Source: Bacteroidota bacterium
GTDB lineage: Bacteria; Bacteroidota; Bacteroidia; Bacteroidales; WCHB1-69
Assembly: GCA_009786185.1 (NCBI GenBank)
Contig: WQTS01000137.1
Coordinates: 855-64,854 of the forward strand
Direction of reading: 5' to 3'
Length of the DNA: 64,000 nucleotides
Of this stretch, positions 1 to 64,000 are shown piece after piece; within the stretch, counting starts at the first letter, position 1, and every line of letters starts with the position of its first letter. Under the pieces are notes generated by a model. It did not search any database. It was not told the origin of the DNA and saw only the letters and a list, made by a program, of their open reading frames with translations. The translations under genes were made by a program, and so were the position numbers.

Positions 1-338
1 TCATGTTCGCCCTCTACGCCATTAAAATATTTCATAAGGTTATCCTCACCGCCGCTATTACCACCGCTTTCGTAGAAATAAAAAGGTGGTTCAGGGTCAG
101 GGATCGTAATATATATGCGTTTATGTATCGGGTCAAGAAAATGATTTAACATATTTTCAAGGGAGAAAACTTGAGGGGTAACCTGTGCATGATAATTTAG
201 CTCTTTAAAATATGTGTCAATTTCTCTTTTACAATCTTGAAACGCTACTGAAACAGCTTTTAAAAAAGATTTTAACACCCCTTTCCTTAAAAAAGTAGGC
301 AATAAAAGTATCAATAAGCGATTAAAATCTACATTCAT
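1..338 (-). CDS. phage baseplate/tail-module protein, N-terminal part (the gene continues beyond the window edge)
   Basis: My own minus-strand translation: ATG at 338, 3 nt after the stop of the upstream gene, reading MNVDFNRLLILLLPTFLRKGVLKSF... I checked every in-frame triplet down to position 3 and found no stop. It is absent from the ORF track because it has no stop in the window. Confidence 0.4.
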   Translation of the reverse strand, partial: MNVDFNRLLILLLPTFLRKGVLKSFLKAVSVAFQDCKREIDTYFKELNYHAQVTPQVFSLENMLNHFLDPIHKRIYITIPDPEPPFYFYESGGNSGGEDNLMKYFNGVEGEH

Positions 339-341
339 AAT

Positions 342-1181
342 TTATATCACGTATCCAATTACACTTTGAGTTTCATTGAAAGCCATATAGCCGGAGCGCG
401 AAATATAGGTTGAAATGATAACTTGTTCACCCAACGATGGTGGCATTGCCCACGAACCTGTTAATTGCGCAACGCAAACACCTTTTACCTCCTGCAACGC
501 ATCCGTAAGCGCCATGTTGCTAAATTCAGAATCAAATGGGAACGATCTAAAATAGCTGTTAATCGCGTCAATAACAGGCGTGTCATTTGTCCCATCTATT
601 CGTCTGCCTTTAGAGTCAAGTACAAGCGGGTCATAGTTTATTAATAGATTGCACCTGTATATATCCGGATTACTTGAGAAAATCCGAACATGCACCCCGG
701 CGTCAAATACACGCCCGGCATATTCATAAATTGAGTTTATGTCATTTTCATTAATTATTTGCGGCACACCACTTGCATCATTCGCTATCCGGAACTCTAA
801 CACACCATTTACCACCCTTAACGAGCAATGTTTTATTATTTTCGCTTCTACACCAATTGCATCATAGCCACCTTCTTTATTGAGGGCATGCCCCAACTGA
901 AATGCTTTGAGTTTCGCAACATACCATGACTTTGTGTGCGGACGCAAACTTTCTACGCGCAAGGTGAGGTTGTTTTTTTCGGTATCGAAAATTCGCTCAA
1001 GTATATGGATGGCAAATGCTACAATGTAAAAAAGTATGTTTTCTATGCTTACTTTTGAAAACACGCTATCAAAGCCGTCATTGGGCGTGGACGGGTCTAT
1101 TTTGTAGATTGCTCTAATGCTTGCTTCTGACAGGAACTCCGCCGTCATTTGCTGTTTTATAGTTTGTATTGTCCTTGCCAT
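342..1181 (-). CDS. baseplate wedge protein (J-like)
   Basis: 279 aa, located in the baseplate block downstream of the hub and spike genes. Its start overlaps the stop of the upstream gene (TAATG). The family assignment is by position and general resemblance only. Confidence 0.4.
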   Translation of the reverse strand: MARTIQTIKQQMTAEFLSEASIRAIYKIDPSTPNDGFDSVFSKVSIENILFYIVAFAIHILERIFDTEKNNLTLRVESLRPHTKSWYVAKLKAFQLGHALNKEGGYDAIGVEAKIIKHCSLRVVNGVLEFRIANDASGVPQIINENDINSIYEYAGRVFDAGVHVRIFSSNPDIYRCNLLINYDPLVLDSKGRRIDGTNDTPVIDAINSYFRSFPFDSEFSNMALTDALQEVKGVCVAQLTGSWAMPPSLGEQVIISTYISRSGYMAFNETQSVIGYVI

Positions 1182-1456
1182 TATTCAAATGTGTAATCAA
1201 ATGTGTAATCAAAAATTCTATGTTTTTTCGTTTTTTCCTGATAGTCTGTAGCAGGGGAAATCGAATTAATTGCGTAATATTCCACAATTCTTTTATTCTT
1301 TTCAACTTCCGGAACCACGAGCAAATCACCCTCTACGTTGTCCGTAATACTAACACCACTTGCCAGCGCAATATCATACGCCGCCTCGGCAATTCCGCAC
1401 GTTTTTAGCGCAATGTCGAAAATAGATTGTCCAAAAAGTGGCGTTATGGTTGTCAT
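1181..1456 (-). CDS. small tail/baseplate protein, LysM-like (gpX-like)
   Basis: 91 aa. The segment QSIFDIALKTCGIAEAAYDIALASGVSITDNVEGDLLVVP resembles a LysM fold pattern. The C-terminus FDYTFDYTFE is encoded by a tandem 12-mer at 1185-1208. Confidence 0.35.
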   Translation of the reverse strand: MTTITPLFGQSIFDIALKTCGIAEAAYDIALASGVSITDNVEGDLLVVPEVEKNKRIVEYYAINSISPATDYQEKTKKHRIFDYTFDYTFE

Positions 1457-1797
1457 GGGATGCGAAGGGATGGATTGAATTGTATAAAACTCGAACTGTC
1501 AATTTTAAGCTCATAAGTTCTTGTGGTTGGCACATTAATAGTTCCACTGTTACCCTTTCCGTTAACGGTCATTTTTGATTGATCCCGTACATTTAGCGCA
1601 ACATCAAATCGGAATGTCTCTTTTTGCAAAAGTTCTTTTATTGTACCTCTTTGCTCAAGAATTACTTCGCTCTGCTCTTTTGTTTGATTTTTAAGGCTTT
1701 TTATGTTCCTCTGCTGTAATACAATTGTTGTAACCATAACGGATAATACAACCGCTAATACTGCATACTTTATGAATTTAAACAATAATTTTTTCAT
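1453..1797 (-). CDS. membrane-anchored phage protein (N-terminal TM or signal anchor)
   Basis: 114 aa. MKKLLFKFIKYAVLAVVLSVMVTTIVL is a hydrophobic N-terminus followed by a charged helical segment. The gene overlaps its neighbour by 4 nt. Confidence 0.35.
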   Translation of the reverse strand: MKKLLFKFIKYAVLAVVLSVMVTTIVLQQRNIKSLKNQTKEQSEVILEQRGTIKELLQKETFRFDVALNVRDQSKMTVNGKGNSGTINVPTTRTYELKIDSSSFIQFNPSLRIP

Positions 1798-1800
1798 ATA

Positions 1801-2166
1801 CTAATATTTAATGTTATGTGTAATAAGAAGGCTCTCATATTTTTCAATTTTCTTTTTAAGTATAATATTTTCCTTTTTTTCACGTCTTAAACCTTCTACC
1901 TCTTTAGAAAGTTTGTGCACTTCGCTTGTCAGCTCTTTAATTTGCTGCGACTGTTTTTCAATAAGCCCAGTATTACGGTCTTTCTCTTCAGCATGAATGC
2001 CAAGCTCGCTTCTTAGCTGTGCAATGATTTTGTTAAATGTGTCAGTAGCTGCATCTATATTGTCAATCCTTTGTCGTTTTCTGCTAAAAAACCAACCGCC
2101 AAGGCCACCGGCTGCAGTCGCGATAACCGGTGCAATAATCCACATCATAATTGCTTCAAAGCCCAT
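1801..2166 (-). CDS. TM plus coiled-coil protein (holin- or spanin-like candidate)
   Basis: 121 aa. It has an N-terminal TM helix (IIAPVIATAAGGLGGWFF) followed by a Glu/Lys-rich coiled coil, and lies directly downstream of the NlpC/P60 gene. Confidence 0.35.
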   Translation of the reverse strand: MGFEAIMMWIIAPVIATAAGGLGGWFFSRKRQRIDNIDAATDTFNKIIAQLRSELGIHAEEKDRNTGLIEKQSQQIKELTSEVHKLSKEVEGLRREKKENIILKKKIEKYESLLITHNIKY

Positions 2167-2190
2167 AGTATTTTTGTTTTATGTATTTTA

Positions 2191-2577
2191 TTATAATTGC
2201 CTATAAACAGTAGGATAACCTTTGGCATTTAACCAATAAAGTTTCAAATCATTAGTAAAATCTGTTGGCTTTCCGGCGGTACGGGCGTGGAAAAGTTGTA
2301 CGCCTCCGGCAAAAAATGCAACATGTCCTTTCCACAGTAGCAAGTCCCCCTTTTTAAGTAGCTTAATAAAATTGTCATGCGATTGCAAATGCACAGCATT
2401 TGGTTTAATTTCCTGCCAGTTTCCTGGAGGTTTGCCCGCACTCGTTGACCAAACGCGGTTTTTTTGACCTGTAGCAGCGTTCACAAGACCGGAACAGTCC
2501 ATGCCGTTAATATCCATGCCGCCACTTTTATATGGCGCTCCTTTAAATCTTAATGCGTTTTCGTAATATGTGCTCAT
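2191..2577 (-). CDS. NlpC/P60-family cell-wall peptidase (endolysin or virion-associated lysin)
   Basis: The catalytic Cys motif is present in YKSGGMDINGMDCSGLV and the His region in GDLLLWKGHVAFFAGGVQLFHA. This is the typical NlpC/P60 signature. Confidence 0.8.
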   Translation of the reverse strand: MSTYYENALRFKGAPYKSGGMDINGMDCSGLVNAATGQKNRVWSTSAGKPPGNWQEIKPNAVHLQSHDNFIKLLKKGDLLLWKGHVAFFAGGVQLFHARTAGKPTDFTNDLKLYWLNAKGYPTVYRQL

Positions 2578-2589
2578 GATTACTTGTTT

Positions 2590-2889
2590 TTAGTTATACT
2601 TTGCGTCTATTTCTAATTCGCCCGTTTGTAAATCCAAATCTGTTTTATTCACTTTCAAATCATCTTTTTTAAATTCCTCCCTAATCCGTTTTTTCCACTC
2701 TAAAACATCATCATCGCCCAACATATCACTGACCCCAACCCCAAGCGTAGGATATTCCTTAAACTCGTTTTTTTGAGCTACCAAAATCATATATTGATTT
2801 TGCAGGGAACTATCACCCACAACCATACTGCCGTTGCGTATCATAACATCGCCATCTTGACCCAATAATATGCCTATGCCTTTGCTCAT
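2590..2889 (-). CDS. small baseplate-module protein (possibly gp25/W-like)
   Basis: 99 aa, positioned between the spike and lysin genes. EYPTLGVGVSDMLGDDD weakly resembles the gpW/gp25 family. Confidence 0.3.
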   Translation of the reverse strand: MSKGIGILLGQDGDVMIRNGSMVVGDSSLQNQYMILVAQKNEFKEYPTLGVGVSDMLGDDDVLEWKKRIREEFKKDDLKVNKTDLDLQTGELEIDAKYN

Positions 2890-3038
2890 TATAAAATTTC
2901 TAATTCTTTTAATTTTAAAACAATGTATTTATCAGCTGCATCTGTTATTACCTTCGCCACCTGATCAGTGATATTATCACCTTTCAGTTTTTTAAAACCG
3001 TCTTCCAAATCCTTGTTTAATTGTTGTTTTGCTGTCAT
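2889..3038 (-). CDS. 49-aa hypothetical phage protein (not in the ORF track)
   Basis: My own translation: MTAKQQLNKDLEDGFKKLKGDNITDQVAKVITDAADKYIVLKLKELEIL. It exactly fills the gap between two genes, and its stop overlaps the next ATG by 1 nt. Confidence 0.3.
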   Translation of the reverse strand: MTAKQQLNKDLEDGFKKLKGDNITDQVAKVITDAADKYIVLKLKELEIL

Positions 3039-3041
3039 ATA

Positions 3042-3641
3042 TTAGTGCGTTATTTTGTCATTCCATAAGTCTTTTTTTTGGGTTGTGGGCTGTATTTGCA
3101 TGCCTGCCCACGTCGAAATAGCTCCTTTTAAAGCTCCGCCTCCATCCATTGGAGCCGGAACCCAAGCGGTGAGTATTTGTTTTAGCTGGTTTATTTCATT
3201 TTCAAGATTGCTAATTTTGGAGGCAGTTTTTTCAGCAACAACCAACCCATCATTTTTACCTCCATTAAATTCAATTACCTTATCGCACTCAACTTTAACA
3301 TCGCCTTTTATTTTCAATGTAATATCTTCATCAATAACTCCGGTAATACTTGCAATTTCCGAATACGCCACTACGTTCATCCACGCCATGTCGCCGCCTG
3401 TTTTGTCGCAAATCAATACAACGCTACCCTTTTTAGGTTTAATGATAAAATTGTTTTCGTTTCCGTCCGAAACCGCCGCCAAATGAATGCCGGTATATGT
3501 AGTTCCTGCAATATCCACATCGCACGTTTCATCGCCCACTTCCACAACTTCTGCCGAGATAAACAGATTACGGTTGTCCGCCTTTCCGTTGTCGTTGGAC
3601 ATTTCTTTCAATAGCCTTTTTATTTCGCGTGCCTTGTTCAC
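3042..3641 (-). CDS. baseplate central spike / assembly protein (gpV or Mu gp45-like)
   Basis: 199 aa, immediately downstream of the hub gene with a 4-nt overlap. The call rests on position and size. Confidence 0.4.
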   Translation of the reverse strand: MNKAREIKRLLKEMSNDNGKADNRNLFISAEVVEVGDETCDVDIAGTTYTGIHLAAVSDGNENNFIIKPKKGSVVLICDKTGGDMAWMNVVAYSEIASITGVIDEDITLKIKGDVKVECDKVIEFNGGKNDGLVVAEKTASKISNLENEINQLKQILTAWVPAPMDGGGALKGAISTWAGMQIQPTTQKKDLWNDKITH

Positions 3642-4609
3642 TTTGACAATATTTTACCTAATGTTATCACTCTTACTCCACCCTCTTTACTAAATGTGGT
3701 TTCAACTTCGAGAACATAATACGTTCCGTCCTTATATTCATAATCGGGGTCAATAATGGTTGCCTGGTATCCGGAACTACAAACCGGTATCAACCAAGCC
3801 TGAAAACTCCCCTCGTATCCGTCATAGCTTTTCGATTCATATTCCTGCTGTGCCAATAGTTTAATGCTTTTTTGGTCGCTTGTACTTGTTTTTCGTGTTA
3901 CGCTTTCCCCACCCATGTCGCCAAACTCGTACTTTTTCGTTTTTCCATCAGGGCCGGTATATTCAATAGTAACCTTTATCCTCCTGTTCTCTTTTTTCTT
4001 GTATTTCAAGTCTGTGCCTTCTGCATCAATATTTTTGGAAAAATCATATTTTACCTCTCCGAATATTTCGGAATATTGCGGGTGAATGTGCAATACATTA
4101 TCCTTTAAATAAATATTTGGCATTGCCTCCTCCTGAATCTTCTTTAGAACATCATAGCCGTTTACATTTTTAATTACAAATTTGTCATAAGAAAAGTCAT
4201 AATCGCAATCCAATGAAAACTGTTTGTTGTGTTTTTTACCGACCTCCGTATTTACATAGTTGAGAATGTCCTTTACTTTAACATTCGTAAACTCCTTATT
4301 AGGAATGTCAACACGATATAAAAAAATCCCATCTTCGCAGTTCAACACTAAAGAACCGCCATCCGTACTGATGCTTTCCACATAGCCTTCAAATTCGGTT
4401 TCAAGGTTATCATCGTAGCCAAGTTCAATTTTTATTTCATCACTCCGCTTTATCTTTTCATCAATGTTTAAAGCCTTGTTAAATACCGTTGCAGGAAGTG
4501 TAATGGTAGCCGTATCTGCCAATAATTCTACAGAGCGCTTTACTTTTACACTCTCAATCATTTTCAGATTGTAATTGCCAATACTAATTTTCCAGTTCAT
4601 TTTAAACAT
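3638..4609 (-). CDS. baseplate hub protein (late control D / Mu gp44-like)
   Basis: 323 aa, second gene after the tape measure. The N-terminus (WKISIGNYNLKMIESVKVKRSVELLADTATITLPA) follows the gpD-like pattern. Confidence 0.5.
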   Translation of the reverse strand: MFKMNWKISIGNYNLKMIESVKVKRSVELLADTATITLPATVFNKALNIDEKIKRSDEIKIELGYDDNLETEFEGYVESISTDGGSLVLNCEDGIFLYRVDIPNKEFTNVKVKDILNYVNTEVGKKHNKQFSLDCDYDFSYDKFVIKNVNGYDVLKKIQEEAMPNIYLKDNVLHIHPQYSEIFGEVKYDFSKNIDAEGTDLKYKKKENRRIKVTIEYTGPDGKTKKYEFGDMGGESVTRKTSTSDQKSIKLLAQQEYESKSYDGYEGSFQAWLIPVCSSGYQATIIDPDYEYKDGTYYVLEVETTFSKEGGVRVITLGKILSK

Positions 4610-5226
4610 TATTTTTCCTCCAAAAGCTGATAGTTATCGTCCGAGTACGCTTTAATGGTGAATGCCTGATTTTCTATTCCCTTGGTAAAGGGAAAATCAT
4701 AGCTTTCAATGGCTATTCTTGTGGTCTCAAAAACATCCATGAGTATGCCACACTTTATTGTTACCGATTCTTTGCACTCACATATTTCTCTTATCGTTTT
4801 GATATATTCATTCATTTTTTCTTCATCTTCCGCTTGCAGGAGCCCGGCAATAGTAATTTCAAAATCATCCTGACTCCATGTTTCCTTAATAGAGCCGCGC
4901 ATTTTGCTTTTTGCCACGTAACGTCTGCGAATAATGTTTTTCCCGCTAACTGAAATAAGTGGATCCAGCGGAAGCTGAAATTCTGTTTTTTCCTTTTCGC
5001 CTTCCCTTACATAGGTAAAAGTACATGGTACTAAAAACAGTGTACTCTCAAAGTTTTTACCATACTTCGCGTCAAATTTGTCTTTGTCGTAATCCGATGA
5101 ATTTAGCTGTGGATCCAGCACAACCGATTTTCCAAAAAGAAAAGGCGGGGGTATATTGTACCCAAAAGCGTTAGTGATTTTTAACGCCAAATTAGTCTTT
5201 TCATTTATAGCCCGTATCGGATCCAT
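4609..5226 (-). CDS. tail protein between tape measure and hub
   Basis: 205 aa, translationally coupled to the hub gene. I do not recognise a motif. Confidence 0.3.
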   Translation of the reverse strand: MDPIRAINEKTNLALKITNAFGYNIPPPFLFGKSVVLDPQLNSSDYDKDKFDAKYGKNFESTLFLVPCTFTYVREGEKEKTEFQLPLDPLISVSGKNIIRRRYVAKSKMRGSIKETWSQDDFEITIAGLLQAEDEEKMNEYIKTIREICECKESVTIKCGILMDVFETTRIAIESYDFPFTKGIENQAFTIKAYSDDNYQLLEEK

Positions 5227-5258
5227 TGTTATTCGTAGTTATTTGTTTGTAATTGCTT

Positions 5259-7385
5259 CTACCCTGCGTTTTGTGCTGAATAAAGTACGCGCAGTAAAAT
5301 TTCTTCCATTTTGCGCTCAATATCCTTCGCATTTTCAGTAAGGCCACCGTTAAACACCATATTGTCGAAAAACTTACCCATATTAATGTTGATTTGAGTG
5401 TTGCGGGTTCCGCCGGTGGCGGTGGCTTCGGCGCCTTTGGTTACTGAACTGGGAACTTTGTCACCACTGCCTTTCAAGTCAGATACGCCCGGTATAGCAG
5501 GATCTAATATTCCGTCTCCTTTTTTCTTCGCTTGCGATCTTCTCCAACTTTTACTTCCTTTTTCCGCTCCTTCTTCATAGGCATCCTTTGTCTTTCCCCT
5601 GATTCTATTCCACAACTTGCCAATGGGTTTTGTAATAGTGCCTATTTTATCCGAAACCCATGAGAATAATTTTTTTACGGCTGCAAAAATCTTGTCAAAA
5701 ATATCCAAGAGAGGCTGAAACGCATCTTTAATACGCTTTCCAACGTTTGCAAAAGCAGACCAAAGCCATGAGAAAAAACCTGAAATATAATCCCAAATAC
5801 CGGTGAAAAAGCCGCCAACAGAACTAAATATACCGGAAAAGAAACCTCCAATATTTTGCCCTATGCTTTTCACCCAATCCCAAAGTGAAGAAAGCTGCGT
5901 GCCAATCCAGCTGAACAAACCCTTTATTGGCTGCCAAATTAAAGACACCAACCCTCCTATTCCTGCAAAGAATGTTTTTATTACTTCCCAAACTCCAAAA
6001 AGTACCCTTCTAAAACCTTCGCTTTTGTCCCACAAAAGTTTAAAAATACCAACTACCAATGAAATACCCGCCGCAATCCATCCAATAATCGGAATTGCAT
6101 ATATGGCAGCCGACACAGCTCTTATAGCTATTTTTAGCGCACCCATTGCTCCAACAAGCAGCCAAGTGAGTGTTCCATAAACGCCCATTGCGGCTACCGC
6201 GCTCCAAACAGATGTGATTTTTGCCCAAATAGCAGCGGTGTTTTTAACGATAATGCTTTTTAATATGCCAATATCACGTTTCAGTAAATTCACTTGCCAC
6301 CAAAGTTTATACTTCGCTGCTCTTAGCAGGTTTGACTTTATAATCCACGCACCAATGACTGTAGTAACTGAAATAATTATTGGGTAAAGATTTTTAATTT
6401 TTTCCCATAACCAAACAAAGAACTCGCCTGTCTTTTGAATAGCCTGTGCAATTGTATTGAAAGAAAAAACTATAAAATTTTTAATCATTGAAATAGAACT
6501 CCAAATACCATTTATTGCCACCGAAATACCCCTTGCAATTTTTGTAACGACACCGGATATTCTCTCCTGGTTTCTTTCAAACCAGTCGCCAACTTTGTTT
6601 ATTTTCCCTAAAATTGTTTCATAGACAGGATACAGGGCATTTTTCGTAATTGTGATAAACTTTCCAATACGCCCTTTGGCATCTCCCATTTCATTGGCAA
6701 CCTTCGCCATTTTTCCCTCCGGAGTGTCTGCCAATGCCTTGTTGACTCCACCAACTGATTCGGCAATGATTTTAGAAAGAACGGCAACCCTCTGCTCTTC
6801 TTTCCCAAATTTTAAAATGCGTTCCTCTGCCTTTGAAAACTTGTAACCGTATCTACTCAGTGCACCCACCTGTCCATCCAGTACTTTTCCCATCATGGAA
6901 GCGATGTTGGTGGCTTGCTCCTGGGATGCGTTAATACCATATTGCTGTGCCAGCATATCGTTCATTGCCGGCAAAAGTTTCTTTATGCTTTCGGTTTTGC
7001 TTACATAGGTGGCTAATTCCTGTGCGCCGGAAATTTGTACGCCGCTGCTTATTACACCTAATTTTTGCTGCTCGGCAGCCAACTCCTTGACACTTTTTAT
7101 TTGTTCATCGGTAGCTCCGATCGTATTGCGCATTACTTGCCGCAGTTTTGTTTCCGCAACATTTTGCGCTTGGTATGCCTGCTCAAGTTCGGAAAAGTTT
7201 TTTTTAACGCCTCCTATCATTCTTTTAACAGCAACAATAGAAAGTGAAGCAACGGCAGCCTTTTTGACAAATGAGTAAAATTTGCTCATTCTTGTATTAA
7301 CAGAGTCAAGCCCACTTGATATTTTTTTCAAGTGAGCTTCACCATTACCGTCAAATTTAAGTTCAAATAATACAGGGTTACTCAT
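5259..7385 (-). CDS. tail tape measure protein
   Basis: 708 aa. It has a helical N-terminal region and a long Gly/Ile/Trp-rich hydrophobic central region, and follows the chaperone gene pair. Confidence 0.8.
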   Translation of the reverse strand: MSNPVLFELKFDGNGEAHLKKISSGLDSVNTRMSKFYSFVKKAAVASLSIVAVKRMIGGVKKNFSELEQAYQAQNVAETKLRQVMRNTIGATDEQIKSVKELAAEQQKLGVISSGVQISGAQELATYVSKTESIKKLLPAMNDMLAQQYGINASQEQATNIASMMGKVLDGQVGALSRYGYKFSKAEERILKFGKEEQRVAVLSKIIAESVGGVNKALADTPEGKMAKVANEMGDAKGRIGKFITITKNALYPVYETILGKINKVGDWFERNQERISGVVTKIARGISVAINGIWSSISMIKNFIVFSFNTIAQAIQKTGEFFVWLWEKIKNLYPIIISVTTVIGAWIIKSNLLRAAKYKLWWQVNLLKRDIGILKSIIVKNTAAIWAKITSVWSAVAAMGVYGTLTWLLVGAMGALKIAIRAVSAAIYAIPIIGWIAAGISLVVGIFKLLWDKSEGFRRVLFGVWEVIKTFFAGIGGLVSLIWQPIKGLFSWIGTQLSSLWDWVKSIGQNIGGFFSGIFSSVGGFFTGIWDYISGFFSWLWSAFANVGKRIKDAFQPLLDIFDKIFAAVKKLFSWVSDKIGTITKPIGKLWNRIRGKTKDAYEEGAEKGSKSWRRSQAKKKGDGILDPAIPGVSDLKGSGDKVPSSVTKGAEATATGGTRNTQININMGKFFDNMVFNGGLTENAKDIERKMEEILLRVLYSAQNAG

Positions 7386-7402
7386 TGCTTAGGGTTTGGT
7401 AG

Positions 7403-7875
7403 TTAGTTTTGGCTATTTTCCATTTTTCGTATTGTAGCTAATTGTGCAAATTTTTCCGCCCATTGCGCGTCTGTTAGTTTGTCCGGATCAATGCCGAGGT
7501 AGTATTCAAGCATTGTATTTATAAATCCAATCCAGTTATGCTTAATACTACCGTCAGCATTTTCTACAACTCCCCCAGTTCAGCCTCCTTTATCGCAATT
7601 AATTTTTCAATCAAACCTGAGGCTCCAATCATAAAACCAACATCGGTTGTAAACACACTGCTTCCGCCGAGAAAACAGCTTTTCAGCATAGCCTCGTCGG
7701 CTTTCAAGGGATTGCTGTCTTTCATCGAAAGGGAATAATCCAGTTCTTTTCGGTCGGGCTTTCTAAAATACGCTATATGCCCCTCAGCTTTTGTAAAAAA
7801 GACTTTTTCGTGTTTTTCTTTCCACGCTTTTATTTGTTCATCGGTCGCCTGACCCGTTAATTTTTCTTGTTCCAT
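7403..7875 (-). CDS. predicted -1 frameshift product of the chaperone (gpGT-like)
   Basis: The -1 frame is open from the G5 run (C-run at 7572-7576 on the + strand) to a TAA at 7403-7405. It encodes GGVVENADGSIKHNWIGFINTMLEYYLGIDPDKLTDAQWAEKFAQLATIRKMENSQN and fills the otherwise empty gap before the tape measure gene. Confidence 0.4.
7564..7875 (-). CDS. tail assembly chaperone (gpG-like, zero-frame product)
   Basis: 103 aa, lying between the tube and tape measure genes, which is the canonical position. Confidence 0.55.
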   Translation of the reverse strand: MEQEKLTGQATDEQIKAWKEKHEKVFFTKAEGHIAYFRKPDRKELDYSLSMKDSNPLKADEAMLKSCFLGGSSVFTTDVGFMIGASGLIEKLIAIKEAELGEL

Positions 7876-7899
7876 TGTTTTGTTTTTTAAATGTTAAAC

Positions 7900-8304
7900 T
7901 TATTTAAGGCGAAGGAAAATAAAAGGAAGGGTAATTTCCATGTTTTTATCGCCCTGTTTCATTTCTTTGGGTGATTCGGTGAATTGAATGCCTTGTAAAA
8001 AGTCTGTAATCATTACATCACCTTCTGAAGGATTGCCATAGCACACTACAGCATCTAACTGCAGATTGAGAATACTGCGGTTTTTTGCGACCGCTCTCAG
8101 TGTTTCCAACTCGGATTGCAAAAGTGTTATTTCGCCTTCATAGCCCTTGTTACCTTTTTGAATACTCAACGGCTCATTGCCTTTGCCATACAGAAGTTCC
8201 TTTTCCTGCTTTTCGGCGTACTTTACACCTGTAAAAGCGGTCAAATTTCTGCCACCTAAAACAAAGCTTAAATCATTCCATTCGTATTGTCTTGAATCAA
8301 ACAT
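7900..8304 (-). CDS. tail tube protein
   Basis: 134 aa, directly downstream of the sheath gene. The call rests on size and position. Confidence 0.55.
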   Translation of the reverse strand: MFDSRQYEWNDLSFVLGGRNLTAFTGVKYAEKQEKELLYGKGNEPLSIQKGNKGYEGEITLLQSELETLRAVAKNRSILNLQLDAVVCYGNPSEGDVMITDFLQGIQFTESPKEMKQGDKNMEITLPFIFLRLK

Positions 8305-8339
8305 AACTGTTAATTTTTTAATTCTTAATTTTTAATTCT

Positions 8340-9575
8340 TTACGCCTGACCTACTTTGAACCCCAAATAGCAATCAATGTATTTCGGGTAAGCGTAGGGT
8401 TTCACGCGCAAACGCACATCTAATTGGGAAGTAGCTACCACGTTTTGGTTGGTATCAATATAACACTCAACACCGGTATCGTTGGGGTCGCTGGGGTCAT
8501 TGCCAAGGTTACGATAAGCGGTCATATTGTTCATAATGGCACGCTCTACGCTGTTTTGAATACTTTTTGCTATCGGTGCGGGGATACGTCCCTTGTCATC
8601 AACCGGAAGTTCTTCATTCAACTCCTCAAGTAGGGTAATGTAGCCAATTCTATACGCTTTGTCAACTATTCTGCGCCTCGGAATCAATGCGTAGTCGTCG
8701 GTTACCTTTGTCGCCAGTTTGTCATCGGAAAAGAAGTAACCGGCTTTACCAACAAAAGTGCGGAAGGTGATAAACCCTTTGTCATGGATAACTTCCACGT
8801 CGGCATCTTCTACCATTTTATCCTGTATGTAAAGTTTGCTCACAGGCAACGCACCGCTTCTTACACGGGCAATGGAACGCTGTACCGGAATGCTTGCCAG
8901 TGTACCGGAAAGCGTTCCCAGTGTGGCGCCATTGCTGCCACAAACAGTATCGCCAATAAGAATACCTACACGGTTAAGGTCGCCCTGGTGGAGTCCTTTC
9001 AGGTCGGCAGGAACACCGTTAAAATGTCTGCCCTCTAAAAATACAATGCTGGGTGCAAAACAAACGTCGGCTGTGTGAACGCCCAACTTTTGGGCTTCAG
9101 TAGCCGCCAAATAAACATCTTCATCCAAACCATCTAAAATAGTAGGGGTGTATGTGGCAGCATCTTTTTTAAAGCAGAACAAAAAGCGGACGGCGCCATT
9201 GGAATACTCTACCAGTTTCTTGCCGTAGCTTTTGGTTTTATCCACCATATCGGACATTTTTACCGTATCGGCAACGCACATAAAGTATAACTTGCTGCCT
9301 TGCGGCGCAATATCATAGTGCTCTTTTACGGCTTTATACATATTGGCATTTGGATCAGGAGTAAACACTTCCTCGCCGTTAATAATTTCGGTAGTTCCTG
9401 CAGTAACCCCAAAATCTGCCAATGCGTCAAATTTGGTCATCAAATAGGGTTTGTTCAGTTCTAACTTTCCTGGAACTGCAACCCCCGTGTAAATATGCCC
9501 GCACACGCCGTCATCCATTGGCGACGAGGAGCCGAGCAATCCGTTTTCAAAAATTATTTTTACTCTTGATAACAT
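8340..9575 (-). CDS. contractile tail sheath protein
   Basis: 411 aa, the first gene of the sheath-tube-chaperone-tape measure series. Confidence 0.6.
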   Translation of the reverse strand: MLSRVKIIFENGLLGSSSPMDDGVCGHIYTGVAVPGKLELNKPYLMTKFDALADFGVTAGTTEIINGEEVFTPDPNANMYKAVKEHYDIAPQGSKLYFMCVADTVKMSDMVDKTKSYGKKLVEYSNGAVRFLFCFKKDAATYTPTILDGLDEDVYLAATEAQKLGVHTADVCFAPSIVFLEGRHFNGVPADLKGLHQGDLNRVGILIGDTVCGSNGATLGTLSGTLASIPVQRSIARVRSGALPVSKLYIQDKMVEDADVEVIHDKGFITFRTFVGKAGYFFSDDKLATKVTDDYALIPRRRIVDKAYRIGYITLLEELNEELPVDDKGRIPAPIAKSIQNSVERAIMNNMTAYRNLGNDPSDPNDTGVECYIDTNQNVVATSQLDVRLRVKPYAYPKYIDCYLGFKVGQA

Positions 9576-9579
9576 CGTA

Positions 9580-10023
9580 CTACTGTTTAAAAGTTTCTAA
9601 CTTGCTTTTCGGATACTGTTTAAGAGCGTTTTTCGCACTTTCTTCATTAGTAAAAAAGTATCCGTTCACACAATACACCTCTTTTAGGTCATGCTTTTTC
9701 ATGATTTCAAAAGCCGACTTTTCAAGAGGATTCTCCGTTTTTTTAGGTGAGTCCCCTCCCTTTTTTTGCTCGCCAGGATCTCCTCCTGTTAGGTCTGTTT
9801 TATCGCCGCTGGTACCGCCAGTGTCGTTATTAGTTTCTTCGCCTTCCTGTTTCGCTTTGGCTTCCGCTTCTGCCTTTTCTTTAGCTTCCTGCTCCGCTTT
9901 TGCTTTGGCCTCTGCCTCTGCTTTTTTGGCGGCTTCCTTTTCTGCAGCTTTTTTAGCTGCCTGTTCTGCTTTGGCGGCTGCTTGTGCCGCTTTTTCTTCC
10001 GGTGTTAATGGTTTATTTGACAT
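9580..10023 (-). CDS. Ala/Lys/Glu-rich low-complexity virion-module protein
   Basis: 147 aa. The N-terminal ~60 aa are AKE repeats (AAQAAAKAEQAAKKAAEKEAAKKAEAEAKAKAEQEAKEKAEAEAKAK), followed by a Gly/Thr/Asp linker and a small globular C-terminus. Confidence 0.4.
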   Translation of the reverse strand: MSNKPLTPEEKAAQAAAKAEQAAKKAAEKEAAKKAEAEAKAKAEQEAKEKAEAEAKAKQEGEETNNDTGGTSGDKTDLTGGDPGEQKKGGDSPKKTENPLEKSAFEIMKKHDLKEVYCVNGYFFTNEESAKNALKQYPKSKLETFKQ

Positions 10024-10035
10024 GATATTAATTTT

Positions 10036-10521
10036 TTAAGTTTCTACAATAATTACTGGGATTGCTTTTATCTTCCCTGTGTTTTCTTTTTTCTTTTCGT
10101 ATTGGGCGAAAGAGAAAGTAACCTTAAACCAAACATTATTCTTTTCAAATGTAAAATCGCTTTCCGATTGGCGAACCAATTGCGTTGTGTCATCTACTTT
10201 TAACCCTTCAAAATGTTGAAAAATTTCTTCTTTGGAATCCAACAGCTCAATGGTTTCGTCTCTTAGCTCTGCTTTGTTAAAAGTGTCGGTTACTAACTCT
10301 TGATAAAAATATATACTTACGGTAGAGTCTCCTATTTGCCTGTGTTTTGCGAGGTTTGAAAAGCTCGCGCCTCCAAATTCAACTAATAATGCCGGTACCG
10401 GTATGGGATAATTTTCAGTATCTCGCTCAAATTGCTTTTTTTGCAAGTCAATGTACTGCAAGTGGGGCATTTTTGCTTGTGCCGTCTCTTCTACCAGTAA
10501 GTATATATCTTTAAGTTTCAT
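10036..10521 (-). CDS. head-tail module protein (unknown)
   Basis: 161 aa, between the capsid and sheath genes, separated from the capsid gene by only a 2-nt gap. Confidence 0.3.
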   Translation of the reverse strand: MKLKDIYLLVEETAQAKMPHLQYIDLQKKQFERDTENYPIPVPALLVEFGGASFSNLAKHRQIGDSTVSIYFYQELVTDTFNKAELRDETIELLDSKEEIFQHFEGLKVDDTTQLVRQSESDFTFEKNNVWFKVTFSFAQYEKKKENTGKIKAIPVIIVET

Positions 10522-10523
10522 TG

Positions 10524-11573
10524 CTACGCTTTTGCTAAATAAATTAAGCCTGAATAGCGGTTTGCGCTCATTTGAAAATCGGATTTAAACCTGTGTTGGA
10601 ATCCAAATTCATAAGCACGCCCTGTCGGGTTTTGAGATTTATTCAAATAGAACATTTCGTACATACCACCGGCACGGAACACTTCGCTTTTACAGAACAG
10701 GAGCGCACACGGAACCACGTTACCTCCAATAAGTGCACCCTGAGGCGCCAATTTATTTTGCGCAACATCCCATCCGATACCTAACTTGTCGCCTAACGAT
10801 TTATGAATTTTAAAGCCGTAGTACTCTACCATCGTGGGCTTAATTGTACCGTTTGGCGTAAGGTTTTTAAGCTGTCCTTTTAATATTTCATTATTGTTTA
10901 CCAAATCCCACCACATATCTGAGGGCAACACCAAATTCCTTCCGTCCGGGAACTCTTTGTTGTCGCAGTCGCGGGCTAAGGCAACAATATCATCAAGAGT
11001 AAGCATCTTATAGCCGCCTCTCGCCGGTCCCGAACTCGCCTGAATCGAAATCTTATTACCCGACTGTTTTGGCGCCCATGCGTAAGCCGTGTCCTGTACC
11101 TCTTTCTTTATAATGGCGTCTGCCGACTTCTTTGTGTAATACTGTACTTTTTCAAATGGCAGTGCGTGCAATAAAGCGTTTCTAATCTTGTAATTTTGCG
11201 AATCGTAAACGTCCAATTCAACTTTATGAACGGTCTCTTCCGGCTCTACGCTATCAATATCCGAAATCCTGTTTTTATATACGCTTGGGTCTGCCCCGGC
11301 TTCCGGAAATACCAATGTTTGTCCTTCGCTGACAAACATACTTAAGTCCTCTGCTTCATTCATCCATGTTTCAATCGCATCATATTCCTCCTTTAACGAT
11401 CGGAGAAAAACAATTTTTTGCGTATCCAAAGTAAGCGCGGCGCCCGCATCCATTAACACGGTTCCGCTACCGGCAACCAACAATCCAATACCGGTAGGCG
11501 TTGCCGCTCCTAACGATAAAATACCTGCCACAAATATGGCGACAATCGTAATAAATCCTAATAACTTTTTCAT
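10524..11573 (-). CDS. major capsid protein
   Basis: 349 aa, immediately downstream of the protease-scaffold gene. It has an unusual hydrophobic, Gly/Ala-rich N-terminus; an alternative start is M41 at 11453. Confidence 0.55.
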   Translation of the reverse strand: MKKLLGFITIVAIFVAGILSLGAATPTGIGLLVAGSGTVLMDAGAALTLDTQKIVFLRSLKEEYDAIETWMNEAEDLSMFVSEGQTLVFPEAGADPSVYKNRISDIDSVEPEETVHKVELDVYDSQNYKIRNALLHALPFEKVQYYTKKSADAIIKKEVQDTAYAWAPKQSGNKISIQASSGPARGGYKMLTLDDIVALARDCDNKEFPDGRNLVLPSDMWWDLVNNNEILKGQLKNLTPNGTIKPTMVEYYGFKIHKSLGDKLGIGWDVAQNKLAPQGALIGGNVVPCALLFCKSEVFRAGGMYEMFYLNKSQNPTGRAYEFGFQHRFKSDFQMSANRYSGLIYLAKA

Positions 11574-11602
11574 TGTTTACTTTCTTTTTTTGATTAATAC
11601 TT

Positions 11603-12604
11603 TTATTCAGCTTTTAAGTGCATGGCTTTGCTTTCCTGGGCAAAGTCCATTTCCAACTTTTTAAATTTTTCCGGTTCATTTTTAGCCATTAGCTCAAGCC
11701 CCTGCGGATCCTTTTTAAACCATTCGAGGTAATTCCAACCGTCCCGCCCGTTAGCAGATTTACCGGAGCCATCTTTTCCAAAGTTTTCCAATTTTGCACT
11801 TAGTTCTTTGCGTTCCTGCTCTTTTTTTTCTGTTTCTTCTGTTTTAGAGGTTTCCTCCACTTTTTCCGGTGTCGGTTCAGGGCGTGCCTCCAACATTTTT
11901 TCTACGCTGTCGGGATCGGTAATTGCCAATTTTTTCAAATGCTCTACTTCACCGTCAGCCACAACGCCGCGTTTTTGATGAAGTTTAATGAGAAGGGTAG
12001 CGTTTCGCTCCTTTTCGGTGGATAGCTGTTTGCTTAGCTCATCCACGTTGTTTTTTTCTTCTTTGTCCATTGTTTCTGGGTTTTCGTTTAACTTGATTTC
12101 TTTTAAATGATATTCACTCCCTGAATGGGATAGTTTTAATTCATTGTTATTTGATAATACTATTGCGTTTTTTTGTCCGGGAAGCGTTACGAGACTAATC
12201 TCCAAAAGTTCGCTTTTTGTTACAGTTCCATATCTTTGCCCTGGTACTAACAGGGAAGCATTATCACTTTCTTCAATCGGATCTATCCAAAGAGAACAGG
12301 CTTTCATGAATCCGTCCGCATATTTCCAATAAAGTTTTACTGCAAATTCATCGTTTCTATCAAATTCTACTGTTCCCAGCAGCTTCTCACCTTCTACACG
12401 TACGTTTTTCCACCTCCCAACCGGTATGTCTCTTACTTCATGGCGAAAGCAACAAATTGGATTTGCATTAAATGCTGTTAAATCAATGCCATCAACCAAA
12501 AGCCTCCACCCTTTCCGGTTTAGCGTATTGTCGCAAATTACGAAATCAAACTCTAATTTTTCGGGGAGTTCGCGGTTGCCTGAATTTTTACTCTTGTCTG
12601 CCAT
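11603..12604 (-). CDS. prohead protease fused to a scaffold domain (Mu gpI/Z-like arrangement)
   Basis: The N-terminal half resembles an S78/HK97-type prohead protease (FVICDNTLNRKGWRLLVDGIDL, CCFRHEVRDIPVGRW). The C-terminal half is a Glu/Lys-rich coiled coil. The start was moved to MADKSKNSG (ATG at 12604); the track start at 12685 adds an odd hydrophobic leader. Confidence 0.6.
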   Translation of the reverse strand: MADKSKNSGNRELPEKLEFDFVICDNTLNRKGWRLLVDGIDLTAFNANPICCFRHEVRDIPVGRWKNVRVEGEKLLGTVEFDRNDEFAVKLYWKYADGFMKACSLWIDPIEESDNASLLVPGQRYGTVTKSELLEISLVTLPGQKNAIVLSNNNELKLSHSGSEYHLKEIKLNENPETMDKEEKNNVDELSKQLSTEKERNATLLIKLHQKRGVVADGEVEHLKKLAITDPDSVEKMLEARPEPTPEKVEETSKTEETEKKEQERKELSAKLENFGKDGSGKSANGRDGWNYLEWFKKDPQGLELMAKNEPEKFKKLEMDFAQESKAMHLKAE

Positions 12605-12685
12605 AAAAACACTTTTTACTCTTGTTTTAGGTGGCAAAAATAAAACGCATAAATGAATCAAATAGAAAACATTGTTATCATTCAT

Positions 12686-12800
12686 GCGACCGTTGGTATC
12701 ATTACAATAAAATAAGATAAAAATATTTTGCTGTTATATTTTCGCACTCCAATATCCCTAAAAAGGATAAAAGTTAAACGAAAAAATTAAAAGCCATGTA
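12686..12800. promoter_or_regulatory. divergent late-promoter region between the two structural gene blocks
   Basis: A 115-bp (197 bp if the protease-scaffold start at 12604 is used) AT-rich gap separates the oppositely oriented protease-capsid-tail block and terminase-portal block. No specific motif is claimed. Confidence 0.35.
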
Positions 12801-13280
12801 ATGGGAAAATTTACAAAAATTGAAGGCGAAAAAAAACGCCAATACGGAAAATCGCTTTACGTTAAAGGGTTTGATATACCTACAATAAGCGACATTATCG
12901 GAGCTGCAGAAAGTACAGTTAGAAAGTGGCGCGATAATGATAAATGGGAGGACGCCCGAAATAGCGCGTTTATTGCCCTTTCAGAGCTTCGCAACACCAT
13001 ACTTCAGTCGTTTATAGATTTAAAGGATGGTAAAAAACCAAAAATAAAACCGGATGAAGCTGCTAAATATGCCTCCGCATTCGAGAGGCTTTCAGACCGG
13101 AAAAAGACATTGAGCTACATGTATGAGGCTTTTGAAATGCTTACCCATGCACTTACCAAAGACATTGAAGGGGCGGCAAATAAAAAAGACAAGGAACTTT
13201 CCCTTGAAATATTGAAACGTGTCCGCACAAAAACCGATACCATTATTACAAAATTAACCAACGAAACCCTAAACGATTAA
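12801..13280 (+). CDS. terminase small subunit (Mu gp27 / DUF1804-like)
   Basis: An N-terminal HTH-like segment (KKRQYGKSLYVKGFDIPTISDIIGAAESTVRKWRDNDKWEDARN) matches my recollection of the gp27 family. The gene lies two genes upstream of TerL. Confidence 0.55.
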   Translation: MGKFTKIEGEKKRQYGKSLYVKGFDIPTISDIIGAAESTVRKWRDNDKWEDARNSAFIALSELRNTILQSFIDLKDGKKPKIKPDEAAKYASAFERLSDRKKTLSYMYEAFEMLTHALTKDIEGAANKKDKELSLEILKRVRTKTDTIITKLTNETLND

Positions 13281-13281
13281 T

Positions 13282-13563
13282 ATGAGAAAACTGATAAGAA
13301 ATTTGGTTAGAAAAAATGAGCGGATCATGGCATTAATTACATGGTTCAATCGCTGGAGAGCCGTACGCTACTTTAAACGCATTAAACGCCGGGCAGACAA
13401 GCTAAAGAGGCAAACCGGAAGCCAGGTATTTGTTGTTAAAATAAAAGGCAATGTAACATATCTTACTAAGAAGCAATTCAAAGATATGCGGGCAAAAAAA
13501 ATGTTCCCCAAGCACTTTACTGCCGACTCTCTTAAACGCATTTCATTATACCATACCGCATGA
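13282..13563 (+). CDS. small basic hypothetical phage protein
   Basis: 93 aa, Arg/Lys-rich. It overlaps the TerL start by 4 nt. Confidence 0.35.
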   Translation: MRKLIRNLVRKNERIMALITWFNRWRAVRYFKRIKRRADKLKRQTGSQVFVVKIKGNVTYLTKKQFKDMRAKKMFPKHFTADSLKRISLYHTA

Positions 13564-15194
13564 CAAAACGAGAGCTGCAAGACCTTCGAGATCGGTACAT
13601 TCAACAGTCGAATCTTATCCGTAAAAGTACGGTAGAATCCATTATTAAGGAGCCTGAGGCTGAGCAGGAAAAACGTATAAAAATGCTGCTAAAGCCGGAA
13701 AATTACGGCTTGCTTTTCGACTATTATTTTGGTAGGGAAACCCCTATACCCTTGGCAGACTCACCAAGTGCGTGGTTCCATATTGACGTTTACAAAGAGC
13801 TTTATTTTAAGAATTACATTACGCTCTTTAATATCATATTTCGGGGCGGAGCAAAAAGCACGCACGCAAATTTAGGTTATCCGTTTGGGCTTAAGCAAAG
13901 TGAACTTGCAAAGTTTTTCCTGGTAGTGGGACAAAATGAAATGCGCGCAGCAATGCTCCTGCAGGATTTACAGGTACAGTTTGAGAGCAACGAGCGGATT
14001 ATTCGTGATTTTGGAGCGCAGAAAAGTTACGGAAGCTGGGCAGACGGGCAATTTGAAACTACAGACCGTTGCACTTTCATGGCTTTGGGTATTGACCAGC
14101 CCTTTCGCGGGTTACGGGCAAACGGTGTGCGTTTGGAATATGCCTCCATTGATGACATTGAGGATATGAAACGCTCGCTTAACACGTCTCTTATTCAGGA
14201 ATACTGCAATAAAATAACCGGTGATATTCAGGGGGCTTTCTCAAAAAACAGCGAACGAACCATCATCAATAATAATTACTTTGTAAACAACGGAATTATT
14301 GCTACTATGTTAAAGCGCAAAGGCTTTAATCCAAAGAAACTAAAAACCACCGAAAACTTTGTAAAACGGGAAAAATACGCTACCCTGTTTTTGGTAAACC
14401 TTACAACAAAATATTATCAGGAAATAGAAGCCAATCCGGATACGCAGTGGGAACCAAGCTGGGAACGTTACACAAAAGAGGACTGCCTGCGCAAAATTGA
14501 ACAGTATAAAAACGACAAGGCTACACTGTCGAATGAGTTTTACAATACACCGGTAAAAGTAGGGCGCCTGTTTAAAGCTGAAAAAATAAAATGGGTAAAA
14601 CCACGCCCACTTAAAGAGTATGACTTAATCGTGAATTTTTGGGACTTCTCATATTCAGCACAGGGCGATACGAAGGCAAACGTATCTATCGGGTGCCGCC
14701 CCGATGGGATGACGGTATTAAATCTGTTTTGCAAGAACTGTGATATTGCAGATGCTTTGCAATACCATTTTACCAACATTTACACGATGTTTAAACAAAA
14801 TAGCAACGTAGTAAGTTTCTACGATGCCAACGTATCTCAAAAATCAATTTATGAACCGGTATTGATTGCAGCAGCCCAAAAATACAAGTCAAACTTTATT
14901 CCGTTACCGTCCCACAACCCAACAGACAAATACATAAAAATCAGTACCATTCTTGGAAGTGCATTTGGAAATGACAGGCTGGCATTTTCGGAAGACTTAC
15001 AAAACTCCTCCGACTGGGAGGAGGCATCACACCAGCTTTTCAGTTTTGAAAAAGGCAGCAAAATACACGACGACTTCCCCGATGCGCTCTCAGAGTGTGT
15101 AAGGCAAGCACAACTATTATATTGCATTATGCCGGAAGGAGACATGGAAATTACAAAGCCCACTTTCGGTAAAAGAAAAAGAGGAGGATACTAA
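13560..15194 (+). CDS. terminase large subunit
   Basis: 544 aa, upstream of the portal gene, with the size and layout of an ATPase-plus-nuclease protein. Confidence 0.75.
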   Translation: MTKRELQDLRDRYIQQSNLIRKSTVESIIKEPEAEQEKRIKMLLKPENYGLLFDYYFGRETPIPLADSPSAWFHIDVYKELYFKNYITLFNIIFRGGAKSTHANLGYPFGLKQSELAKFFLVVGQNEMRAAMLLQDLQVQFESNERIIRDFGAQKSYGSWADGQFETTDRCTFMALGIDQPFRGLRANGVRLEYASIDDIEDMKRSLNTSLIQEYCNKITGDIQGAFSKNSERTIINNNYFVNNGIIATMLKRKGFNPKKLKTTENFVKREKYATLFLVNLTTKYYQEIEANPDTQWEPSWERYTKEDCLRKIEQYKNDKATLSNEFYNTPVKVGRLFKAEKIKWVKPRPLKEYDLIVNFWDFSYSAQGDTKANVSIGCRPDGMTVLNLFCKNCDIADALQYHFTNIYTMFKQNSNVVSFYDANVSQKSIYEPVLIAAAQKYKSNFIPLPSHNPTDKYIKISTILGSAFGNDRLAFSEDLQNSSDWEEASHQLFSFEKGSKIHDDFPDALSECVRQAQLLYCIMPEGDMEITKPTFGKRKRGGY

Positions 15195-15195
15195 T

Positions 15196-15615
15196 ATGTT
15201 TCTACAAAAAGAAGAACTAAAAACCGTTTCAACGGAAGAGATTATCAACAAAATCATCGGCGGCGATGACGATATTGTTACCAATATTATCAATGAAAGC
15301 ATTGCGCTAATGAAAGGTTATATGAGCCGTTTTTACGATGTGGAAGAAATATTTAGCCGTGAGGGTGCGGAAAGACACCTGGCAACGCTTAAACGTTTAA
15401 AAGACATCGTAATTTACGAAATATACGAGCGGCACACGCGAAATCAAAACGCTGTAGCTGCACGCCGGTATAACGAGGCAATGAACTGGCTTGAGAAACT
15501 ATCTACCGGGGAACTGGGCGACAAAACATTGCCACCGGTTAAAAAAATAGAACCCATTAGCCAATCGGGAGAAAGTCGTTTTGGCGGAAACAGAAAATAC
15601 GAATCAATCTACTAA
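15196..15615 (+). CDS. DUF1320-like head protein (Mu gp36-like)
   Basis: 139 aa. The pattern ESIALMKGYMSRFYDV...IVIYEIYERH...RRYNEAMNWLEKLSTGEL resembles DUF1320. Confidence 0.5.
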   Translation: MFLQKEELKTVSTEEIINKIIGGDDDIVTNIINESIALMKGYMSRFYDVEEIFSREGAERHLATLKRLKDIVIYEIYERHTRNQNAVAARRYNEAMNWLEKLSTGELGDKTLPPVKKIEPISQSGESRFGGNRKYESIY

Positions 15616-15618
15616 AAT

Positions 15619-16884
15619 ATGAAACCACAAATACTAAAGCCGGTACATACGCGCCAACTGGCGGCACAGGAAAGCAAAAGGAAACACGGGAAAAAGCCGG
15701 AAATCAAAATCAATACCGGCAATAAAATGGAAATTGACTATTTCCGTTTTTACGAATCCCTGTATCGCAAAGAGATTACAGATTGGGTAAGTGCACGAAC
15801 CTCCCGGCGCGATCCGTTCAATCCGATAACATACCCCATTCAACAACTCTACAAAGATGCCATGTTGGATAACCATTTACAGGGAGCAATAGAGAATCGT
15901 ATTTTGCGAGTGCTCAACAAAGAAATACTTGTAAAAGATGCCAACGGGAAAATAGATGATAAACTTTCTGCACGACTGCAAACAAGGTGGTTTCGCCATA
16001 TTATCCGGAAAGGAATGGAAAGTAAATTTTTTGGGTATTCACTTATCTTTATAGAAAATCCCGATACTCCAACTCCAACAATTATAGACTTTCCACGTGA
16101 GTGTGTAATACCGGAAAAAGGCATTGTGTTAAACAATCCCTTTGACCCCAATTCCGTAGCAATAAAGTACGGTGAATTCCCATCTTTCTTTTTGTTTGTC
16201 AGCTTGGGTAGCGATTTGATAGGCATATTGGAACGTGTAGCCCCCATGACTATTTTTAAACGCCACTCATGGGCGAACTGGGATGAATTTGAACAGATAT
16301 TCGGAATTCCAATCCGCATCGCCCGCACGTTCATCAATACACAATCATACAAAGATGAATTACAGATGTGGCTCGAAACGATGGGCACCAGTTCCTACGG
16401 TATTTTCGATAAACAAACCGATATTGAAATTAAGGAAAGCAACCGTTCCGATGCTTTCAATGTGTTTTATCAAAAAATACTTGCCGTTAATAAAGAAATA
16501 AGCAAGGGGATTGTAGGACAGACCATGACCATGGACGACGGCAGTTCGCAAAGCCAAGCCGAAGTGCACCTGAAAATATACGATGAAATCACCAATGCGG
16601 ATATTACCGATGTGGAAGACTGGATTACCGACAATGTTTTTCCCTTGTTAAGGAACTCCGGTATTGATATTCCCGAAGGATACTATTTGTCCATTGTAGA
16701 AAAGGAAGTGGTTAGGCCCATGGACAAAATAAAGATTGATGCTGTTCTTTTGCAAAGCGGGTACAATATCACTCCCGAATACATAGAAGATTTTTACGGG
16801 ACGCCGCTTGACAAGGATGAACCGCGTAGTGCTGGAACATCTCTACAACTTTCACAAAACCGTTTAGAGAGTTTTTTCGCGTAG
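15619..16884 (+). CDS. portal protein (Mu gp29 / DUF935-like)
   Basis: 421 aa, between the TerL and MuF genes as in Mu. Confidence 0.7.
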   Translation: MKPQILKPVHTRQLAAQESKRKHGKKPEIKINTGNKMEIDYFRFYESLYRKEITDWVSARTSRRDPFNPITYPIQQLYKDAMLDNHLQGAIENRILRVLNKEILVKDANGKIDDKLSARLQTRWFRHIIRKGMESKFFGYSLIFIENPDTPTPTIIDFPRECVIPEKGIVLNNPFDPNSVAIKYGEFPSFFLFVSLGSDLIGILERVAPMTIFKRHSWANWDEFEQIFGIPIRIARTFINTQSYKDELQMWLETMGTSSYGIFDKQTDIEIKESNRSDAFNVFYQKILAVNKEISKGIVGQTMTMDDGSSQSQAEVHLKIYDEITNADITDVEDWITDNVFPLLRNSGIDIPEGYYLSIVEKEVVRPMDKIKIDAVLLQSGYNITPEYIEDFYGTPLDKDEPRSAGTSLQLSQNRLESFFA

Positions 16885-16922
16885 GGGCGGGAATAAGCCG
16901 CCCGCTAACAGGTTTTCCCGAA

Positions 16923-18125
16923 TTGGATAAATTGTATTTCAACAACAATTTAATATCATTTCAGCTATGTTTAAATGAGTTTGCCGAAACGCTACAACTT
17001 ACCGCAAAACCGCAAGCCCATAAAATTATTGAGGATATTAAAAACGGATATGCCGGCGCGCATCCGGAACTGTATAACGAATACTGCAGCAATCTTAAAA
17101 AAGCTGTAGCCCGTGTTTTTCAAAACTCTGAATATGGCGACCGGTTCTTTGACTTGCGAGCGCAATTTGAGGCAAATGCCGCACGATTTTCGGCATACAA
17201 AGCCTACCATGCCACACAGCAAATAAATGCCAAGCGTGCCGATAAAAACGGCGTGGAACGCAGCTTTGAAGCATACCAAAAAGAAGCGCAAAAAGTGATA
17301 AGCGCCTTTAACCGTTATCAGGTAGCAGAGCACAACACTGCCGTGGCGCGATGCAGGACAGCAAAGCAGTGGCAGGAGTTTACCGGCGATAAAACCGGAA
17401 ACGAAATATTTCCCTACATTATGTGGCTGCCAAGCCGTAGCGTAACGCGCAGGGAGGAACACATTGTATTTTACAACAAGTACTGGCCCAAAGATTCCCC
17501 ATTTTGGAACCAAAACCAACCCGGTAATCTTTGGAACTGTAAATGCGACTGGCAGGAAACAGACGGCAGCGATGGAACACCGGGCGAGGACACGTGGAAA
17601 CAGGTAAATCATAAAGGGCTGGAAGGAAACCCCGCACAAACAGGTGAGATATTTTCAGATAAGGCTACCTACTTTACACAAGTAAACGCCAGGCAAAGAA
17701 GTGAAATTGAGAAAGAACACAGGCATTTTTCAAAAGAAGAGTGGAAATCGAAACTAAGTCAATTTTACGAGAAAACTGCGAAAGTAGAGATAGAAAATAA
17801 ACCCGCGAAGGTAGGATTTGACAAATATGGGCTCCGGCACTACCTGCAGGATTTATGTGGTGATAATTTTGTTTTAAAGAACAATCTCATACCACACTTG
17901 GACAAAATTATTGAAAGCGGAACACTGGTAGCTCACGAAGCAAACACAATGTATGAAAGCAAGAAGGCTAACCCCTACAAAAGAAAAATTATAGAGTTTT
18001 TTTATTTTAAGGTAACGCTACCCAATAAAAAAAATGCATTTATTTCAGTTTCAAAATTCAGTGATTCAGACTACCGGCTGTATGCAATTAGTAGCAATTT
18101 AAGAAAAACAGCCGGGTTGTATTAA
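16923..18125 (+). CDS. MuF-like head morphogenesis protein with a ~185-aa C-terminal extension
   Basis: The MuF-type motif NQPGNLWNCKCDW lies near residue 205. The TTG start is as given in the track. About 185 further residues follow the MuF domain. Confidence 0.7.
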   Translation: MDKLYFNNNLISFQLCLNEFAETLQLTAKPQAHKIIEDIKNGYAGAHPELYNEYCSNLKKAVARVFQNSEYGDRFFDLRAQFEANAARFSAYKAYHATQQINAKRADKNGVERSFEAYQKEAQKVISAFNRYQVAEHNTAVARCRTAKQWQEFTGDKTGNEIFPYIMWLPSRSVTRREEHIVFYNKYWPKDSPFWNQNQPGNLWNCKCDWQETDGSDGTPGEDTWKQVNHKGLEGNPAQTGEIFSDKATYFTQVNARQRSEIEKEHRHFSKEEWKSKLSQFYEKTAKVEIENKPAKVGFDKYGLRHYLQDLCGDNFVLKNNLIPHLDKIIESGTLVAHEANTMYESKKANPYKRKIIEFFYFKVTLPNKKNAFISVSKFSDSDYRLYAISSNLRKTAGLY

Positions 18126-18203
18126 CTTGGGGATGAAACCTCCCCTTTGCAAGACAACTCGGCAGTTTGTGCCGCGAAAATAGTATAAATTTAATATAAA
18201 ACC

Positions 18204-18662
18204 ATGACATCAAAAGAATTTAGGAAATATCTGCAGTCTAAACAGGAAGAAATAAAAAAGGCAATGGAGGAAACCATACCAAAAAAAGCCGCCAATAAAG
18301 CCGTGCTACATTTCAAAAAGTCATTCCAGGATGAAGGGTTTACTGATAATAATTTGGAAAAATGGCAAGAGGTAAAACGCTGCGAAAACCCAAAGCGTGC
18401 CGATCTTGCCAAAGCAAAGCTGCCTGTACTTACCGGAACCGGAGACTTGGGCCGCTCCATAAAAGCGACAACGGAACCCGGCAAGGTTACCATTACCTCT
18501 GATTTACCCTATTCATCTGCCCACAATGAGGGAACAAACAACGCCGGAAGAAATCGAAATGTGGTTATCCCTAAGCGCCAATTTATCGGTGAATCGGAAA
18601 CACTGAATAAGGAAATTGAAAAGGTGATTGTAGATGAACTGAGTAAAATACTGAAGAAATAA
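18204..18662 (+). CDS. virion morphogenesis protein (Mu G-like)
   Basis: 152 aa. LPVLTGTGDLGRSIKATTEPGKVTITSDLPYSSAHNEG matches the pattern of the G/tail-completion family. Confidence 0.55.
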   Translation: MTSKEFRKYLQSKQEEIKKAMEETIPKKAANKAVLHFKKSFQDEGFTDNNLEKWQEVKRCENPKRADLAKAKLPVLTGTGDLGRSIKATTEPGKVTITSDLPYSSAHNEGTNNAGRNRNVVIPKRQFIGESETLNKEIEKVIVDELSKILKK

Positions 18663-18692
18663 AAAAAGCCCCGAATTTTTTGGGGCTTTTTT
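18661..18692. terminator. bidirectional rho-independent terminator between the convergent head and early operons
   Basis: The sequence is aaaaaaAGCCCCgaattttttGGGGCTtttttt: a 6-bp GC stem flanked by an A-run and a T-run. Confidence 0.7.
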
Positions 18693-18939
18693 ATTGGTCG
18701 AAGGTTAATGTAGTTTGATTACCCGGATTCTGTTTTTCTTTTTCCTGCTCAATACGGCTACGCAAGTTTCCTTCTCCTAAAATGCGAATGAAAGAATCAT
18801 ACCCCTCAAAATACTGTTTTTCTTTTCGCAGGTTTTTCCATATTTGTTTTAGCGTAATGTATATGTACCTTTCCTGCTGTTTTTTTACAAGCTCCTGTAC
18901 GTGTTGCGCCTTTTCCAAATAATTAATAGATGTTCTCAT
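18691..18939 (-). CDS. hypothetical phage protein (last gene of the early/middle operon)
   Basis: 82 aa, charged and helical. A regulator role is only a guess from its position. Confidence 0.3.
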   Translation of the reverse strand: MRTSINYLEKAQHVQELVKKQQERYIYITLKQIWKNLRKEKQYFEGYDSFIRILGEGNLRSRIEQEKEKQNPGNQTTLTFDQ

Positions 18940-18952
18940 GATTCAATGTTAT

Positions 18953-19294
18953 TTAAAAACTCATTCTCATTTGTATGGCACGTTGTACCTGCGGAGCTAT
19001 TTGTTGGGTGTATAATAAACTGTAGGCTGCCCTTTCGTAGCTACCATTCAACTGCATTGCTTCGCCTATGTGCTTCATAAAAACTACCATTTCAATAATA
19101 GAGAAACTGAAATTGTAGATTTTTTGATATTTGTACGTTTTAGCTTCAAATCTTGCGTTTAACACCTCCAACGTTTCCTTTTCGTAAAGCGAACGTGCAT
19201 CGGCAACACTAAGATTGTATGAAGCGTAAAGAACATACGTTCTTATTACCTCGTACTCGGTTCGTGTGAGCCTTATTTTAATCTTTGTTGCCAT
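18953..19294 (-). CDS. hypothetical phage protein
   Basis: 113-aa ORF, co-directional with and tightly spaced among its neighbours. Confidence 0.3.
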   Translation of the reverse strand: MATKIKIRLTRTEYEVIRTYVLYASYNLSVADARSLYEKETLEVLNARFEAKTYKYQKIYNFSFSIIEMVVFMKHIGEAMQLNGSYERAAYSLLYTQQIAPQVQRAIQMRMSF

Positions 19295-19300
19295 AACTTT

Positions 19301-19717
19301 TTAATTATTCCATAATTCAGCATTCAAATACGTTTCCGCATATTTTTTGCGCGTTCCGTCGGGAATAGAAGAAAAATACTTCCCAATAAACCGGTAGGCT
19401 TTCACACGCTCCGTTTCCCGCATTCTATTCCATTTTATAAGCGTTTTTTTCTTGCTGCTATTCAGTTTGTCATCATAGCGTTTCCAAAACATGTCAAAGG
19501 TAACGTCCTGCATCATTTCGGTTACCGTTACCGTATCGTATTGCTTATAAAGTCCAAGTGCATGAACATTAGCCGGAATGTTTTTTAAAAACCATTTTTG
19601 TGCGTCCTCACTAATATTGGTTTCTAAAAAACAAATACCTTTAAATTTGTCTGATTCATCGAATTTCAATTCGATATATCCCTCAAACCTGGTGGATGTG
19701 ATGTGGAATATTTTCAT
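19301..19717 (-). CDS. hypothetical phage protein
   Basis: 138 aa. The C-terminal FDMFWKRYDDK...KKKTLIKWNRM...AETYLNAELWNN resembles a motif common in phage replication-region proteins. Confidence 0.35.
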   Translation of the reverse strand: MKIFHITSTRFEGYIELKFDESDKFKGICFLETNISEDAQKWFLKNIPANVHALGLYKQYDTVTVTEMMQDVTFDMFWKRYDDKLNSSKKKTLIKWNRMRETERVKAYRFIGKYFSSIPDGTRKKYAETYLNAELWNN

Positions 19718-19998
19718 AATATTATTAATTTTAGTTTAAGTTCTTGCGCAATATGGTATTCTAATTTTGCTCCTCTGCTTTCTGCCCAGTCCGGCAACAA
19801 ATAAATGGCATCGCATTGCGCCAGCTGCTCTATACATTTTTTCATACACTTTTCCCAACTCCACGACTGCGAAACCAACCGGATCGGATTAACAACAGTA
19901 TGGCCGGCCCGTTTTAATTCAAATTCCTTTGCGTTGAATTTGATAAAAACGTCTTGAAAACTAAGTCCTGAAATTTTGCCGGCGAGATAGACTTTCAT
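19714..19998 (-). CDS. DUF4406-like protein (nucleoside 2-deoxyribosyltransferase-like fold)
   Basis: 94 aa. MKVYLAGKISG ... CDAIYLLPDWAESRGAKLEYHIAQEL matches the DUF4406 pattern as I recall it. Confidence 0.6.
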   Translation of the reverse strand: MKVYLAGKISGLSFQDVFIKFNAKEFELKRAGHTVVNPIRLVSQSWSWEKCMKKCIEQLAQCDAIYLLPDWAESRGAKLEYHIAQELKLKLIIL

Positions 19999-20228
19999 TG
20001 TTTATACTTTTTACACTTTCTAAAATCGCTAATCTTAATAAATTTATAAAAGCGAAATTCGTGGTACCACTTCTTTTCGTCATTCTTTTTATACTTTTGA
20101 TATAAAGCGCAATTTTTCCTATTTATACATATCTCAGACCCTTTCTTGAAATTGTAATAAAATCCCAAACAACAATCCATTGATTTGTTATGCTCTTGCA
20201 CTATATTAGCCCAAATCTTTGTTTTCAT
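19995..20228 (-). CDS. 77-aa Lys/Cys-rich protein
   Basis: It has five Cys and many Lys residues. Its start overlaps the stop of the radical-SAM gene by 23 nt. Confidence 0.35.
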   Translation of the reverse strand: MKTKIWANIVQEHNKSMDCCLGFYYNFKKGSEICINRKNCALYQKYKKNDEKKWYHEFRFYKFIKISDFRKCKKYKQ

Positions 20229-21057
20229 ATTGTATCATTTTTAGTTTTGTAGCCTTAATTTCAGGTATTACCCAATCTCTTTGGAATCTTCTCCATGTTT
20301 CGTCATATTTACCTTCAAAATCCCTATAAAGCATCGCAAAAGGAAAAAATCCTGCTTTCCATGCTTGTACTAATCTTTTTTCAGCTTTTTCAAAGGTATC
20401 TCCTTTATGCCCGATGAGCACGTAACAGCACACCGTGTGGCTATTATTTTTAAAACCTGCATTTCTCAAAAAAATACCTGCTTGTATGAGAGGATCGAAA
20501 TCATTTTTCGTATCATAAGCAAAAAATAACGAAGACGGTTTAAGTTCCTTTAACTTGAATGCCATTTCTTGTGTTAATAATTTTGCCTCCAAACCGCCTG
20601 TAAATTTTGGTTTATTTTTCTGCCTTTTTAGCATTTCAAAAACGGCGTTTATATGATGTTCAGAACATGCAAGTAAATTATCATCCTGAATAATATAACC
20701 ATCAACAATCGGCAATTCTATTAAATCGCCTTGTACTTTATGAACATTACAGAACCAACATTTATTCGGGCAGCCTCGCGAAGTAATCACATATCCTTTT
20801 TTCAGATACAATCCGGGCACAAACTCTCCACCTGGTTGTCCAAATGCAACACCGCCTATCTTTGTGTTAAATCCTGCCCATCGCCATTGATTATACAAAT
20901 ATTCTGCACGCCTTAAATCCCACGTGAATGTAACAGATACATGTACTTCATCGGCTTCATCAAATATCACAGGCTTGCAGTTAATCCTTACGTTCTCATC
21001 GTCCGGAGTTGCTTTTGTTTTTCGAGGAAACACACGAATAATACGCTTATCTGTCAT
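20206..21057 (-). CDS. radical-SAM protein (family unassigned)
   Basis: A CxxxCxxC cluster is present in SRGCPNKCWFCNV, about 95 aa from the N-terminus. 283 aa. Confidence 0.7.
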   Translation of the reverse strand: MTDKRIIRVFPRKTKATPDDENVRINCKPVIFDEADEVHVSVTFTWDLRRAEYLYNQWRWAGFNTKIGGVAFGQPGGEFVPGLYLKKGYVITSRGCPNKCWFCNVHKVQGDLIELPIVDGYIIQDDNLLACSEHHINAVFEMLKRQKNKPKFTGGLEAKLLTQEMAFKLKELKPSSLFFAYDTKNDFDPLIQAGIFLRNAGFKNNSHTVCCYVLIGHKGDTFEKAEKRLVQAWKAGFFPFAMLYRDFEGKYDETWRRFQRDWVIPEIKATKLKMIQYENKDLG

Positions 21058-21068
21058 TGTTTGTTTCT

Positions 21069-21686
21069 CTAATCAATTGAACTGAAATTAAGGTCAATAT
21101 TTTGGTATTTACCGTTTCCATCTTTTACCCAAACACGGAAATACGTTTTTGAATCAGGACGACGAATTGACTGCTCAAGCAATGTCATAGCATCTTGGAA
21201 CGTTTCGTCTTGTATTTTTGACCGATATTTTAAAAGCCCCATTACCTTTTTTGTATCTAACTTTCCACGAGAGGTCGTAAAGGCATCCGTTACAAGTTCC
21301 TTTGCAAATTCCGCTTTCCCCTGAATGTTTTCGCTAAGGAACTTATCAAATTTTTCTTTACTGGCTTTTATTGTCAAATCATCAAAATCAATGCGTTCGT
21401 TTATTGCAACTTCAATTTTTATTGACCTGTCAAAATTAAACCAGGTGTAATTTCCTTTTGCATCTGTTTTTGCTCCTTTTTCTGCCATGGCCGCAGCATA
21501 GATTTCATTACAAACCTTTCTTAATTCCAATTTGAATTCTGAAAGTTGCTTGTTTAGGGAGGTCGCTTTTTTTACAATAGCTGAAGACTTGTTCTCCATA
21601 AGTCTTTCTAATTTTGTGATGCGTGATACAGGGATTTGCACACCTGCTTCATCTGTCCACATACTGTCTTTTGTTGTGTGTATCAT
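21069..21686 (-). CDS. DUF3164-like Mu-type early protein
   Basis: 205 aa. AKGNYTWFNFDRSIKIEV ... FQDAMTLLEQSI ... YFRVW ... YQNIDLNFS follows the DUF3164 pattern seen in Mu-like phages. Confidence 0.55.
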   Translation of the reverse strand: MIHTTKDSMWTDEAGVQIPVSRITKLERLMENKSSAIVKKATSLNKQLSEFKLELRKVCNEIYAAAMAEKGAKTDAKGNYTWFNFDRSIKIEVAINERIDFDDLTIKASKEKFDKFLSENIQGKAEFAKELVTDAFTTSRGKLDTKKVMGLLKYRSKIQDETFQDAMTLLEQSIRRPDSKTYFRVWVKDGNGKYQNIDLNFSSID

Positions 21687-21699
21687 AACTATTACGGTT

Positions 21700-21933
21700 T
21701 TAATTGTTACTAAATTCTTTTATGCTTTTTCTTTTTGGCAAGTATTTTGCCTTGTTTTTACGCTGTTTGTTTATTGCACTGTCAAGGCAAATGCGCACAA
21801 TGGCGTTACCTGACTGTAGGAGTCTTGCCGCTTTTAAATGGGCAAGGTTGCCCATAATGCCGCCACATGGCATTCCATCGGACGCAATGAAATCAAGGCG
21901 GCTTTTGTTTGGATAATAATCTGCTGTTGTCAT
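21700..21933 (-). CDS. hypothetical phage protein
   Basis: 77-aa ORF in the operon orientation. Confidence 0.3.
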   Translation of the reverse strand: MTTADYYPNKSRLDFIASDGMPCGGIMGNLAHLKAARLLQSGNAIVRICLDSAINKQRKNKAKYLPKRKSIKEFSNN

Positions 21934-21944
21934 AATTTTATGAT

Positions 21945-22118
21945 TTAAAGGATTGATAATTGTCTGGTATATTTATACTTTTCTATTAGTTTTTGTAGAT
22001 AAAAGTTGGCAGTATCATATAGGGGGGGGCAAATAATGACCCTTTTGCGCGCATCAATTTTAAAGCCATCACTTTTGGCTTTCCGGTGTAAATAATAGCG
22101 AGTGTATTTCTTTTCCAT
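21945..22118 (-). CDS. 57-aa hypothetical protein containing a C8 homopolymer (not in the ORF track)
   Basis: My own translation: MEKKYTRYYLHRKAKSDGFKIDARKRVIICPPLYDTANFYLQKLIEKYKYTRQLSIL. It fills the gap between two genes. A G8 run lies on the + strand at 22022-22029. Confidence 0.3.
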   Translation of the reverse strand: MEKKYTRYYLHRKAKSDGFKIDARKRVIICPPLYDTANFYLQKLIEKYKYTRQLSIL

Positions 22119-22129
22119 AACTAATGATT

Positions 22130-22519
22130 TTATTGTTTTGATAAAATAGCCTCCAATTTTTTACGCAACTCATTCAACTCTTTTAAACTCAAATGGTAAA
22201 GCCTTTTTCCATTGCAGATTTTACGACTTTCCAAATAAGCATTTACATCTTTCCAGTTTGTTGTATCTATACCCAATTTTTGCATCACTTTCAATACACC
22301 ACTACGGGCTTTTTTTATGGCGACATTGTCATTAATCGCTTTGTCCATTGTTTGGAGCATTTCTAAATACAGGGTAGGGCACAGTTCGTAGAATTCGCTC
22401 AAAGAAGTAGTACCGCCTTCGCTCCATTCAAAAACAAGTTCTTCTTTTGTACATCCAGGCATTTGTTTTAATAAAGCAAAGAACCGGCTGTGGCTGGGTT
22501 TGGTTTTTACGGTGCTCAT
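22130..22519 (-). CDS. GemA-like (Mu gp16 / DUF1018-like) protein
   Basis: 129 aa. Its position and the C-terminal pattern (KKARSGVLKVMQKLGIDTTNWKDVNAYLE...LSLKELNELRKKLE) support the call. Confidence 0.5.
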   Translation of the reverse strand: MSTVKTKPSHSRFFALLKQMPGCTKEELVFEWSEGGTTSLSEFYELCPTLYLEMLQTMDKAINDNVAIKKARSGVLKVMQKLGIDTTNWKDVNAYLESRKICNGKRLYHLSLKELNELRKKLEAILSKQ

Positions 22520-23355
22520 GATTCGTTAAATATGTTATAATCTCTGCTTACACAATTGCTCGGTAAATCTTCGCGGCTAACACCGGCAATACTCAATAAG
22601 GAATCTTTAAAATATACCTTTGGGGGATTTACCTGTGTGCGCGTAAACCAATTCACACTTCCCATAAATGCCCTTGCTTCAATTGGACTGTATTTTTTAC
22701 CACTCTCTAAACCGATTTTATACAAATTGGTAAAGGGTGCGGTTTGGCGTATCATTTCCTTACTGCTTTTAAAGTCAATGATAGGTTCAATTGAAGCCCA
22801 AACCTTAAATCCGACATCATGTAATTTTTTCATCGCTTCGATTCGTTCAGTATTTGTAGAAGCATTAGGTTCAAGCTCATCGTGTCCGGTAAGCGTAAAT
22901 CCGAAAGCAATAAAATCTATAATACTATCAACCTCTATTCTTCTTTCTCTGTAAGCATTAATCCCATTCAATAGGATTTTTACCCAACTGGCACGTTTTG
23001 TTAGGATCTTACATTTCACATTGTTTTTTGCTGCTATACAAATAGCATCCCAAGTTAACTCTATCGTTCCTTTTAACATAGGATCGGTAGTGAATGAGAA
23101 AAATAATCCATGTTTTTGCAATTCAGGCAAATTTGCTTTTAGCTCTTTTTCAAAAACTTCGATGGCGTGTTCTCTATTTTTAAAACAGGCCTTTAATGTC
23201 GGCAAAATACCCCATGTATGTGCCATTATACCACGTTTGCAGTAACAATAATGGCAGTTGTGCGAGCAACCGGTGTAGAAGTTGCAAGCCCAATAGCTAT
23301 ACTCTCCGGCTTTTCCTGAGGGGTTGTAAATTGCTCTTCCTTTAAACTGTTTCAT
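22516..23355 (-). CDS. radical-SAM protein (SplB/COG1533-like motif context)
   Basis: A CxxxCxxC cluster is present in NFYTGCSHNCHYCYC near the N-terminus. 279 aa. Confidence 0.7.
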   Translation of the reverse strand: MKQFKGRAIYNPSGKAGEYSYWACNFYTGCSHNCHYCYCKRGIMAHTWGILPTLKACFKNREHAIEVFEKELKANLPELQKHGLFFSFTTDPMLKGTIELTWDAICIAAKNNVKCKILTKRASWVKILLNGINAYRERRIEVDSIIDFIAFGFTLTGHDELEPNASTNTERIEAMKKLHDVGFKVWASIEPIIDFKSSKEMIRQTAPFTNLYKIGLESGKKYSPIEARAFMGSVNWFTRTQVNPPKVYFKDSLLSIAGVSREDLPSNCVSRDYNIFNES

Positions 23356-23356
23356 A

Positions 23357-23701
23357 TTATTTGTTTTCTAAAATTGCTAATAATTCATCTAATAATGCGC
23401 TTTCAGCGGATTCGTAATCACTTGAACTTGCTGCATCATAACTTGTTCTTGGTTTCAACCTTCTTTCTCCTACATCTGTAACTTGCGGCACTTGGTATCT
23501 ACCCATGTAAGTAGGTGAAACTACATCAAAGAATGTTACGCTATTTTTTATTTCTTTTTCATCTCTAATCCACTTTAATGCAAGTGCAACCGTAGGTCTA
23601 ATGCTTTCAAGCGCCCAATACCAATCAAACCCTAATTTCTTAAGTCTTTTAAATTGTTCTTCTGTTACTAATTGCAGTCTGTTTTCTATTCCGTATTTCA
23701 T
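23357..23701 (-). CDS. hypothetical phage protein
   Basis: The start was moved to MKYGIENR (ATG at 23701) because the track start at 23830 overlaps the upstream gene by 119 nt. Confidence 0.35.
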   Translation of the reverse strand: MKYGIENRLQLVTEEQFKRLKKLGFDWYWALESIRPTVALALKWIRDEKEIKNSVTFFDVVSPTYMGRYQVPQVTDVGERRLKPRTSYDAASSSDYESAESALLDELLAILENK

Positions 23702-23711
23702 AATTCTAACT

Positions 23712-24320
23712 TTAAATATTACCCCAATATTTCTCTGCCCGTTCCGGACACACATCAATCGGCTCTCCGCCACCATATCGACTAACCGGAAACGCCCTGT
23801 GTCCTTCAACACGAAAAACACAGTTAGCATCGCGCTGGATCCTGCGCGCAGTATTACCGTCCGGATTCATTCCCTTTACATGGCTGATGTAAACAAATAA
23901 CTTGTCATTAAAGGAGTGTTTTAATTTCTTGTATTGCTGAAAATTCATCTCTGCAAACTGCACAGAATCAATAATGATAATATCGGCAGAGCGTTGCTTT
24001 TTTAATCGCTTGGGTAAATCGTTTACATCCTCTTTGTCCAAAAACAAAACCCCTTTTGAATCTATCAAACCGGTACGCTCAATAGCCATTTTAATAGTAA
24101 GGCTTAATCCCTCTTCAATGGAATTGTATAGCACGTTTCCAAAGCCGGAGAGATACTTTGCCAACATCATCGCAAAAGATGTTTTCCCATTTTTGGGCGG
24201 CCCATATATAAACCATGTGCCGGTTAGCTCCGGTTTGCCCACAGCAGCCAACCAATCGCCTGTAAAGTCAAGCGTGTTGAAATTTGTGGTCATGATATTA
24301 TGTACGGTTAAGGCACGCAT
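23712..24320 (-). CDS. small RecA-fold P-loop ATPase
   Basis: Walker A is in IYGPPKNGKTSF and Walker B in ADIIIIDSV. About 200 aa. An alternative start is at 24293. Confidence 0.55.
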   Translation of the reverse strand: MRALTVHNIMTTNFNTLDFTGDWLAAVGKPELTGTWFIYGPPKNGKTSFAMMLAKYLSGFGNVLYNSIEEGLSLTIKMAIERTGLIDSKGVLFLDKEDVNDLPKRLKKQRSADIIIIDSVQFAEMNFQQYKKLKHSFNDKLFVYISHVKGMNPDGNTARRIQRDANCVFRVEGHRAFPVSRYGGGEPIDVCPERAEKYWGNI

Positions 24321-24321
24321 G

Positions 24322-25206
24322 TTAGGCTATTTTTCTAATTTCTTTATAAATACGTCTCAGGCTTGGCATACCATCCTCGCCAAGCGTGCTTTTTAGCAAT
24401 TTGGGAACATCCACATTGTCCGGTGCATTTGCCTTAATAATCATTGCCGCCGTTTGGTTCATAAAGTTTCGGCTGTCCTCTTTTCCTGCCGGTATTACCT
24501 GTCCGAACCTTTTCCCGAACCGGCTAAATACTTCCGTATAGCCTACCTTTTTACAGTCAATAGAGCGGCGTATTTTTTCCTTCAAACCGTCGGCGCCCAT
24601 CATATAGTAACCGCACGTCATTTCGGTGGCGTTCCAAAGGGCTTTTATCTCCAAAAAGGCATCGTATTGCAAGTCGCCGGCTTCATCAAGAATAATAAGG
24701 GGATTGGGCAGCGTTTTGAGGTAAAACACCAAGTCCTCGTAAACGTCCGAATATTTTCCGGTACTGCCCACCCCAAATTCTTTAGCAATGTAGCGTATCA
24801 GTTTTTGTTTGCTTTTCACTTGCGAACAATCCACGTAAATGGCGTTTTTGTGGGTTTTTACATAGTGTTGTGCCGTGAATGTCTTACCTATATCCGAAAG
24901 GTCGCACAAAAGCGCGGAAAGGCTCTCTTTTTGGCATGTTTCTAACTGTGCCGTGATAAATTGAAACACCGGTGTGTTTACTGCCTTCCAGTCCGGTGCG
25001 TTGCTTAGGTTAACGTCCAATTTACGTGCAATCGTTACCCAGTTGGCATCGCTCAATACCTTTTCTGTTTCGCCCTTCATTATTCTGCTGAACTGCGCAG
25101 CTGAAATACCAAGCGAGGTGGCAAGTTTCGTATCGGATCCTCCAAACGTGGTGCGGCGTTCTTTTAACGCTTCTAAAATTCTGTTTTTAAATTCTAATGT
25201 AATCAT
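24322..25206 (-). CDS. MuB-like AAA ATPase (transposition target-capture protein) with an N-terminal HTH
   Basis: The HTH is LATSLGISAAQFSRIMKG, Walker A is DLSDIGKTF and Walker B is LIILDEAGD. The gene lies immediately downstream of the transposase gene. Confidence 0.7.
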   Translation of the reverse strand: MITLEFKNRILEALKERRTTFGGSDTKLATSLGISAAQFSRIMKGETEKVLSDANWVTIARKLDVNLSNAPDWKAVNTPVFQFITAQLETCQKESLSALLCDLSDIGKTFTAQHYVKTHKNAIYVDCSQVKSKQKLIRYIAKEFGVGSTGKYSDVYEDLVFYLKTLPNPLIILDEAGDLQYDAFLEIKALWNATEMTCGYYMMGADGLKEKIRRSIDCKKVGYTEVFSRFGKRFGQVIPAGKEDSRNFMNQTAAMIIKANAPDNVDVPKLLKSTLGEDGMPSLRRIYKEIRKIA

Positions 25207-25224
25207 TGTATTGGTGTTTTAGGT

Positions 25225-27216
25225 TTATAATTGTGCTAATGCTAATTCGGCATAATCCCCTACAAATTCGTATTCATCGTAATTTTCCACCGGTGCCGAC
25301 TCCACAATCTCCACCGGAACGGCCACGATGGTGCGGGAGGTAATCGCATCCATCACGCCGACCTGTGGAATATAGTTTCGTATCTCTTTAATATTTTTGT
25401 CAAATTTGGCAATGCGTCCGTGCTGATACAGCATATTTTCGCGATCGGCATCTGTACGTTCAACAGCACATTCATTGTATGATTTGAGCGCCCTGTTGGT
25501 AGCTTCACCGATATACATTTCATCCTGGTATAGATAAACCGTTTCAACCGATCCGCTTTCAGTCGGTAGCCAATAGGCTTCCACTTTGCGGTTGTTTGGT
25601 TTTAGTTTGCGCAGGCAATTCAAGTCCGCCAGTTCAAAGGTTTCGTTGTTTGCCATTACGTAATCGTTGTTGTAAATCGTGCAATCCTGTACGTTACCAA
25701 TATAGCGGTACAGTTTCCATTTTTCAATGGCTGTTAGTTCAGGATTAACAAACTTCATAAACACTTCTTTGCGGGTCATTCCCGGAAAGGTATTTTGCAG
25801 CGGGTGTAATTCGTTGTTGTGAGCTTCTATATCTGCCAGGTCATCGGCAACAATGGTTTGCGGTTGAAATTCCGGCTCCACAAAGTCGCCATCCACTTTA
25901 TTACGAACTACGCTATACGCTTCATGTTTTGCATACCAACGTCCGCGTGAGTGCCCGGCTTTTTTAGAGGATCCGTATTTCAATGCCTTTATAGCATGCT
26001 CAGCGCGTTTTTCCGTTGGGCTGTTGCAAAAACGAATGTGCGGAAATACGGAATTTAACCAGGCGAAGTTTTTCATTAAAAAGTGCTCAACCTCAAGTTC
26101 TGCCGGAGATGGCAACCCTAATTCATCCAACTCACAAAACATATTCCGAAACGCTTCATATACGGTGTCGGCAGTAGGACGGCCCACTATGTACGCAGGA
26201 CGGAACCAGTAACCGCTTACCACATCAACAGCCATATAACTGTTAACCCAACCCCGCACGCTTTTACGGCTCAGCGTTCTGTCATCCATCGAAATTTTAC
26301 TTAATGAGTATTTTCCATTGTGGCGGTTGTGTTTGGGGCGCATTTTGGTATTGTAATCAAAATTGCCGTTTCTATCCATATACACCGCCGTATTATTCAA
26401 TACATCTTTTAGATAGTTCCAAACTGTACCTACAGAAATGTCAAGTGGTCTGCCTTTATATTGGAAATCTTCCGGGAAGAAACACTCACCGCTTTTTTTA
26501 TCGTAAAACTCCTTATTGCCATTAACAAAATCCAAATAATCAGCATGCACGCCTTCAACAAATGGCTTGTCTGTTTTGCGCCACAACGCCAATAAAAGAT
26601 GCTCTGCCGACTTGGATACCTTCCGGGAGGAATCGTTGCCCAACTGACCGTGTAAAATTGACCTGTAACCGTCGTTTAAAAACGCTTTAAACTCCCTTTC
26701 AAAGGTGCGAACATTGCTAACCGGTTTCACGTCATACTCAACACACCTTTCTTTATACCACTCAAAGTTCGCTCTCCAAAGTTTCTCTTTTTTGATTCTG
26801 CCGCCCGATTTTGCCAAATGCTGATTCTGCCGGTGCCAGCCATCCTTTACACCCTTTAAAACGGAAGCCTTAAACGTATATTTATCAACCTGATCGTCCG
26901 TGAGCGTTTTGCCGTCCTGCTTTTTAAACATTTCATAAAAGGCGCGGGCCTGCTGATCAATCTCGACGGAATAAGTAGGTTGTATTTCTTCTTTTTTGGT
27001 AATAGTTGTATTTACATCGCCGAACTTGGCTTGGATAACAGCCTTACGATTAGGTTGTAAACTGTGGTAATTAATGAGAGTTTGATTGTATAATGACCTG
27101 CGAACTATTTGTAAAAGTCCTTTTCTACTATCATTATGAAGCTGATCTTCGCTCAATCCGGCATCCAACCAGTTTGCTTTTGTAATTACCGTAAAACCGT
27201 TATACTCAAAATACAT
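25225..27216 (-). CDS. MuA-like DDE transposase
   Basis: 663 aa. It has an rve-like core (ISMDDRTL, AVDVVSG, LEVEHF as candidate DDE residues) and sits between the Ner-like and MuB-like genes. Confidence 0.75.
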   Translation of the reverse strand: MYFEYNGFTVITKANWLDAGLSEDQLHNDSRKGLLQIVRRSLYNQTLINYHSLQPNRKAVIQAKFGDVNTTITKKEEIQPTYSVEIDQQARAFYEMFKKQDGKTLTDDQVDKYTFKASVLKGVKDGWHRQNQHLAKSGGRIKKEKLWRANFEWYKERCVEYDVKPVSNVRTFEREFKAFLNDGYRSILHGQLGNDSSRKVSKSAEHLLLALWRKTDKPFVEGVHADYLDFVNGNKEFYDKKSGECFFPEDFQYKGRPLDISVGTVWNYLKDVLNNTAVYMDRNGNFDYNTKMRPKHNRHNGKYSLSKISMDDRTLSRKSVRGWVNSYMAVDVVSGYWFRPAYIVGRPTADTVYEAFRNMFCELDELGLPSPAELEVEHFLMKNFAWLNSVFPHIRFCNSPTEKRAEHAIKALKYGSSKKAGHSRGRWYAKHEAYSVVRNKVDGDFVEPEFQPQTIVADDLADIEAHNNELHPLQNTFPGMTRKEVFMKFVNPELTAIEKWKLYRYIGNVQDCTIYNNDYVMANNETFELADLNCLRKLKPNNRKVEAYWLPTESGSVETVYLYQDEMYIGEATNRALKSYNECAVERTDADRENMLYQHGRIAKFDKNIKEIRNYIPQVGVMDAITSRTIVAVPVEIVESAPVENYDEYEFVGDYAELALAQL

Positions 27217-27237
27217 TTTACTTTTTTGTTCTTTTTA

Positions 27238-27263
27238 GCTCCCGCTCCGGAGTCGAACCGGAG
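27238..27263 (-). other. tRNA 3'-end-like fragment (T-arm plus acceptor strand)
   Basis: The minus strand reads TCCGG-TTCGACT-CCGGA-GCGGGAG-C: a 5-bp T stem, a 7-nt loop of GTTCGAnTC type, a 7-nt acceptor strand and a discriminator. No matching 5' half lies upstream. Confidence 0.3.
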
Positions 27264-27322
27264 AAAAACCATTCGGGAAAATTTGTGTAATTTCGCGTTG
27301 CCAAACTTTAAAATTTACACGT

Positions 27323-27547
27323 ATGGATGAAAACTTGTTTTTACACTTTGAAAGCATAGGCGCGCTATCCGGATTAACAGAACTACAGCTAAGCAAATTT
27401 GAGTTTGCCTGCGAAAAAGCAGTAGAAGAAAATCCGAATCTTGGTTTTGATGATCTGTGCATTGCTTGTGGGGTTTACCTTAACTTTATTATTAGTTTTC
27501 CTGAGCTTGATCTGGGACCGGTTCTGAAGCAAATTGAACATCATTAG
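27323..27547 (+). CDS. 74-aa strongly acidic ORF antisense to the early operon (doubtful)
   Basis: 13 Asp+Glu versus 3 Lys and no Arg. It occupies a 275-nt stretch with no minus-strand ORF, and its 3' end overlaps the next minus-strand gene. Confidence 0.25.
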   Translation: MDENLFLHFESIGALSGLTELQLSKFEFACEKAVEENPNLGFDDLCIACGVYLNFIISFPELDLGPVLKQIEHH

Positions 27548-27743
27548 TAACTCTTTGAAGTGACTCGCTCAACTTTTCCATAAAGTTATCGGCATCTTCT
27601 TTTGAGTTAATTGTTGCTTCACCTATCAGATTATTGATGTGAACGTTAATGTGGGGTGTGGGTTTTTTAGCAACAAACAATGCTGAAATAAAACCTACTG
27701 TAAAAGATATTCCCATAAGGATAAGAAATGTTATTGCGCTCAT
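27492..27743 (-). CDS. small single-pass membrane protein
   Basis: The start was moved to MSAITFLILMGISFTVGFISALFV (ATG at 27743), 16 nt after the upstream stop. Confidence 0.35.
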   Translation of the reverse strand: MSAITFLILMGISFTVGFISALFVAKKPTPHINVHINNLIGEATINSKEDADNFMEKLSESLQRVTNDVQFASEPVPDQAQEN

Positions 27744-27759
27744 AATTACCTCCTGTATT

Positions 27760-28119
27760 TTAATAGTTATCAATAAATACCTTAGCATCAGCAACATTGC
27801 TAAATTGCGCCTCTACCTCACGAAAACCTGCAGGCTGTTCCATTTCATCCGGAGTGGTCAGATCAAATAATTGTTCCTCATCGTTCCACACGATAGCCCA
27901 CCCCTTGTATTTTAACTTTTTTGGATCCGCTTTCTTTGTAATCCCAAATTCGGGCACTTCATCCCCAAAAAACTCCGGGAACGCATCCACAAGTTTGCGC
28001 CTGTTTTGTTGAGAGGCGATGTAAAATAATTCTTTGAGACCCACATTAAAGGAGCCTTCGCCGGTACGTGTACCGTTGTGCATTTGCATGAAAATACTTT
28101 GATTTGGTGTTTTGCTCAT
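27760..28119 (-). CDS. hypothetical early phage protein
   Basis: 119-aa ORF directly downstream of the Ner-like gene. Confidence 0.35.
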   Translation of the reverse strand: MSKTPNQSIFMQMHNGTRTGEGSFNVGLKELFYIASQQNRRKLVDAFPEFFGDEVPEFGITKKADPKKLKYKGWAIVWNDEEQLFDLTTPDEMEQPAGFREVEAQFSNVADAKVFIDNY

Positions 28120-28130
28120 AGTATTATATT

Positions 28131-28322
28131 TTAATTGTTAGTGTTTTTATAAATTGGATCCCCACCAGCTTTAACAGCAGCCACACGAATTTTTCGTGCT
28201 ATTTCACTGTTCGATCTTCCACTGAGTGCATTGCCCACACTTCGGGTTGTTACACGGAATGCCTTAGCCAATTGTTCGCTGGTTCCGTATTTTACTTTTA
28301 CCTTTGTGATTTCTGTATTCAT
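28131..28322 (-). CDS. Ner/Cro-like small HTH DNA-binding protein
   Basis: 63 aa with the HTH GTSEQLAKAFRVTTRSVGNALSG. It is the first gene of the early operon and is divergent from the repressor gene. Confidence 0.55.
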   Translation of the reverse strand: MNTEITKVKVKYGTSEQLAKAFRVTTRSVGNALSGRSNSEIARKIRVAAVKAGGDPIYKNTNN

Positions 28323-28402
28323 TTTTAAATAATTTTGTGCGCGTTTTCCTAATTGGAATTACGCAGCAAAAATACAGATTATTCTGAATAAAACAATAAA
28401 TA
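28323..28402. promoter_or_regulatory. divergent repressor / early-operon control region
   Basis: An 80-bp AT-rich gap separates the divergent repressor and Ner-like genes. Operators were not resolved. Confidence 0.35.
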
Positions 28403-29173
28403 ATGAAAAAAAATACAGGTTTTTCTGAAAGACTTAAAAAAGTCATTGATTATTTGAACATTACGCCTAATGATTTCGGAAAAAAATTAGGGTATGATCG
28501 GTCTCAAACTGTATATGACGCACTCAACGGGCGATGTAAACCGAGCTTTGACTTCATTTTTCGGATAATAAATACAGAATATTCTGCAATCATTAATACC
28601 GATTGGCTTGTTTCTGGCTCCGGTAATATGTTGCGAAATCAAAACGTACATGATTCATCACACGCACACACCAACAACGACACACAAACCGCTCAAAATC
28701 AGCGCAAAGATACAAAAAATATTGTACCATTATACAATGATGTGGATTCTTTTGGCGGAAATAATGAATACTCTGCTAATATGGACGGTTCCCTGTCCCC
28801 AACAGAGTATATTGATACCGGCGATTGGTTTCGTGGAATCACTGCCGCCATACGTCATTACGGCGACAGTATGGTAGAATATCCTCCCGGATGTATTCTC
28901 GCTTTAAGAGAAATACAGGAGAGGCACTTAATTGTAGATGGGGAAGATTATGTAATTGAAACCAGCGAATACAGGATTACAAAGTGCGTAGAGCGTGGGA
29001 GTGATAAAAGTCATATAATAGCGTATAGCTCCAATAAAGAAACCCACAACGATGGCAGCTTAAAACACAAACCCATTCCTATTGCGTGGGCCGATATACG
29101 TAAAATCTTTTTAGTTCTTGGCTATGTTGTAAAAAAGAATGGCGGCACGATGGTGTATAGTGGTAAGAAATAA
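28403..29173 (+). CDS. phage repressor: N-terminal HTH plus C-terminal S24 (LexA-like) peptidase domain
   Basis: The HTH is in LKKVIDYLNITPNDFGKKLGYDRSQ. The S24 active-site motif is in RHYGDSMVEYPPG. Confidence 0.75.
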   Translation: MKKNTGFSERLKKVIDYLNITPNDFGKKLGYDRSQTVYDALNGRCKPSFDFIFRIINTEYSAIINTDWLVSGSGNMLRNQNVHDSSHAHTNNDTQTAQNQRKDTKNIVPLYNDVDSFGGNNEYSANMDGSLSPTEYIDTGDWFRGITAAIRHYGDSMVEYPPGCILALREIQERHLIVDGEDYVIETSEYRITKCVERGSDKSHIIAYSSNKETHNDGSLKHKPIPIAWADIRKIFLVLGYVVKKNGGTMVYSGKK

Positions 29174-29425
29174 TATACATAATACACCCACCTATACAAA
29201 CCTCCTATAGCCCTATAGTGTGCACTATACCCATAAAAAATACACTTTTTAGCGCAAGTATTGCAAAACTAATTGATTTGCAATGCAATACAAGAAATTT
29301 GGCGTTAAAACTCAATATATTATGCCTGTATTATCCCCCCCCAACTCGTTTAAAAAAGTGCCCATCTGCTGCTTAAAAAATGTATTATGTGGGTGTAACT
29401 CGTGCAAAATTTTATCATAAAAATA

Positions 29426-29469
29426 CGGTAACTCGGCGGTAACTCAACGGTAACTCAACGGTAACTCAA
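29426..29469 (+). repeat. four tandem 11-bp repeats (cggtaactcRR)
   Basis: The sequence is cggtaactcgg cggtaactcaa cggtaactcaa cggtaactcaa. Related half-sites gtaactcg and caactcg lie at 29395 and 29342. Confidence 0.85.
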
Positions 29470-29689
29470 AAAATAGTCGAAAATGTGGGGTATTTGGTAG
29501 GGTTGTTTGTGAGGTAAAAAGCAGGTTTTTTGGGTTCCTTTTTGGCTAAAAACAAACATTATTTTGTAGCATAAAAAAGCGGCTTTAATACCGCTTAAAT
29601 TGTATTTAAAATACGTTGCAATCAAATATATGTATTATTCCACATCGGTTAAAAGCGTACTCAAATACAACTTATTTTCATCCATTTTT

Positions 29690-29717
29690 ACTCATTTACT
29701 ACTCATTTTTACTCATT
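29690..29717 (+). repeat. three phased actcatt repeats
   Basis: actcatt occurs at 29690, 29701 and 29711 (spacing 11 and 10). It shares the ACTCA core with the 11-mers at 29426. Confidence 0.6.
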
Positions 29718-29945
29718 CGCTCCGCAAAATAAGTGTCAAAGCATCTATCTTTATGCTTTTGTACAAATTGATTTGAAACGCTACCATCAAAAAAAACGCT
29801 ATAAGTAACTAAAAATCAGGCAAAAATCGGGCAAAATAAAATACATTCTTTTGTATCTTTTGTTTTGTGCCCCTTAATTAGGTTTATTAATTTTTGCTGT
29901 TTAGATATAGTGTTAGAAAATAAAAAATCTATCATTTAACTTCAT

Positions 29946-30413
29946 TTATTTTTTAGCCTTCCCAACCTTCTGCTCCGGAATAACCTCCTTGCGTATCTCA
30001 AATCCTTCATTCATAATAAGAAGCGCAGATCTTTCTGAAAAAAGCTCGTTGTCAATAGGTTTTGGCTTTAAAACATATTTCCAAACTATAGATTGCAACG
30101 GAGCTAAATTAACGGTCAAAAAATCAACGCGCTCTTCTTTTTCTACCGGTACGTCAGCGGTATTCAGCCATTCAATTTTAGAAGTGAAAAGTTCTTGCCG
30201 TAAGGAAATTGCTGTTTGGTTAATGCCGTTAATGAATACAAAAGTTACTACAATGTTATTGGGGTTTTCTTTATCTATGGTAACATTTTGGTTGTATTGC
30301 CATAGCAATTCGCCTTTTTCAGTAGTAAGTCTGTTGCTTTGGGCGAAAGTGGCAGGAAGAGCAGTAAAGAAAATCGCTATTAACCAGCAATTTATGCAAA
30401 TTATTTTTTTCAT
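29946..30413 (-). CDS. secreted hypothetical protein
   Basis: The start was moved to MKKIICINCWLIAIFFTALPATFAQ (a signal peptide). The 35-aa track extension (MRFLATLGMT...) is encoded by repeat elements. Confidence 0.5.
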   Translation of the reverse strand: MKKIICINCWLIAIFFTALPATFAQSNRLTTEKGELLWQYNQNVTIDKENPNNIVVTFVFINGINQTAISLRQELFTSKIEWLNTADVPVEKEERVDFLTVNLAPLQSIVWKYVLKPKPIDNELFSERSALLIMNEGFEIRKEVIPEQKVGKAKK

Positions 30414-30426
30414 GTTTTTATTTTTT

Positions 30427-30488
30427 ATATAAACTACCCCGTCTCGCTTCGCGAGACACCCCTTCAAAATTTGAAGGGGATTTTTCTT
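30427..30488 (-). repeat. 62-nt double-hairpin repeat element, intergenic copy
   Basis: This is the exact reverse complement of 36198-36259. It contains the hairpins ccccttcaaa/tttgaagggg and gtctcgc-gaa-gcgagac. Confidence 0.85.
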
Positions 30489-30514
30489 GGTCATTCCAAG
30501 CGTAGCGAGGAATC

Positions 30515-31648
30515 TCATGCTTTAACTTTAAACTTGTTTTTTACCGGATTCGCATAAATATCCAACAAATATTTCATCATTTTTTCTTTAGAAATATCCT
30601 GAACCATAGATTGTTCGTTCAAATAATGGATAAAAGCGCCTTTTTCTTCTTCTGTATAATGCGTAGAAAATTTGTTTGAATTTTCCTGCAAATCTATAGC
30701 AATATAATTTTGCGGATATAAAAAATAATATTCGTAAATTTGGCGGTCAATCTGATCGCAAAGCAATGCAAGTTTGTCATTTAGAGATAATTCTTGCGGT
30801 ATATTTTCAAATTCTTGTTGCAGCGGTTTGCCAATTGCAAGATGCACTTCGCCTTTAAATCCGATAATTCCTTCGATGATGCTTTTTACGTCTTCGCCGG
30901 GTTGTTTTACATAAGGAGCATTTTCGGAAAGCGCTAACTCGCGGGCTTTTAATTGTGCGCAAGGCTCATATTGATACGAAATGGCAACCGGCGTAATTTG
31001 CATACGTTTCAAAGTTTCCATGGCATGTTGCGGAGCAGCCAAAGTTAACATTTTTAAAAGTCCTTGCTGGGTTTTATCATCTCCGTTTTTCGTTCTGCCG
31101 TTGCCCTGGGCAATCCACACCGATTCTTTTTCTTCAAAAATACTATGATGTATGTAGGAAGACAAGAGTTGCGTGTTCATCATCTTTTCTTTTAATGTGC
31201 CGGAGCGCAGCACTAAAAACATTTGGTGCATCCGTGCAAGCTCAACAAAAAGCGGACTTGAGATAAGATTATCGCCAATAGCGGAGCGAGAGGCTTCATA
31301 GCCTTTTTTAAAATAATAAACTTGTAAAAATGCTGAATCTAATACAATATCTCGGTGGTTACCAATAAATAAATACTGATTTTTAGGATCAATATGTTCA
31401 ATTCCGGAATAATGGACATGGGTACAGGTTTTCTCAAGAAAATAGTGGAAAATCTTTACAGCAAAAGCCAAATGAAGTTCATGGCGGGTCTTGCAAGCTA
31501 AGATGTTTGTTATCCATTCATTTACATCAATTTTATCTTCAAAAACAGATAATTGTTGTATAAATGTCGGGTCGGCAAATAGCTTTTTCGCTGCCTGCAT
31601 GGTTTCTTCTTCCGTGTAGGGGCGAATATTATCGAAGGAATGTTTCAT
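30515..31648 (-). CDS. acyltransferase (PlsC-like glycerolipid acyltransferase family)
   Basis: 377 aa. The NHRDIVLDSAF motif resembles the acyltransferase His-Asp box. Confidence 0.5.
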   Translation of the reverse strand: MKHSFDNIRPYTEEETMQAAKKLFADPTFIQQLSVFEDKIDVNEWITNILACKTRHELHLAFAVKIFHYFLEKTCTHVHYSGIEHIDPKNQYLFIGNHRDIVLDSAFLQVYYFKKGYEASRSAIGDNLISSPLFVELARMHQMFLVLRSGTLKEKMMNTQLLSSYIHHSIFEEKESVWIAQGNGRTKNGDDKTQQGLLKMLTLAAPQHAMETLKRMQITPVAISYQYEPCAQLKARELALSENAPYVKQPGEDVKSIIEGIIGFKGEVHLAIGKPLQQEFENIPQELSLNDKLALLCDQIDRQIYEYYFLYPQNYIAIDLQENSNKFSTHYTEEEKGAFIHYLNEQSMVQDISKEKMMKYLLDIYANPVKNKFKVKA

Positions 31649-32019
31649 TGTTTTTTAAGCGCAAGAATTTCAAAAATAGAATACGAAAAGTAGATTACCA
31701 TGAACGCACCGGCAAAGTTCCAACGATCTTCTTTATTTAGTATCATATATAAAATTAAAAAAACGAAGGTAGAAAATATTTTAACAATGCGAGATAGCAT
31801 ATAGCCGGCAATAAATTTTTTCCCTGTAATTTGATGCGGCATTCGTAAAACGGTATAGAGCGTAAAAAGTGTAATTAAAAAGAAGAAAATTACAATAAAC
31901 GGAATAGCAGGCGAAGCATATTGCGGTACCATCCATTGAAATGCAACTCCGGCAACCGCCATGATCACCGAAAAAACAATCAACTGGTAAACAAATTTTC
32001 GAACAGGAACTTTAGTCAT
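31645..32019 (-). CDS. multi-pass membrane protein
   Basis: The start was moved to MTKVPVRKF (ATG at 32019). It has four predicted hydrophobic helices. Confidence 0.4.
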   Translation of the reverse strand: MTKVPVRKFVYQLIVFSVIMAVAGVAFQWMVPQYASPAIPFIVIFFFLITLFTLYTVLRMPHQITGKKFIAGYMLSRIVKIFSTFVFLILYMILNKEDRWNFAGAFMVIYFSYSIFEILALKKQ

Positions 32020-32239
32020 CTTTTTTCTTTTTAGGTATCTCTTTGCGAATGATATAATACATGGAAAGTATGATAGCAAGTAGAGAAAATAGAATAGCAA
32101 AAATATGAAAACTACCCACTTTTTGGTCTAACTTCATGCCTCCATAAGCGGCTAAAAATATCAATAGCCCCATTTGAAAGGACAATGCTAAGTAATTAGC
32201 GCCGCCCGATGGTGTAGTTTTTTTTACATTTTTACCCAT
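32012..32239 (-). CDS. AtpZ/AtpI-like small membrane protein
   Basis: 75 aa with two TM helices (ANYLALSFQMGLLIFLAAYGG). Confidence 0.45.
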   Translation of the reverse strand: MGKNVKKTTPSGGANYLALSFQMGLLIFLAAYGGMKLDQKVGSFHIFAILFSLLAIILSMYYIIRKEIPKKKKDD

Positions 32240-32251
32240 TTTTATAATTAA

Positions 32252-32632
32252 TTATTCACTTACCGTATCAGGATTTGGTGTAGGAACAGGATTTTGCATC
32301 ACACAATTGCCCACAAAGTTAGCGCCGGGTTCAATGGCAATTTTGCTTACACGTATATTTCCGGTTAAAACTGCCGATGCTTTTAAAGAAAGAAGCTCAA
32401 CTGCCGTAATATCTGCTGTAGCTTTCCCTTCTATCTCAATAGAATGGCACTGGATTTTACCTTCAATAATTCCGTTTTTGCCGATGTAGATTTTTGAATT
32501 GGAAGTAATATTGCCTTTTAAGACGCCGTCAATTCTACAATCGCCTGCAGAAACAATGTCTCCGGTAAGTGTAGTTCCGACAGCTATAATATTAATTCCG
32601 CCTATTTCTTCTTGTTCATAACTTTTTGCCAT
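32252..32632 (-). CDS. bactofilin (polymer-forming cytoskeletal protein)
   Basis: It shows the repetitive beta-helix pattern GTTLTGDIVSAGDCRIDGVLKGNITSNSKIYIGKNGIIEGKI. Confidence 0.7.
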   Translation of the reverse strand: MAKSYEQEEIGGINIIAVGTTLTGDIVSAGDCRIDGVLKGNITSNSKIYIGKNGIIEGKIQCHSIEIEGKATADITAVELLSLKASAVLTGNIRVSKIAIEPGANFVGNCVMQNPVPTPNPDTVSE

Positions 32633-32728
32633 AGTGTGTATTGTTTTTAATGAGAAAACTTAATGGTAATATGCGCAAAAATATGAAATATTTGAAATTA
32701 TATTAATTTTGCAAAAAAAAATGTCGTT

Positions 32729-34036
32729 ATGAAGTATAATTTTTCTTTTTATATGTTGATTTTTTGCATGTTAGCCTATTCAAGTAGCTTTGCACAACAA
32801 GATTCCATATCCCATACTAAAGCTGTAAAAAAAGCATTAGATGGAACAATTATTAGAATTTCCGATACACTTTGGTTTCGAGGTTATAATCCGGAGCAGG
32901 GATATTTTCAAAAAGCAAATTTCGATAAAGGTGATCCAAGGTTTATGGTTGCTAATGAAAATCAAACTTTTAAATTTGGCATAGGAGGATCTGTAAAAGT
33001 GGTAGCATTTGCCGATTTTAATGGTTCCATTGCCAATAACGATTTTATTACATCGCTAATTTCCATTCCTACTTACCATTACGGGCAATTTAGAATTTTT
33101 GCCAATCAATCGCGCTTGAATGTGAAAGTGGTAGGGAGAATAAGAAAACACACCATCGTTTCATTTATTGAAGGAAATTTTGCAGGGGCGAATAATGCAT
33201 TCAAATTACGTCATGCGTATGTATCTTTTCTCGGATTAACGGTAGGGCAAACATGGACGACATTTATGGATTTGCAAGCGTCTCCGCCCACAATAGACGG
33301 TGAAGGGCCTAATAATCAAATTGCACTCAGGCATCCCATGATACGATATACATATTATTATAAAGATAAACTGCAAGTGGCTGTTGCCGCCGAAATGTCT
33401 GAAGTTTTAATGACAGAGATTCCCACAGAGCCTTTTAAAGTATATATGCAGCCGCAACGCGTTCCTGATTTTGTGGCGCAATTCAAATATCAAGATAAAT
33501 TTGGTCATGTACAATTGGGAGCAATATTAAGAATTATGAATCATGGTGACTCAACAATAACAAAAAAGTCGACTTTTGTACCCGGAGGAGGACTTGCTTT
33601 AAGCGGCACTTTTCATTTGTGGAACAGCGCCATGTTATACTACCAATTTAATGGAGGTAAAGGAATTGCGAGCTACATTCAAGACCTGTCTTTATTTAAT
33701 TACGATTTACTTCCAACTTTGGGAGCTAAAAAAATGAACACCGTGTGGATGTACGGAGGTTATCTCGGTTTGCAACAATATTGGACGAAAAAAGTACATT
33801 CCAATGTAGTATATGGAATTACACGATTAGAAACTCCCGCAGATGATTACGGTTATTTTGAAGCGCACATACCTTGGTACTACAAGTACGGACAGTATCT
33901 TGCCATCAATACCATCTGGAATTTTTTCGACTTTGCTTCTGCAGGTATTGAGTTGCTTTGGGGACAGCGGGTAAATTTAAACGGTGAAAAAGGGCATGCA
34001 CATCGGGTTAATTTGTTATTGCAGTATGATTTTTAA
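32729..34036 (+). CDS. outer-membrane beta-barrel (porin-like) protein
   Basis: It has a signal peptide, an alternating beta-strand pattern, and a C-terminal LLLQYDF with a terminal Phe. Confidence 0.55.
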   Translation: MKYNFSFYMLIFCMLAYSSSFAQQDSISHTKAVKKALDGTIIRISDTLWFRGYNPEQGYFQKANFDKGDPRFMVANENQTFKFGIGGSVKVVAFADFNGSIANNDFITSLISIPTYHYGQFRIFANQSRLNVKVVGRIRKHTIVSFIEGNFAGANNAFKLRHAYVSFLGLTVGQTWTTFMDLQASPPTIDGEGPNNQIALRHPMIRYTYYYKDKLQVAVAAEMSEVLMTEIPTEPFKVYMQPQRVPDFVAQFKYQDKFGHVQLGAILRIMNHGDSTITKKSTFVPGGGLALSGTFHLWNSAMLYYQFNGGKGIASYIQDLSLFNYDLLPTLGAKKMNTVWMYGGYLGLQQYWTKKVHSNVVYGITRLETPADDYGYFEAHIPWYYKYGQYLAINTIWNFFDFASAGIELLWGQRVNLNGEKGHAHRVNLLLQYDF

Positions 34037-34115
34037 TATATAATGAAAGATATATTACGATGGTGATAAAGATTGCTTGTTTTTTTATATTAATTTGCAC
34101 CATAAATTGATTTTT

Positions 34116-34424
34116 ATGTTAACCTTTTGGCTTGCAGCTATTTTAATAATTCTTATTGTAGGAACCATATTCTTTTTCAGATATAAAACATGGAAACCTT
34201 TGATGTTGAAAACGGAAATTGATAGTAAGGTGAACGTTCTCGACAAAAATATAACAGTGGGAATGGAAGGAAAAACCGTATCGCGATTGGCGCCCGCCGG
34301 AAAAGCCATTTTTGAAGGTATTACCGAAGAAGTGTTTTCGCAAAATGATTTTATTGATGAAAATCAACAAGTTGTCATTGCCAAAATAGAAGGAAGTAAA
34401 ATTATTGTCAAACTTAAAAAATAA
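34116..34424 (+). CDS. NfeD-family membrane protein
   Basis: A TM helix is followed by a C-terminal OB-like segment ([20 protein letters not shown]...[13 protein letters not shown]). It lies upstream of floA. The ATG at 34116 is preferred to the TTG at 34077. Confidence 0.6.
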
Positions 34425-34428
34425 CATC

Positions 34429-35424
34429 ATGATTGATCCGAATGTAGCCCTATTTTTAATTATTGCCGGAAGTATTGTCCTGCTAATCTTGTTCTTGTGG
34501 TTAGTTCCACTTGGGTTGTGGTTTAATGCATTGCTTAACGGCGTACGCGTTTCGCTTATACAGCTCATTTTAATGCGCTGGCGTAGAGTGCCTCCCGGTA
34601 CTATCGTCAATGCATTGATTACGGGAACGAAAGCCGGAATTAAACTCAACCGCGACCAATTGGAGGCACACTACCTTGCCGGTGGGCGCGTAATTCCTGT
34701 TGTAAATGCCTTGATTTCAGCAGACAAAGCCAATATCAGTTTAGATTTTAAAGCAGCAACCGCCATTGATTTGGCAGGTCGTAATATTTTAGAAGCGATA
34801 CAAACCTCCGTAATTCCGAAAGTTATTGATACCCCTCCGGTGTCGGCAGTGGCAAAAGATGGTATTCAATTGATTGCTAAAGCACGTGTTACCGTACGTA
34901 CCAACATCAAACAATTGGTGGGTGGCGCCGGTGAAGAAACGATTATGGCAAGGGTAGGCGAAGGAATTGTTTCCGCTATTGGAGCTGCAGCTTCGCATAA
35001 AATAGTATTAGAAAACCCGGATTCTATTTCTAAATTAGTGTTAACCAAAGGATTGGATTCAGGAACAGCCTACGAAATTCTTTCTATTGACATTGCGGAT
35101 GTGGACGTAGGTAAAAACATAGGCGCCATTTTACAAATGGATCAGGCAAATGCCGACAAAAATATTGCGCAGGCAAAGGCAGAAGAGCGTCGCGCTATGG
35201 CGGTGGCAAACGAACAGGAAATGAAAGCCAAAGCGCAAGAAGCGCGTGCTAAAGTAATTCTTGCTGAGGCGGAAGTTCCGTTGGCGTTGGCAGAAGCTTT
35301 CAGGTCAGGTAATTTCGGCGTAATGGATTACTACAAATTAGAAAATTTGAAATCGGATACTAATATGCGCGATGCTATTGGAAAACCCAAAACAACCCCA
35401 AAAAAAGATGAAGAAATAAAGTAA
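34429..35424 (+). CDS. floA: flotillin-like protein FloA (SPFH domain)
   Basis: The protein is collinear along nearly its whole length with my recollection of Bacillus FloA/YqfA ([57 protein letters not shown]). Confidence 0.85.
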
Positions 35425-35425
35425 G

Positions 35426-36877
35426 ATGAGCACCTACAGAATTGAAAAAGACACCTTAGGTGAAGTTCAAGTGCCTGCAAATGCGCCTTGGGGGGCGCAA
35501 ACCCAACGCTCGTTAAACAACTTTAAAATCGGCAACGAAAAAATGCCGGTGGAAATTATAAATGCAATAGCCGTAGTAAAAAAATCTGCGGCTTTTGCTA
35601 ATTATGACTGCGGCGTGCTACTAAGGGAAAAGTGCGAAGCGATTGAAAGAGGTTGCGATTACATCTTAGCCGGCAAACTCCCCGACGCATTTCCGTTGTC
35701 GGTATGGCAAACAGGTTCCGGCACACAAACCAACATGAATCTTAATGAGGTAATTGCGAATTATGCCAAAACTTTAACTCCACCTGTAACGCTGTCGCCC
35801 AACGACGATGTAAACAAATCGCAATCCACCAATGATGTGTTTCCTACGGCCATGCGCATTGCTGCGTTGCAAGCCACTTGCACCGGCTTGCTTCCTGCAT
35901 TGGAAAAACTTACATTATCACTCTCCGAAAAATCAAAAGAGTTTGTGGCGATTAAAAAAATCGGACGCACCCATTTAATGGATGCAACACCACTCACTTT
36001 AGGCGAAGAGTTCTCGGCTTTTGCCGCACAGCTGTCATTCGGCTTAACCAATATTAAAAACGCACTTTATCCCATAACCGCCTTACCTATTGGCGGAACC
36101 GCCGTAGGAAACGGCATCAACACCCCACAAGGTTATGACGAAAAAGTGGTAAATTACATCAACCAATTTACCATCATAGAAGGGAGAAGGAAGGCGGAAG
36201 AAAAATCCCCTTCAAATTTTGAAGGGGTGTCTCGCGAAGCGAGACGGGGTAGTTTATATGAATTTTCACCCGCCCAAAACAAATTCGAAGCCATGGCCTC
36301 CCACGACGCCTTCGTAGAGCTTTCGGGCGCACTCAAACGCCTCGCCGTCTCACTCATGAAAATCGCTAATGACATCCGATTGTTAGGTTCAGGTCCGCGA
36401 TGTGGTTTAGGCGAGCTACTGCTTCCCGAAAACGAGCCCGGTTCCTCTATCATGCCCGGAAAAGTAAATCCTACACAATGTGAAGCAATTACCATGGTAT
36501 GCTGCCAGGTAATTGGCAACGATGTTGCGATTACTACCGGCGCCATGCAAGGACATTTGCAATTAAATGTATTTATGCCGCTCATTGCCAAAAACATTTT
36601 ACAATCTATTCATTTATTGAGCGATGCGATGGATTCCTTTAATGATCATTGCGTAATTGGCATCGAACCGAATTTAAAAAACATTAAAAAACATTATGAG
36701 AACTCATTAATGTTGGTTACCGCCTTAAATTCTGTAATTGGTTATAGTAATGCTGCAAAAATAGCACAACATGCGCATAAAAATGATTTGACGCTGAAGG
36801 AGGCTGCGTTGGAGTTGGGGTTGATTTCGGAAAAAATGTTTGATGAGGTGATGGGAGTGGCTTTTCTATCAAAGTAA
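35426..36877 (+). CDS. fumC: class II fumarate hydratase carrying an in-frame insertion of ~27-29 aa
   Basis: The signature GSSIMPGKVNPTQCE and an alignment to the FumC pattern along its length support the call. An extra segment, IIEGRRKAEEKSPSNFEGVSREARRGSLY, precedes the conserved NKFEA motif. Confidence 0.9.
   Translation: MSTYRIEKDTLGEVQVPANAPWGAQTQRSLNNFKIGNEKMPVEIINAIAVVKKSAAFANYDCGVLLREKCEAIERGCDYILAGKLPDAFPLSVWQTGSGTQTNMNLNEVIANYAKTLTPPVTLSPNDDVNKSQSTNDVFPTAMRIAALQATCTGLLPALEKLTLSLSEKSKEFVAIKKIGRTHLMDATPLTLGEEFSAFAAQLSFGLTNIKNALYPITALPIGGTAVGNGINTPQGYDEKVVNYINQFTIIEGRRKAEEKSPSNFEGVSREARRGSLYEFSPAQNKFEAMASHDAFVELSGALKRLAVSLMKIANDIRLLGSGPRCGLGELLLPENEPGSSIMPGKVNPTQCEAITMVCCQVIGNDVAITTGAMQGHLQLNVFMPLIAKNILQSIHLLSDAMDSFNDHCVIGIEPNLKNIKKHYENSLMLVTALNSVIGYSNAAKIAQHAHKNDLTLKEAALELGLISEKMFDEVMGVAFLSK
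36198..36259 (+). repeat. 62-nt double-hairpin repeat element, copy inside the fumC coding sequence
   Basis: It is identical to the reverse complement of 30427-30488 (aagaaaaatccccttcaaattttgaaggggtgtctcgcgaagcgagacggggtagtttatat). Confidence 0.85.
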
Positions 36878-37048
36878 CAATTATGATGGTTGGTTGCATT
36901 TTTTGCAATCATTTTAACGTAGTGGCGGCTTCACGCAGGCGAGGTTTCAACACACCGACAAATGCGAACAAACATTTGATTTTCAAAATATTTATCCCGC
37001 GAGGCAAACCCTGCCCGCGGCAAACTACTAGCCAACTGTTCGAACATT

Positions 37049-37501
37049 TTATCTTCTGTTTAGTCTGATTTCTTCTCCCAAAAATCTTAAATCCATTGTC
37101 CTTTTATTTACTGTCCCTACCCAAGTTTGCCCTGCAAAAAAACCGGTTGAGTCAAAAAATAATGTTAAAGTTTTTCCATAATAAGTATAGCCCGCTATAT
37201 GATGTAGATGTTCCTGTGAATAATACTCGACATCATTTATAGTATCATAGATTTCAAATTTATTTATAACAACATCTGCTTGAGGCTCCACAAAAGAGAT
37301 TGTCATTTTTCCTCGCACAACGAATCCACCATTCAAATCAGGCAAAGGAAAAATAGGACCTAGATATTTAACTTCAAGCTCATCACTTTCCCAAAAAGTT
37401 CCAGCTAATTTCGCACCGGGTTTATCACACGAATAAAAAGAAGTAATTGCAAATAGGCTAAAAATTAGTACTAATAACAATTTTAAATTTATTTTTTTCA
37501 T
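37049..37501 (-). CDS. lipoprotein (unknown function)
   Basis: Signal peptide with lipobox: LFAITSFYSC-DK. Confidence 0.5.
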   Translation of the reverse strand: MKKINLKLLLVLIFSLFAITSFYSCDKPGAKLAGTFWESDELEVKYLGPIFPLPDLNGGFVVRGKMTISFVEPQADVVINKFEIYDTINDVEYYSQEHLHHIAGYTYYGKTLTLFFDSTGFFAGQTWVGTVNKRTMDLRFLGEEIRLNRR

Positions 37502-37927
37502 TTTTTAAGTTTAACGTTTGCTCCTAACACAAACGAAATTTGACATTAATTCATTTTGTACTTTTGCCTTTAAGTGTTTCTGGCATTTACGAAACGAATT
37601 TCTGCTCAACTTATTTCTATACGCCACACATTGCCTGCCTGTTTTGACCGTCTTATTTTTCGGAAAAGCTAAATCTCTTTCATTTTCAGCCGTTTCTTTC
37701 AAAATTACGCTATTTTCAGAACGAGCCTCAAATATTTTCTGGAACGAGTGTACAAATAATTGCGGCAAATATGACGCGATACCTATTACATTTTTTTGCA
37801 CAATATGCCTGCGGAGGATTTGCTGTCATTTTTTTACCGTGCGGTTTTCAATGCGATGCAAATTTGTGAGCATGACATTGAAAACAGGGCAAAGCGACTG
37901 CTACTAACCTATCACTACCTTTTTATA

Positions 37928-37963
37928 CAAAAAATCAGCATTGTATTTTGTTCCAATGCTGAT
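37928..37963 (-). terminator. rho-independent terminator of the small OMP gene
   Basis: A perfect 10-bp stem (atcagcattg / caatgctgat) is followed by a T-run on the minus strand, 26 nt after the stop. Confidence 0.6.
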
Positions 37964-37988
37964 TTACAACTAAAAATTCACTAACGTT

Positions 37989-38513
37989 TTAAAATTTATA
38001 ACGAATTCCTAAACCACCACCAAATACCCCAAGCAGATTAAATCCAACGCCACCTTTATAAAATGATGGTCCAATAAGTGGACACCAGTCAAGTGACAGT
38101 TGAAGGGGAAATTTAAAGTTATACTCTACACCAATCATTCCAGTTGCTCCAGCAAAACCTACAAATAATTTGGCTGATCTATCGTCTATTTTTACTTGAT
38201 GATTAGTAGGGTATCTCCACCAATCCGGCCAATACATACCAACTCCACCTCCTACTCCGGCGTACCAATTCCACGAGCCAGCACCTTTCCATGAATTAAA
38301 AGGGAAAATCCAGTTGTAGGTTGCCGTTGCTTGAATTCCCATATTGAAACGAGAGACATCCAAATCCACTTGAAGCATATTCTTATCACCAAGTCCATGT
38401 TGATATGAAACGCCTGCTCCCCATCCCAAACGACCTCCTATGGCTCTTGGCTGCGCCAAAGAGACAGTACAAGTAGCAATAAAAATAATTGCTAAAATTA
38501 ATGTTTTTTTCAT
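37989..38513 (-). CDS. small outer-membrane beta-barrel protein
   Basis: The start was moved to MKKTLILAIIFIATCTVSLAQ. The protein is Gly/aromatic-rich with alternating strands and ends in GIRYKF. Confidence 0.6.
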   Translation of the reverse strand: MKKTLILAIIFIATCTVSLAQPRAIGGRLGWGAGVSYQHGLGDKNMLQVDLDVSRFNMGIQATATYNWIFPFNSWKGAGSWNWYAGVGGGVGMYWPDWWRYPTNHQVKIDDRSAKLFVGFAGATGMIGVEYNFKFPLQLSLDWCPLIGPSFYKGGVGFNLLGVFGGGLGIRYKF

Positions 38514-38541
38514 AATGTAATAATTTAAGTTAGACATTTTT

Positions 38542-38997
38542 TTATTTTATTTTTCCCAACTCAATATCTCCTATGTTTAAGACATAATCGCCTTTATAGT
38601 TTTTGGATGGGCTTCCCGATAAAGGTACATTTGAAAAATCTACCGAAATAGTTGTGTCTTTGTATCCAATACCGTAATAATCATAAATATAAACTAATGG
38701 ATTTATATAAGCTAATGGAAGACGTACTTTACTTATAACACGAAATTCGCCATCTGTATATGACCAACCGTCGTACTCAACAGGCGACTTTTTTGGTATT
38801 TTCGGTCTATCTTCCGGATTGGGTAAATTATACTCATTAAAAGAAAGCAGAATGCTTTTAATAGGTTCTTTCGTATTTTTATCAATAACTCTTCCCTCAA
38901 CCATATAGTGTACATAAGTCTCTTTATCGCAGGAAGAAAAAATAAATGTCAATCCAAAACAGATTAACAAACCGATAATAATTTGATGTTTTTTCAT
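38542..38997 (-). CDS. lipoprotein (unknown function)
   Basis: Signal peptide with lipobox: LTFIFSSC-DK. Confidence 0.5.
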   Translation of the reverse strand: MKKHQIIIGLLICFGLTFIFSSCDKETYVHYMVEGRVIDKNTKEPIKSILLSFNEYNLPNPEDRPKIPKKSPVEYDGWSYTDGEFRVISKVRLPLAYINPLVYIYDYYGIGYKDTTISVDFSNVPLSGSPSKNYKGDYVLNIGDIELGKIK

Positions 38998-39010
38998 TTT
39001 TTAATCCCTA

Positions 39011-39084
39011 ATTCGTGTCGGGCGCAGCTTTTTAGGTAATTTTTTTAACGTTTAGTTCCACTTTTCATTGTATAGACGACGCAC
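39011..39084 (+). repeat. intergenic repeat family, copy A
   Basis: It shares attcgtgtcgggcg, ttttttaacgtt and cacttttcattgt blocks, in the same order and orientation, with 41141-41209. Confidence 0.7.
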
Positions 39085-39105
39085 TACAACGAGAATGCAC
39101 TCTTT

Positions 39106-39450
39106 TTAATTTTCCTTTTCAATACATTTTAACTTGCATGGATACACACAACTTGCATCTGCCAATCTGATACCGTCATATTCTTCCAAACATACCGATA
39201 CAGCAATAGGTTCTTTTTGTTTATACTCCTTTGGTATAGTACCTTTTATAAAGCATATACCATTCTCTCCGGTAAAAATTGCGTGTAAGTCAGATTTATC
39301 CTGAGACCACAATCCCATAACTGATAAATCAATTTTCTCATTTGAATATTCAAATATTCCTGTCAAACCGCAATCACAATTTTTCTGTTTAACACAACTT
39401 CCTAATCCAATTATTGGTAGGAGTAATAAGATTAAATAAATTCTTTTCAC
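39106..39450 (-). CDS. lipoprotein (unknown function), GTG start
   Basis: Signal peptide with lipobox (IIGLGSC-VK). 114 aa. Confidence 0.45.
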   Translation of the reverse strand: MKRIYLILLLLPIIGLGSCVKQKNCDCGLTGIFEYSNEKIDLSVMGLWSQDKSDLHAIFTGENGICFIKGTIPKEYKQKEPIAVSVCLEEYDGIRLADASCVYPCKLKCIEKEN

Positions 39451-39806
39451 AATGTAAATTTTTAATGATTAACTATTAGCTTTCATTTTGTAATCATTTT
39501 TGGTTTGTTTTTTCGAGATACCCGTCACACTGTCCGCCATTGCCTACAACGCATAAATAGACGAAAGTTCCCCTTCAATTGAAATTCAAAATTTCCATCC
39601 ATTTAGATTGTTGTTAATCATAACTTTGATATCATCCTATTTATCAGATATTTTGAGTGCTACTATTCTGTTTTTGTCAAATTGATATACAAAATGCGTA
39701 TAAATATTTGTGTGTTTCGTGATACAAATGTACACCATTTCTACTGCGACAAAGGCTTTTTAATGATTTAATTTATTCTTTATCAATGCGTTATGACGAA
39801 CTGAGG

Positions 39807-40895
39807 TTAATACCATTTTTTGAATTTAAAATAGAGCCACCCACCCACACCGATAAAAATCATTAATCCCCAAGCAAGATAATAACCATATTCCAATTCA
39901 AGTTCAGGCATATTACGAAAATTCATTCCCCACAAACCGGCTACGAAAGTGAGTGGTATGAAAATACTGCCGATCACGGTCAGTTGTTTCATTATATTAT
40001 TCATTTTCAAATCGTTTTTTGCTAAATAAAGGTCGAGCAAAGAAGTAATGACTTCGCGACACACGTCGATTTTCTGTACTGCCATTAACAAATGGTCGTG
40101 TACATCGTTAAAATAAGCAATGTTTTTTTCGTTCAACAGGTCACTGTCGCTACGCAAAAAAAAGGCAAAGCTTTCTTTGAGTGGCTGTACCGTTTTTTTT
40201 AGCAACAGGTATTTTATCCGCAAAAGTTGTATTTGTTGGCTGATGTCCACTTGGTTTTTATTCACGTCCATTAATTCGGTTTCCAATTCTTCCAAATCGT
40301 ATTCCACGCAGTCTATCAGTGCAGTATAATTGTCGCAGATCTTGTGCAAAAGCAATAACGCAAGGTAGTCGGGCGACTTTTTCCACAGCTTTGAGTTGGT
40401 TTCGTGCAAGGCTTTTTTGATGTCGTCGAAATATGGGGTATCGGTTTCTTGAAAAGTCAGCAAAAAATTGTTGCCCAACACGAAAGCGAGCTGTTCTTTG
40501 TGTAATTCTTGATTTTCATCTATAGATAATGCTTTCAAAATCAATAGAATGTTATTATTATCTTCGTATTCCTCAATTTTTGGGATATGGTCGTTGTTCA
40601 AAATATCTTGCATTTCGAGGATATGTAAGGAAAAATAATGCCCGATGTCGGAAATTAATTTAGTATCGGACAAACCACTAATATTGAGCCAACAAACACT
40701 GTTTTCATTGCGCTTTACTGATAATTCTTCTACCGATTTCAAGCCGAAAACCTCAATATGCGTTTCGTCATATTGGATTAGCTGCATAGAAGTGTTGTAC
40801 TCCGAAGTACCTGTATAAATAAGTTTTTCGGAGAGAAGCGTGTTTTTGGCATTTTTAGCTTTGTTGTGCTTCTTGAATTTTAGTTTGTGACGCAT
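39807..40895 (-). CDS. corA: CorA-family magnesium/cobalt transporter
   Basis: The C-terminal region has two TM helices with the GMNF signature (LWGMNFRNMPELE). Confidence 0.85.
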   Translation of the reverse strand: MRHKLKFKKHNKAKNAKNTLLSEKLIYTGTSEYNTSMQLIQYDETHIEVFGLKSVEELSVKRNENSVCWLNISGLSDTKLISDIGHYFSLHILEMQDILNNDHIPKIEEYEDNNNILLILKALSIDENQELHKEQLAFVLGNNFLLTFQETDTPYFDDIKKALHETNSKLWKKSPDYLALLLLHKICDNYTALIDCVEYDLEELETELMDVNKNQVDISQQIQLLRIKYLLLKKTVQPLKESFAFFLRSDSDLLNEKNIAYFNDVHDHLLMAVQKIDVCREVITSLLDLYLAKNDLKMNNIMKQLTVIGSIFIPLTFVAGLWGMNFRNMPELELEYGYYLAWGLMIFIGVGGWLYFKFKKWY

Positions 40896-41140
40896 AATGT
40901 TTTTTTAATGTTATAGAAAAAAATCGCTGTTTTGGATTTGCTGTAAGACATGCACTGACATTCATAATACCACTTATTCGATAGTTTTTTATAGCCCCTC
41001 TTCCCCAGTCGACATCTTGCCGACTGAATGTTATTGAAAATGTTTCATTTCCGTCCATAATGTATGTTTTTATTAATTAACATCTCATATACCAAGTTTA
41101 ATATCAATATACGTTGCATATAAAAATTTATTGAGTTGAC

Positions 41141-41209
41141 ATTCGTGTCGGGCGTAACTTTTATATTTTTTTTAACGTTCAATTTCACTTTTCATTGTCA
41201 AGACCGCAC
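41141..41209 (+). repeat. intergenic repeat family, copy B
   Basis: See copy A. Its 3' continuation (tcccgccattgcatataacacgtaaa) also resembles 39532-39556. Confidence 0.7.
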
Positions 41210-41390
41210 ATATATCCCGCCATTGCATATAACACGTAAAACGCAACTTTCATATACCAACCGCAAATTAACACAAAATCCCCCAAGCACATACAAGCAA
41301 TATAAAAGTCTCCAAAAAACATAATCCCCAAATTGATTTTTTCAACTATTTTTGCCATCACTTTTTAACAAACTTATTTTATTGTAAAAC

Positions 41391-41930
41391 ATGGAAAAAG
41401 AACTAACCGTAGGCACCAGAATCAGCCATGAAAAATATGGCGAAGGCATCATCAGTAAAAACAATCCGCTTACTTACAAAGTTATTTTTGTGAGGGGAGG
41501 CGAGTTGGAATTCTCTAAAATGAGCGTTAATTTTGATGTTATAGAAGAAAATGAGCAAGAAGAAGATCAAAGACCCAAAATTAATGTGAAAGAGATAGAA
41601 TTTATGCTGAAATACGTGTTGGACAGATTTAACGGTTTACATTATAAAGTGGATTTGGGGAAAAAGTGGGACGGCGGTGTTATGATTCTTCAACCCGGAA
41701 ATAAAGACTTGAAACCCAAAGAGATTCCAATGGATACTTTCTTTCACAAAATTGTAATGTTGCGCGACAGGCTTCGGGTTTTAGAGCAAAACATTAATAG
41801 TCACAATACTTTAAGTGATGAAGAGAAAGTAAATTTGCAACAATATATTACGCGTTGTTATGGGAGTTTAACTACGTTTAATATTCTTTTTGATGATAAA
41901 GAGGATTTCTTTGTGGGGGCAAAGTCTTAA
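41391..41930 (+). CDS. hypothetical protein
   Basis: A clean 179-aa ORF. I do not recognise a motif. Confidence 0.4.
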   Translation: MEKELTVGTRISHEKYGEGIISKNNPLTYKVIFVRGGELEFSKMSVNFDVIEENEQEEDQRPKINVKEIEFMLKYVLDRFNGLHYKVDLGKKWDGGVMILQPGNKDLKPKEIPMDTFFHKIVMLRDRLRVLEQNINSHNTLSDEEKVNLQQYITRCYGSLTTFNILFDDKEDFFVGAKS

Positions 41931-41932
41931 AG

Positions 41933-41970
41933 CACGCAGATGACGCAGATTTAATAGATGAACGCAGATT
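41933..41970 (+). repeat. 38-nt triple-ACGCAGAT element (downstream bracket of the ABC-2 permease gene)
   Basis: acgcagat occurs at 41934, 41943 and 41962 (spacing 9 and 19). The last copy overlaps the stop codon at 41969-41971. Confidence 0.75.
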
Positions 41971-43084
41971 AGCTTTGTTTTTTGTAGCTAACCATCGCCC
42001 AAAAGTTTGCGGCAACGGCAAAAATAAGCAATGAACTTAATTGTGGCAATATATCAGAGATTGTGCATCCTTTTAGATATACAAAGCGCATAATTTCTGC
42101 ATAATAACGCAACGGATTTGCATACGTTAGCAACTGTGCCCAGCGCGGCATGGAAGCAATGGGTGTGAGCAGCCCGCTCATTAAGATAAATACTACCAAG
42201 AAAAACATGGCAATCATCAGTGCTTGTTGCATAGTATCTGACTTATTGGAGATTACCAATCCAATGCCCGACATAGTGAGTATGAAAACTGCTGCTGCCA
42301 AATAGAGTGTGCCCAAACTTCCTACAGGAATTAAGCCATACACAAGATAGGCAATAATAAAGCCTAAAGTCAATACAATAAAGCCAATAACCCAAAAAGG
42401 AATGATTTTTGCCAAGATGAAATAGAACTTTTTTACCGGTGTAACATTCATTTGTTCAATGGTGCCGGTTTCTTTTTCCATTACAATGTTGACCGCCGGC
42501 ATGGCGCCGCACATTAACACAATGAGCATCATCATAATAGCAGGAACCATGTAGGCTTTGTAGTTCATCATGGGATTGAACAGCGCACGGTTGGTAACTT
42601 GTATGGTTTGTTGGGGTGCCACATCATTAAAAGCAGCCAATTCCATGGAAATATTCTTGGAAAAATCCATGGCAACGGAAGCTAAATAGGCGGTTCCCAT
42701 CAACCCTTTCATGCCATCCACTGCGTTGGCGGAAATGAGTATGGTTGATTTTTTTTGCTTCACCAAATCGCGCTCAAAATGTTGAGGAATCTCTAATATG
42801 GCATCTGCATTACCGCGTTCAATCCGGTTTCTCATAGCATCGTTGTAGCTATTTTCGCTCGCCACGATGTGATAATATTTTGAAGAACCGATTTTTTCTA
42901 TAAAACGTTTAGAGTAACCAGAGTGATCGTTATCCACTACAACCAAACGAATGTTTTTCACTTCAAAATCGGCGGCAAAAGGCAGGAGCAATAGAAAAAC
43001 AACCGGCATCACGAAGATAATGATCGGGAGGATTCTATTTCTTTTGATTAGTTTGAATTCTTTTTCGATTAGGTATTTGAGCAT
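41969..43084 (-). CDS. ABC-2-type transporter permease
   Basis: 371 aa. One N-terminal TM helix and a large loop are followed by five C-terminal TM helices, which is the typical ABC-2 layout. Confidence 0.65.
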   Translation of the reverse strand: MLKYLIEKEFKLIKRNRILPIIIFVMPVVFLLLLPFAADFEVKNIRLVVVDNDHSGYSKRFIEKIGSSKYYHIVASENSYNDAMRNRIERGNADAILEIPQHFERDLVKQKKSTILISANAVDGMKGLMGTAYLASVAMDFSKNISMELAAFNDVAPQQTIQVTNRALFNPMMNYKAYMVPAIMMMLIVLMCGAMPAVNIVMEKETGTIEQMNVTPVKKFYFILAKIIPFWVIGFIVLTLGFIIAYLVYGLIPVGSLGTLYLAAAVFILTMSGIGLVISNKSDTMQQALMIAMFFLVVFILMSGLLTPIASMPRWAQLLTYANPLRYYAEIMRFVYLKGCTISDILPQLSSLLIFAVAANFWAMVSYKKQS

Positions 43085-43086
43085 GG

Positions 43087-43124
43087 CACACAGATGACAC
43101 AGATTAAACGGATAGACACAGATT
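43087..43124 (+). repeat. 38-nt triple-ACACAGAT element (upstream bracket of the ABC-2 permease gene)
   Basis: acacagat occurs at 43088, 43097 and 43116, with the same 9/19 spacing and orientation as 41933-41970. It begins 3 nt from the start codon. Confidence 0.75.
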
Positions 43125-43141
43125 TTATTTAATTATAAAAT

Positions 43142-45064
43142 TTAAGATTCTTGCAGCTCCATCCATTTTTCTTCTCTGGATGCAATGCTATTTTTCAATT
43201 TCTCATATTCCGCATATAACGAACCATCCTCAATTTCTTTGGCATATTGTTCGGGTAGCGCCAACTTCATTTCAATTTGATGCAACTCTTTTTGGTCGTT
43301 TTCAATCTCTGTTTCTATTTTTTTTAGTTGGTTTTGAACTTTGCGTTGTTGCGCTTCTTGCTCTTTTTTAAGCAGATAGTTTTCTTTGTTTGCAGAAGTG
43401 GCTTTCTCCTCCCCTACCCCAAGATTCAGTTTGCGTTGCAATTCGTTTAGAGAATCTAATTTCTTCTTTTCCAAAAAATCGTAAACATCGCCGATGTAGG
43501 TTTTTATTTTTTTGTCTTTAAATTCAAAAATCTTTTCACATAAACCGGATAAAAAATCGCGGTCGTGCGAAACAATAACCAAACTTCCCGTATAATGCAA
43601 CAACGCATTTTTCAACACATCCTTCGATGCCATATCCAAGTGATTGGTCGGCTCATCTAAAATAAGCAGATTAAAAGGCGACAGTAATAATTTTGCCAAC
43701 GCTAAGCGCGACTTTTCGCCGCCGGAAAGTACTGCTACTTTTTTCTCGGTATCTTCTGTAGAAAACAAAAATCTTCCCAAAATAGTTCTGATTTTCGGAC
43801 GAATGTCTCCCACGGCAACCTCATCAATAGTTTCAAAAACAGTTTTATTCGGATTTAGTAGCAACGCTTGATTTTGTGCATAATAACCAATTACCACTTG
43901 ATGTCCTAATTGCATGGAACCGTACTGCGGAGCAAGTTCACCCACAATACTTTTCACAAAAGTGGATTTTCCTTCGCCGTTTCTTCCTACGAAAGCTACG
44001 CGCTCACCACGCTCCAAGTGCATGTCAATGTCATTCAACACATTAAAAGAACCGTATCCTAACGAAAGCTGCTTTGCTTCCACCGTTACTTTTCCGGAAT
44101 GTGGCGCAGGTGGAAATTTAAAAGAGATGGCGCTGTCATCTATCTCATCCACCATTACTTTATCCATCTTATCCAACAACTTCAATCTACTTTGCACCTG
44201 CTTGGCTTTGGAAGCTTTATAGCGAAAACGTTCTACAAAACGCTCAATTTGTGCAATCTCTTTTTGTTGGTTTTCGAATGCGGCTTGCTGGGTTTCAATG
44301 CGTTCAAACCGTTGTTCCACATATTCGGAGTAGCTGCATTTATAATCTTGAATATTTCCCAACGTAATTTCAATCGTGCGATTGGTTACGCGATCTAAAA
44401 AAGCGCGGTCGTGCGATACCATAATCAAAGCGCCTTCATAATTTGCCAAATACTCTTCCAACCATTGTATAGACTCAATATCCAAGTGGTTGGTCGGCTC
44501 ATCCAACAGAATAATTTCCGGTTTTTGGAGCAGGATTTTGGCAAGCGCCACGCGCATTTGCCAGCCGGAGCTAAACTCGTTCAGCGGGCGTTCAAAATCA
44601 GTTGATTTAAACCCCAAGCCCAATAACACTTTTTCCGCATCGGCATCCATCGTACTACCGCCGAGAATGTGAAAACGTTCCGTAAAGTCTGAAAGTTGTT
44701 GCGCCAATTTATGATATTCTTCCGATTCATAATCTTCGCGTACTGAAAGTTGTTCTGTAATCTGTGTAATTTGCTTTTCCAGTTGCTTCTGCTCCACAAA
44801 AGCAGCTACTGTTTCTTCCCAAACGCTACGCATAAAATTATTTGACATCTCTTGCGGCAAATAACCGGTTTTAAAACCGGCAGTAACCACCATAGCGCCC
44901 GATTCCGGCTCCATTTCTTTATGAATAACTTTAAGCAATGTTGATTTTCCTGCGCCGTTTTTCCCCACTAAACCGATACGATCGCGGTCGCCTACCACAA
45001 AAGAGACGTCTTTAAATAAAAAATCGCCTGTGAAATTAACTGAAAGTTTATGAATTGAAATCAT
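43142..45064 (-). CDS. ABC-F family ATPase (two ABC domains, C-terminal coiled coil)
   Basis: There are two Walker A motifs (GKNGAGKST, GRNGEGKST) and two signature motifs (SGGWQMR, LSGGEKSR), with no TM domain. Confidence 0.85.
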   Translation of the reverse strand: MISIHKLSVNFTGDFLFKDVSFVVGDRDRIGLVGKNGAGKSTLLKVIHKEMEPESGAMVVTAGFKTGYLPQEMSNNFMRSVWEETVAAFVEQKQLEKQITQITEQLSVREDYESEEYHKLAQQLSDFTERFHILGGSTMDADAEKVLLGLGFKSTDFERPLNEFSSGWQMRVALAKILLQKPEIILLDEPTNHLDIESIQWLEEYLANYEGALIMVSHDRAFLDRVTNRTIEITLGNIQDYKCSYSEYVEQRFERIETQQAAFENQQKEIAQIERFVERFRYKASKAKQVQSRLKLLDKMDKVMVDEIDDSAISFKFPPAPHSGKVTVEAKQLSLGYGSFNVLNDIDMHLERGERVAFVGRNGEGKSTFVKSIVGELAPQYGSMQLGHQVVIGYYAQNQALLLNPNKTVFETIDEVAVGDIRPKIRTILGRFLFSTEDTEKKVAVLSGGEKSRLALAKLLLSPFNLLILDEPTNHLDMASKDVLKNALLHYTGSLVIVSHDRDFLSGLCEKIFEFKDKKIKTYIGDVYDFLEKKKLDSLNELQRKLNLGVGEEKATSANKENYLLKKEQEAQQRKVQNQLKKIETEIENDQKELHQIEMKLALPEQYAKEIEDGSLYAEYEKLKNSIASREEKWMELQES

Positions 45065-45081
45065 GGCGGCGAAAATATATT

Positions 45082-45813
45082 TTAACGCCTTAACTCAAAA
45101 TTCTTCCCAAGATAAACAGTTCTCACGTACTCATCAGCCGCAAGATCTTCGGCAGTGCCGGTTTTGATGATGCGCCCCTCGAAAAGTAAATAAGCGCGAT
45201 CGGTGATAGACAGCGTTTCGTGCACGTTATGGTCTGTAATTAAGATGCCTATGTTCTTCTCTTTCAGCTTCCAAACAATGTTTTGAATGTCTTCTACGGC
45301 AATGGGATCCACGCCGGCAAAAGGCTCATCTAACAAAATAAATTTAGGATTAGATGCCAAACAGCGTGCAATTTCGCAACGCCTGCGCTCGCCGCCTGAA
45401 AGGTTTTGCCCTAAATTTTTCCGCACTTTTTGAATATTAAACTCTTGAATTAGAGTTTCCAATTTGTCGTTTTGCTCCTCTTTGCTCATGTTGGTAAATT
45501 GCAAAATAGCACGGATATTGTCTTCCACAGTAAGTTGACGAAAAACCGAAGCTTCCTGCGGCAGGTAAGAGATGCCCATTTGTGCGCGTTTGTACATGGG
45601 CAATCTCGTTATATCTCTATCATCTAAAAAAATCTTGCCTGAAAACGGCTTAATGATCCCCACAATCATGTAGAAAGAGGTGGTTTTTCCTGCGCCGTTG
45701 GGTCCGAGCAAACCCACAATTTCCCCTTGTTTTACATCAAAAGAAGCTTCGTTAACCACCGTGCGATGCTTATAGATTTTTACTAAGTTTTCGGTGCGAA
45801 TACTATGGTTCAT
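45082..45813 (-). CDS. lptB: LPS export ABC transporter ATP-binding protein
   Basis: 243 aa with [17 protein letters not shown] and a C-terminal YLGKNF, which is typical of LptB. Confidence 0.8.
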
Positions 45814-46220
45814 AATTCGTTTTTTTCAGCGTCAATTTTAATTTTTTCGGATAATGCTTCTACAAAACGTTTTAGCGGTTTTTGCAGCATCGGTTTCAAG
45901 AATATAGGTACATCAATATCTATTTCTGCTTCCACATCGGTTTCGTTTTCAGAAACGGAATTCAGTTTTAGTTCTAAAAAAAGCGGAATATTCCTGTCAT
46001 TTTCAGCTGTATAACGAATATAAGTGAAAGGTATTTTTTCTAATATTTTCAGCGTAACTTTGGCAATATTTTCTATCGTAAAAGTGCACGATTCTTCAGT
46101 GGCGCTGAAATCTTTCACCTGTTCGGGCATGTAACGCGCTAAATTTTGACAATTACTCGCCAATTCAAAAAGTTTAGCAGCAGGTAGGTTTACGCGGGTT
46201 AATGGGCTGGTAATTTTCAT
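45810..46220 (-). CDS. hypothetical protein (possibly SRPBCC-fold)
   Basis: 136-aa ORF overlapping the lptB start by 4 nt. Confidence 0.35.
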
Positions 46221-46266
46221 AAGTTGGAGGTTTAACAGTATTAAAAAATATTTTTTTCAACGGAAT

Positions 46267-46827
46267 TCAGGCTTTCAATCCAAAATCAAAAAGTGTTTTA
46301 TAAATCGGTCCTTCGTTGGTGAGCTTGCTTTGTATGAGTTTGAGGCGATGAATAGGTATAGTTTGAGCAAAATGAGGTTGCCGTTTTTCAATAGTTTCCC
46401 AAAAACGTTTTTTATGATCCGCTTTTTTTATTCTTCCTATCGTAATATGAGGCACAAAATTACCATAGTTTTCTTGAAAACCGATATGTAGCAATTCTTT
46501 TTCCAAATTTTCAAACAGTTTTTTGAATAATGAAAACTCTGAAAAGCCATACCACAAGACAGCAGGCGCGTATTTACTGCCAAAAACGCCCATTTTATCT
46601 AACTGTAAATCAAAGCATTGTGTCGAATTAGCAATAGAAGACAAAATGTTTGCAATGGGCTCAATTTTTGCATCGGGTGTTTCGCCGAGAAAACGCAAAG
46701 TAAGATGTTGTAATCCGCTTTTTACCCACACAATATCATCGCCTCTTAAATCGGCTTGTAGTTGCCGGGTTAAAGTCTGAAATTCGTTCGACAACTCAAT
46801 GTCTACCGCAATAAAAAGTCGTTTCAT
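46267..46827 (-). CDS. thpR: RNA 2',3'-cyclic phosphodiesterase (2H phosphoesterase, LigT/ThpR)
   Basis: Two HxT motifs are present: HLTLRFLG and HITIGR. Confidence 0.75.
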   Translation of the reverse strand: MKRLFIAVDIELSNEFQTLTRQLQADLRGDDIVWVKSGLQHLTLRFLGETPDAKIEPIANILSSIANSTQCFDLQLDKMGVFGSKYAPAVLWYGFSEFSLFKKLFENLEKELLHIGFQENYGNFVPHITIGRIKKADHKKRFWETIEKRQPHFAQTIPIHRLKLIQSKLTNEGPIYKTLFDFGLKA

Positions 46828-46831
46828 AGCG

Positions 46832-48274
46832 CTATTGATTTGCCTCTATTTTATTTTGCAGTTCAGGAGAGCTGATGCCACGCCGTTGCGCAGTTTTCCA
46901 ATATTTTACCGCTTCTTCTTTTTGCCCTAACTCAATCGCAATGTCGCCCAATAATAGATTCAAATCTGCCACAAAACTATTTTCAAATGTGAACGATAAC
47001 GCTTGTTTAGCAGCTCTTAGCGCACCTTCAAACTGTTTTTCTTTGTACAAAGCCAACGCCAATCCGTATTGAATGGTAGCATGAGTGGGAAAATATTCTT
47101 CTATCAGTTTTTCATTTGCAACAATGGTCTGATAATCTTCCAATTTTGATAAAACATATAAATAATCTTCCCAAACGGAGAATTGCGTTTCATCTAACTC
47201 TATACATATCTCATAGAATAACTTAGCTGCCGGAAAATTATTTTCTAATGCGTTGAGTTTCGCCACGGCAGTCCAGCCTTCCAAATCGTAAGGGTGCGCT
47301 TCAGCGGTAGTTAATGCTAATTTTTTTGTTTTTTCCAAAATCTCAGGAGTTTGCAAACGAAAAGCATTAGCCAAATAGGTTTTCAGAATCGGAATTTTCT
47401 CTTCAATTTCCAACTCTTTACTCGAAAAAGCCCTTAGTAACGCCTCAAAACTTTCTTCCGGCTTTTTGGTTATCTCGTAATAGTTCGATAACATCAAATT
47501 CAAGACAGGATTTTGTGCATCTATTTGCATAGCTTCCCGAAAAAAAGGGAACGCTTTATCCGGCATGTTGTTCGACAAATAGATTTCTCCTGCAATGATA
47601 TAATATTCAATCTCATGAGGATAAAGCTCTAACAGTTTTTCATATTCCCGCACGGCATTTTTTACGTCATTCAAATAGAGCCATATATTTTTTTTTACTT
47701 CGGTAATCGCATCATTTTTCCCCACAATACTTTCTATTCTATCATATACTTTTATGACTTCTTGCAATTTACCTAAGTGTGCATAACTGTTTGCCAGCGA
47801 CATTAAATAATACTCATTATTATATTTGACTTTGCAAATATCTTCCCAAATTTTCACGGCGCTTGCATAATCGCCCAATTTTTCGTAAACCTCCGCCAAA
47901 TCAATTTGATACCACTCATTTTTCTTATCTAATTTAATAGCTTCTTTTAAGTAATGAGAAGCCAACAGATAATCTTGCTGTTCTGCAGCTATTTTGTAGA
48001 GCAAATAATAAGCAGCATCATTTTTCGGGTTTTGTTTGACCACCTCTTGAAACGATTTTGTAGCGCCGGAATAATTCTGTGAATAAAACTCCCGAAGTCC
48101 ATCGGCAAAAATAACGGATTGCTTGCGCTCATCGGCAGTAATCTCCGTCTGTTTAACCGGTTGCTTTGCGGATTTTTTTTGCTTTTTTTGAGCATAAGCG
48201 GGAGGCGAGATGAGGAGGAAAACAGAAAGTAGGAGGCAGAAAGTGGTGTGCGGTATGCGGTGTGCGGTGTTCAT
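46832..48274 (-). CDS. TPR-repeat protein with signal peptide
   Basis: 480 aa with repeated TPR-like A..Y/L..A patterns. The first 11 codons are encoded by a heptamer repeat. Confidence 0.65.
   Translation of the reverse strand: MNTAHRIPHTTFCLLLSVFLLISPPAYAQKKQKKSAKQPVKQTEITADERKQSVIFADGLREFYSQNYSGATKSFQEVVKQNPKNDAAYYLLYKIAAEQQDYLLASHYLKEAIKLDKKNEWYQIDLAEVYEKLGDYASAVKIWEDICKVKYNNEYYLMSLANSYAHLGKLQEVIKVYDRIESIVGKNDAITEVKKNIWLYLNDVKNAVREYEKLLELYPHEIEYYIIAGEIYLSNNMPDKAFPFFREAMQIDAQNPVLNLMLSNYYEITKKPEESFEALLRAFSSKELEIEEKIPILKTYLANAFRLQTPEILEKTKKLALTTAEAHPYDLEGWTAVAKLNALENNFPAAKLFYEICIELDETQFSVWEDYLYVLSKLEDYQTIVANEKLIEEYFPTHATIQYGLALALYKEKQFEGALRAAKQALSFTFENSFVADLNLLLGDIAIELGQKEEAVKYWKTAQRRGISSPELQNKIEANQ
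48245..48270 (+). repeat. GCGGTRT heptamer array (left arm)
   Basis: The sequence is ggtgt gcggtat gcggtgt gcggtgt. It is the reverse complement type of the array at 48353-48394. Confidence 0.75.
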
Positions 48275-48352
48275 AGGTTAAAATTCGTTACAAATCATAT
48301 AACGCTAATTTTTGGAAAAACATATAAAGCTCTCAAAATCTCATTACTTCTC

Positions 48353-48394
48353 CACCGCACACCTCATACCTCATACCTCATACCGCATACCGCA
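48353..48394 (+). repeat. six tandem YACCKCA heptamers (right arm)
   Basis: The sequence is caccgca cacctca tacctca tacctca taccgca taccgca. It encodes the last 7 aa and the stop of the kinase gene. Confidence 0.75.
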
Positions 48395-49332
48395 TTACTC
48401 TGCATGATCCTTGCACCGATGGTTTCTATGCACCTTGCACTTAGTTTTGAAGCTAATGCGCCGGCATCGGCAACAGTATAGTCGTTTATTAAACCATATA
48501 AAAATCCTGCGGCGTAAATATCTCCTGCGCCGGTAGAATCTTTGCACTGCGCTTTTGCAGCAGGAATTACCGTAGTTTCTCCGTTTACGCGCGCCAACGA
48601 ACCATGCGCGCCCAATTTTACTACGGAAACAGAACAGTAGGTAGATAAAATCTCCAACGCTTCGTGTTCTTTTTTTCCGGTAAATGCAAATGCTTCTTCT
48701 TCATTTGCAAAAATGATGTCCACGTAATCGCGAAGTAGTTCTTCTACCAAAGGATGCATCACCTCTACCAAATTATAGCTTGCCATATCCATGGAGATTT
48801 GCAGTCCGCATTTTTTTGCCAACTTGCAGATACTTAGAATTAAATCCTTATTAAAAATCAAATACCCTTCCACATGAATGATGTCATACAAAGAAAATAT
48901 GCGTTCGTGCAAATCATCGGGTGTTTGGGTGGCGGCAGCGCCAAGGTAAGTGGCAAAAGTACGTTCACCGTCTTTGGTAATAAAGGTGGTGGCAATTCCC
49001 GTATCAATTTCCGAATGAAGAAGGTGTGTAGCAACTCCTGCTTTTTCCATATCTTTTTGGAAAAAACATCCCATATCGTCCTCCCCTATCTTTCCAATAT
49101 AACCTGTTGGAGCACCCAACTGCGCCAATCCGTAAATGGTATTTGAGGTAGAGCCTCCCGAAACCACCGTTTGTTTTAATCCGTGGATTTCTCTGTGGAT
49201 TTCGTTTTTCAGGTCGACATTGATCATCTCCATGCCTCCTTTTTTTAAGCCGAATTTTTTTAATAATGATTCGTCGTGTACTTCAACGAGTATGTCTACT
49301 AAGGCATTTCCGATTCCGAGGATTTTTTTCAT
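48364..49332 (-). CDS. PfkB-family sugar/nucleoside kinase
   Basis: It has an N-terminal GIGNALVDIL and the C-terminal ATP motif DSTGAGDIYAAGFLYG. The start was moved to MKKILG (ATG at 49332). Confidence 0.75.
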   Translation of the reverse strand: MKKILGIGNALVDILVEVHDESLLKKFGLKKGGMEMINVDLKNEIHREIHGLKQTVVSGGSTSNTIYGLAQLGAPTGYIGKIGEDDMGCFFQKDMEKAGVATHLLHSEIDTGIATTFITKDGERTFATYLGAAATQTPDDLHERIFSLYDIIHVEGYLIFNKDLILSICKLAKKCGLQISMDMASYNLVEVMHPLVEELLRDYVDIIFANEEEAFAFTGKKEHEALEILSTYCSVSVVKLGAHGSLARVNGETTVIPAAKAQCKDSTGAGDIYAAGFLYGLINDYTVADAGALASKLSARCIETIGARIMQSNAVCGMRYEV

Positions 49333-49510
49333 TAAGTAAAGTGTTGATATTTTCGGCAAAAATAATAAAATCGCATAATTTTGAAAGTAGCGTAAATTTT
49401 TAAAGAAAAGTTAGGGATGTGCAAGCACGTTTATTAGGCGTTCCTAATATGCAGTCTGTCATTTGTTCAACTCCACATTAAAATTGACTTTTCAAAAAAC
49501 ATCTTCCCTC

Positions 49511-49539
49511 TTGACAAACGCCTTTCCAAAACGTATATT
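49511..49539 (+). promoter_or_regulatory. candidate promoter, TTGACA-N17-TATATT (also reads TAtaTTTG)
   Basis: It lies 22 nt upstream of the ORF6N start codon. This is a sequence match only. Confidence 0.35.
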
Positions 49540-49561
49540 TGCACGACTAAAAAATACTATC

Positions 49562-50173
49562 ATGGATATACTAAAATTCAACTCTGTAGAAGAAAAAATC
49601 ATTACCCTGCGCGGCATTCCCGTAATTATTGATTATGATGTTGCCGAAATTTATGGGGTAGAAACAAAAGAAATTAACCAAGCAGTAAGAAATAATCCTA
49701 GAAAATTCCCAGAAGGGTTTATTTTTGAAGTTGAAAAACAGGAACTTGCAACTTTGCGGTCAAATTTTTTGACCGCAAAACTAAAAAAAACAAGAGCTTT
49801 GCCCAAAGTTTTTACCGAACAAGGTCTCTATATGCTGGCAACCATCCTAAAAAGCCCAAAAGCGACAGATGCTACTTTGGATATCATTGAAGCGTTTACA
49901 AAATTTCGTGAATTGTCTCGCACGCTCACTAACATTACCCAAACAACTGATGAAGCCAAGCACAAAACATTACTTGTAAAGTCGGGAGCTTTACTAAATG
50001 ATTTACTGTTTAATGATTTGCAGAAAGTTTCCACAGAATGTTCGGTAGAGTTTAATCTGGGATTGATGAAAGTAAAGCATCAAACCAAAAGAGAACGAAT
50101 GAAACCGGAGGAGCAAAGTGAAGTTAAAGAGCTTTTGTATAAGATCTTAAAGAAGTTAGAGGAAATTATTTAG
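49562..50173 (+). CDS. ORF6N (KilA-N-like) domain protein
   Basis: IITLRGIPVIIDYDVAEIYGVETKEINQAVRNNPRKFPEGFIFEV is the characteristic ORF6N N-terminus. An ATG at 49562 is used instead of the TTG at 49463. Confidence 0.65.
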   Translation: MDILKFNSVEEKIITLRGIPVIIDYDVAEIYGVETKEINQAVRNNPRKFPEGFIFEVEKQELATLRSNFLTAKLKKTRALPKVFTEQGLYMLATILKSPKATDATLDIIEAFTKFRELSRTLTNITQTTDEAKHKTLLVKSGALLNDLLFNDLQKVSTECSVEFNLGLMKVKHQTKRERMKPEEQSEVKELLYKILKKLEEII

Positions 50174-50301
50174 CCTTTCGCTTTTCGTGCATTTTTATAT
50201 CAATATTTTATATAAATTCGCAACCTTTAAAAAAAGGGCTTACGCTTTATAAAAAAACAAACTAACATTATATTAATCATCATAATAACAACAAATTCGA
50301 A

Positions 50302-50697
50302 ATGGAAAAAATTAAATCGTTAGCGGATTTGAAGAAAAAAAGAGAAGCACTTCAATCCAATCTCAAACTTCGCGAACAAGGCGAAAACACTGAAAGTTTA
50401 ATTCAGGTGAAAGTGGCTATGGCTACTTGCGGCATTGCTTCCGGCGCCAAGCAGGTAATGGAAACAATCATTAACGAGTCTAACAAACGACATATTCCTG
50501 TCGTGGTTACACAAACCGGCTGTATGGGTTATTGCTACGCAGAACCTACCGTAGAGGTTACCAAGCCCGGGCAAGATCCTGTGGTGTTCGGCTACATCAC
50601 TCCGCAAAAAGCAGAGGAACTTGTGGATAAATATTTAGTCGGAAACGAAATGTTAGACGGCGTTATTCCCGTAAATTACGAAAAAGTTGAACAATAA
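50302..50697 (+). CDS. small thioredoxin-like [2Fe-2S] ferredoxin subunit (HndB-like)
   Basis: 131 aa with Cys residues in MATCGIASGA and TGCMGYCYAEP. It is the first gene of the hydrogenase operon. Confidence 0.6.
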   Translation: MEKIKSLADLKKKREALQSNLKLREQGENTESLIQVKVAMATCGIASGAKQVMETIINESNKRHIPVVVTQTGCMGYCYAEPTVEVTKPGQDPVVFGYITPQKAEELVDKYLVGNEMLDGVIPVNYEKVEQ

Positions 50698-50712
50698 AAT
50701 CATCCTATCATT

Positions 50713-52506
50713 ATGGCAAATTATAAATATCACATGTTAGTTTGCGGCGGAACCGGCTGTTTCGCTTCGCAAAGTGATCAAATTAAAAAAAACTTAGCTC
50801 AAATTATTGAAGAAAAAGGATTGCAAAACGAAGTTCAGGTGGTAATCACCGGCTGTTTCGGTTTTTGCGAACAAGGTCCTATCGTGAAAATGCTTCCCGA
50901 TAACACGTTTTACGTGAGAGTGAAGCCGGAAGATTGTCGCGAACTTGTTGAAGAGCACATCATAAAAGGTAGAAAAGTAAATCGTTTGTTGTACACAGAT
51001 CCGGAAAATAAAGAACACGTTGCGGATTCAAAACACATGGAATTCTACAAAAAACAGTTACGTATCGCATTACGTAACTGCGGATTCATTGATCCTGAAA
51101 ATATTAACGAATATATCGCTCGTGATGGATACGCAGCTTTAGCTTCTGTTTTAGAAATCAATAATCCTTTAGCTACTATTGATGTAATTAAGAAATCGGG
51201 ACTTCGCGGTCGTGGCGGCGGCGGCTTCCCCACAGGATTAAAATGGGAAATTGCAGCTAAAAATCATGCAGACCAAAAATACGTAGTGTGTAATGCCGAC
51301 GAGGGCGATCCAGGCGCATTTATGGATCGGTCCATCTTGGAAGGCGACCCACATTCCGTTTTGGAAGCCATGGCAATCAACGGATTTTGTATTGGTGCAA
51401 ATAAAGGGTTGATCTATATTCGTGCTGAATATCCTTTAGCCATTGAACGTTTATTAATCGCTATTAAACAAGCTGAAGAAACCGGATTACTCGGTAAAAA
51501 TATTTTCGGTTCGGATTTCAGTTTCGACATAGAGTTGCGTTACGGCGCCGGAGCATTCGTTTGCGGCGAAGAAACCGCACTGATCCATTCTATGGAAGGC
51601 GAACGCGGCGAACCTACTTTCAAACCGCCATTTCCTGCACAGGAAGGTTATTTGAAAATGCCTACCAACGTAAATAACGTGGAAACGTATGCTAACATTC
51701 CCGTAATTATTCTTAAAGGTTGGGAATGGTTTAGCTCTATCGGAACCGAAAAATCGAAAGGTACTAAAGTATTTGCATTAGCCGGAAAAATTAATAACGT
51801 AGGGTTGATAGAAGTGCCTATGGGTATCACGCTTCGCGAAGTAGTTTACGAAATTGGCGGCGGTATTAAAGACGGCAAAAAATTCAAAGCGATGCAAACC
51901 GGTGGTCCTTCGGGCGGTTGCTTAACCGAGAAATTCTTAGATACGCCTATTGATTATGACAACTTGATTGAAGCCGGCTCTATGATGGGATCGGGCGGTA
52001 TGATTGTAATGGATGAAGATGATTGTATGGTTGCCGTTTCTAAATTTTATTTGGAGTTCACCGTAGAAGAATCTTGCGGAAAGTGTACGCCTTGTCGCAT
52101 CGGAAACAAACGCTTGTATGAATTATTAGAGAAAATTACCGAAGGTAAAGGTACAATGGAAGATCTTGACATATTGAAAAGCTTAAGCAAAGTAATTAAA
52201 GATACATCGCTTTGCGGGTTGGGTCAAACCTCTCCAAACCCTGTTTTATCTACCATTGATAACTTTTGGGATGAGTACTTAGCCCACGTAATGGAGAAAA
52301 AATGTCCCGCCGGTCAATGTAAAGCATTGAAGAGCTACATAATTGAACCGGATCTTTGTATCGGTTGCGGAGCATGTGTTCGCGTGTGTCCGGTAAATGC
52401 AATTAAAGGCGAAAAGAAAATGCCGCACGAAATCAATCAAGCCGACTGTATCAAATGTGGCGCTTGTATCGAAAAATGTAAGTTTAATGCAATATTAATC
52501 AAATAA
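50713..52506 (+). CDS. NuoF-like NAD(P)H-binding flavoprotein subunit of the hydrogenase (HydB/HndC-like)
   Basis: It has an N-terminal 2Fe-2S region (CGGTGC, GCFGFCEQGP), an FMN/NADH motif (GRGGGGFPTGLKW), a 4Fe-4S motif (ESCGKCTPCR) and two C-terminal ferredoxin motifs (CIGCGACVRVCP, CIKCGACIEKC). Confidence 0.85.
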   Translation: MANYKYHMLVCGGTGCFASQSDQIKKNLAQIIEEKGLQNEVQVVITGCFGFCEQGPIVKMLPDNTFYVRVKPEDCRELVEEHIIKGRKVNRLLYTDPENKEHVADSKHMEFYKKQLRIALRNCGFIDPENINEYIARDGYAALASVLEINNPLATIDVIKKSGLRGRGGGGFPTGLKWEIAAKNHADQKYVVCNADEGDPGAFMDRSILEGDPHSVLEAMAINGFCIGANKGLIYIRAEYPLAIERLLIAIKQAEETGLLGKNIFGSDFSFDIELRYGAGAFVCGEETALIHSMEGERGEPTFKPPFPAQEGYLKMPTNVNNVETYANIPVIILKGWEWFSSIGTEKSKGTKVFALAGKINNVGLIEVPMGITLREVVYEIGGGIKDGKKFKAMQTGGPSGGCLTEKFLDTPIDYDNLIEAGSMMGSGGMIVMDEDDCMVAVSKFYLEFTVEESCGKCTPCRIGNKRLYELLEKITEGKGTMEDLDILKSLSKVIKDTSLCGLGQTSPNPVLSTIDNFWDEYLAHVMEKKCPAGQCKALKSYIIEPDLCIGCGACVRVCPVNAIKGEKKMPHEINQADCIKCGACIEKCKFNAILIK

Positions 52507-52519
52507 ATAGACGTACAAT

Positions 52520-54295
52520 ATGGACAAAATAAAATTAATCATAGATAATAAAGAAGTATCGGTACCCAAAGGTTCAACGATATTAGAAGCGGCTCACAAA
52601 ATTGGAATTGATATTCCTACGCTGTGTCATTTTGAATTAAAAGACTTGGATATTCATAATAAACCGGGCGGCTGCCGTATTTGTGTGGTAGAAGTGGAAG
52701 GCAGACGTAACTTGGCGCCCGCTTGCGTTACGGAATGTACTGAAGGAATGATAGTAAAAACCAACTCAATACGCGTATTAAATGCGCGCAGAACGGTGTT
52801 GGAGTTGCTTTTGAGCGACCACCCGGCAGATTGTTTGGTGTGTGCAAAAAGCTGTCATTGCCAATTGCAAGATTTGGCAGCCCGTTTTGGGGTGCGCGAA
52901 ATCCCGTTCCAAGGCGAGCAATCATCTTACCAATTAGAAGTGTCGCCCTCTATTATACGCGACATGAACAAATGCGTAATGTGCCGTCGTTGCGAAACGA
53001 TGTGTAACGAACTTCAAACCGTAGGTGCACTTAACGCTATTGAGCGCGGGTTCCCGGCAGTAGTTTCTACGGCTTTCAACCAAACATTGGCTAACTCGCC
53101 TTGTACGTTCTGCGGACAGTGCGTGGCCGTTTGTCCGGTAGGCGCATTGGTAGAAATGGATCACACTCCGAAGGTTATTCGCGCTATTGCCGATGGAAAG
53201 AAAACCGTAGTGGTACAAGTAGCTCCGGCAGTGCGCGTTGCACTTGGCGAAGAGTTTGGCATGAAACCCGGCACCATTGTTACCGGCAAGTTAACCGCCG
53301 CTTTAAAAGCGCTTGGCTTCAACTATGTATTCGATACCGATTGGAGCGCCGACTTAACCATTATGGAAGAAGGCACAGAGCTTATTGACAAATTAACCCG
53401 CCATTTGAATGGAGATAAAAGTGTGAAGCTTCCATTGTTATCTTCTTGCTGTCCGGCATGGGTAAATTTCTTTGAGTATCATTTCCCTGAATTAAAAGAT
53501 ATTCCGTCAACTGCAAAATCTCCGCAACAAATGTTTGGCTCCATTGCCAAATCTTATTTCGCCGATAAAATTGGCGTGAAACGCGAAGATATGGTAGTAG
53601 TTTCCGTAATGCCTTGTTTAGCGAAAAAATATGAATGCGCTCGCGATGAGTTTAAAGTAGATGGAAATCCGGATGTAGATTATTCTATTTCAACAAGAGA
53701 ATTGGCTGCATTAATTAAACAAGCAAATATTGACTTTAAATCGTTGGAAGATGCACCTTTCGATTCTCCGTTGGGTGAATCTACCGGTGCTGCGGTAATT
53801 TTCGGAACTACCGGTGGCGTTATCGAAGCTGCTGTTAGAACTGTTTATGAGGTACTTACGAAAAAGCCGCTTCCGAAACTTGAATTTACAGAACTCCGTG
53901 GATTAGAAGGCGTTCGTTCAGCTACGATTGATGTGGACGGCTTTAAACTCAACATCGGTATTGCACATGGATTGAGCAATGCGCGTAAATTGTTGAACGA
54001 GATTAAAGAAGGAAAATCTCAATTCCATGCGATTGAAGTAATGGCGTGTCCGGGTGGTTGTATTGATGGTGGTGGACAACCGTTGCACCACGGTAATAGC
54101 GAAATCATTAAAGCCCGCTGGGAAGCCATTTATGAAGCTGACCGCAACATGCCGATTCGTAAATCTCACGAGAACCCATCGATTCAAGCTATTTACAAAG
54201 AATTTTTGGGTGAACCGTGCGGACACAAATCACACGAATTGTTACATACGCATTATTTCGACAAAGCGAAAGTTATTGAAGTAAAATTAGATTAA
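52520..54295 (+). CDS. hydA: [FeFe]-hydrogenase catalytic subunit
   Basis: The H-cluster motifs LSSCCPAWVNF, VMPCLAKKYE and EVMACPGGCIDGGGQP are present, with N-terminal 2Fe-2S and 4Fe-4S ferredoxin modules. Confidence 0.9.
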   Translation: MDKIKLIIDNKEVSVPKGSTILEAAHKIGIDIPTLCHFELKDLDIHNKPGGCRICVVEVEGRRNLAPACVTECTEGMIVKTNSIRVLNARRTVLELLLSDHPADCLVCAKSCHCQLQDLAARFGVREIPFQGEQSSYQLEVSPSIIRDMNKCVMCRRCETMCNELQTVGALNAIERGFPAVVSTAFNQTLANSPCTFCGQCVAVCPVGALVEMDHTPKVIRAIADGKKTVVVQVAPAVRVALGEEFGMKPGTIVTGKLTAALKALGFNYVFDTDWSADLTIMEEGTELIDKLTRHLNGDKSVKLPLLSSCCPAWVNFFEYHFPELKDIPSTAKSPQQMFGSIAKSYFADKIGVKREDMVVVSVMPCLAKKYECARDEFKVDGNPDVDYSISTRELAALIKQANIDFKSLEDAPFDSPLGESTGAAVIFGTTGGVIEAAVRTVYEVLTKKPLPKLEFTELRGLEGVRSATIDVDGFKLNIGIAHGLSNARKLLNEIKEGKSQFHAIEVMACPGGCIDGGGQPLHHGNSEIIKARWEAIYEADRNMPIRKSHENPSIQAIYKEFLGEPCGHKSHELLHTHYFDKAKVIEVKLD

Positions 54296-54302
54296 TCCCC
54301 GT

Positions 54303-54326
54303 AGGGGCGCAAGATTTTGCGCCCCT
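54303..54326. repeat. perfect 10-bp-stem hairpin between hydA and the NuoE-like gene
   Basis: The sequence is aggggcgcaa-gatt-ttgcgcccct, with no adjacent T-run. Confidence 0.6.
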
Positions 54327-54344
54327 GCAAAAATTTTAAAAATT

Positions 54345-54842
54345 ATGTCAGTTAAAATAGAAATCAGTCAAAAAACAAGAACGAAAATCGAAGAAATTTG
54401 CAAATCGTTCAACAACGAGCCGGGTGAGTTGATTAATGTGTTGCACAAAACGCAAGATTATTTAGGATACCTTCCGGCGGAGGTGCAAGAAGTAGTTGCC
54501 CACGAATTAAAAATTTCCACTGCGAAAGTGTATGGTGTAGTATCATTCTACTCTTTCTTTACCATGATTCCGAAAGGACGTTTCCCCGTATCTATCTGTA
54601 TGGGAACTGCTTGCTACGTGCGCGGTGCTGAACGTATCCTCGATGAGTTCAAGCATTTATTAAAACTCGGTGTAGGCGAAACCGGTGCTGACGGCTTGTT
54701 CTCATTAGCGTCATTGCGTTGCGTAGGCGCATGTGGACTCGCTCCCGTTGTGCTCGTAGGCGAAAAAGTTTACGGACGTCTTGCCACAGACGATGTGAAA
54801 AGCATTGTAGAGGAATATAAAGGTGGGGGATGTGCGGTGTAA
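54345..54842 (+). CDS. NuoE-like [2Fe-2S] subunit of the hydrogenase (HydC/HndA-like)
   Basis: 165 aa with the Cys motifs SICMGTACYVRG and LRCVGACGLAPV. Confidence 0.8.
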   Translation: MSVKIEISQKTRTKIEEICKSFNNEPGELINVLHKTQDYLGYLPAEVQEVVAHELKISTAKVYGVVSFYSFFTMIPKGRFPVSICMGTACYVRGAERILDEFKHLLKLGVGETGADGLFSLASLRCVGACGLAPVVLVGEKVYGRLATDDVKSIVEEYKGGGCAV

Positions 54843-54863
54843 ACCGTTAAATTTCAAAAACTG

Positions 54864-54896
54864 TAGAGACGTTGCATGCAACGTCTCTATTTGTTT
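54864..54896 (+). terminator. rho-independent terminator of the hydrogenase operon
   Basis: A 26-nt perfect palindrome (tagagacgttgca/tgcaacgtctcta) is followed by tttgttt. Confidence 0.6.
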
Positions 54897-55164
54897 AATG
54901 TCAATTCTTTAATCTATAGTCCCCTTCTGAATCTATCTTGCCCAATCATCATAAAACCATCTGAGATTCACGTCTAACGGTTTTTGAGTTATTATTAAGT
55001 CATCTTTATTTCTTTCAACAAAATACATTATATTCCAGCCTCTTTTAAAAGAACAATCATACTCACATGGAAAATCCGCAGTCCATTGCCCCCCTTTGGC
55101 CAATCCAAACTGACCCCTTCTCGCCGATTTAAATTGACCCCCTGAAAACAGAGAAAGAATATCT

Positions 55165-55236
55165 TTAACCCAAATTACGCATTAGAAAAAATCTACTAAT
55201 TTTGTGTTCCAATTTCTAATGCGTAATTTGGGTTAA
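55165..55236. repeat. perfect 24-bp inverted repeat with a 24-nt spacer
   Basis: ttaacccaaattacgcattagaaa (55165-55188) pairs with tttctaatgcgtaatttgggttaa (55213-55236). It abuts the truncation point of istA. Confidence 0.85.
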
Positions 55237-55773
55237 ACTGATATTGATGGAACTCGTGTATCGGTAGAAGTATTTGTAGCCATTTTGGGATGTAGCCAAC
55301 TTACCTACGTGGAAGCCGTTTACAGCCAAAAGAAAGAAGATTTGATCCGTGTGTGTGAAAATGCGTTACATTATTTTGCCGGCGTTCCCCATGCCATTGT
55401 GCCCGACAATCTTAAATCTGCGATAACCAAAGGCAGTAAATATAAAGCCATTATCAATCCCGACTTTGCCAATTTTGCAGAACATTATGCTACTACTGTT
55501 ATTCCGGCAAGAGCCTATAAGCCAAAGGATAAATCTTTGGTTGAAGGGACAATAAAGCTGATTTACAAGAACATTTACACCAAATTTGACATCAGAGTAT
55601 TTTATGATATTGAGAGTTTAAACGCTGCCATTCGCACGGGATTGGAGTTACACAACAATACTCCCTTTGTGGGTCGAGGATACAGCCGCAGACAACAATA
55701 TGAAGAGATTGAACGTGAAGCGCTTGGACAAACTTCTACCCGAAGTGGAGCAAAACGATATTCCAGTTCATGA
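55237..55773 (+). pseudogene. istA: IS21 transposase IstA, C-terminal fragment
   Basis: The frame is open from 55237 (TDIDGTRVSVEVFVAILGCSQLTYVEAV...AIVPDNLKSAI...YKPKDKSLVEG). The HTH and the N-terminal catalytic part are missing. Confidence 0.7.
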
Positions 55774-55846
55774 TAATATCAGAGGAAAAGAATATTACCT
55801 GTAATTAAAATCATTAACCATATTTATTAACTTAAAAACACAAAAA

Positions 55847-56044
55847 ATGAATCAGAAAACTTTAGAAAAAATGCGGCAACTCAGCCTCTTTGGCATGCAC
55901 GATGCCTTTAAAACCAGCCTTGAGAACCCATTAAAGGAAACATTAACCCTCGACCAGTTTGTCGCTCAACTCATCAACAGTGAATGGGATGACAGAAAGA
56001 ACCGTAACATAGACAGGGCGCTAAAGTCGGCTAACTTCCGCTAA
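55847..56044 (+). pseudogene. istB: IS21 helper ATPase IstB, N-terminal fragment
   Basis: Only 65 aa are present (MRQLSLFGMHDAFKTSLE...QLINSEWDDRKNRNIDRALKSANFR). The ATPase domain is absent. Confidence 0.65.
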
Positions 56045-56278
56045 GAAGAAAAAATGCAGATAAGGAAAATATGATACTTTTGCCTGAAATTTTAAATTAA
56101 CAAACCGATAAAAATGAACGTTTTTTATCCCTCAATTTTTAAAGAAAATTATCCTGCTTTTCAAACACAACTAAAGGGGGTCAATTTCATCGGTATTTCC
56201 ATAATTTCCGTCAAATCTAAAAAAAACGTTACTTTTGTCCACTATTCCCATTCAGGGTAAGATTCTATCTTTTTAACG

Positions 56279-58231
56279 ATGAACAAGCCTCTCACTACTC
56301 TTTGTTTTTGCACGGTACTTTTTACTGCATCAATATTTGCGCAGCCACAGTACAAAGTTCCCGATTTGCTGCTTTACAAGCCAATTGACCGCTTCATGCT
56401 TGAAATGCAATCTATGCCGTGGACAGAAGGATGCGACAGCGTATATTCAATTGAGTTGAATAAATATTTTTACTACAATTCCGATTCGGTTTTTTATTGG
56501 CTCGCCACGCGTCCGTTGGAAGAAATTTATAACGAAGTATATTATTATTACGATTTGGTGCAGTTTGTACCATACGATGTAAATTGGCAGAGAGAGATTT
56601 CCCGTTGGCAAACCGAACGGGAAAAATTGCTCAAAGCCGCCAAATTTTACAAAAGCAAAGCACTTACTTACGAATTGGATGTGTTCGATGCAAAATTTGA
56701 TCGCTTGGATTTATGTACACCCGAAAAATGGGATTATTACTGGAATCTTGTTAGAAAATATGACCGAAAAAAAGAACTTCAAACCAAACTCCGTATTTTA
56801 AACGATATGTTATATTATAGCGGTTTTTTTACACATACTGTTTCTCAACAAATTGAAGAAAAGAATATTCCGGTATATAAAATGCTCAATGAAATCTTCT
56901 CTACTTTAGAACGTTTAGAGGGAAAACCCAACCTCATCTCAGGCTCCATATGCTTTTTTATAGGGAGACTCTATTACGATTTTAAGTTATACGATAAAGC
57001 GGTGCCTCTATTTTATAAGGCATTGAGAACGCCTGTTATCCACTATTATGACAGGTCGCAGATGAAAGCGCGCGATTATTTGGCTTCCTACTATAGAATG
57101 ACCGGCGACTATAACCGTTCCGATTCACTTTATATGTCTATCCTTTTATGTGCCGACAGCGTGTTTCTGCGTCCCATTGATGAAACGATAGCCATTGGCG
57201 GGCTGGCAAGAAACGCTATGTTGCGCGGGGATGACAAAGAAGCGCTCCGGCTTTACTCCGTTGCATTGCCTCGCGCCTTGCAAGTAAATGACTCTCTGCT
57301 TGCCGGAGGTTATGCCGTTCATTTGGGACGACTGTTTATGCAGAAAAACGAACTGAAAGAAACTGAAAAAATGATTATCGCAGCACAAAAATACTTGAGA
57401 GCGGAAGGGAATACTATGCGAAATTTGAATATATTTTACACACTGGCTCGTGATTACTATTTAAAAATAAACCAGGCTGACAAAGCCGCTGCTTATATAG
57501 ATTCCATTGCCGAGATTCAATCTGCGGAGAATAATATTTACAATATCCGTTCTCTGTTTTATTCCGAACGGAAAGCCTTAGAGTTGGAAAAATTGCTGAA
57601 AGGTGAACAGATTCATTCCCAAAAAAAACAAATAGCGCTCATTTCTGCTATTTTGGCTTTAATTATTACCACCTTAAGCATTATGGTTTATTTCTACCGC
57701 AAAAAACAAAAGATAAATCGCGGACTCTACCAACAAATCAAAGAACAAGACCGTTTGGTGGAAGATTTACGGCACATAACTTTGCGTTATGAAAAATTGG
57801 AGCAATCCGTTTCAAACTACAATGATGTTGTTGTAGAGACGCAACATGCCGCATCTTTACAGGGGCATAAAAAGGAAAAGGAAAAACAATTTATGTTAGT
57901 AGTTAAACTGCGCAAACATCTGCTTTGCAACAAAAGATTCTCCCAACCTGACATCGGCTACAAAGACCTTGCCGCCGAATTGATTACGAACAAAACCTAT
58001 CTTTTTGATGCAGTGAAAACCCTTACGGGACGTACGCTTCAAGAATACATCAATCATATAAGATTAGAGGAAGCAAGAAAAATGCTTGACGAAAAATCAG
58101 GGTGTTCCATTGAAGAGATTGCACATGAATGCGGATTTAGCACATACCGGACTTTTTACCGTCTTTTCAAACAAAGATACTATCTCTCGCCTGCGGAGTA
58201 TCTTCGTATAGTGAAAAGGGGGAAGGGATAA
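56279..58231 (+). CDS. membrane-anchored TPR sensor fused to an AraC-type HTH regulator
   Basis: It has a signal peptide, an extracytoplasmic TPR-like region, a TM helix (IALISAILALIITTLSIMVYF) and a C-terminal AraC HTH (IEEIAHECGFSTYRTFYRLFKQRYYLSPAEY). Confidence 0.7.
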   Translation: MNKPLTTLCFCTVLFTASIFAQPQYKVPDLLLYKPIDRFMLEMQSMPWTEGCDSVYSIELNKYFYYNSDSVFYWLATRPLEEIYNEVYYYYDLVQFVPYDVNWQREISRWQTEREKLLKAAKFYKSKALTYELDVFDAKFDRLDLCTPEKWDYYWNLVRKYDRKKELQTKLRILNDMLYYSGFFTHTVSQQIEEKNIPVYKMLNEIFSTLERLEGKPNLISGSICFFIGRLYYDFKLYDKAVPLFYKALRTPVIHYYDRSQMKARDYLASYYRMTGDYNRSDSLYMSILLCADSVFLRPIDETIAIGGLARNAMLRGDDKEALRLYSVALPRALQVNDSLLAGGYAVHLGRLFMQKNELKETEKMIIAAQKYLRAEGNTMRNLNIFYTLARDYYLKINQADKAAAYIDSIAEIQSAENNIYNIRSLFYSERKALELEKLLKGEQIHSQKKQIALISAILALIITTLSIMVYFYRKKQKINRGLYQQIKEQDRLVEDLRHITLRYEKLEQSVSNYNDVVVETQHAASLQGHKKEKEKQFMLVVKLRKHLLCNKRFSQPDIGYKDLAAELITNKTYLFDAVKTLTGRTLQEYINHIRLEEARKMLDEKSGCSIEEIAHECGFSTYRTFYRLFKQRYYLSPAEYLRIVKRGKG

Positions 58232-58259
58232 ATTAATGCGATATTTTTTTATTGTGCAA

Positions 58260-59489
58260 TTATTTTTCCAATAACCACTCAAATACGTTTTTATGAATAA
58301 TCCCCGCTCTGCTTTGTGGAAACGATTCGGTTGTAAGTAAAAATTTCGGATAGTTGTCTTTTACCATTTCTAATGGTGTAAATTCTCGCTCTGCGGTTTC
58401 GACACTTGAAATTTCCCACGAAACCTGATAATACTCAATTTCGCCGTTACGATTTTTAACGGTAAAATCTATTTCGCCGTTACGCAGAGTACCTGTCCAA
58501 ATTTTGTAGCCTCGCCGTAAAAGTTCAAGATAAACTGCATTTTCCAAAATATGTCCCCTGTCTGCCGTTCTGTCTCGCCCTACTAGTACATTCAATAATC
58601 CTAAGTCAACGAGATAATATTTTTCTAAAGTTGCAAGTTGTTTTTTGCCTCTAATGTCGAAACGATTAACGCAATAAAACACAAAACTTGCAACCAAATA
58701 TTCTATATATTTTTCTACGGTAGTGTTGTGGACAGTCTGGTTATCTGCTTTTAGTACTTTTGAAATACTGCTTGGCGAAATTGGGCTGCCAATATTTGCA
58801 GCCACAAATTTGGCTACATTTCCGAACGCTCTCTTATCGTTGATTTTATGTCGTTGTGTTATGTCTTTTTCGATAATTGTAGCATACAAGGCTTCGAGAT
58901 ATTCATAAATTTTATCAAAACCCTCTTCACGCAATTCAACACCTTTAGGCAACGAAGTTTCGTTCACGTAATCATAAAATAGCGTCTCGTAATTCAAATA
59001 TTTATTGCCTGTGTCAATGCCCCTGACTTCCAAATATTCGGCAAACGAAAACGGCAAAATAGAAATTTCTATATATCTGCCACTTAGCAATGTAGCCAAT
59101 TCACTTGATAGCAAATTTGCGTTTAAACCTGTGATATACACATCAACATTTTCATTCGCATATAGTCCGTCAACCAACTTTTCAAAATCGGCAATGTTTT
59201 GAATTTCATCAAGAAAAATATAATTGGGGATGTTCGCCTGTAATTTCGATTTTATTTCAAAATAGAGTATTTCCCACGTTTTATTCAAGTAGTTTTCTGG
59301 TAATTCAAAATTATAAAATTGTGTTTGTTCGGGCTTTATATGTGTTCTTAACAAACGATTTCTAAACAATTCCAACAGCGTGGATTTTCCCGAACGCCGC
59401 AAACCGGTTACTACTTTTATGATTTCTTTATCCTTGTATGACAGCAGTTTATCAAGATAATCTTTTCTTTCTATTAACTTTTTATTCAT
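58260..59489 (-). CDS. AAA-family ATPase (AAA_14/DUF4143-type)
   Basis: Walker A is GLRRSGKSTLL and Walker B is IFLDEIQ. The start was moved to MNKKLIERKDYL (ATG at 59489). Confidence 0.7.
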   Translation of the reverse strand: MNKKLIERKDYLDKLLSYKDKEIIKVVTGLRRSGKSTLLELFRNRLLRTHIKPEQTQFYNFELPENYLNKTWEILYFEIKSKLQANIPNYIFLDEIQNIADFEKLVDGLYANENVDVYITGLNANLLSSELATLLSGRYIEISILPFSFAEYLEVRGIDTGNKYLNYETLFYDYVNETSLPKGVELREEGFDKIYEYLEALYATIIEKDITQRHKINDKRAFGNVAKFVAANIGSPISPSSISKVLKADNQTVHNTTVEKYIEYLVASFVFYCVNRFDIRGKKQLATLEKYYLVDLGLLNVLVGRDRTADRGHILENAVYLELLRRGYKIWTGTLRNGEIDFTVKNRNGEIEYYQVSWEISSVETAEREFTPLEMVKDNYPKFLLTTESFPQSRAGIIHKNVFEWLLEK

Positions 59490-59663
59490 GCTGCAAAAAT
59501 ACAACAAATTATTAAAACTTGCAAAATCTTCAAGTTTTAATAATTCAAATTCTCTTTTTTCCTTTTCTCTCTTTCTTGTTTTACTACTATGATTGTAAGA
59601 ATTAGTTTGCTTCTACTGAAGCAGATGTGAATGGCTATACTACTCTTAGCTCCTCTCATTTTC

Positions 59664-59698
59664 GGAACGGGTGTCATGTTTTTTGGAATGGGTGTCAT
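59664..59698 (+). promoter_or_regulatory. direct repeat ggaaYgggtgtcat x2 spaced 21 bp (candidate regulator site)
   Basis: The copies are at 59664-59677 and 59685-59698, about 120-150 bp upstream of the GLUG gene start. Confidence 0.3.
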
Positions 59699-59719
59699 CT
59701 GGTTTTCAAATAGCCTGTG

Positions 59720-59727
59720 TATTTTTG
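59720..59727 (+). promoter_or_regulatory. candidate Bacteroidetes -7 box (TAttTTTG)
   Basis: It matches TAnnTTTG, 89 nt upstream of the ATG at 59816. No clean TTTG -33 box was seen. Confidence 0.25.
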
Positions 59728-59815
59728 TAGAATTATTTTATGAAAGTTTATTGCGAGATAACACTTTGAAAAATAATATTTTAGCAACAAAACTAATTAT
59801 ATAGACAAACGATTT

Positions 59816-62800
59816 ATGACAAAAAAATTTACAAAACAGTTTTTAGGCAAAACGCTATGGTGCGTAATTGCCTTTTTTGCGATTTTTTATACCGCAAATG
59901 CAGTCAACGGAACTTTCGGCGGCGGTAACGGACAACCCGGTACACCCTACATCATTCAAGACGCAGCCGATTTGGACGCCGTGCGCAGCAACTTATCCGC
60001 ACATTACAAACTTGCCAACGACATTGACCTCACCGATTATTTATCTGAAGGGGGTGCCGGATTCGCCAAATGGAGCAACTCTCGCTGGATGCCCTTAGGA
60101 AACGCTACCACTCCATTTACAGGATCTTTCAACGGAGACGGATATAAAATCACAGGTTTAAGGATAAACCGGGGTCCTAATCTTGATTACGTCGGGCTTT
60201 TCGGATATACGAACAACGGCGCAAGTATTGATAATTTGGGTGTAGAAGCTCCATATATTTCTGCTGATGAATACGTTGGTATTCTTGTGGGATATAACGA
60301 TAACGCTTCTATTACCAACTGTTACGTTACCGGATATGTAGTTGCGAATGGGCTTGCCGGAGTATTGGTGGGAGAAAACCTCGGAACCATCTCCTACTGC
60401 TACGCTACCGGATATATAGGTAGCAATTGGTTTGTCGGTGGATTGGTGGGACAGAATTTTGGAACCATCACCCACTGCTACGCTATGGCAGAGGTGTACG
60501 GAAACTCTTGCGTAGGCGGATTTGTGGGAAGAAACAACATTACTGCTGCTATTTCCAACTGCTACGCTACCGGAAAAACGTATGCAGGTGAGTTCTATTA
60601 CGCTAAGGGCGGATTTGCAGGTGATAATTATGCAACTATCTCCAACTGCTTCTACGATTACGAAACCACAGAGCAGGGCAACGGTGTGGGTCCGGGCTGG
60701 GAAAGTGGTTACAACGTTGCCGGGGTAACCAAAAAATCTACCGCCGAAATGCAAACCGAGGCAACCTTTACAGCCGCCGGTTGGGATTTTGATGACACTT
60801 GGAAAATTTGCGAAAACCTGAGTTATCCCCTCTTCAAATGGCATATCGTAAACTGTTTTGACTATAATTATTGCAGCGGTACGGGCACTTCTGCAGACCC
60901 CTACCTCATCTGCAACGCCAAACAACTTGACAATGTACGATTAGCACTTGACAAACATTACAAATTAAATAACGACATTGACCTCACCGCTTACTTAGCC
61001 CCCGGTGGCGCAGGATACGCCAAATGGGGCGCAGCAGGATGGATGCCGTTAGGCAATGAGATTACAAATTTTTCAGGCAAATTCAACGGCGGCGGATTTA
61101 AAATCACAGGCTTGTGGATAAACCGCAGCGGAACATATTATATCGGATTATTTGGATATACGCAAGGCTCATTTATAGAAAATTTAGGTGTTGAGATTGC
61201 AGCCGCGGGTATTAAAGGAGGCAGTTTTTCCGGCGGATTAGTAGGAGAAAACATAAGTACTACCATTTCCAACTGCTACGTTATAGGAAATGTTACAGGA
61301 GATATTTTGGTTGGCGGATTAGTAGGAGAAAACACATTTGCTAGTACTATTTCCAACTGCTACGCTATAGGAGATGTAACAGGAACTTTAGTGGTCGGTG
61401 GATTGGTGGGATATAATTTCGATGCAAGCCCTATTTCCAACTGTTACGCTGCTGGAAATGTAAATGGAGAAAGTTCGAGTGCAGGAGGATTGGTGGGTTA
61501 TAATGAACTTAGTACTATTTCCAATTGCTACTTCGATAATGAAATCGCAGGTGGAATACCTGGGGTTGCCGACAACGTTTTGAGCACAATAGACATTACC
61601 GGCAAAACCACCGCCGAGATGCAACAGCAAGCCACCTTTTCCGGTTGGGATTTTGATGATATTTGGAATATTTTTGAAGATTGCAGCTATCCGTACCTCC
61701 AATGGCAACCCGTAACTACTTGCTTAGACCTTATGTTTTGCGGCGGTACGGGCGCATGGAATAACCCATACATCATCTGCAATCCCAAACAACTTGACCT
61801 TGTTCGCTTAGCATTCAACAATTCCGATTACTATTATTATAAACTCAACAACGATATTGACCTCACCGACTACCTTGCCCCCGGTGGCGAAGGTTACGCC
61901 AAATGGGGCGCAGAAGGCTGGTTGCCGCTCGGCGATGATGTTACACATTTTACAGGCACTTTCAATGGCGACGGACATAAAATCACCGGCTTGTGGATAG
62001 ACCGCAGCGGAACTGACTATGTAGGATTATTCGGATATACGGGATCCGCAACCATTGAAAATTTGGGTGTTGAAGTTACCGCGGCGGGAATTCAAGGCAA
62101 AAACAATGTAGGCGGTTTGGCAGGATACTCCTTCTGGACTGGCATAGAAAAATGTTATGCAACCGGAGCCGTTACCGGCAATGCGTTTGTTGGCGGATTG
62201 GTGGGACAACTCAATGATTCCTACACCGGAAACTGTTATTCAACGTGTGCTGTAACCGGAACGGAAAACAATATCGGCGGTTTGGTGGGTATGAATTATG
62301 AAGGTTATATTGACTGGTGCTACGCTGCCGGAACTGTATCGGGAAGCTATGCTGTAGGAGGATTGGCGGGAACAAATCATGAGGGTGCAATCTATGGCTG
62401 TTTCTACGATTACGAAACCACAGGACAACCCACCGGCGTGGGCGAAGAGATTGGCGGTGATACGTACGTTACCGGAAAATCCACCATTAGAATGAAACAG
62501 CAACTCACCTTTAACGGATGGAATTTCCACGAGAAATGGAGTATTTGCGAAGGTTACTCTTATCCTTTCCTTCAATGGCAAACGGAGATAGAATGCCCTG
62601 AAGTTACCTTCTGCGGCGGTACGGGCGAGGTCGGCTCACCCTACCTTATCTGCAACGCCGAACAACTCAACAATGTTCGTTTTGCGCTTGACAAACACTA
62701 CAAACTTGCCAACAATATTGACCTCACCGATTACTTAGCCCCCGGCGGAGAAGGTTATACCAAATGGGACGATGAAGGCTGGTTGCCGATAGGAGGTAGT

Positions 62801-64000
62801 TTTATGTATTTTACCGGCACATTCAACGGCGCCGGACATAAAATCACCGGCTTGTGGATAGATAGAGATGAAATGGCTTATGTAGGATTATTCGGACGTA
62901 TTGAAGATGCAAACATTGACAGTTTGGGCGTAGAGATTGCCGCAGCAGGAATTAAAGGATATGAATCTGTCGGCGGATTGGTGGGATTGACTGAAAACGC
63001 TACCATTTCCAACTGCTACGCTACCGGATATGCAAATGGAAAATATAATGTCGGCGGATTAGCAGGATGGATAGGTGGTACTATTTTCAACTGCTACGCT
63101 ACCGGAAATGTAAATGGATACCATTCTGCCGGCGGATTGGCGGGAGCCGTTTATGGTACTATTTTCAACTGCTACGCTACCGGAGATGTAACGGGAGTTG
63201 GCAGTGAAGGCTTTGGCGGATTGCTGGGAGTTGCTAATGGTACGATTTATAACTGCTACGCTACCGGAGATGTAAATGGAAACAATTCTAGCGGCGGATT
63301 GCTGGGAGCCGGCGGAGAAGATTGGGGCGTTAGCATTTCCAACTGCTATGCTACGGGAAATGTACATGGAGCGACTTATGCCGGCGGATTAGTGGGACAG
63401 ATAATCGGTACTATTTCCAACTGCTACGCCGCAGGAAGTGCTACAGTAACCGACTACGAGGCAGGCGGATTGGTGGGAGGAAATTGGGGTACTATCTCCA
63501 ACTCCTTCTTCGATGACGATGTTGCAGGAGGGATGCCCGGCGTAGGCTCCGGCGACGACAGCGGCGTTACCGGCAAAACCACCGCCCAAATGCAACAACA
63601 AGCCACCTTTACCGGTTGGGATTTTGACGATATTTGGAAAATTTGCGAAAACGAAACCTATCCCTTCTTACAATGGCAAACAGAAATTGAATGTGAAGAA
63701 TCATCGCTCTTCTGCGGCGGTACGGGCACAAGCACAGCCCCCTACCTCATCTGCACAGCAGAGCAACTTGACAAGGTACGCTTAGCGCTTGACAAACATT
63801 TTAAACTAAAGAATGATATAGATTTAACCGCTTACCTTTCAGATGGCGGAGCAGGTTTCGCAAAATGGGGCAGCGCAGGCTGGGAACCGCTCGGCGATAA
63901 CTCTACAAATAACAACACAACCCGTTTTACCGGTTCGTTCAACGGCGCCGGACATAAAATTACCGGTTTATGGATAAACCGACCCACTACGGATAATGTT
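59816..64000 (+). CDS. giant secreted GLUG-motif repeat protein (partial, continues past the window end)
   Basis: My own translation: MTKKFTKQFLGKTLWCVIAFFAIFYTANA (signal peptide), then tandem modules. The CxGTG...PY(L/I)IC module starts at 60872, 61739, 62612 and 63713 are all in frame with the ATG at 59816. Repeated (V/A)GGLVG..N.GTISNCYATG units are present. It is absent from the ORF track because it has no stop in the window. Confidence 0.8.
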   Translation, partial: MTKKFTKQFLGKTLWCVIAFFAIFYTANAVNGTFGGGNGQPGTPYIIQDAADLDAVRSNLSAHYKLANDIDLTDYLSEGGAGFAKWSNSRWMPLGNATTPFTGSFNGDGYKITGLRINRGPNLDYVGLFGYTNNGASIDNLGVEAPYISADEYVGILVGYNDNASITNCYVTGYVVANGLAGVLVGENLGTISYCYATGYIGSNWFVGGLVGQNFGTITHCYAMAEVYGNSCVGGFVGRNNITAAISNCYATGKTYAGEFYYAKGGFAGDNYATISNCFYDYETTEQGNGVGPGWESGYNVAGVTKKSTAEMQTEATFTAAGWDFDDTWKICENLSYPLFKWHIVNCFDYNYCSGTGTSADPYLICNAKQLDNVRLALDKHYKLNNDIDLTAYLAPGGAGYAKWGAAGWMPLGNEITNFSGKFNGGGFKITGLWINRSGTYYIGLFGYTQGSFIENLGVEIAAAGIKGGSFSGGLVGENISTTISNCYVIGNVTGDILVGGLVGENTFASTISNCYAIGDVTGTLVVGGLVGYNFDASPISNCYAAGNVNGESSSAGGLVGYNELSTISNCYFDNEIAGGIPGVADNVLSTIDITGKTTAEMQQQATFSGWDFDDIWNIFEDCSYPYLQWQPVTTCLDLMFCGGTGAWNNPYIICNPKQLDLVRLAFNNSDYYYYKLNNDIDLTDYLAPGGEGYAKWGAEGWLPLGDDVTHFTGTFNGDGHKITGLWIDRSGTDYVGLFGYTGSATIENLGVEVTAAGIQGKNNVGGLAGYSFWTGIEKCYATGAVTGNAFVGGLVGQLNDSYTGNCYSTCAVTGTENNIGGLVGMNYEGYIDWCYAAGTVSGSYAVGGLAGTNHEGAIYGCFYDYETTGQPTGVGEEIGGDTYVTGKSTIRMKQQLTFNGWNFHEKWSICEGYSYPFLQWQTEIECPEVTFCGGTGEVGSPYLICNAEQLNNVRFALDKHYKLANNIDLTDYLAPGGEGYTKWDDEGWLPIGGSFMYFTGTFNGAGHKITGLWIDRDEMAYVGLFGRIEDANIDSLGVEIAAAGIKGYESVGGLVGLTENATISNCYATGYANGKYNVGGLAGWIGGTIFNCYATGNVNGYHSAGGLAGAVYGTIFNCYATGDVTGVGSEGFGGLLGVANGTIYNCYATGDVNGNNSSGGLLGAGGEDWGVSISNCYATGNVHGATYAGGLVGQIIGTISNCYAAGSATVTDYEAGGLVGGNWGTISNSFFDDDVAGGMPGVGSGDDSGVTGKTTAQMQQQATFTGWDFDDIWKICENETYPFLQWQTEIECEESSLFCGGTGTSTAPYLICTAEQLDKVRLALDKHFKLKNDIDLTAYLSDGGAGFAKWGSAGWEPLGDNSTNNNTTRFTGSFNGAGHKITGLWINRPTTDNV

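Follow-up and report, generated by a model that had tools for sequence, protein, structure and literature searches.

Two radical-SAM genes in the early operon of a Mu-like prophage, here RS1 and RS2, are accessory cargo added to the phage backbone, and each of the two enzyme families moves among mobile elements independently. We establish which genes are present, to which families RS1 and RS2 belong, that the two are accessory, and which genes neighbour them how often, and tentatively put forward early DNA modification for phage self-protection as their most likely function, for which we infer substrate, chemistry and role.

The early operon and its two radical-SAM genes

The window, i.e. the whole 64,000-nucleotide stretch analysed, contains the early operon, for transposition and replication, of a Mu-like transposable prophage carried by a Bacteroidota genome. 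The Mu-like identity is supported by matches to a transposase (phrog_310), a DNA transposition protein (phrog_296) and Portal_Mu (1.3e-60), and also by Mu F and the virion-morphogenesis family, which are matched more weakly. The operon lies on the minus strand, and its gene junctions are all overlaps or gaps of at most 18 nt in the ORF list, which confirmed all ORFs, motifs and coordinates of the initial annotation. At its head are genes for a MuA-like transposase (25225-27216; phrog_310, 1.3e-18) and a MuB-like protein (24322-25206; phrog_296, 2.6e-36; AAA_22). After the latter comes a 202-aa P-loop (RecA/DnaB-like) ATPase (23712-24320; phrog_6891, 2.7e-63), whose AAA_24 and DnaB_C scores are below cut-off and whose hankyphage homologue carries the annotation 'helicase'. 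Directly upstream of RS1 is a small protein of ~114 aa (23357-23701); its probable start is placed at Met44 of a 157-aa ORF (23357-23830) because that ORF overlaps the ATPase gene. It has no Pfam or PHROG match, and homologues lie ~0.4 kb upstream of RS1 at loci L003/L004 and L092.

RS1 (22516-23355) and RS2 (20206-21057) are separated by 1.5 kb, with four backbone or small genes between them. These include a 129-aa protein (22130-22519; phrog_14123, 1.5e-28, a family of unknown function) and the Mu-type early protein DUF3164 (21069-21686; Pfam, 1.7e-33). The former had been labelled 'GemA-like', a name not confirmed here: phrog_14123 is its sole match, with none in the Pfam search. Beyond RS2, still on the minus strand, follow a 77-aa Lys/Cys-rich ORF (19995-20228), a 94-aa DUF4406 protein that is nucleoside 2-deoxyribosyltransferase-like (19714-19998; Pfam, 1.5e-24; phrog_355), and distal small early genes for proteins of 138, 113 and 82 aa (18691-19717). 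The 138-aa protein matches phrog_35156, and it and the 113-aa protein have counterparts of 86-87% identity in L007/L087. The DUF4406, DUF3164 and ATPase genes stand where first annotated.

Two unrelated enzymes

RS1 and RS2 are, as first proposed, both radical-SAM enzymes and unrelated to each other: profiles built from each have no hits in common, and their nearest folds differ. Literature searches on the two families turned up only the annotation 'radical SAM enzyme', a point against any firm functional reading.

RS1 (279 aa) is a stand-alone enzyme, containing NFYTGCSHNCHYCYC, with its cluster motif C30-x3-C34-x2-C37 inside GCSHNCHYCY. It matches Pfam Radical_SAM at 36.5 bits (cut-off 29.5) and phrog_13321. 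It belongs to the spore-photoproduct-lyase (SPL; COG1533, 'DNA repair photolyase') superfamily, sharing its cluster motif with SPL and resembling SPL more closely in fold than any other match. Its AlphaFold model (pLDDT 93) finds SPL (SplB; PDB 4fhc-4fhg) as the top Foldseek hit in the PDB (4fhg/4fhe, E 1.5e-5, TM 0.58-0.60), the CHYCY motif aligns with the GCMGHCHYCY of SPL (GC-x3-CHYCY in both) and keeps the two radical-relay tyrosines of SPL, an EP..S…R…aG.K….PI block is common to the two, and both are single-subunit enzymes. RS1 differs from SPL (340 aa) in its shorter length and in its setting, the early operon of a phage whose host is an anaerobe that does not sporulate. Its score on Pfam SPL is 23.5 bits, below cut-off, and those on the PA0069, Rv2578c, pairB and SPL family models are all far below. 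The 2803 RS1 homologues include many that JGI names 'DNA repair photolyase', and across 51 lineages the neighbours of RS1 are replication and recombination genes without a fixed partner; in phage PDS1 it stands beside an SSB gene. Neighbours of DNA metabolism are expected for nearly any early phage gene, which weighs against a DNA-modification reading.

RS1 might be a true DNA-repair lyase like SPL that clears phage DNA, on entry or during replication, of a thymine-dimer-type lesion or of another that radical chemistry can reverse, with RS2 unrelated in function. The SPL fold, the retained CHYCY and relay tyrosines, the JGI names and the stand-alone position amid replication and repair genes favour this, but we consider it improbable: RS1 scores only 18 bits on the SPL family model (cut-off 400) and has no counterpart of the ~80 N-terminal residues of SPL, UV lesions are presumably rare in its hosts, which are anaerobes of the gut and elsewhere, and the one SPL-like phage enzyme characterised besides modifies DNA and performs no repair (PMC8989533).

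That enzyme, gp53 of Pseudomonas phage M6, is an SPL-like radical-SAM isomerase acting on DNA, where it turns Nα-GlyT into Cα-GlyT and thereby installs a hypermodification, and is the only published radical-SAM enzyme to install a DNA modification (PMC8989533). Like RS1 it is SPL-like and phage-encoded, but it is longer (480 aa), it aligns weakly with RS1 in hhalign (probability 58%, 100 columns), and its cluster has 5-hmdU, kinase, aGPT-Pplase and PLP-decarboxylase genes, none of which is in the operon of the window; the 5-hmdU, kinase and PLP genes of the M6 pathway are missing from the window altogether. This absence and the weak alignment with gp53, together with scores far below the cut-offs of all named SPL-like families, count against a DNA substrate for RS1.

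RS2 (283 aa) contains SRGCPNKCWFCNV and matches phrog_9298 ('radical SAM domain protein', 1e-23), with Pfam Radical_SAM at 23 bits, below cut-off. Its cluster motif, C96-x3-C100-x2-C103 (SRGCPNKCWFC), and a GGLEA motif are invariant across 61 homologues. Its model (pLDDT 89) has a radical-SAM fold, in which a small Rossmann-like (B12-binding-like) N-domain of ~70 aa precedes the radical-SAM core. The same layout, with an RGCPxxCxFC-type motif, is seen in AprD4 and in B12-binding-domain/MiaB-type enzymes, and AprD4 (6fd2) is the best fold match, a weak one (E 6e-6, TM 0.51-0.54). The cluster region is most like those of MiaB/RimO and B12-type radical-SAM enzymes, with matches to MgmA, RimO and MiaB in which sequence similarity is confined to ~30 residues. 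Unlike these enzymes of 430-460 aa, RS2 is short and lacks a cobalamin-binding signature and a second conserved Cys triad. AprD4 is a small-molecule enzyme, and as the best fold match, at TM ~0.5, it speaks against a DNA substrate for RS2.

The radical-SAM enzymes usually seen in phages are NrdG and QueE, and to the initial annotation neither motif context looked like theirs. RS1 and RS2 share with them the superfamily and the phage origin but are of neither type: neither enzyme hit the NrdG or QueE models, QueE ranked 20th (E 0.01) in the RS1 fold search behind SPL, and the operon of the window has no nrdD and no queC/D.

Backbone and cargo

RS1 and RS2 are accessory because relatives keep the same backbone without any radical-SAM gene. 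The backbone consists of MuA, MuB, the P-loop ATPase, DUF4406, the 129-aa protein and DUF3164. It occurs without RS1 or RS2 in hankyphage, in all 32 loci of a MuB-seeded set (each with at least 6 kb downstream) and in all 11 loci of a DUF3164-seeded set from outside the lineage of the window. DUF4406, the ATPase, the 129-aa protein and DUF3164 are present in 30-32 of the 32 MuB-seeded loci free of radical-SAM genes, DUF4406 and the 129-aa protein in every one, the ATPase in 32/32 and also in 11/11 of the second set, and DUF3164 in hankyphage too. Radical-SAM genes had been thought unusual for a Mu-like early region, and both are indeed absent from hankyphage and about six further Bacteroidota Mu-like lineages. 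Among Mu-like relatives they occur together only in the window's own lineage (L007, L087, L329), while others have RS1 alone (L120, L141/142) or RS2 alone (L009).

A single module of RS1, RS2, DUF4406, the Cys-rich peptide and the ATPase, possibly with the 77-aa peptide matured as a RiPP, was attractive for its tight co-directional packing, for the 23-nt overlap of the 77-aa ORF with the RS2 stop, and for the small Cys-rich ORFs that a few other phages (L111, L058, L068, L075, L078) have after an RS2-type gene. This reading is already largely refuted by the distribution data, and we regard it as highly improbable. What survives of it is a pairing of RS1 and RS2 above Mu-like controls, sometimes adjacent or overlapping; DUF4406 and the ATPase drop out, being conserved where radical-SAM genes are absent. 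The 77-aa ORF (5 Cys, 17 Lys) is an ORFan in a variable slot and no conserved partner of RS2. It matched only itself among 5.8 billion protein clusters and nothing in 165 related loci, the closest relative, L087, has no DNA matching window positions 20001-20320 and carries a different 121-aa ORF in that slot, and none of the Cys-rich ORFs elsewhere is homologous to it. A peptide-maturation role is unsupported because the ORF has no homologue; profile searches also found no SPASM or RRE domain in RS1 or RS2.

A fixed pairing of RS1 and RS2 is not supported either. Each family is large, and members of the two are usually found separately: after dereplication, RS1 is near RS2 in 8 of 32 RS2 lineages, and an RS2-like gene is near RS1 in 4 of 38 RS1 lineages. 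Pairing is nevertheless commoner than in control Mu-like loci, with an SPL-superfamily gene near RS2 in 6/39 species-level genome loci versus 0/91 controls (Fisher p ~1e-3 to 1e-4, rough since the controls are not independent). An obligate two-enzyme pathway, a single radical-SAM pair system in which an intermediate made or primed by one enzyme is completed by the other, would fit the recurrence of RS2 beside SPL-superfamily radical-SAM genes in several phyla, where the genes sometimes overlap or abut (L261, L310, L317, L066) or lie 13 nt apart (RS1 and an RS2-like gene in L145-155). It would also fit the co-occurrence of the two types in at least six backbones (the Mu-like window, lambdoid L003, L097-100, L106-115, L119, L145-155). 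A named, uncharacterised precedent is the 'Radical SAM mobile pair' A/B (NCBIfam TIGR04471/TIGR04470), likewise a couple of distinct radical-SAM genes that neighbour each other on mobile elements. In Bacillota and Spirochaetota loci the proteins next to RS2 match A at 116-117 bits, and RS1 matches B weakly, but every score is under the family cut-offs (355 and 410) and RS2 matches neither. With 24/32 RS2 lineages lacking RS1, 34/38 RS1 lineages lacking an RS2-like gene, Mu-like relatives that have only one of them, and four genes between the two in the window, an obligate pathway seems unlikely.

Partners and possible function

RS2 has spread across phages and further mobile elements whose anaerobic hosts belong to many phyla. 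Its family has more than 7783 homologues (1913 clusters at 50% identity), one of them with an intein, and the 50-66% identity that these retain between phyla suggests that the substrate is universal. A PAPS_reduct PP-loop gene lies directly downstream of RS2 in 43/85 loci (12/32 lineages), its product matching SspD, BrxP and DndC models, and genes for cytosine-5, Dam and N4/N6 DNA methyltransferases often lie nearby; the window has no such PAPS-reductase or methyltransferase partner, which counts against DNA modification here.

The substrate of one or both enzymes may instead be something other than DNA. It might be an RNA (tRNA or rRNA), a metabolite of the nucleotide pool, in which case DUF4406 could be involved, or a nucleotide with an antiviral or defence-signalling role. 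PP-loop proteins take part also in tRNA thiolation and preQ0 synthesis, some phages carry DUF4406 together with MazG-like genes, and the MiaB/RimO- and B12-like cluster region of RS2 and its small-molecule fold match point the same way. We nonetheless think this doubtful at best, given that neither enzyme matched any defence or anti-defence model, that DUF4406 belongs to the backbone whether or not RS1 and RS2 are there, and that the most strongly associated specific partner is similar to DndC, SspD and BrxP, which modify DNA.

A role in DNA modification or counter-defence, as first surmised, fits best. In its favour are the SPL fold and motifs of RS1, the replication and recombination genes around it, and the PP-loop and methyltransferase genes beside RS2 elsewhere. 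The characterised SPL-like enzymes, SPL and M6 gp53, both act on DNA thymine derivatives (PMC8989533). In early DNA modification, each enzyme would cleave SAM reductively at its [4Fe-4S] cluster, and the 5'-deoxyadenosyl radical would then act on nucleic acid, most probably DNA, the target of RS1 perhaps being a flipped-out pyrimidine as with SPL and gp53. RS1 and RS2 would each be able to work alone, RS2 often being partnered with an SPL-superfamily radical-SAM enzyme or a DndC/SspD-like PP-loop ATPase. Made early, the enzymes would modify the replicating phage DNA, which may thus escape restriction-type defences.

The early operon of the prophage

The two radical-SAM genes of this locus, RS1 and RS2, lie in a co-directional, tightly packed gene string on the minus strand, which runs from 27216 down to 18691 with junctions that are either 4-23 nt overlaps or gaps of at most 18 nt. 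The string opens with a MuA-like transposase (25225-27216, 663 aa, phrog_310), a MuB-like transposition ATPase (24322-25206, 294 aa, phrog_296) and a P-loop ATPase (23712-24320, 202 aa, phrog_6891 at 2.7e-63). There follow a small ORF of about 114 aa ending at 23357, RS1 (22516-23355, 279 aa), the 129-aa protein p129 (22130-22519), two small ORFs of 57 and 77 aa between 22118 and 21700, a DUF3164 protein (21069-21686, 205 aa, 1.7e-33), RS2 (20206-21057, 283 aa), a 77-aa Lys/Cys-rich ORF (19995-20228), a DUF4406 protein (19714-19998, 94 aa, 1.5e-24) and three further small ORFs of 138, 113 and 82 aa (18691-19717). These matches bear out the initial annotation in its placement of DUF4406, P-loop ATPase and DUF3164 genes in the operon; its 'GemA-like' label for p129 could not be confirmed. 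Proteins identical to RS1 and RS2 are recorded for a Bacteroidetes MAG.

The gene content identifies the element as a Mu-like transposable prophage, with phrog_310, phrog_296, Portal_Mu (1.3e-60), DUF3164 and Phage_tail_S as markers in the window and weaker matches to Phage_Mu_F and a virion-morphogenesis family. Gene orientation is unlike that of phage Mu when 342-18662 is compared with 18691-27216: the plus strand holds a 544-aa ORF (13560-15194), the Mu-type portal gene and the F- and G-like genes, all of which converge near 18.68 kb with the 3' end of the early operon, itself on the minus strand, as are the large upstream ORFs at 342-12685. An LPD3 (large polyvalent protein-associated) domain lies at the C-terminus of the Mu F-like head-morphogenesis protein (16923-18125). 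The small protein encoded immediately upstream of RS1 (23357-23701) has no family assignment; homologues 32-41% identical to it occur about 0.4 kb before RS1 in two unrelated phage backbones (L003, about 10286; L092, about 1236). A promoter and terminator scan gave none above shuffled expectation, using a sigma-70 consensus that is ill-suited to Bacteroidota.

Two unrelated radical-SAM families

Enzymes of the radical-SAM superfamily use a [4Fe-4S] cluster to cleave SAM reductively, and the resulting 5'-deoxyadenosyl radical abstracts an H atom from the substrate. In RS1 the cluster motif is CX3CX2C (C30/C34/C37), all three cysteines being invariant in a 61-sequence alignment, and the protein passes the gathering threshold of Pfam Radical_SAM (PF04055; 36.5 against 29.5 bits). 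Its AlphaFold model (pLDDT 93, from a 61-sequence alignment) has spore photoproduct lyase (SPL) as the nearest PDB fold (E 1.5e-5, TM 0.58-0.60). Profile alignment sets GCsndCeYCY of RS1 against GCMGHCHYCY of SPL, with both tyrosines of CHYCY conserved and a second common block. RS1 scores below the SPL family cut-offs (TIGR04070, 18.2 vs 400 bits; Pfam SPL PF20903, 23.5 vs 27) and far below those of the NCBIfam models PA0069 (43.5 vs 360), Rv2578c (28.1 vs 430) and radical SAM mobile pair protein B (19.8 vs 410). Because the SPL-like models stay under their cut-offs while SPL is the best fold and has the motif and the second block in common with it, RS1 forms a subfamily of its own within the SPL/COG1533 superfamily.

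The catalytic H-donor cysteine of SPL, C141 in B. subtilis, acts with a Tyr relay. Four RS1 cysteines outside the cluster motif (C24, C57, C209 and C268) are at least 90% conserved in the alignment; an auxiliary Fe-S site could be formed by them, or an SPL-like H donor could be among them. SPL repairs spore photoproduct, and RS1 might likewise be a genuine DNA repair enzyme; with the shared fold and tyrosines on one side and the sub-cut-off SPL scores on the other, we consider this improbable.

The RS2 motif is C96/C100/C103, with the first two cysteines invariant and the third at least 90% conserved in a 61-sequence alignment. Pfam Radical_SAM reaches 23.0 bits, under the gathering cut-off of 29.5; the assignment is backed by the fold and by a match at 1e-23 to phrog_9298 ('radical SAM domain protein'). 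The AlphaFold model (pLDDT 89) places a small Rossmann-like domain at the N-terminus, ahead of a radical-SAM core, its sole significant fold match being AprD4 (E 6e-6, TM about 0.5); a Foldseek search of the viral structures in BFVD gave no match at E < 0.02. In sequence, the likeness of RS2 to MgmA, RimO, MiaB and B12-type radical-SAM enzymes is limited to the cluster motif. The top PDB matches of the RS1 and RS2 models are all radical-SAM enzymes (SPL, SuiB, MgmA, AprD4 and LAM), and PDB searches with either protein by single sequence and by profile gave matches at the level of the cluster motif only.

Among 150 RS2 representatives no domain fusion amounted to a Rosetta-stone case, the only informative one being an intein with an HNH domain. 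It interrupts P0248, a 550-aa RS2 homologue, at a position that, judged from match coordinates, is about that of the Fe-S cluster motif; the superfamily of RS1 also has an intein-containing variant (NCBIfam NF038136). An apparent DUF4406-RS2 fusion in the Mu-like contig L009 is an ORF-calling artefact, the two being adjacent genes in different frames with DUF4406 directly upstream.

Motifs, folds, the RS1 Pfam score and the RS2 phrog match thus confirm the two radical-SAM proteins first noticed in the early operon. They had been called unrelated, and their profiles indeed have no hits in common. They had also been set apart from NrdG and QueE, which holds: no NrdG model matches either at E up to 0.01 and the operon has no glycyl-radical enzyme gene; no QueE model matches, the fold match is marginal only (SPL and AprD4 are nearest by Foldseek), and queC, queD, folE and a DpdA-type transglycosylase were absent from the operon ORFs scanned. 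PADLOC defence and anti-defence models matched none of RS1, RS2 and DUF4406. A literature search on DUF5131 in phages, phage radical-SAM pairs and radical-SAM anti-defence found no paper; for phage PDS1, in which an SSB gene is followed by RS1, the phage's paper goes no further than speculation on quorum sensing.

Optional cargo and facultative partners

Both families are large. RS2 has more than 7,783 homologues among 90%-identity clusters (1,913 clusters at 50% identity) and RS1 at least 2,803 among 90%-identity clusters. In species-representative GTDB genomes (L249-L328), the RS2 homologues of at least 8 phyla are 50-66% identical, the taxa including Bacteroidota, Bacillota, Synergistota, Spirochaetota, Planctomycetota, Dehalococcoidia and Lentisphaerae, all anaerobe-rich.

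A MuB-seeded set of 80 related loci (58% identity), essentially one abundant human-gut lineage, included 32 with enough downstream sequence. The gene order MuA-MuB-ATPase-DUF4406-p129-DUF3164 is kept in 30-32 of these 32, and neither RS1 nor RS2 is found in any of them. In eleven loci seeded with DUF3164, which come from several further lineages, MuA-MuB-ATPase-DUF3164 is present and radical-SAM genes are absent, as they are in hankyphage. Other Mu-like contigs carry RS2 only (L009), RS1 only (L120) or RS1 with DUF4406 (L141/142); both enzymes occur together only in L007, L087 and L329, the window's own lineage, among the Mu-like contigs compared. Since relatives keep the backbone order without radical-SAM genes and others carry RS1 or RS2 singly, the genes for DUF4406, the ATPase, p129 and DUF3164 belong to the backbone, and RS1 and RS2 are optional cargo.

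The initial annotation had read five genes of the operon (the two enzymes, DUF4406, the ATPase and the Cys-rich peptide) as one module, which might mature the peptide. They do share a tightly packed operon, and the peptide gene adjoins RS2; yet DUF4406 and the ATPase persist without RS1 or RS2 in the related Mu-like loci, and the 77-aa Lys/Cys-rich ORF is an ORFan: neither 5.8 billion clusters nor 165 related loci contain a homologue. RS1 and RS2 have neither SPASM nor RRE domains, so that a radical-SAM RiPP maturase was rejected, and a five-gene module or RiPP pathway is scarcely credible.

Compared with L087, the closest relative, the flanking early genes have 84-89% protein identity, RS1 59% and RS2 70%; the cargo is changing faster than the backbone or undergoes more recombination. 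Freshly swapped cassettes are not clearly supported, because DNA identity declines gradually (74-77% vs 83-90% in flanking genes) except at 20001-20320, the segment of the 77-aa ORF, which is unalignable with L087, where a different ORF is found.

RS1 and RS2 mostly occur apart: RS1 lies within about 10 kb of RS2 in 8 of 32 RS2 lineages, and an RS2-like gene accompanies RS1 in 4 of the 38 RS1 lineages whose flank reaches at least 4 kb. In a survey of RS1 neighbours, an RS2-like gene recurred in 5/51 lineages. Where they meet, the spacing is 13 nt (L145-155), 230 nt (L119) or about 1 kb (L106-115). RS2 also overlaps or abuts SPL-superfamily genes in L261 (Eubacteriales, -28 nt), L310 (Spirochaetaceae, -16), L317 (Oscillospiraceae, +4) and L066 (-25); these partners score 116-117 bits with the NCBIfam model of radical SAM mobile pair protein A, short of the cut-off, and resemble that protein. 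Among species-level genome loci with sufficient flanking sequence, an SPL-like partner is present in 6/39 and a PP-loop partner in 8/39, against 0/91 control Mu-like loci (Fisher p about 1e-3 to 1e-4, no more than indicative, since the controls are phylogenetically clumped). The samples behind these statistics are pattern-seeded, with at most 80 loci each. The pairing thus recurs in unrelated backbones and phyla, and we take RS1 and RS2 to be facultative partners, not steps of an obligate pathway. An obligate pair would account for the close spacings; set beside the lineages with one gene alone, it is unlikely.

Recurrent RS1 neighbours are generic replication and recombination genes (RuvC-like, ASCH, ParB-like, DUF551-like and DUF4406 fusions). 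In a different phage type (L111 3559-11870, and L106-L115), one co-directional stretch holds DUF4406, an RtcB-like 420-aa protein, an RS2-like protein (core of phrog_9298), a 61-aa ORF, a 245-aa ORF, RS1 and a MazG-like protein, the RtcB-like and MazG-like labels being assigned by eye; the 61-aa ORF has 6 Cys and shows no homology to the 77-aa Lys/Cys-rich ORF of the window.

A possible role in nucleic-acid modification

The gene immediately downstream of RS2 is a PAPS_reduct PP-loop gene (Pfam 7e-28; phrog_424) in 43/85 loci (12 of the 32 lineages defined at 90% identity), and this partner matches the SspD, BrxP and DndC models of PADLOC. Cytosine-5, Dam-type and N4/N6 DNA methyltransferases are also frequent neighbours. 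Some RS2 genes of Bacillota have topoisomerase and relaxase-like genes as neighbours, a hint that conjugative elements carry RS2 in addition to prophages. No PAPS-reductase, methyltransferase, topoisomerase or relaxase-like partner of RS2 is present in the window. PAPS-reductase homologues on mobile elements are uncharacterised and suspected of DNA modification (PMC11437467).

The two characterised members of the RS1 superfamily, SPL and gp53, an SPL-like enzyme of Pseudomonas phage M6, both act on a thymine C5 substituent in duplex DNA. We know of no radical-SAM enzyme other than gp53 that installs a DNA modification. It isomerises Nα-glycinyl-thymidine on DNA, and its authors describe it as the first radical-SAM enzyme to install a DNA modification (PMC8989533). 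RS1 is its distant kin (hhalign probability 58%) and, unlike gp53, lacks the pathway partner genes; an M6-type thymidine hypermodification cluster was rejected, with the dUMP hydroxymethylase, 5-HMUDK kinase, aGPT-Pplase and PLP enzyme all absent among the operon ORFs.

We tentatively favour, at a little under even chances, a nucleic acid, probably DNA, as the substrate of RS1 and RS2, which the enzymes, expressed early, would modify for self-protection. This reading is preferred because the partners of RS2 are DndC/SspD/BrxP-like PP-loop enzymes and DNA methyltransferases, because RS2 is very strongly conserved across phyla, and because one RS2 homologue bears an intein. Next to the DNA-linked partners of RS2, an RNA or small-molecule substrate seems a poor prospect. 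A broader proposal is that the RS2 family and an SPL-superfamily enzyme (RS1 or 'pair A'-like), sometimes with a DndC/SspD-like PP-loop ATPase, make up a radical-SAM system for nucleic-acid modification that has so far escaped notice. Horizontal transfer would carry it between the phages and conjugative elements of anaerobes from at least 8 phyla, and it would write a new DNA mark against host defences. As a whole, this proposal is speculative and rather doubtful.

The original caution that function is not deducible from the sequence alone was justified. At this locus the radical-SAM genes are optional cargo outside the Mu-type early machinery, and membership of a radical-SAM pathway should not be assumed for the DUF4406, ATPase and peptide genes. 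What remains are two large uncharacterised radical-SAM families on mobile elements of anaerobes, with a recurrent but optional pairing; that both are DNA modifiers is plausible. RS2, being so strongly conserved from phylum to phylum, offers a tractable target for biochemistry. The carriers of both families are phages and further mobile elements from anaerobes of the gut and the environment. If the enzymes modify DNA, they would represent new chemistry in the phage-host arms race and could explain why DNA of anaerobe phages gives anomalies in restriction or sequencing.

Follow-up and report, generated by a model that had tools for sequence, protein, structure and literature searches.

How has a class II fumarase come to carry an extra peptide whose coding DNA recurs, letter for letter, in an intergenic spacer? 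The gene concerned, fumC, lies in a 64,000-nucleotide stretch of a Bacteroidota genome (contig WQTS01000137.1), which we call the window. We conclude that the insert in fumC is probably a tolerated, translated and selfish repeat of the REP/RPE-like kind, and set out below the evidence for this reading and the alternatives against which we weighed it.

The fumC gene and its extra segment

35426..36877, forward strand: fumC, class II fumarate hydratase of 483 aa; the host gene, a single intact ORF
36173..36262, forward strand: extra FumC segment, codons 250-279, IIEGRRKAEEKSPSNFEGVSREARRGSLYE, delimited by the phmmer blocks against the PDB

Domains, signature loop and collinearity with solved FumC all identify the product as a class II fumarate hydratase: its homologues carry PF00206 and PF10415 (Lyase_1 and FumaraseC_C), the GSSxMPxKxNP signature loop is present and intact in the ORF as GSSIMPGKVNPTQCE, and a model of the product gives TM values of 0.73-0.81 against FumC structures. 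A phmmer search of the PDB matches solved FumC in two blocks, residues 1-249 to chain residues 3-257 and residues 280-474 to chain residues 261-455, and thus places 30 residues (250-279) where solved fumarases have three, a net gain of 27 aa. The preliminary description of this DNA had also found fumC collinear with class II fumarases but for an extra segment, with the reading frame kept and the catalytic loop intact, and the PDB blocks and the 483-aa ORF agree with it; of the boundaries that it gave to the segment, 36175-36262, the end is right and the start is off the codon boundary, the correct start being 36173. In the predicted model, residues 252-274 have pLDDT values <50 and fall between helices 237-248 and 286-320. 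The insert is thus modelled as a low-confidence loop joining two helices, in keeping with the earlier suggestion that the element adds a loop to FumC. Candidate junction-spanning tryptic peptides of the insert are SPSNFEGVSR and GSLYEFSPAQNK.

A dispersed family of palindromic repeats

36198..36259, forward strand: 62-nt repeat copy inside fumC (covariance model, 88 bits)
36179..36205, forward strand: purine-rich left-hand module GAAGGGAGAAGGAAGGCGGAAGAAAAA, translated EGRRKAEEK (read directly)
36207..36227, forward strand: hairpin 1, CCCCTTCAA-ATT-TTGAAGGGG, 9 bp with a 3-nt loop; encodes (S)PSNFEG
36229..36245, forward strand: hairpin 2, GTCTCGC-GAA-GCGAGAC, 7-8 bp with a GAA loop; the stem varies, and co-varies, across the family
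36246..36259, forward strand: conserved tail GGGGTAGTTTATAT, from the alignment of 61 copies; encodes (R)GSLY
30427..30488, reverse strand: second, intergenic copy (covariance model, 89 bits)
30490..30514, reverse strand: another repeat module, GATTCCTCGCTACGCTTGGAATGAC, of 'EIPRYAWND' type, abutting the intergenic copy

Positions 36198-36259 are the exact reverse complement of 30427-30488 over 62 nt, as described before; direct reading and a 59-mer search agree, the latter giving exactly two matches in the window (36201-36259 on the forward and 30427-30485 on the reverse strand) where shuffled sequences lead one to expect 0. A repeat finder extends the match to 74-nt arms at 93%. The second copy occupies a spacer of ~100 nt flanked by minus-strand genes, namely the ORF at 30515..31648 and a gene whose start (MKKIICINC...) is at 30413, and the FumC proteins of P0003, P0004 and P0009 have the same module order as this intergenic copy with its GATTCCTCGCTACGCTTGGAATGAC module. 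Both window copies fold as two strong hairpins, again as described before, with the stems of the fumC copy at 36207-36227 and 36229-36245; its fold energy is -16.3 kcal/mol as DNA (z -6.5) and -35.5 kcal/mol as RNA in context (z -3.4). Nothing in the window matched Rfam, where raising E to 10 gave chance-level matches only, and the viral contigs searched contained no match.

The 62-nt sequence belongs to a palindromic repeat of the REP/RPE-like kind, dispersed and non-autonomous, that termite-gut Lentimicrobiaceae carry. Its copies are 46-62 nt long: an A-rich lead is followed by hairpin 1 (CCCCTTCAA/TTGAAGGGG), then by TG and by a GC-rich hairpin 2 whose loop is GNA, and the tail GGGGTAGTTTATAT comes last. 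A scan with hairpin 1 only found at least 33 copies, spread over 27 stretches, in the termite-gut Lentimicrobiaceae MAG Emb289P3bin108, and all of them share the TG-hairpin 2-GGGGTAGTTTATAT part even though the scan pattern was hairpin 1 alone. At least 138 further distinct copies are on termite-gut metagenome contigs, and the 59-mer of the window also occurs at seven places in the MAG of another species. These counts hold among the matches listed for an exact hairpin-1 pattern, which under-represents decayed copies, and the two samples overlap, as the Ga0123356 contigs are the WQWP01 MAG. They were drawn from DNA because short peptide queries are without power: a 45-aa tandem peptide retrieved five tiny ORFs only, and the 32-aa insert had two matches among 1.84 billion representatives. 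The copies found lie at many unrelated loci.

In the alignment of 61 copies G...GGTAGT is invariant or almost so, and each of the seven pairs of hairpin 2 has changed on both sides; cells with such double changes number 100, compared with 32 +/- 5.6 after shuffling (0/500 shuffles) and 2-28 in slid controls. Covariation of this sort in a DNA palindrome can arise by template-switch mutation and is no proof of function. The family typically has a purine-rich left flank: it is at least 80% purine in 19% of 170 copies, the right flank in 0%. A CGTC tag was rejected as a defining feature, as it is found on the reverse strand of only some hairpin-2 variants. The core, hairpin 1-TG-hairpin 2-GGGGTAGT, also occurs in Chitinophagales, Flavobacteriales and Francisella.

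Intergenic copies have a same-strand gene upstream in 22 cases versus 9, lie 0-30 nt from convergent neighbours and are located in divergent spacers in 2 of 31 cases; they mostly favour gene 3' ends and seldom occupy divergent spacers, as REPs do (PMC3733652). Some copies sit 15-25 nt ahead of an ATG. A minority form inverted dimers (in L064, L067 and L089). Copies show an orientation bias, and their 5' flank is loosely conserved (WAT). The element lacks terminal inverted repeats, as its left end, RAAWAT-CCCC, does not complement its right end, GGGGTAGTTTATAT. Of the label 'REP/MITE-like' given to it previously, we therefore keep the first half and drop the second, since terminal inverted repeats and target duplication are both absent. 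A six-frame translation of the 772 kb examined contained no HUH...Y(I/V)xxNP-type (RAYT/IS200) motif, and a Pfam search of the neighbours of copies in other phyla found housekeeping genes and no transposase.

The -7 box of Bacteroidetes promoters is TAnnTTTG, which the tail resembles at TAGTTTAT. We rejected a promoter as the main role of the element, since divergent spacers seldom contain a copy and gene 3' ends are favoured, and since the TTTG of hairpin 1 stands at a variable distance from the tail (22 to 28 nt or more).

History of the insertion in fumC

Orthologues at ~85% DNA identity have the fumC insertion with the same right junction; the insertion is old and not a recent hop in the source genome. 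Because it is common to the orthologues, its 62-nt identity with the intergenic copy reflects a family consensus that has been conserved or homogenised. The mobile insertion proposed in the preliminary description is therefore right in that fumC contains a dispersed element, and wrong if taken as a recent event. The closest contig, L092, has only NfeD-FloA-fumC in common with the window. The fumC loop is a hot spot in which the left-hand repeat modules and the hairpin-2 variant change among lineages; the purine-rich left module differs in every orthologue, and the hairpin-2 subfamilies follow the sample or genome and not the insertion site.

We give almost no credence to two alternatives for the segment, an ancestral FumC loop particular to the lineage and a chimera formed during assembly at the repeated 62-mer. 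Many close FumC orthologues do have a long loop at the insertion site, but more distant Bacteroidales FumC proteins have a short loop from which the segment is absent, the same DNA is present at well over 100 unrelated loci, and both halves of fumC are collinear with element-bearing orthologues on independent contigs. Together these observations refute both versions, each of which had been raised as an objection when the insertion was first described; as the independent contigs have the element at the same fumC site, the copy in the window is not an assembly artefact.

The element is wholly absent from three close orthologues, P0026, P0037 and P0018. Upstream, P0009 and P0026 share 93.5% identity; what separates them is a clean indel of 69 nt that corresponds to the element. 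No direct repeat, and hence no target duplication, flanks the 69-nt L099/L100 indel, and among the orthologues we saw no site that was strictly empty, with its boundaries exact or a target duplicated.

Outside the insert, dS is 0.85, dN 0.07 and omega 0.083. fumC, an intact ORF, is thus under strong purifying selection and is no pseudogene, another objection raised at the outset. Inside the insert omega is 0.94, an imprecise value because it derives from only about nine substitutions (two synonymous and seven non-synonymous), and pS is 0.10 versus 0.51 outside (P ~3e-4). By these rates the insert looks neutral, and thus unconstrained, as protein, yet it has five-fold fewer synonymous changes, which selection on nucleic-acid structure could equally explain. 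The hairpins are not kept in the fumC of every lineage, since the stems of the orthologous copies are broken in L092 and L099 (L092 folds at -9.4 kcal/mol compared with -16.3 kcal/mol); the P0008 copy, like these two, has a decayed and uncompensated stem.

In-frame copies in other genes

Among the matches listed, 40 of 119 scorable metagenome copies are within long open frames, defined as at least 40 codons open on both sides of the copy, and 79 are not. No intragenic copy interrupts the reading frame, and 34 of the 40 use a single frame, SPSNFEGV...RGSLY (P ~2e-15 given four stop-free frames), which is the most hydrophilic of the frames (GRAVY -1.28). About 20 unrelated protein families are hosts; Pfam confirms MurF, GH2, FtsK, RmlD, EPSP synthase (AroA), HemN, Asd, AlaRS, LpxK, ABC-F, AroE and AroC, and FumC is a further host. 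In-frame colonisation, first noticed at fumC, is accordingly far wider than that gene: the fumC copy belongs to a repeat family with in-frame copies in other housekeeping genes, nearly always in one frame.

This bias bears on three other accounts of the insert. The first is that the element is kept for a nucleic-acid structure acting in cis, whether by stabilising the mRNA or blocking its decay, by causing pausing or attenuation, or as a binding site in the DNA, roles put forward for REPs, with the peptide as a by-product. The strength of the hairpins, the covariation of hairpin 2, synonymous divergence five times below that of the rest of fumC, the 22 versus 9 preference of intergenic copies for gene 3' ends and the presence of the core in Chitinophagales, Flavobacteriales and Francisella are all consistent with such a role. 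We nevertheless consider it quite unlikely, as the stems have decayed without compensation in L092, L099 and P0008, P0026, P0037 and P0018 do without the element, no Rfam family matches, and the use of one frame by intragenic copies argues for constraint on the peptide and not on structure alone.

One could also propose that (K/I)SPSNFEGV...RGSLY is a functional peptide module, a recognition, localisation or degradation tag shared by housekeeping proteins, since the same peptide appears in the same frame in ~20 unrelated families with an extreme bias. Against this, omega is ~0.9 for the insert within fumC, and the hairpin-2 part varies freely: its variants VSREARRG, VPEGRG and VDGEAGRG track the DNA stem and not an amino-acid pattern. 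Copies on the opposite strand, which encode another peptide, are likewise tolerated. A simpler explanation of the bias is that the most hydrophilic frame is favoured, and we regard a peptide module as very improbable.

Elements that are bypassed in translation form stable hairpins in the coding region. As fumC has stable hairpins within its coding region, the insert might be absent from the mature protein through translational bypassing or RNA-level removal, as with T4 gene 60 and the mitochondrial 'byp' elements. Skipping would leave the insert free in frame and in length, with no need for a multiple of three, which the 34 of 40 copies in one frame contradict, and no intragenic copy has a stop codon after a take-off site; we find this explanation scarcely believable. 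A tolerated, translated repeat remains our preferred reading.

Relation to known repeats

Rickettsia palindromic elements (RPEs) are, according to PMC10969869 and PMC3733652, short dispersed palindromic repeats, many of them in frame in unrelated housekeeping genes, with a conserved peptide and an intact host protein. The present element resembles them because about one third of its sampled copies are in frame in other housekeeping genes; it too is dispersed and palindromic and preserves the ORF of many unrelated hosts. It differs in host (Bacteroidota, with the core also in Francisella, as opposed to Rickettsia among the Alphaproteobacteria), in length (46-62 nt compared with ~100-150 bp) and in its two adjacent hairpins and GGGGTAG tail. 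It is RPE-like in action and, by its length and host, no member of an RPE family.

The likeness to REPs is closer in structure. Di Nocera et al. 2013 (PMC3733652) describe GTAG- and CGTC-tagged REPs, including intragenic ones, and different REPs at about the same recB site in related Xanthomonas species. Our element likewise has GC-rich stem-loops with compensatory stem variants, short loops and a conserved GTAG near a hairpin; its copies are many and mostly outside genes, where they lie downstream of genes in co-directional or convergent spacers with some inverted dimers; and some are inside known genes, with a site reused in related species as in recB. A canonical REP has GT[AG]G 0-2 nt 5' of the hairpin foot (PMC3733652, PMC6006769), whereas the near-invariant GTAG of the element follows hairpin 2 on its 3' side, with GGG in between; on the 5' side hairpin 2 is preceded by GGGGTG, which yields GTGG in some variants only. 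Canonical REPs also flank a cognate RAYT (tnpA-REP) gene, with which they make up a REPtron; the 772 kb translated contain no motif of such a gene. The element also has an additional, sequence-invariant hairpin 1 ahead of hairpin 2, and its intragenic share of about one third is apparently high relative to the intragenic cases in PMC3733652, where the repeats listed for Bacteroidetes are CGTC only. The study of Quentin et al. 2018 (PMC6006769) reports Bacteroidetes REPs, or repeats of 'atypical secondary structure', with Y1/HUH subclasses 2.4 and 2.6 and with genomic copies elsewhere, as well as frame-keeping REP insertions within the tnpAREP genes themselves; no tnpA(Y1) was found near any copy examined here.

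MITEs such as ERIC (Delihas 2007, cited by PMC10969869) are small non-autonomous repeats that are occasionally intragenic and in frame. The element shares these properties, but it has neither terminal inverted repeats nor a target-site duplication. Palindrome-associated elements derived from IS200/IS605 have subterminal hairpins, neither terminal inverted repeats nor target duplications, and are inserted strand-specifically by a Y1 transposase 3' of a fixed tetra- or pentanucleotide. Such a derivation would fit the hairpins, the absence of both features and the orientation bias of our element, less so a 5' flank conserved only loosely as WAT and 772 kb in which no tnpA was found. PARCELs (palindromic amphipathic repeat coding elements; PMC2996958) are repeated in tandem within genes for surface proteins. 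Like our element they are palindromic coding DNA, and hairpin 1 here encodes a near-identical peptide on either strand (SPSNFEG and TPSKFEG); but our element is found as dispersed single units, of which two thirds are intergenic. Insertions of REPs and RPEs in frame are already on record, also beyond Rickettsia (PMC3733652, PMC6006769), and the element adds a Bacteroidota case.

Proposed origin and significance

We suggest that, in an ancestor of several species, the element entered the fumC loop between the short helix ending ...YINQF and the NKFEA helix. Because the element is free of stop codons in one sense-strand frame, fumC would have been translated straight through it, adding the very hydrophilic peptide EKSPSNFEGVSREARRGSLY, in which Gly, Ser, Pro and charged residues abound. 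The outcome would be a fumarase 27 residues longer, with a disordered loop that the enzyme tolerates; from the frame statistics we infer that the peptide is translated, and we take it to be harmless. Pristine copies may be held at the genomic consensus by copy correction, that is gene conversion or re-insertion, and not by selection within fumC. Spread would require an enzyme supplied in trans and able to recognise hairpins in single-stranded DNA, the most plausible candidate being a Y1/HUH transposase (RAYT or IS200 type), and the colonised loop could then have served as a landing or expansion site for further short repeats.

A bolder proposal, which we think unlikely, is active, lineage-wide donation of loops by a hairpin element with one peptide-friendly frame, with repeated seeding of the same permissive loops in essential enzymes (FumC, AlaRS, RmlD), concerted homogenisation per genome and growth of repeats on the 5' side. 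If it were true, the shared hairpin or peptide could also give an RNase, an RNA-binding protein or a protease a common handle, through which dozens of housekeeping genes would be co-regulated; the core in Francisella would then point either to a very old element or to a hairpin-specific mobilisation enzyme that has been widely transferred and has escaped recognition.

On our preferred reading of a tolerated selfish repeat, in-frame palindromic colonisation of essential genes, best known in Rickettsia, is frequent in free-living gut Bacteroidota too (~30% of sampled copies). The insertions provide a natural map of permissive loops in FumC, AlaRS, MurF, AroA and other enzymes. For annotation, the elements lengthen proteins, produce spurious ORFs (MRFLATLGMT...) and can seed metagenome misassemblies. 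The bias to one frame, the sample-specific hairpin-2 subfamilies at orthologous sites and the variable left module together make the family a tractable case of repeat evolution, useful for telling apart transposition, gene conversion and palindrome-driven mutation.

Structure of the fumC repeat

The preliminary description had placed a double-hairpin repeat in frame inside the fumarase gene. An exact 62-nt match, both hairpins and the intact ORF confirm this observation.

35426-36877, + strand: class II fumarase gene (fumC), one intact ORF of 483 aa, from homologue matches
36207-36227, + strand: hairpin 1 of the fumC copy, CCCCTTCAA-ATT-TTGAAGGGG
36229-36245, + strand: hairpin 2 of the fumC copy, GTCTCGC-GAA-GCGAGAC

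A 59-mer from fumC has exactly two matches in the window, at 36201-36259 (+) and 30427-30485 (-), where shuffled sequences are expected to give none; on direct reading the identity spans 62 nt (36198-36259 against 30427-30488), and a repeat finder gives 74-nt arms at 93%. Upon folding, the 62-nt repeat forms two adjacent hairpins, with a DNA fold energy of -16.3 kcal/mol (z -6.5) on either strand and an RNA fold energy in context of -35.5 kcal/mol (z -3.4). A covariance model built from 61 copies found no copies in the window beyond these two.

Because the matches to solved fumarases fall in two blocks, residues 1-249 and 280-474, the insert comprises residues 250-279 (nt 36173-36262), that is, 30 residues in place of three (net +27 aa). 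Of the limits first proposed, 36175-36262, the end stands and the start is two bases off the codon boundary. The AlphaFold2 model has a mean pLDDT of 77 and a TM of 0.73-0.81 against solved FumC. Residues 252-274 have a pLDDT below 50 and lie between the helix 237-248 and the NKFEA helix 286-320, the far end of which runs into the SS loop; the catalytic GSSIMPGKVNPTQCE loop is intact. The model fits a disordered surface loop. The block alignment and the low-pLDDT stretch support the suggestion of an added loop.

Other repeats were seen in the window. A second type, GATTCCTCGCTACGCTTGGAATGAC ('EIPRYAWND'; in another frame 'MRFLATLGMT'), at 30490-30514 (-), starts where ORF 30515..31648 has its stop codon and directly adjoins the intergenic double hairpin; the FumC orthologues P0003, P0004 and P0009 have a GATTCCTCGCTACGCTTGGAATGAC-type module and the double hairpin in frame, in the order found at 30.4 kb. 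A tandem 11-mer, ACGGTAACTCA x4.1, occupies 29425-29469, about 1 kb from the intergenic copy. The spacer separating two minus-strand genes has heptamer tandem repeats on both sides, GGTGTGC x3.7 at 48245-48270 and ACCTCAT/ACCGCAT x5-6 at 48354-48395; they encode the C-terminus of a PfkB-like kinase ORF at 48364..49359 (...AVCGMRYEV, then stop) and the N-terminus of a TPR ORF at 46832..48274 (MNTAHRIPHTT). The GMRYEV peptide is also found in the FumC insert of orthologue P0005, and its close variants GERYEV and GMWYEV occur in stretches L018 and L084. At 55164-55188 / 55213-55237, two 25-nt arms 24 nt apart form a perfect inverted repeat, and 60000-64000 holds a long nested array of 78/84-nt units in ~870-nt super-units, unrelated to the element and presumably a giant repeat protein.

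The repeat family

Scanning one representative genome per species with hairpin 1 alone (CCCCTTCAANNNTTGAAGGGG) gave at least 91 matching stretches. About a third of the 91 listed are unrelated simple hairpins; in ~55 copies among the matches listed, hairpin 1 is followed by TG, a second GC-rich hairpin with a GNA loop, and GGGGTAGTTTATAT, none of which was in the query. The Lentimicrobiaceae genome Emb289P3bin108 has at least 33 copies on at least 27 stretches, and Th196P4bin9 and Nc150P4bin20 supply further copies among the matches listed; we take all three to be termite-gut MAGs. A stricter pattern gave at least 138 distinct copies on at least 118 stretches of metagenome contigs, those listed all coming from a few JGI samples that are also the source of the fumC orthologues. 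The hairpin 1-TG-hairpin 2-GGGGTAGT core is also present in a Chitinophagales bin, Flavobacteriales ih4 and other Bacteroidia bins, and in Francisella (including F. philomiragia ATCC 25015) and Facilibium (L073 5271-5333, L088 2391-2453, L074 5250-5313). No Rfam family matches the element. The exact window 59-mer recurs at seven further places in Emb289P3bin108, so that the match between the two window copies comes from a family consensus that is conserved or homogenised, and not from a recent duplication in this genome.

Hairpin 1 was fixed by the search pattern, and its invariance therefore carries no weight as evidence of conservation. Hairpin 2, which was left free, has at least five stems (TCTCGC/GCGAGA, TCCGGC/GCCGGA, CCC/GGG, ATTTTGC/GCAAAAT and TCGCC/GGCGA). 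Both sides change in 7/7 pairs, and cells with both sides changed number 100 compared to 32 +/- 5.6 in shuffles (0/500) and 2-28 in slid controls. The types group by sample (CCC-GAA-GGG in 16/18 for Ga0209628, ATTTTGC-GAA-GCAAAAT in 8/13 for JGI24702J35022). In the retrieved loci, which hold 170 copies of the family, the left 42 nt are purine-rich (mean 0.64 versus 0.49 on the right); 19% of copies have a left flank of at least 80% purine, and 0% have such a right flank. Tandem repeats of 7-8 nt, differing in sequence, often make up the left flank.

Genomic position and reading frame

Of the 60 copies in the genome sample, 35 lie between genes. The gene upstream is on the same strand as the element in 22 cases versus 9, and a few inverted dimers occur. 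Where the neighbour is convergent, its end is 0-30 nt away from the tail, the complement of which provides a TAA. This is the placement described for REPs (PMC3733652) and, with only two copies in divergent spacers, argues against a promoter role.

The metagenome copies not too close to a contig end to be scored number 119, and 40 of them have a frame open for at least 40 codons on both sides; the genome and metagenome samples overlap, both require a perfect hairpin 1, and decayed copies are under-counted. Frame use is far from random (P ~2e-15), since four of the six frames are stop-free yet 34 of the 40 copies share one sense frame, TCC CCT TCA AAT TTT GAA GGG GTG (SPSNFEGV...RGSLY); the other open sense frame accounts for two and antisense frames for four. 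The favoured frame is the most hydrophilic (GRAVY -1.28), followed by an antisense frame (-1.02) that is used in a HlyD-like gene. Pfam identifies the hosts as real proteins, with domains flanking or spanning the insert, among them MurF, GH2 glycosidase, FtsK, RmlD, EPSP synthase, HemN, a CCA-polymerase/M16 fusion, Asd (N-terminus), an LpxL-like protein (C-terminus), AlaRS (3), LpxK (3), ABC-F ATPases, shikimate dehydrogenase, chorismate synthase, nucleotidyl transferase and T9SS-sorted proteins. In a Francisella MAG, an antisense copy within an ABC-transporter ATPase ORF stretches the Pfam domain by ~30 residues. L092, the contig on which the closest fumC orthologue lies, has another copy at 3396-3475 that is slightly degenerate; it sits in frame within a HemN/radical-SAM gene (3278-4450), close to the N-terminus, and reads ...EREEKSPSNFEGAPEGQGSLYK....

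History of the fumC insertion

Among the closest FumC proteins, which have 74-87% identity and, where named, belong to Lentimicrobiaceae or Bacteroidales, lengths run from 447 to 505 aa; those of more distant Bacteroidales cluster at 450-460 aa. The variation is confined to one loop, KVVxYI to NKFEAMASHD: four outgroups have 28 aa here, and the 44 ingroup sequences have 28-78 aa. The loop consists of recognisable repeat peptides: SPSNFEGV...RGSLY in 13-14 sequences, and ESRKQKAE, EIPRYARND, AGQARND, YGLTVLRSYGL, NSQLSTLNSQLST and others. In the DNA, the right junction ...GGGGTAGTTTATAT|GAATTT is common to the window, L092, L094, L095 and L096, which points to one old insertion. Among these, hairpin 2 is of the TCTCGC or the CCC type, and the left module differs each time (a purine tract, GAAAGCA x3, TCAGTTT x3.5, or either of two other hairpin repeats). 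On a neighbour-joining tree, the double hairpin has a patchy distribution. P0009 and P0026 (contigs L099/L100) share 93.5% identity upstream; the clean 69-nt indel between them corresponds to the element and shows no target duplication. As in FumC, the element occupies one orthologous site in RmlD (L045 versus L171) and in AlaRS (L125, L176, L200), where the right junction is fixed and the left module and hairpin 2 vary by lineage.

For selection, the window was compared with L092, which is 85% identical over NfeD-FloA-fumC; beyond this, synteny is lost. Outside the insert, fumC has dS 0.85, dN 0.07 and omega 0.083, and is hence a working gene. The 30 insert codons give an omega of 0.94, imprecise as it comes from ~9 substitutions, and synonymous divergence is 0.10 in the insert versus 0.51 (P ~3e-4). 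All the insert differences are departures of L092 from the consensus that break stems; its fumC copy folds at -9.4 compared to -16.3 kcal/mol, and the L099 copy is likewise degenerate. Our reading is that the insert peptide is unconstrained and that the element structure is not maintained within fumC in every lineage. Copy correction from elsewhere in the genome, or re-insertion, best accounts for the pristine copies; selection on that structure is a possible alternative.

Comparison with known systems

The closest systems in behaviour are the Rickettsia palindromic elements and the intragenic GTAG/CGTC REPs of Di Nocera et al., whose survey includes a gene that carries different REPs at nearly one position in related species (PMC3733652, PMC10969869). 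Quentin et al. describe Bacteroidetes Y1/HUH transposases of subclasses 2.4 and 2.6 accompanied by REPs or by 'atypical secondary structures'; they also report REPs inserted in frame within tnpAREP genes (PMC6006769). The element resembles REPs in copy number, hairpins and location; it lacks the canonical 5'-GT[AG]G foot, because its GTAG lies 3' of hairpin 2, and no cognate RAYT was found in 772 kb of examined loci. By length and host it falls outside the RPE family. In place of the original label 'REP/MITE-like' we use REP/RPE-like, as there are neither TIRs nor target duplication. Our literature search found no paper on this repeat family or on this phenomenon in Lentimicrobiaceae.

We conclude that the in-frame insertion is real and was essentially correctly interpreted. 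It is ancient, not recent, and fumC is one among many colonised genes. The kind of phenomenon is already known; the repeat family, the host clade and the frequency appear to be new.
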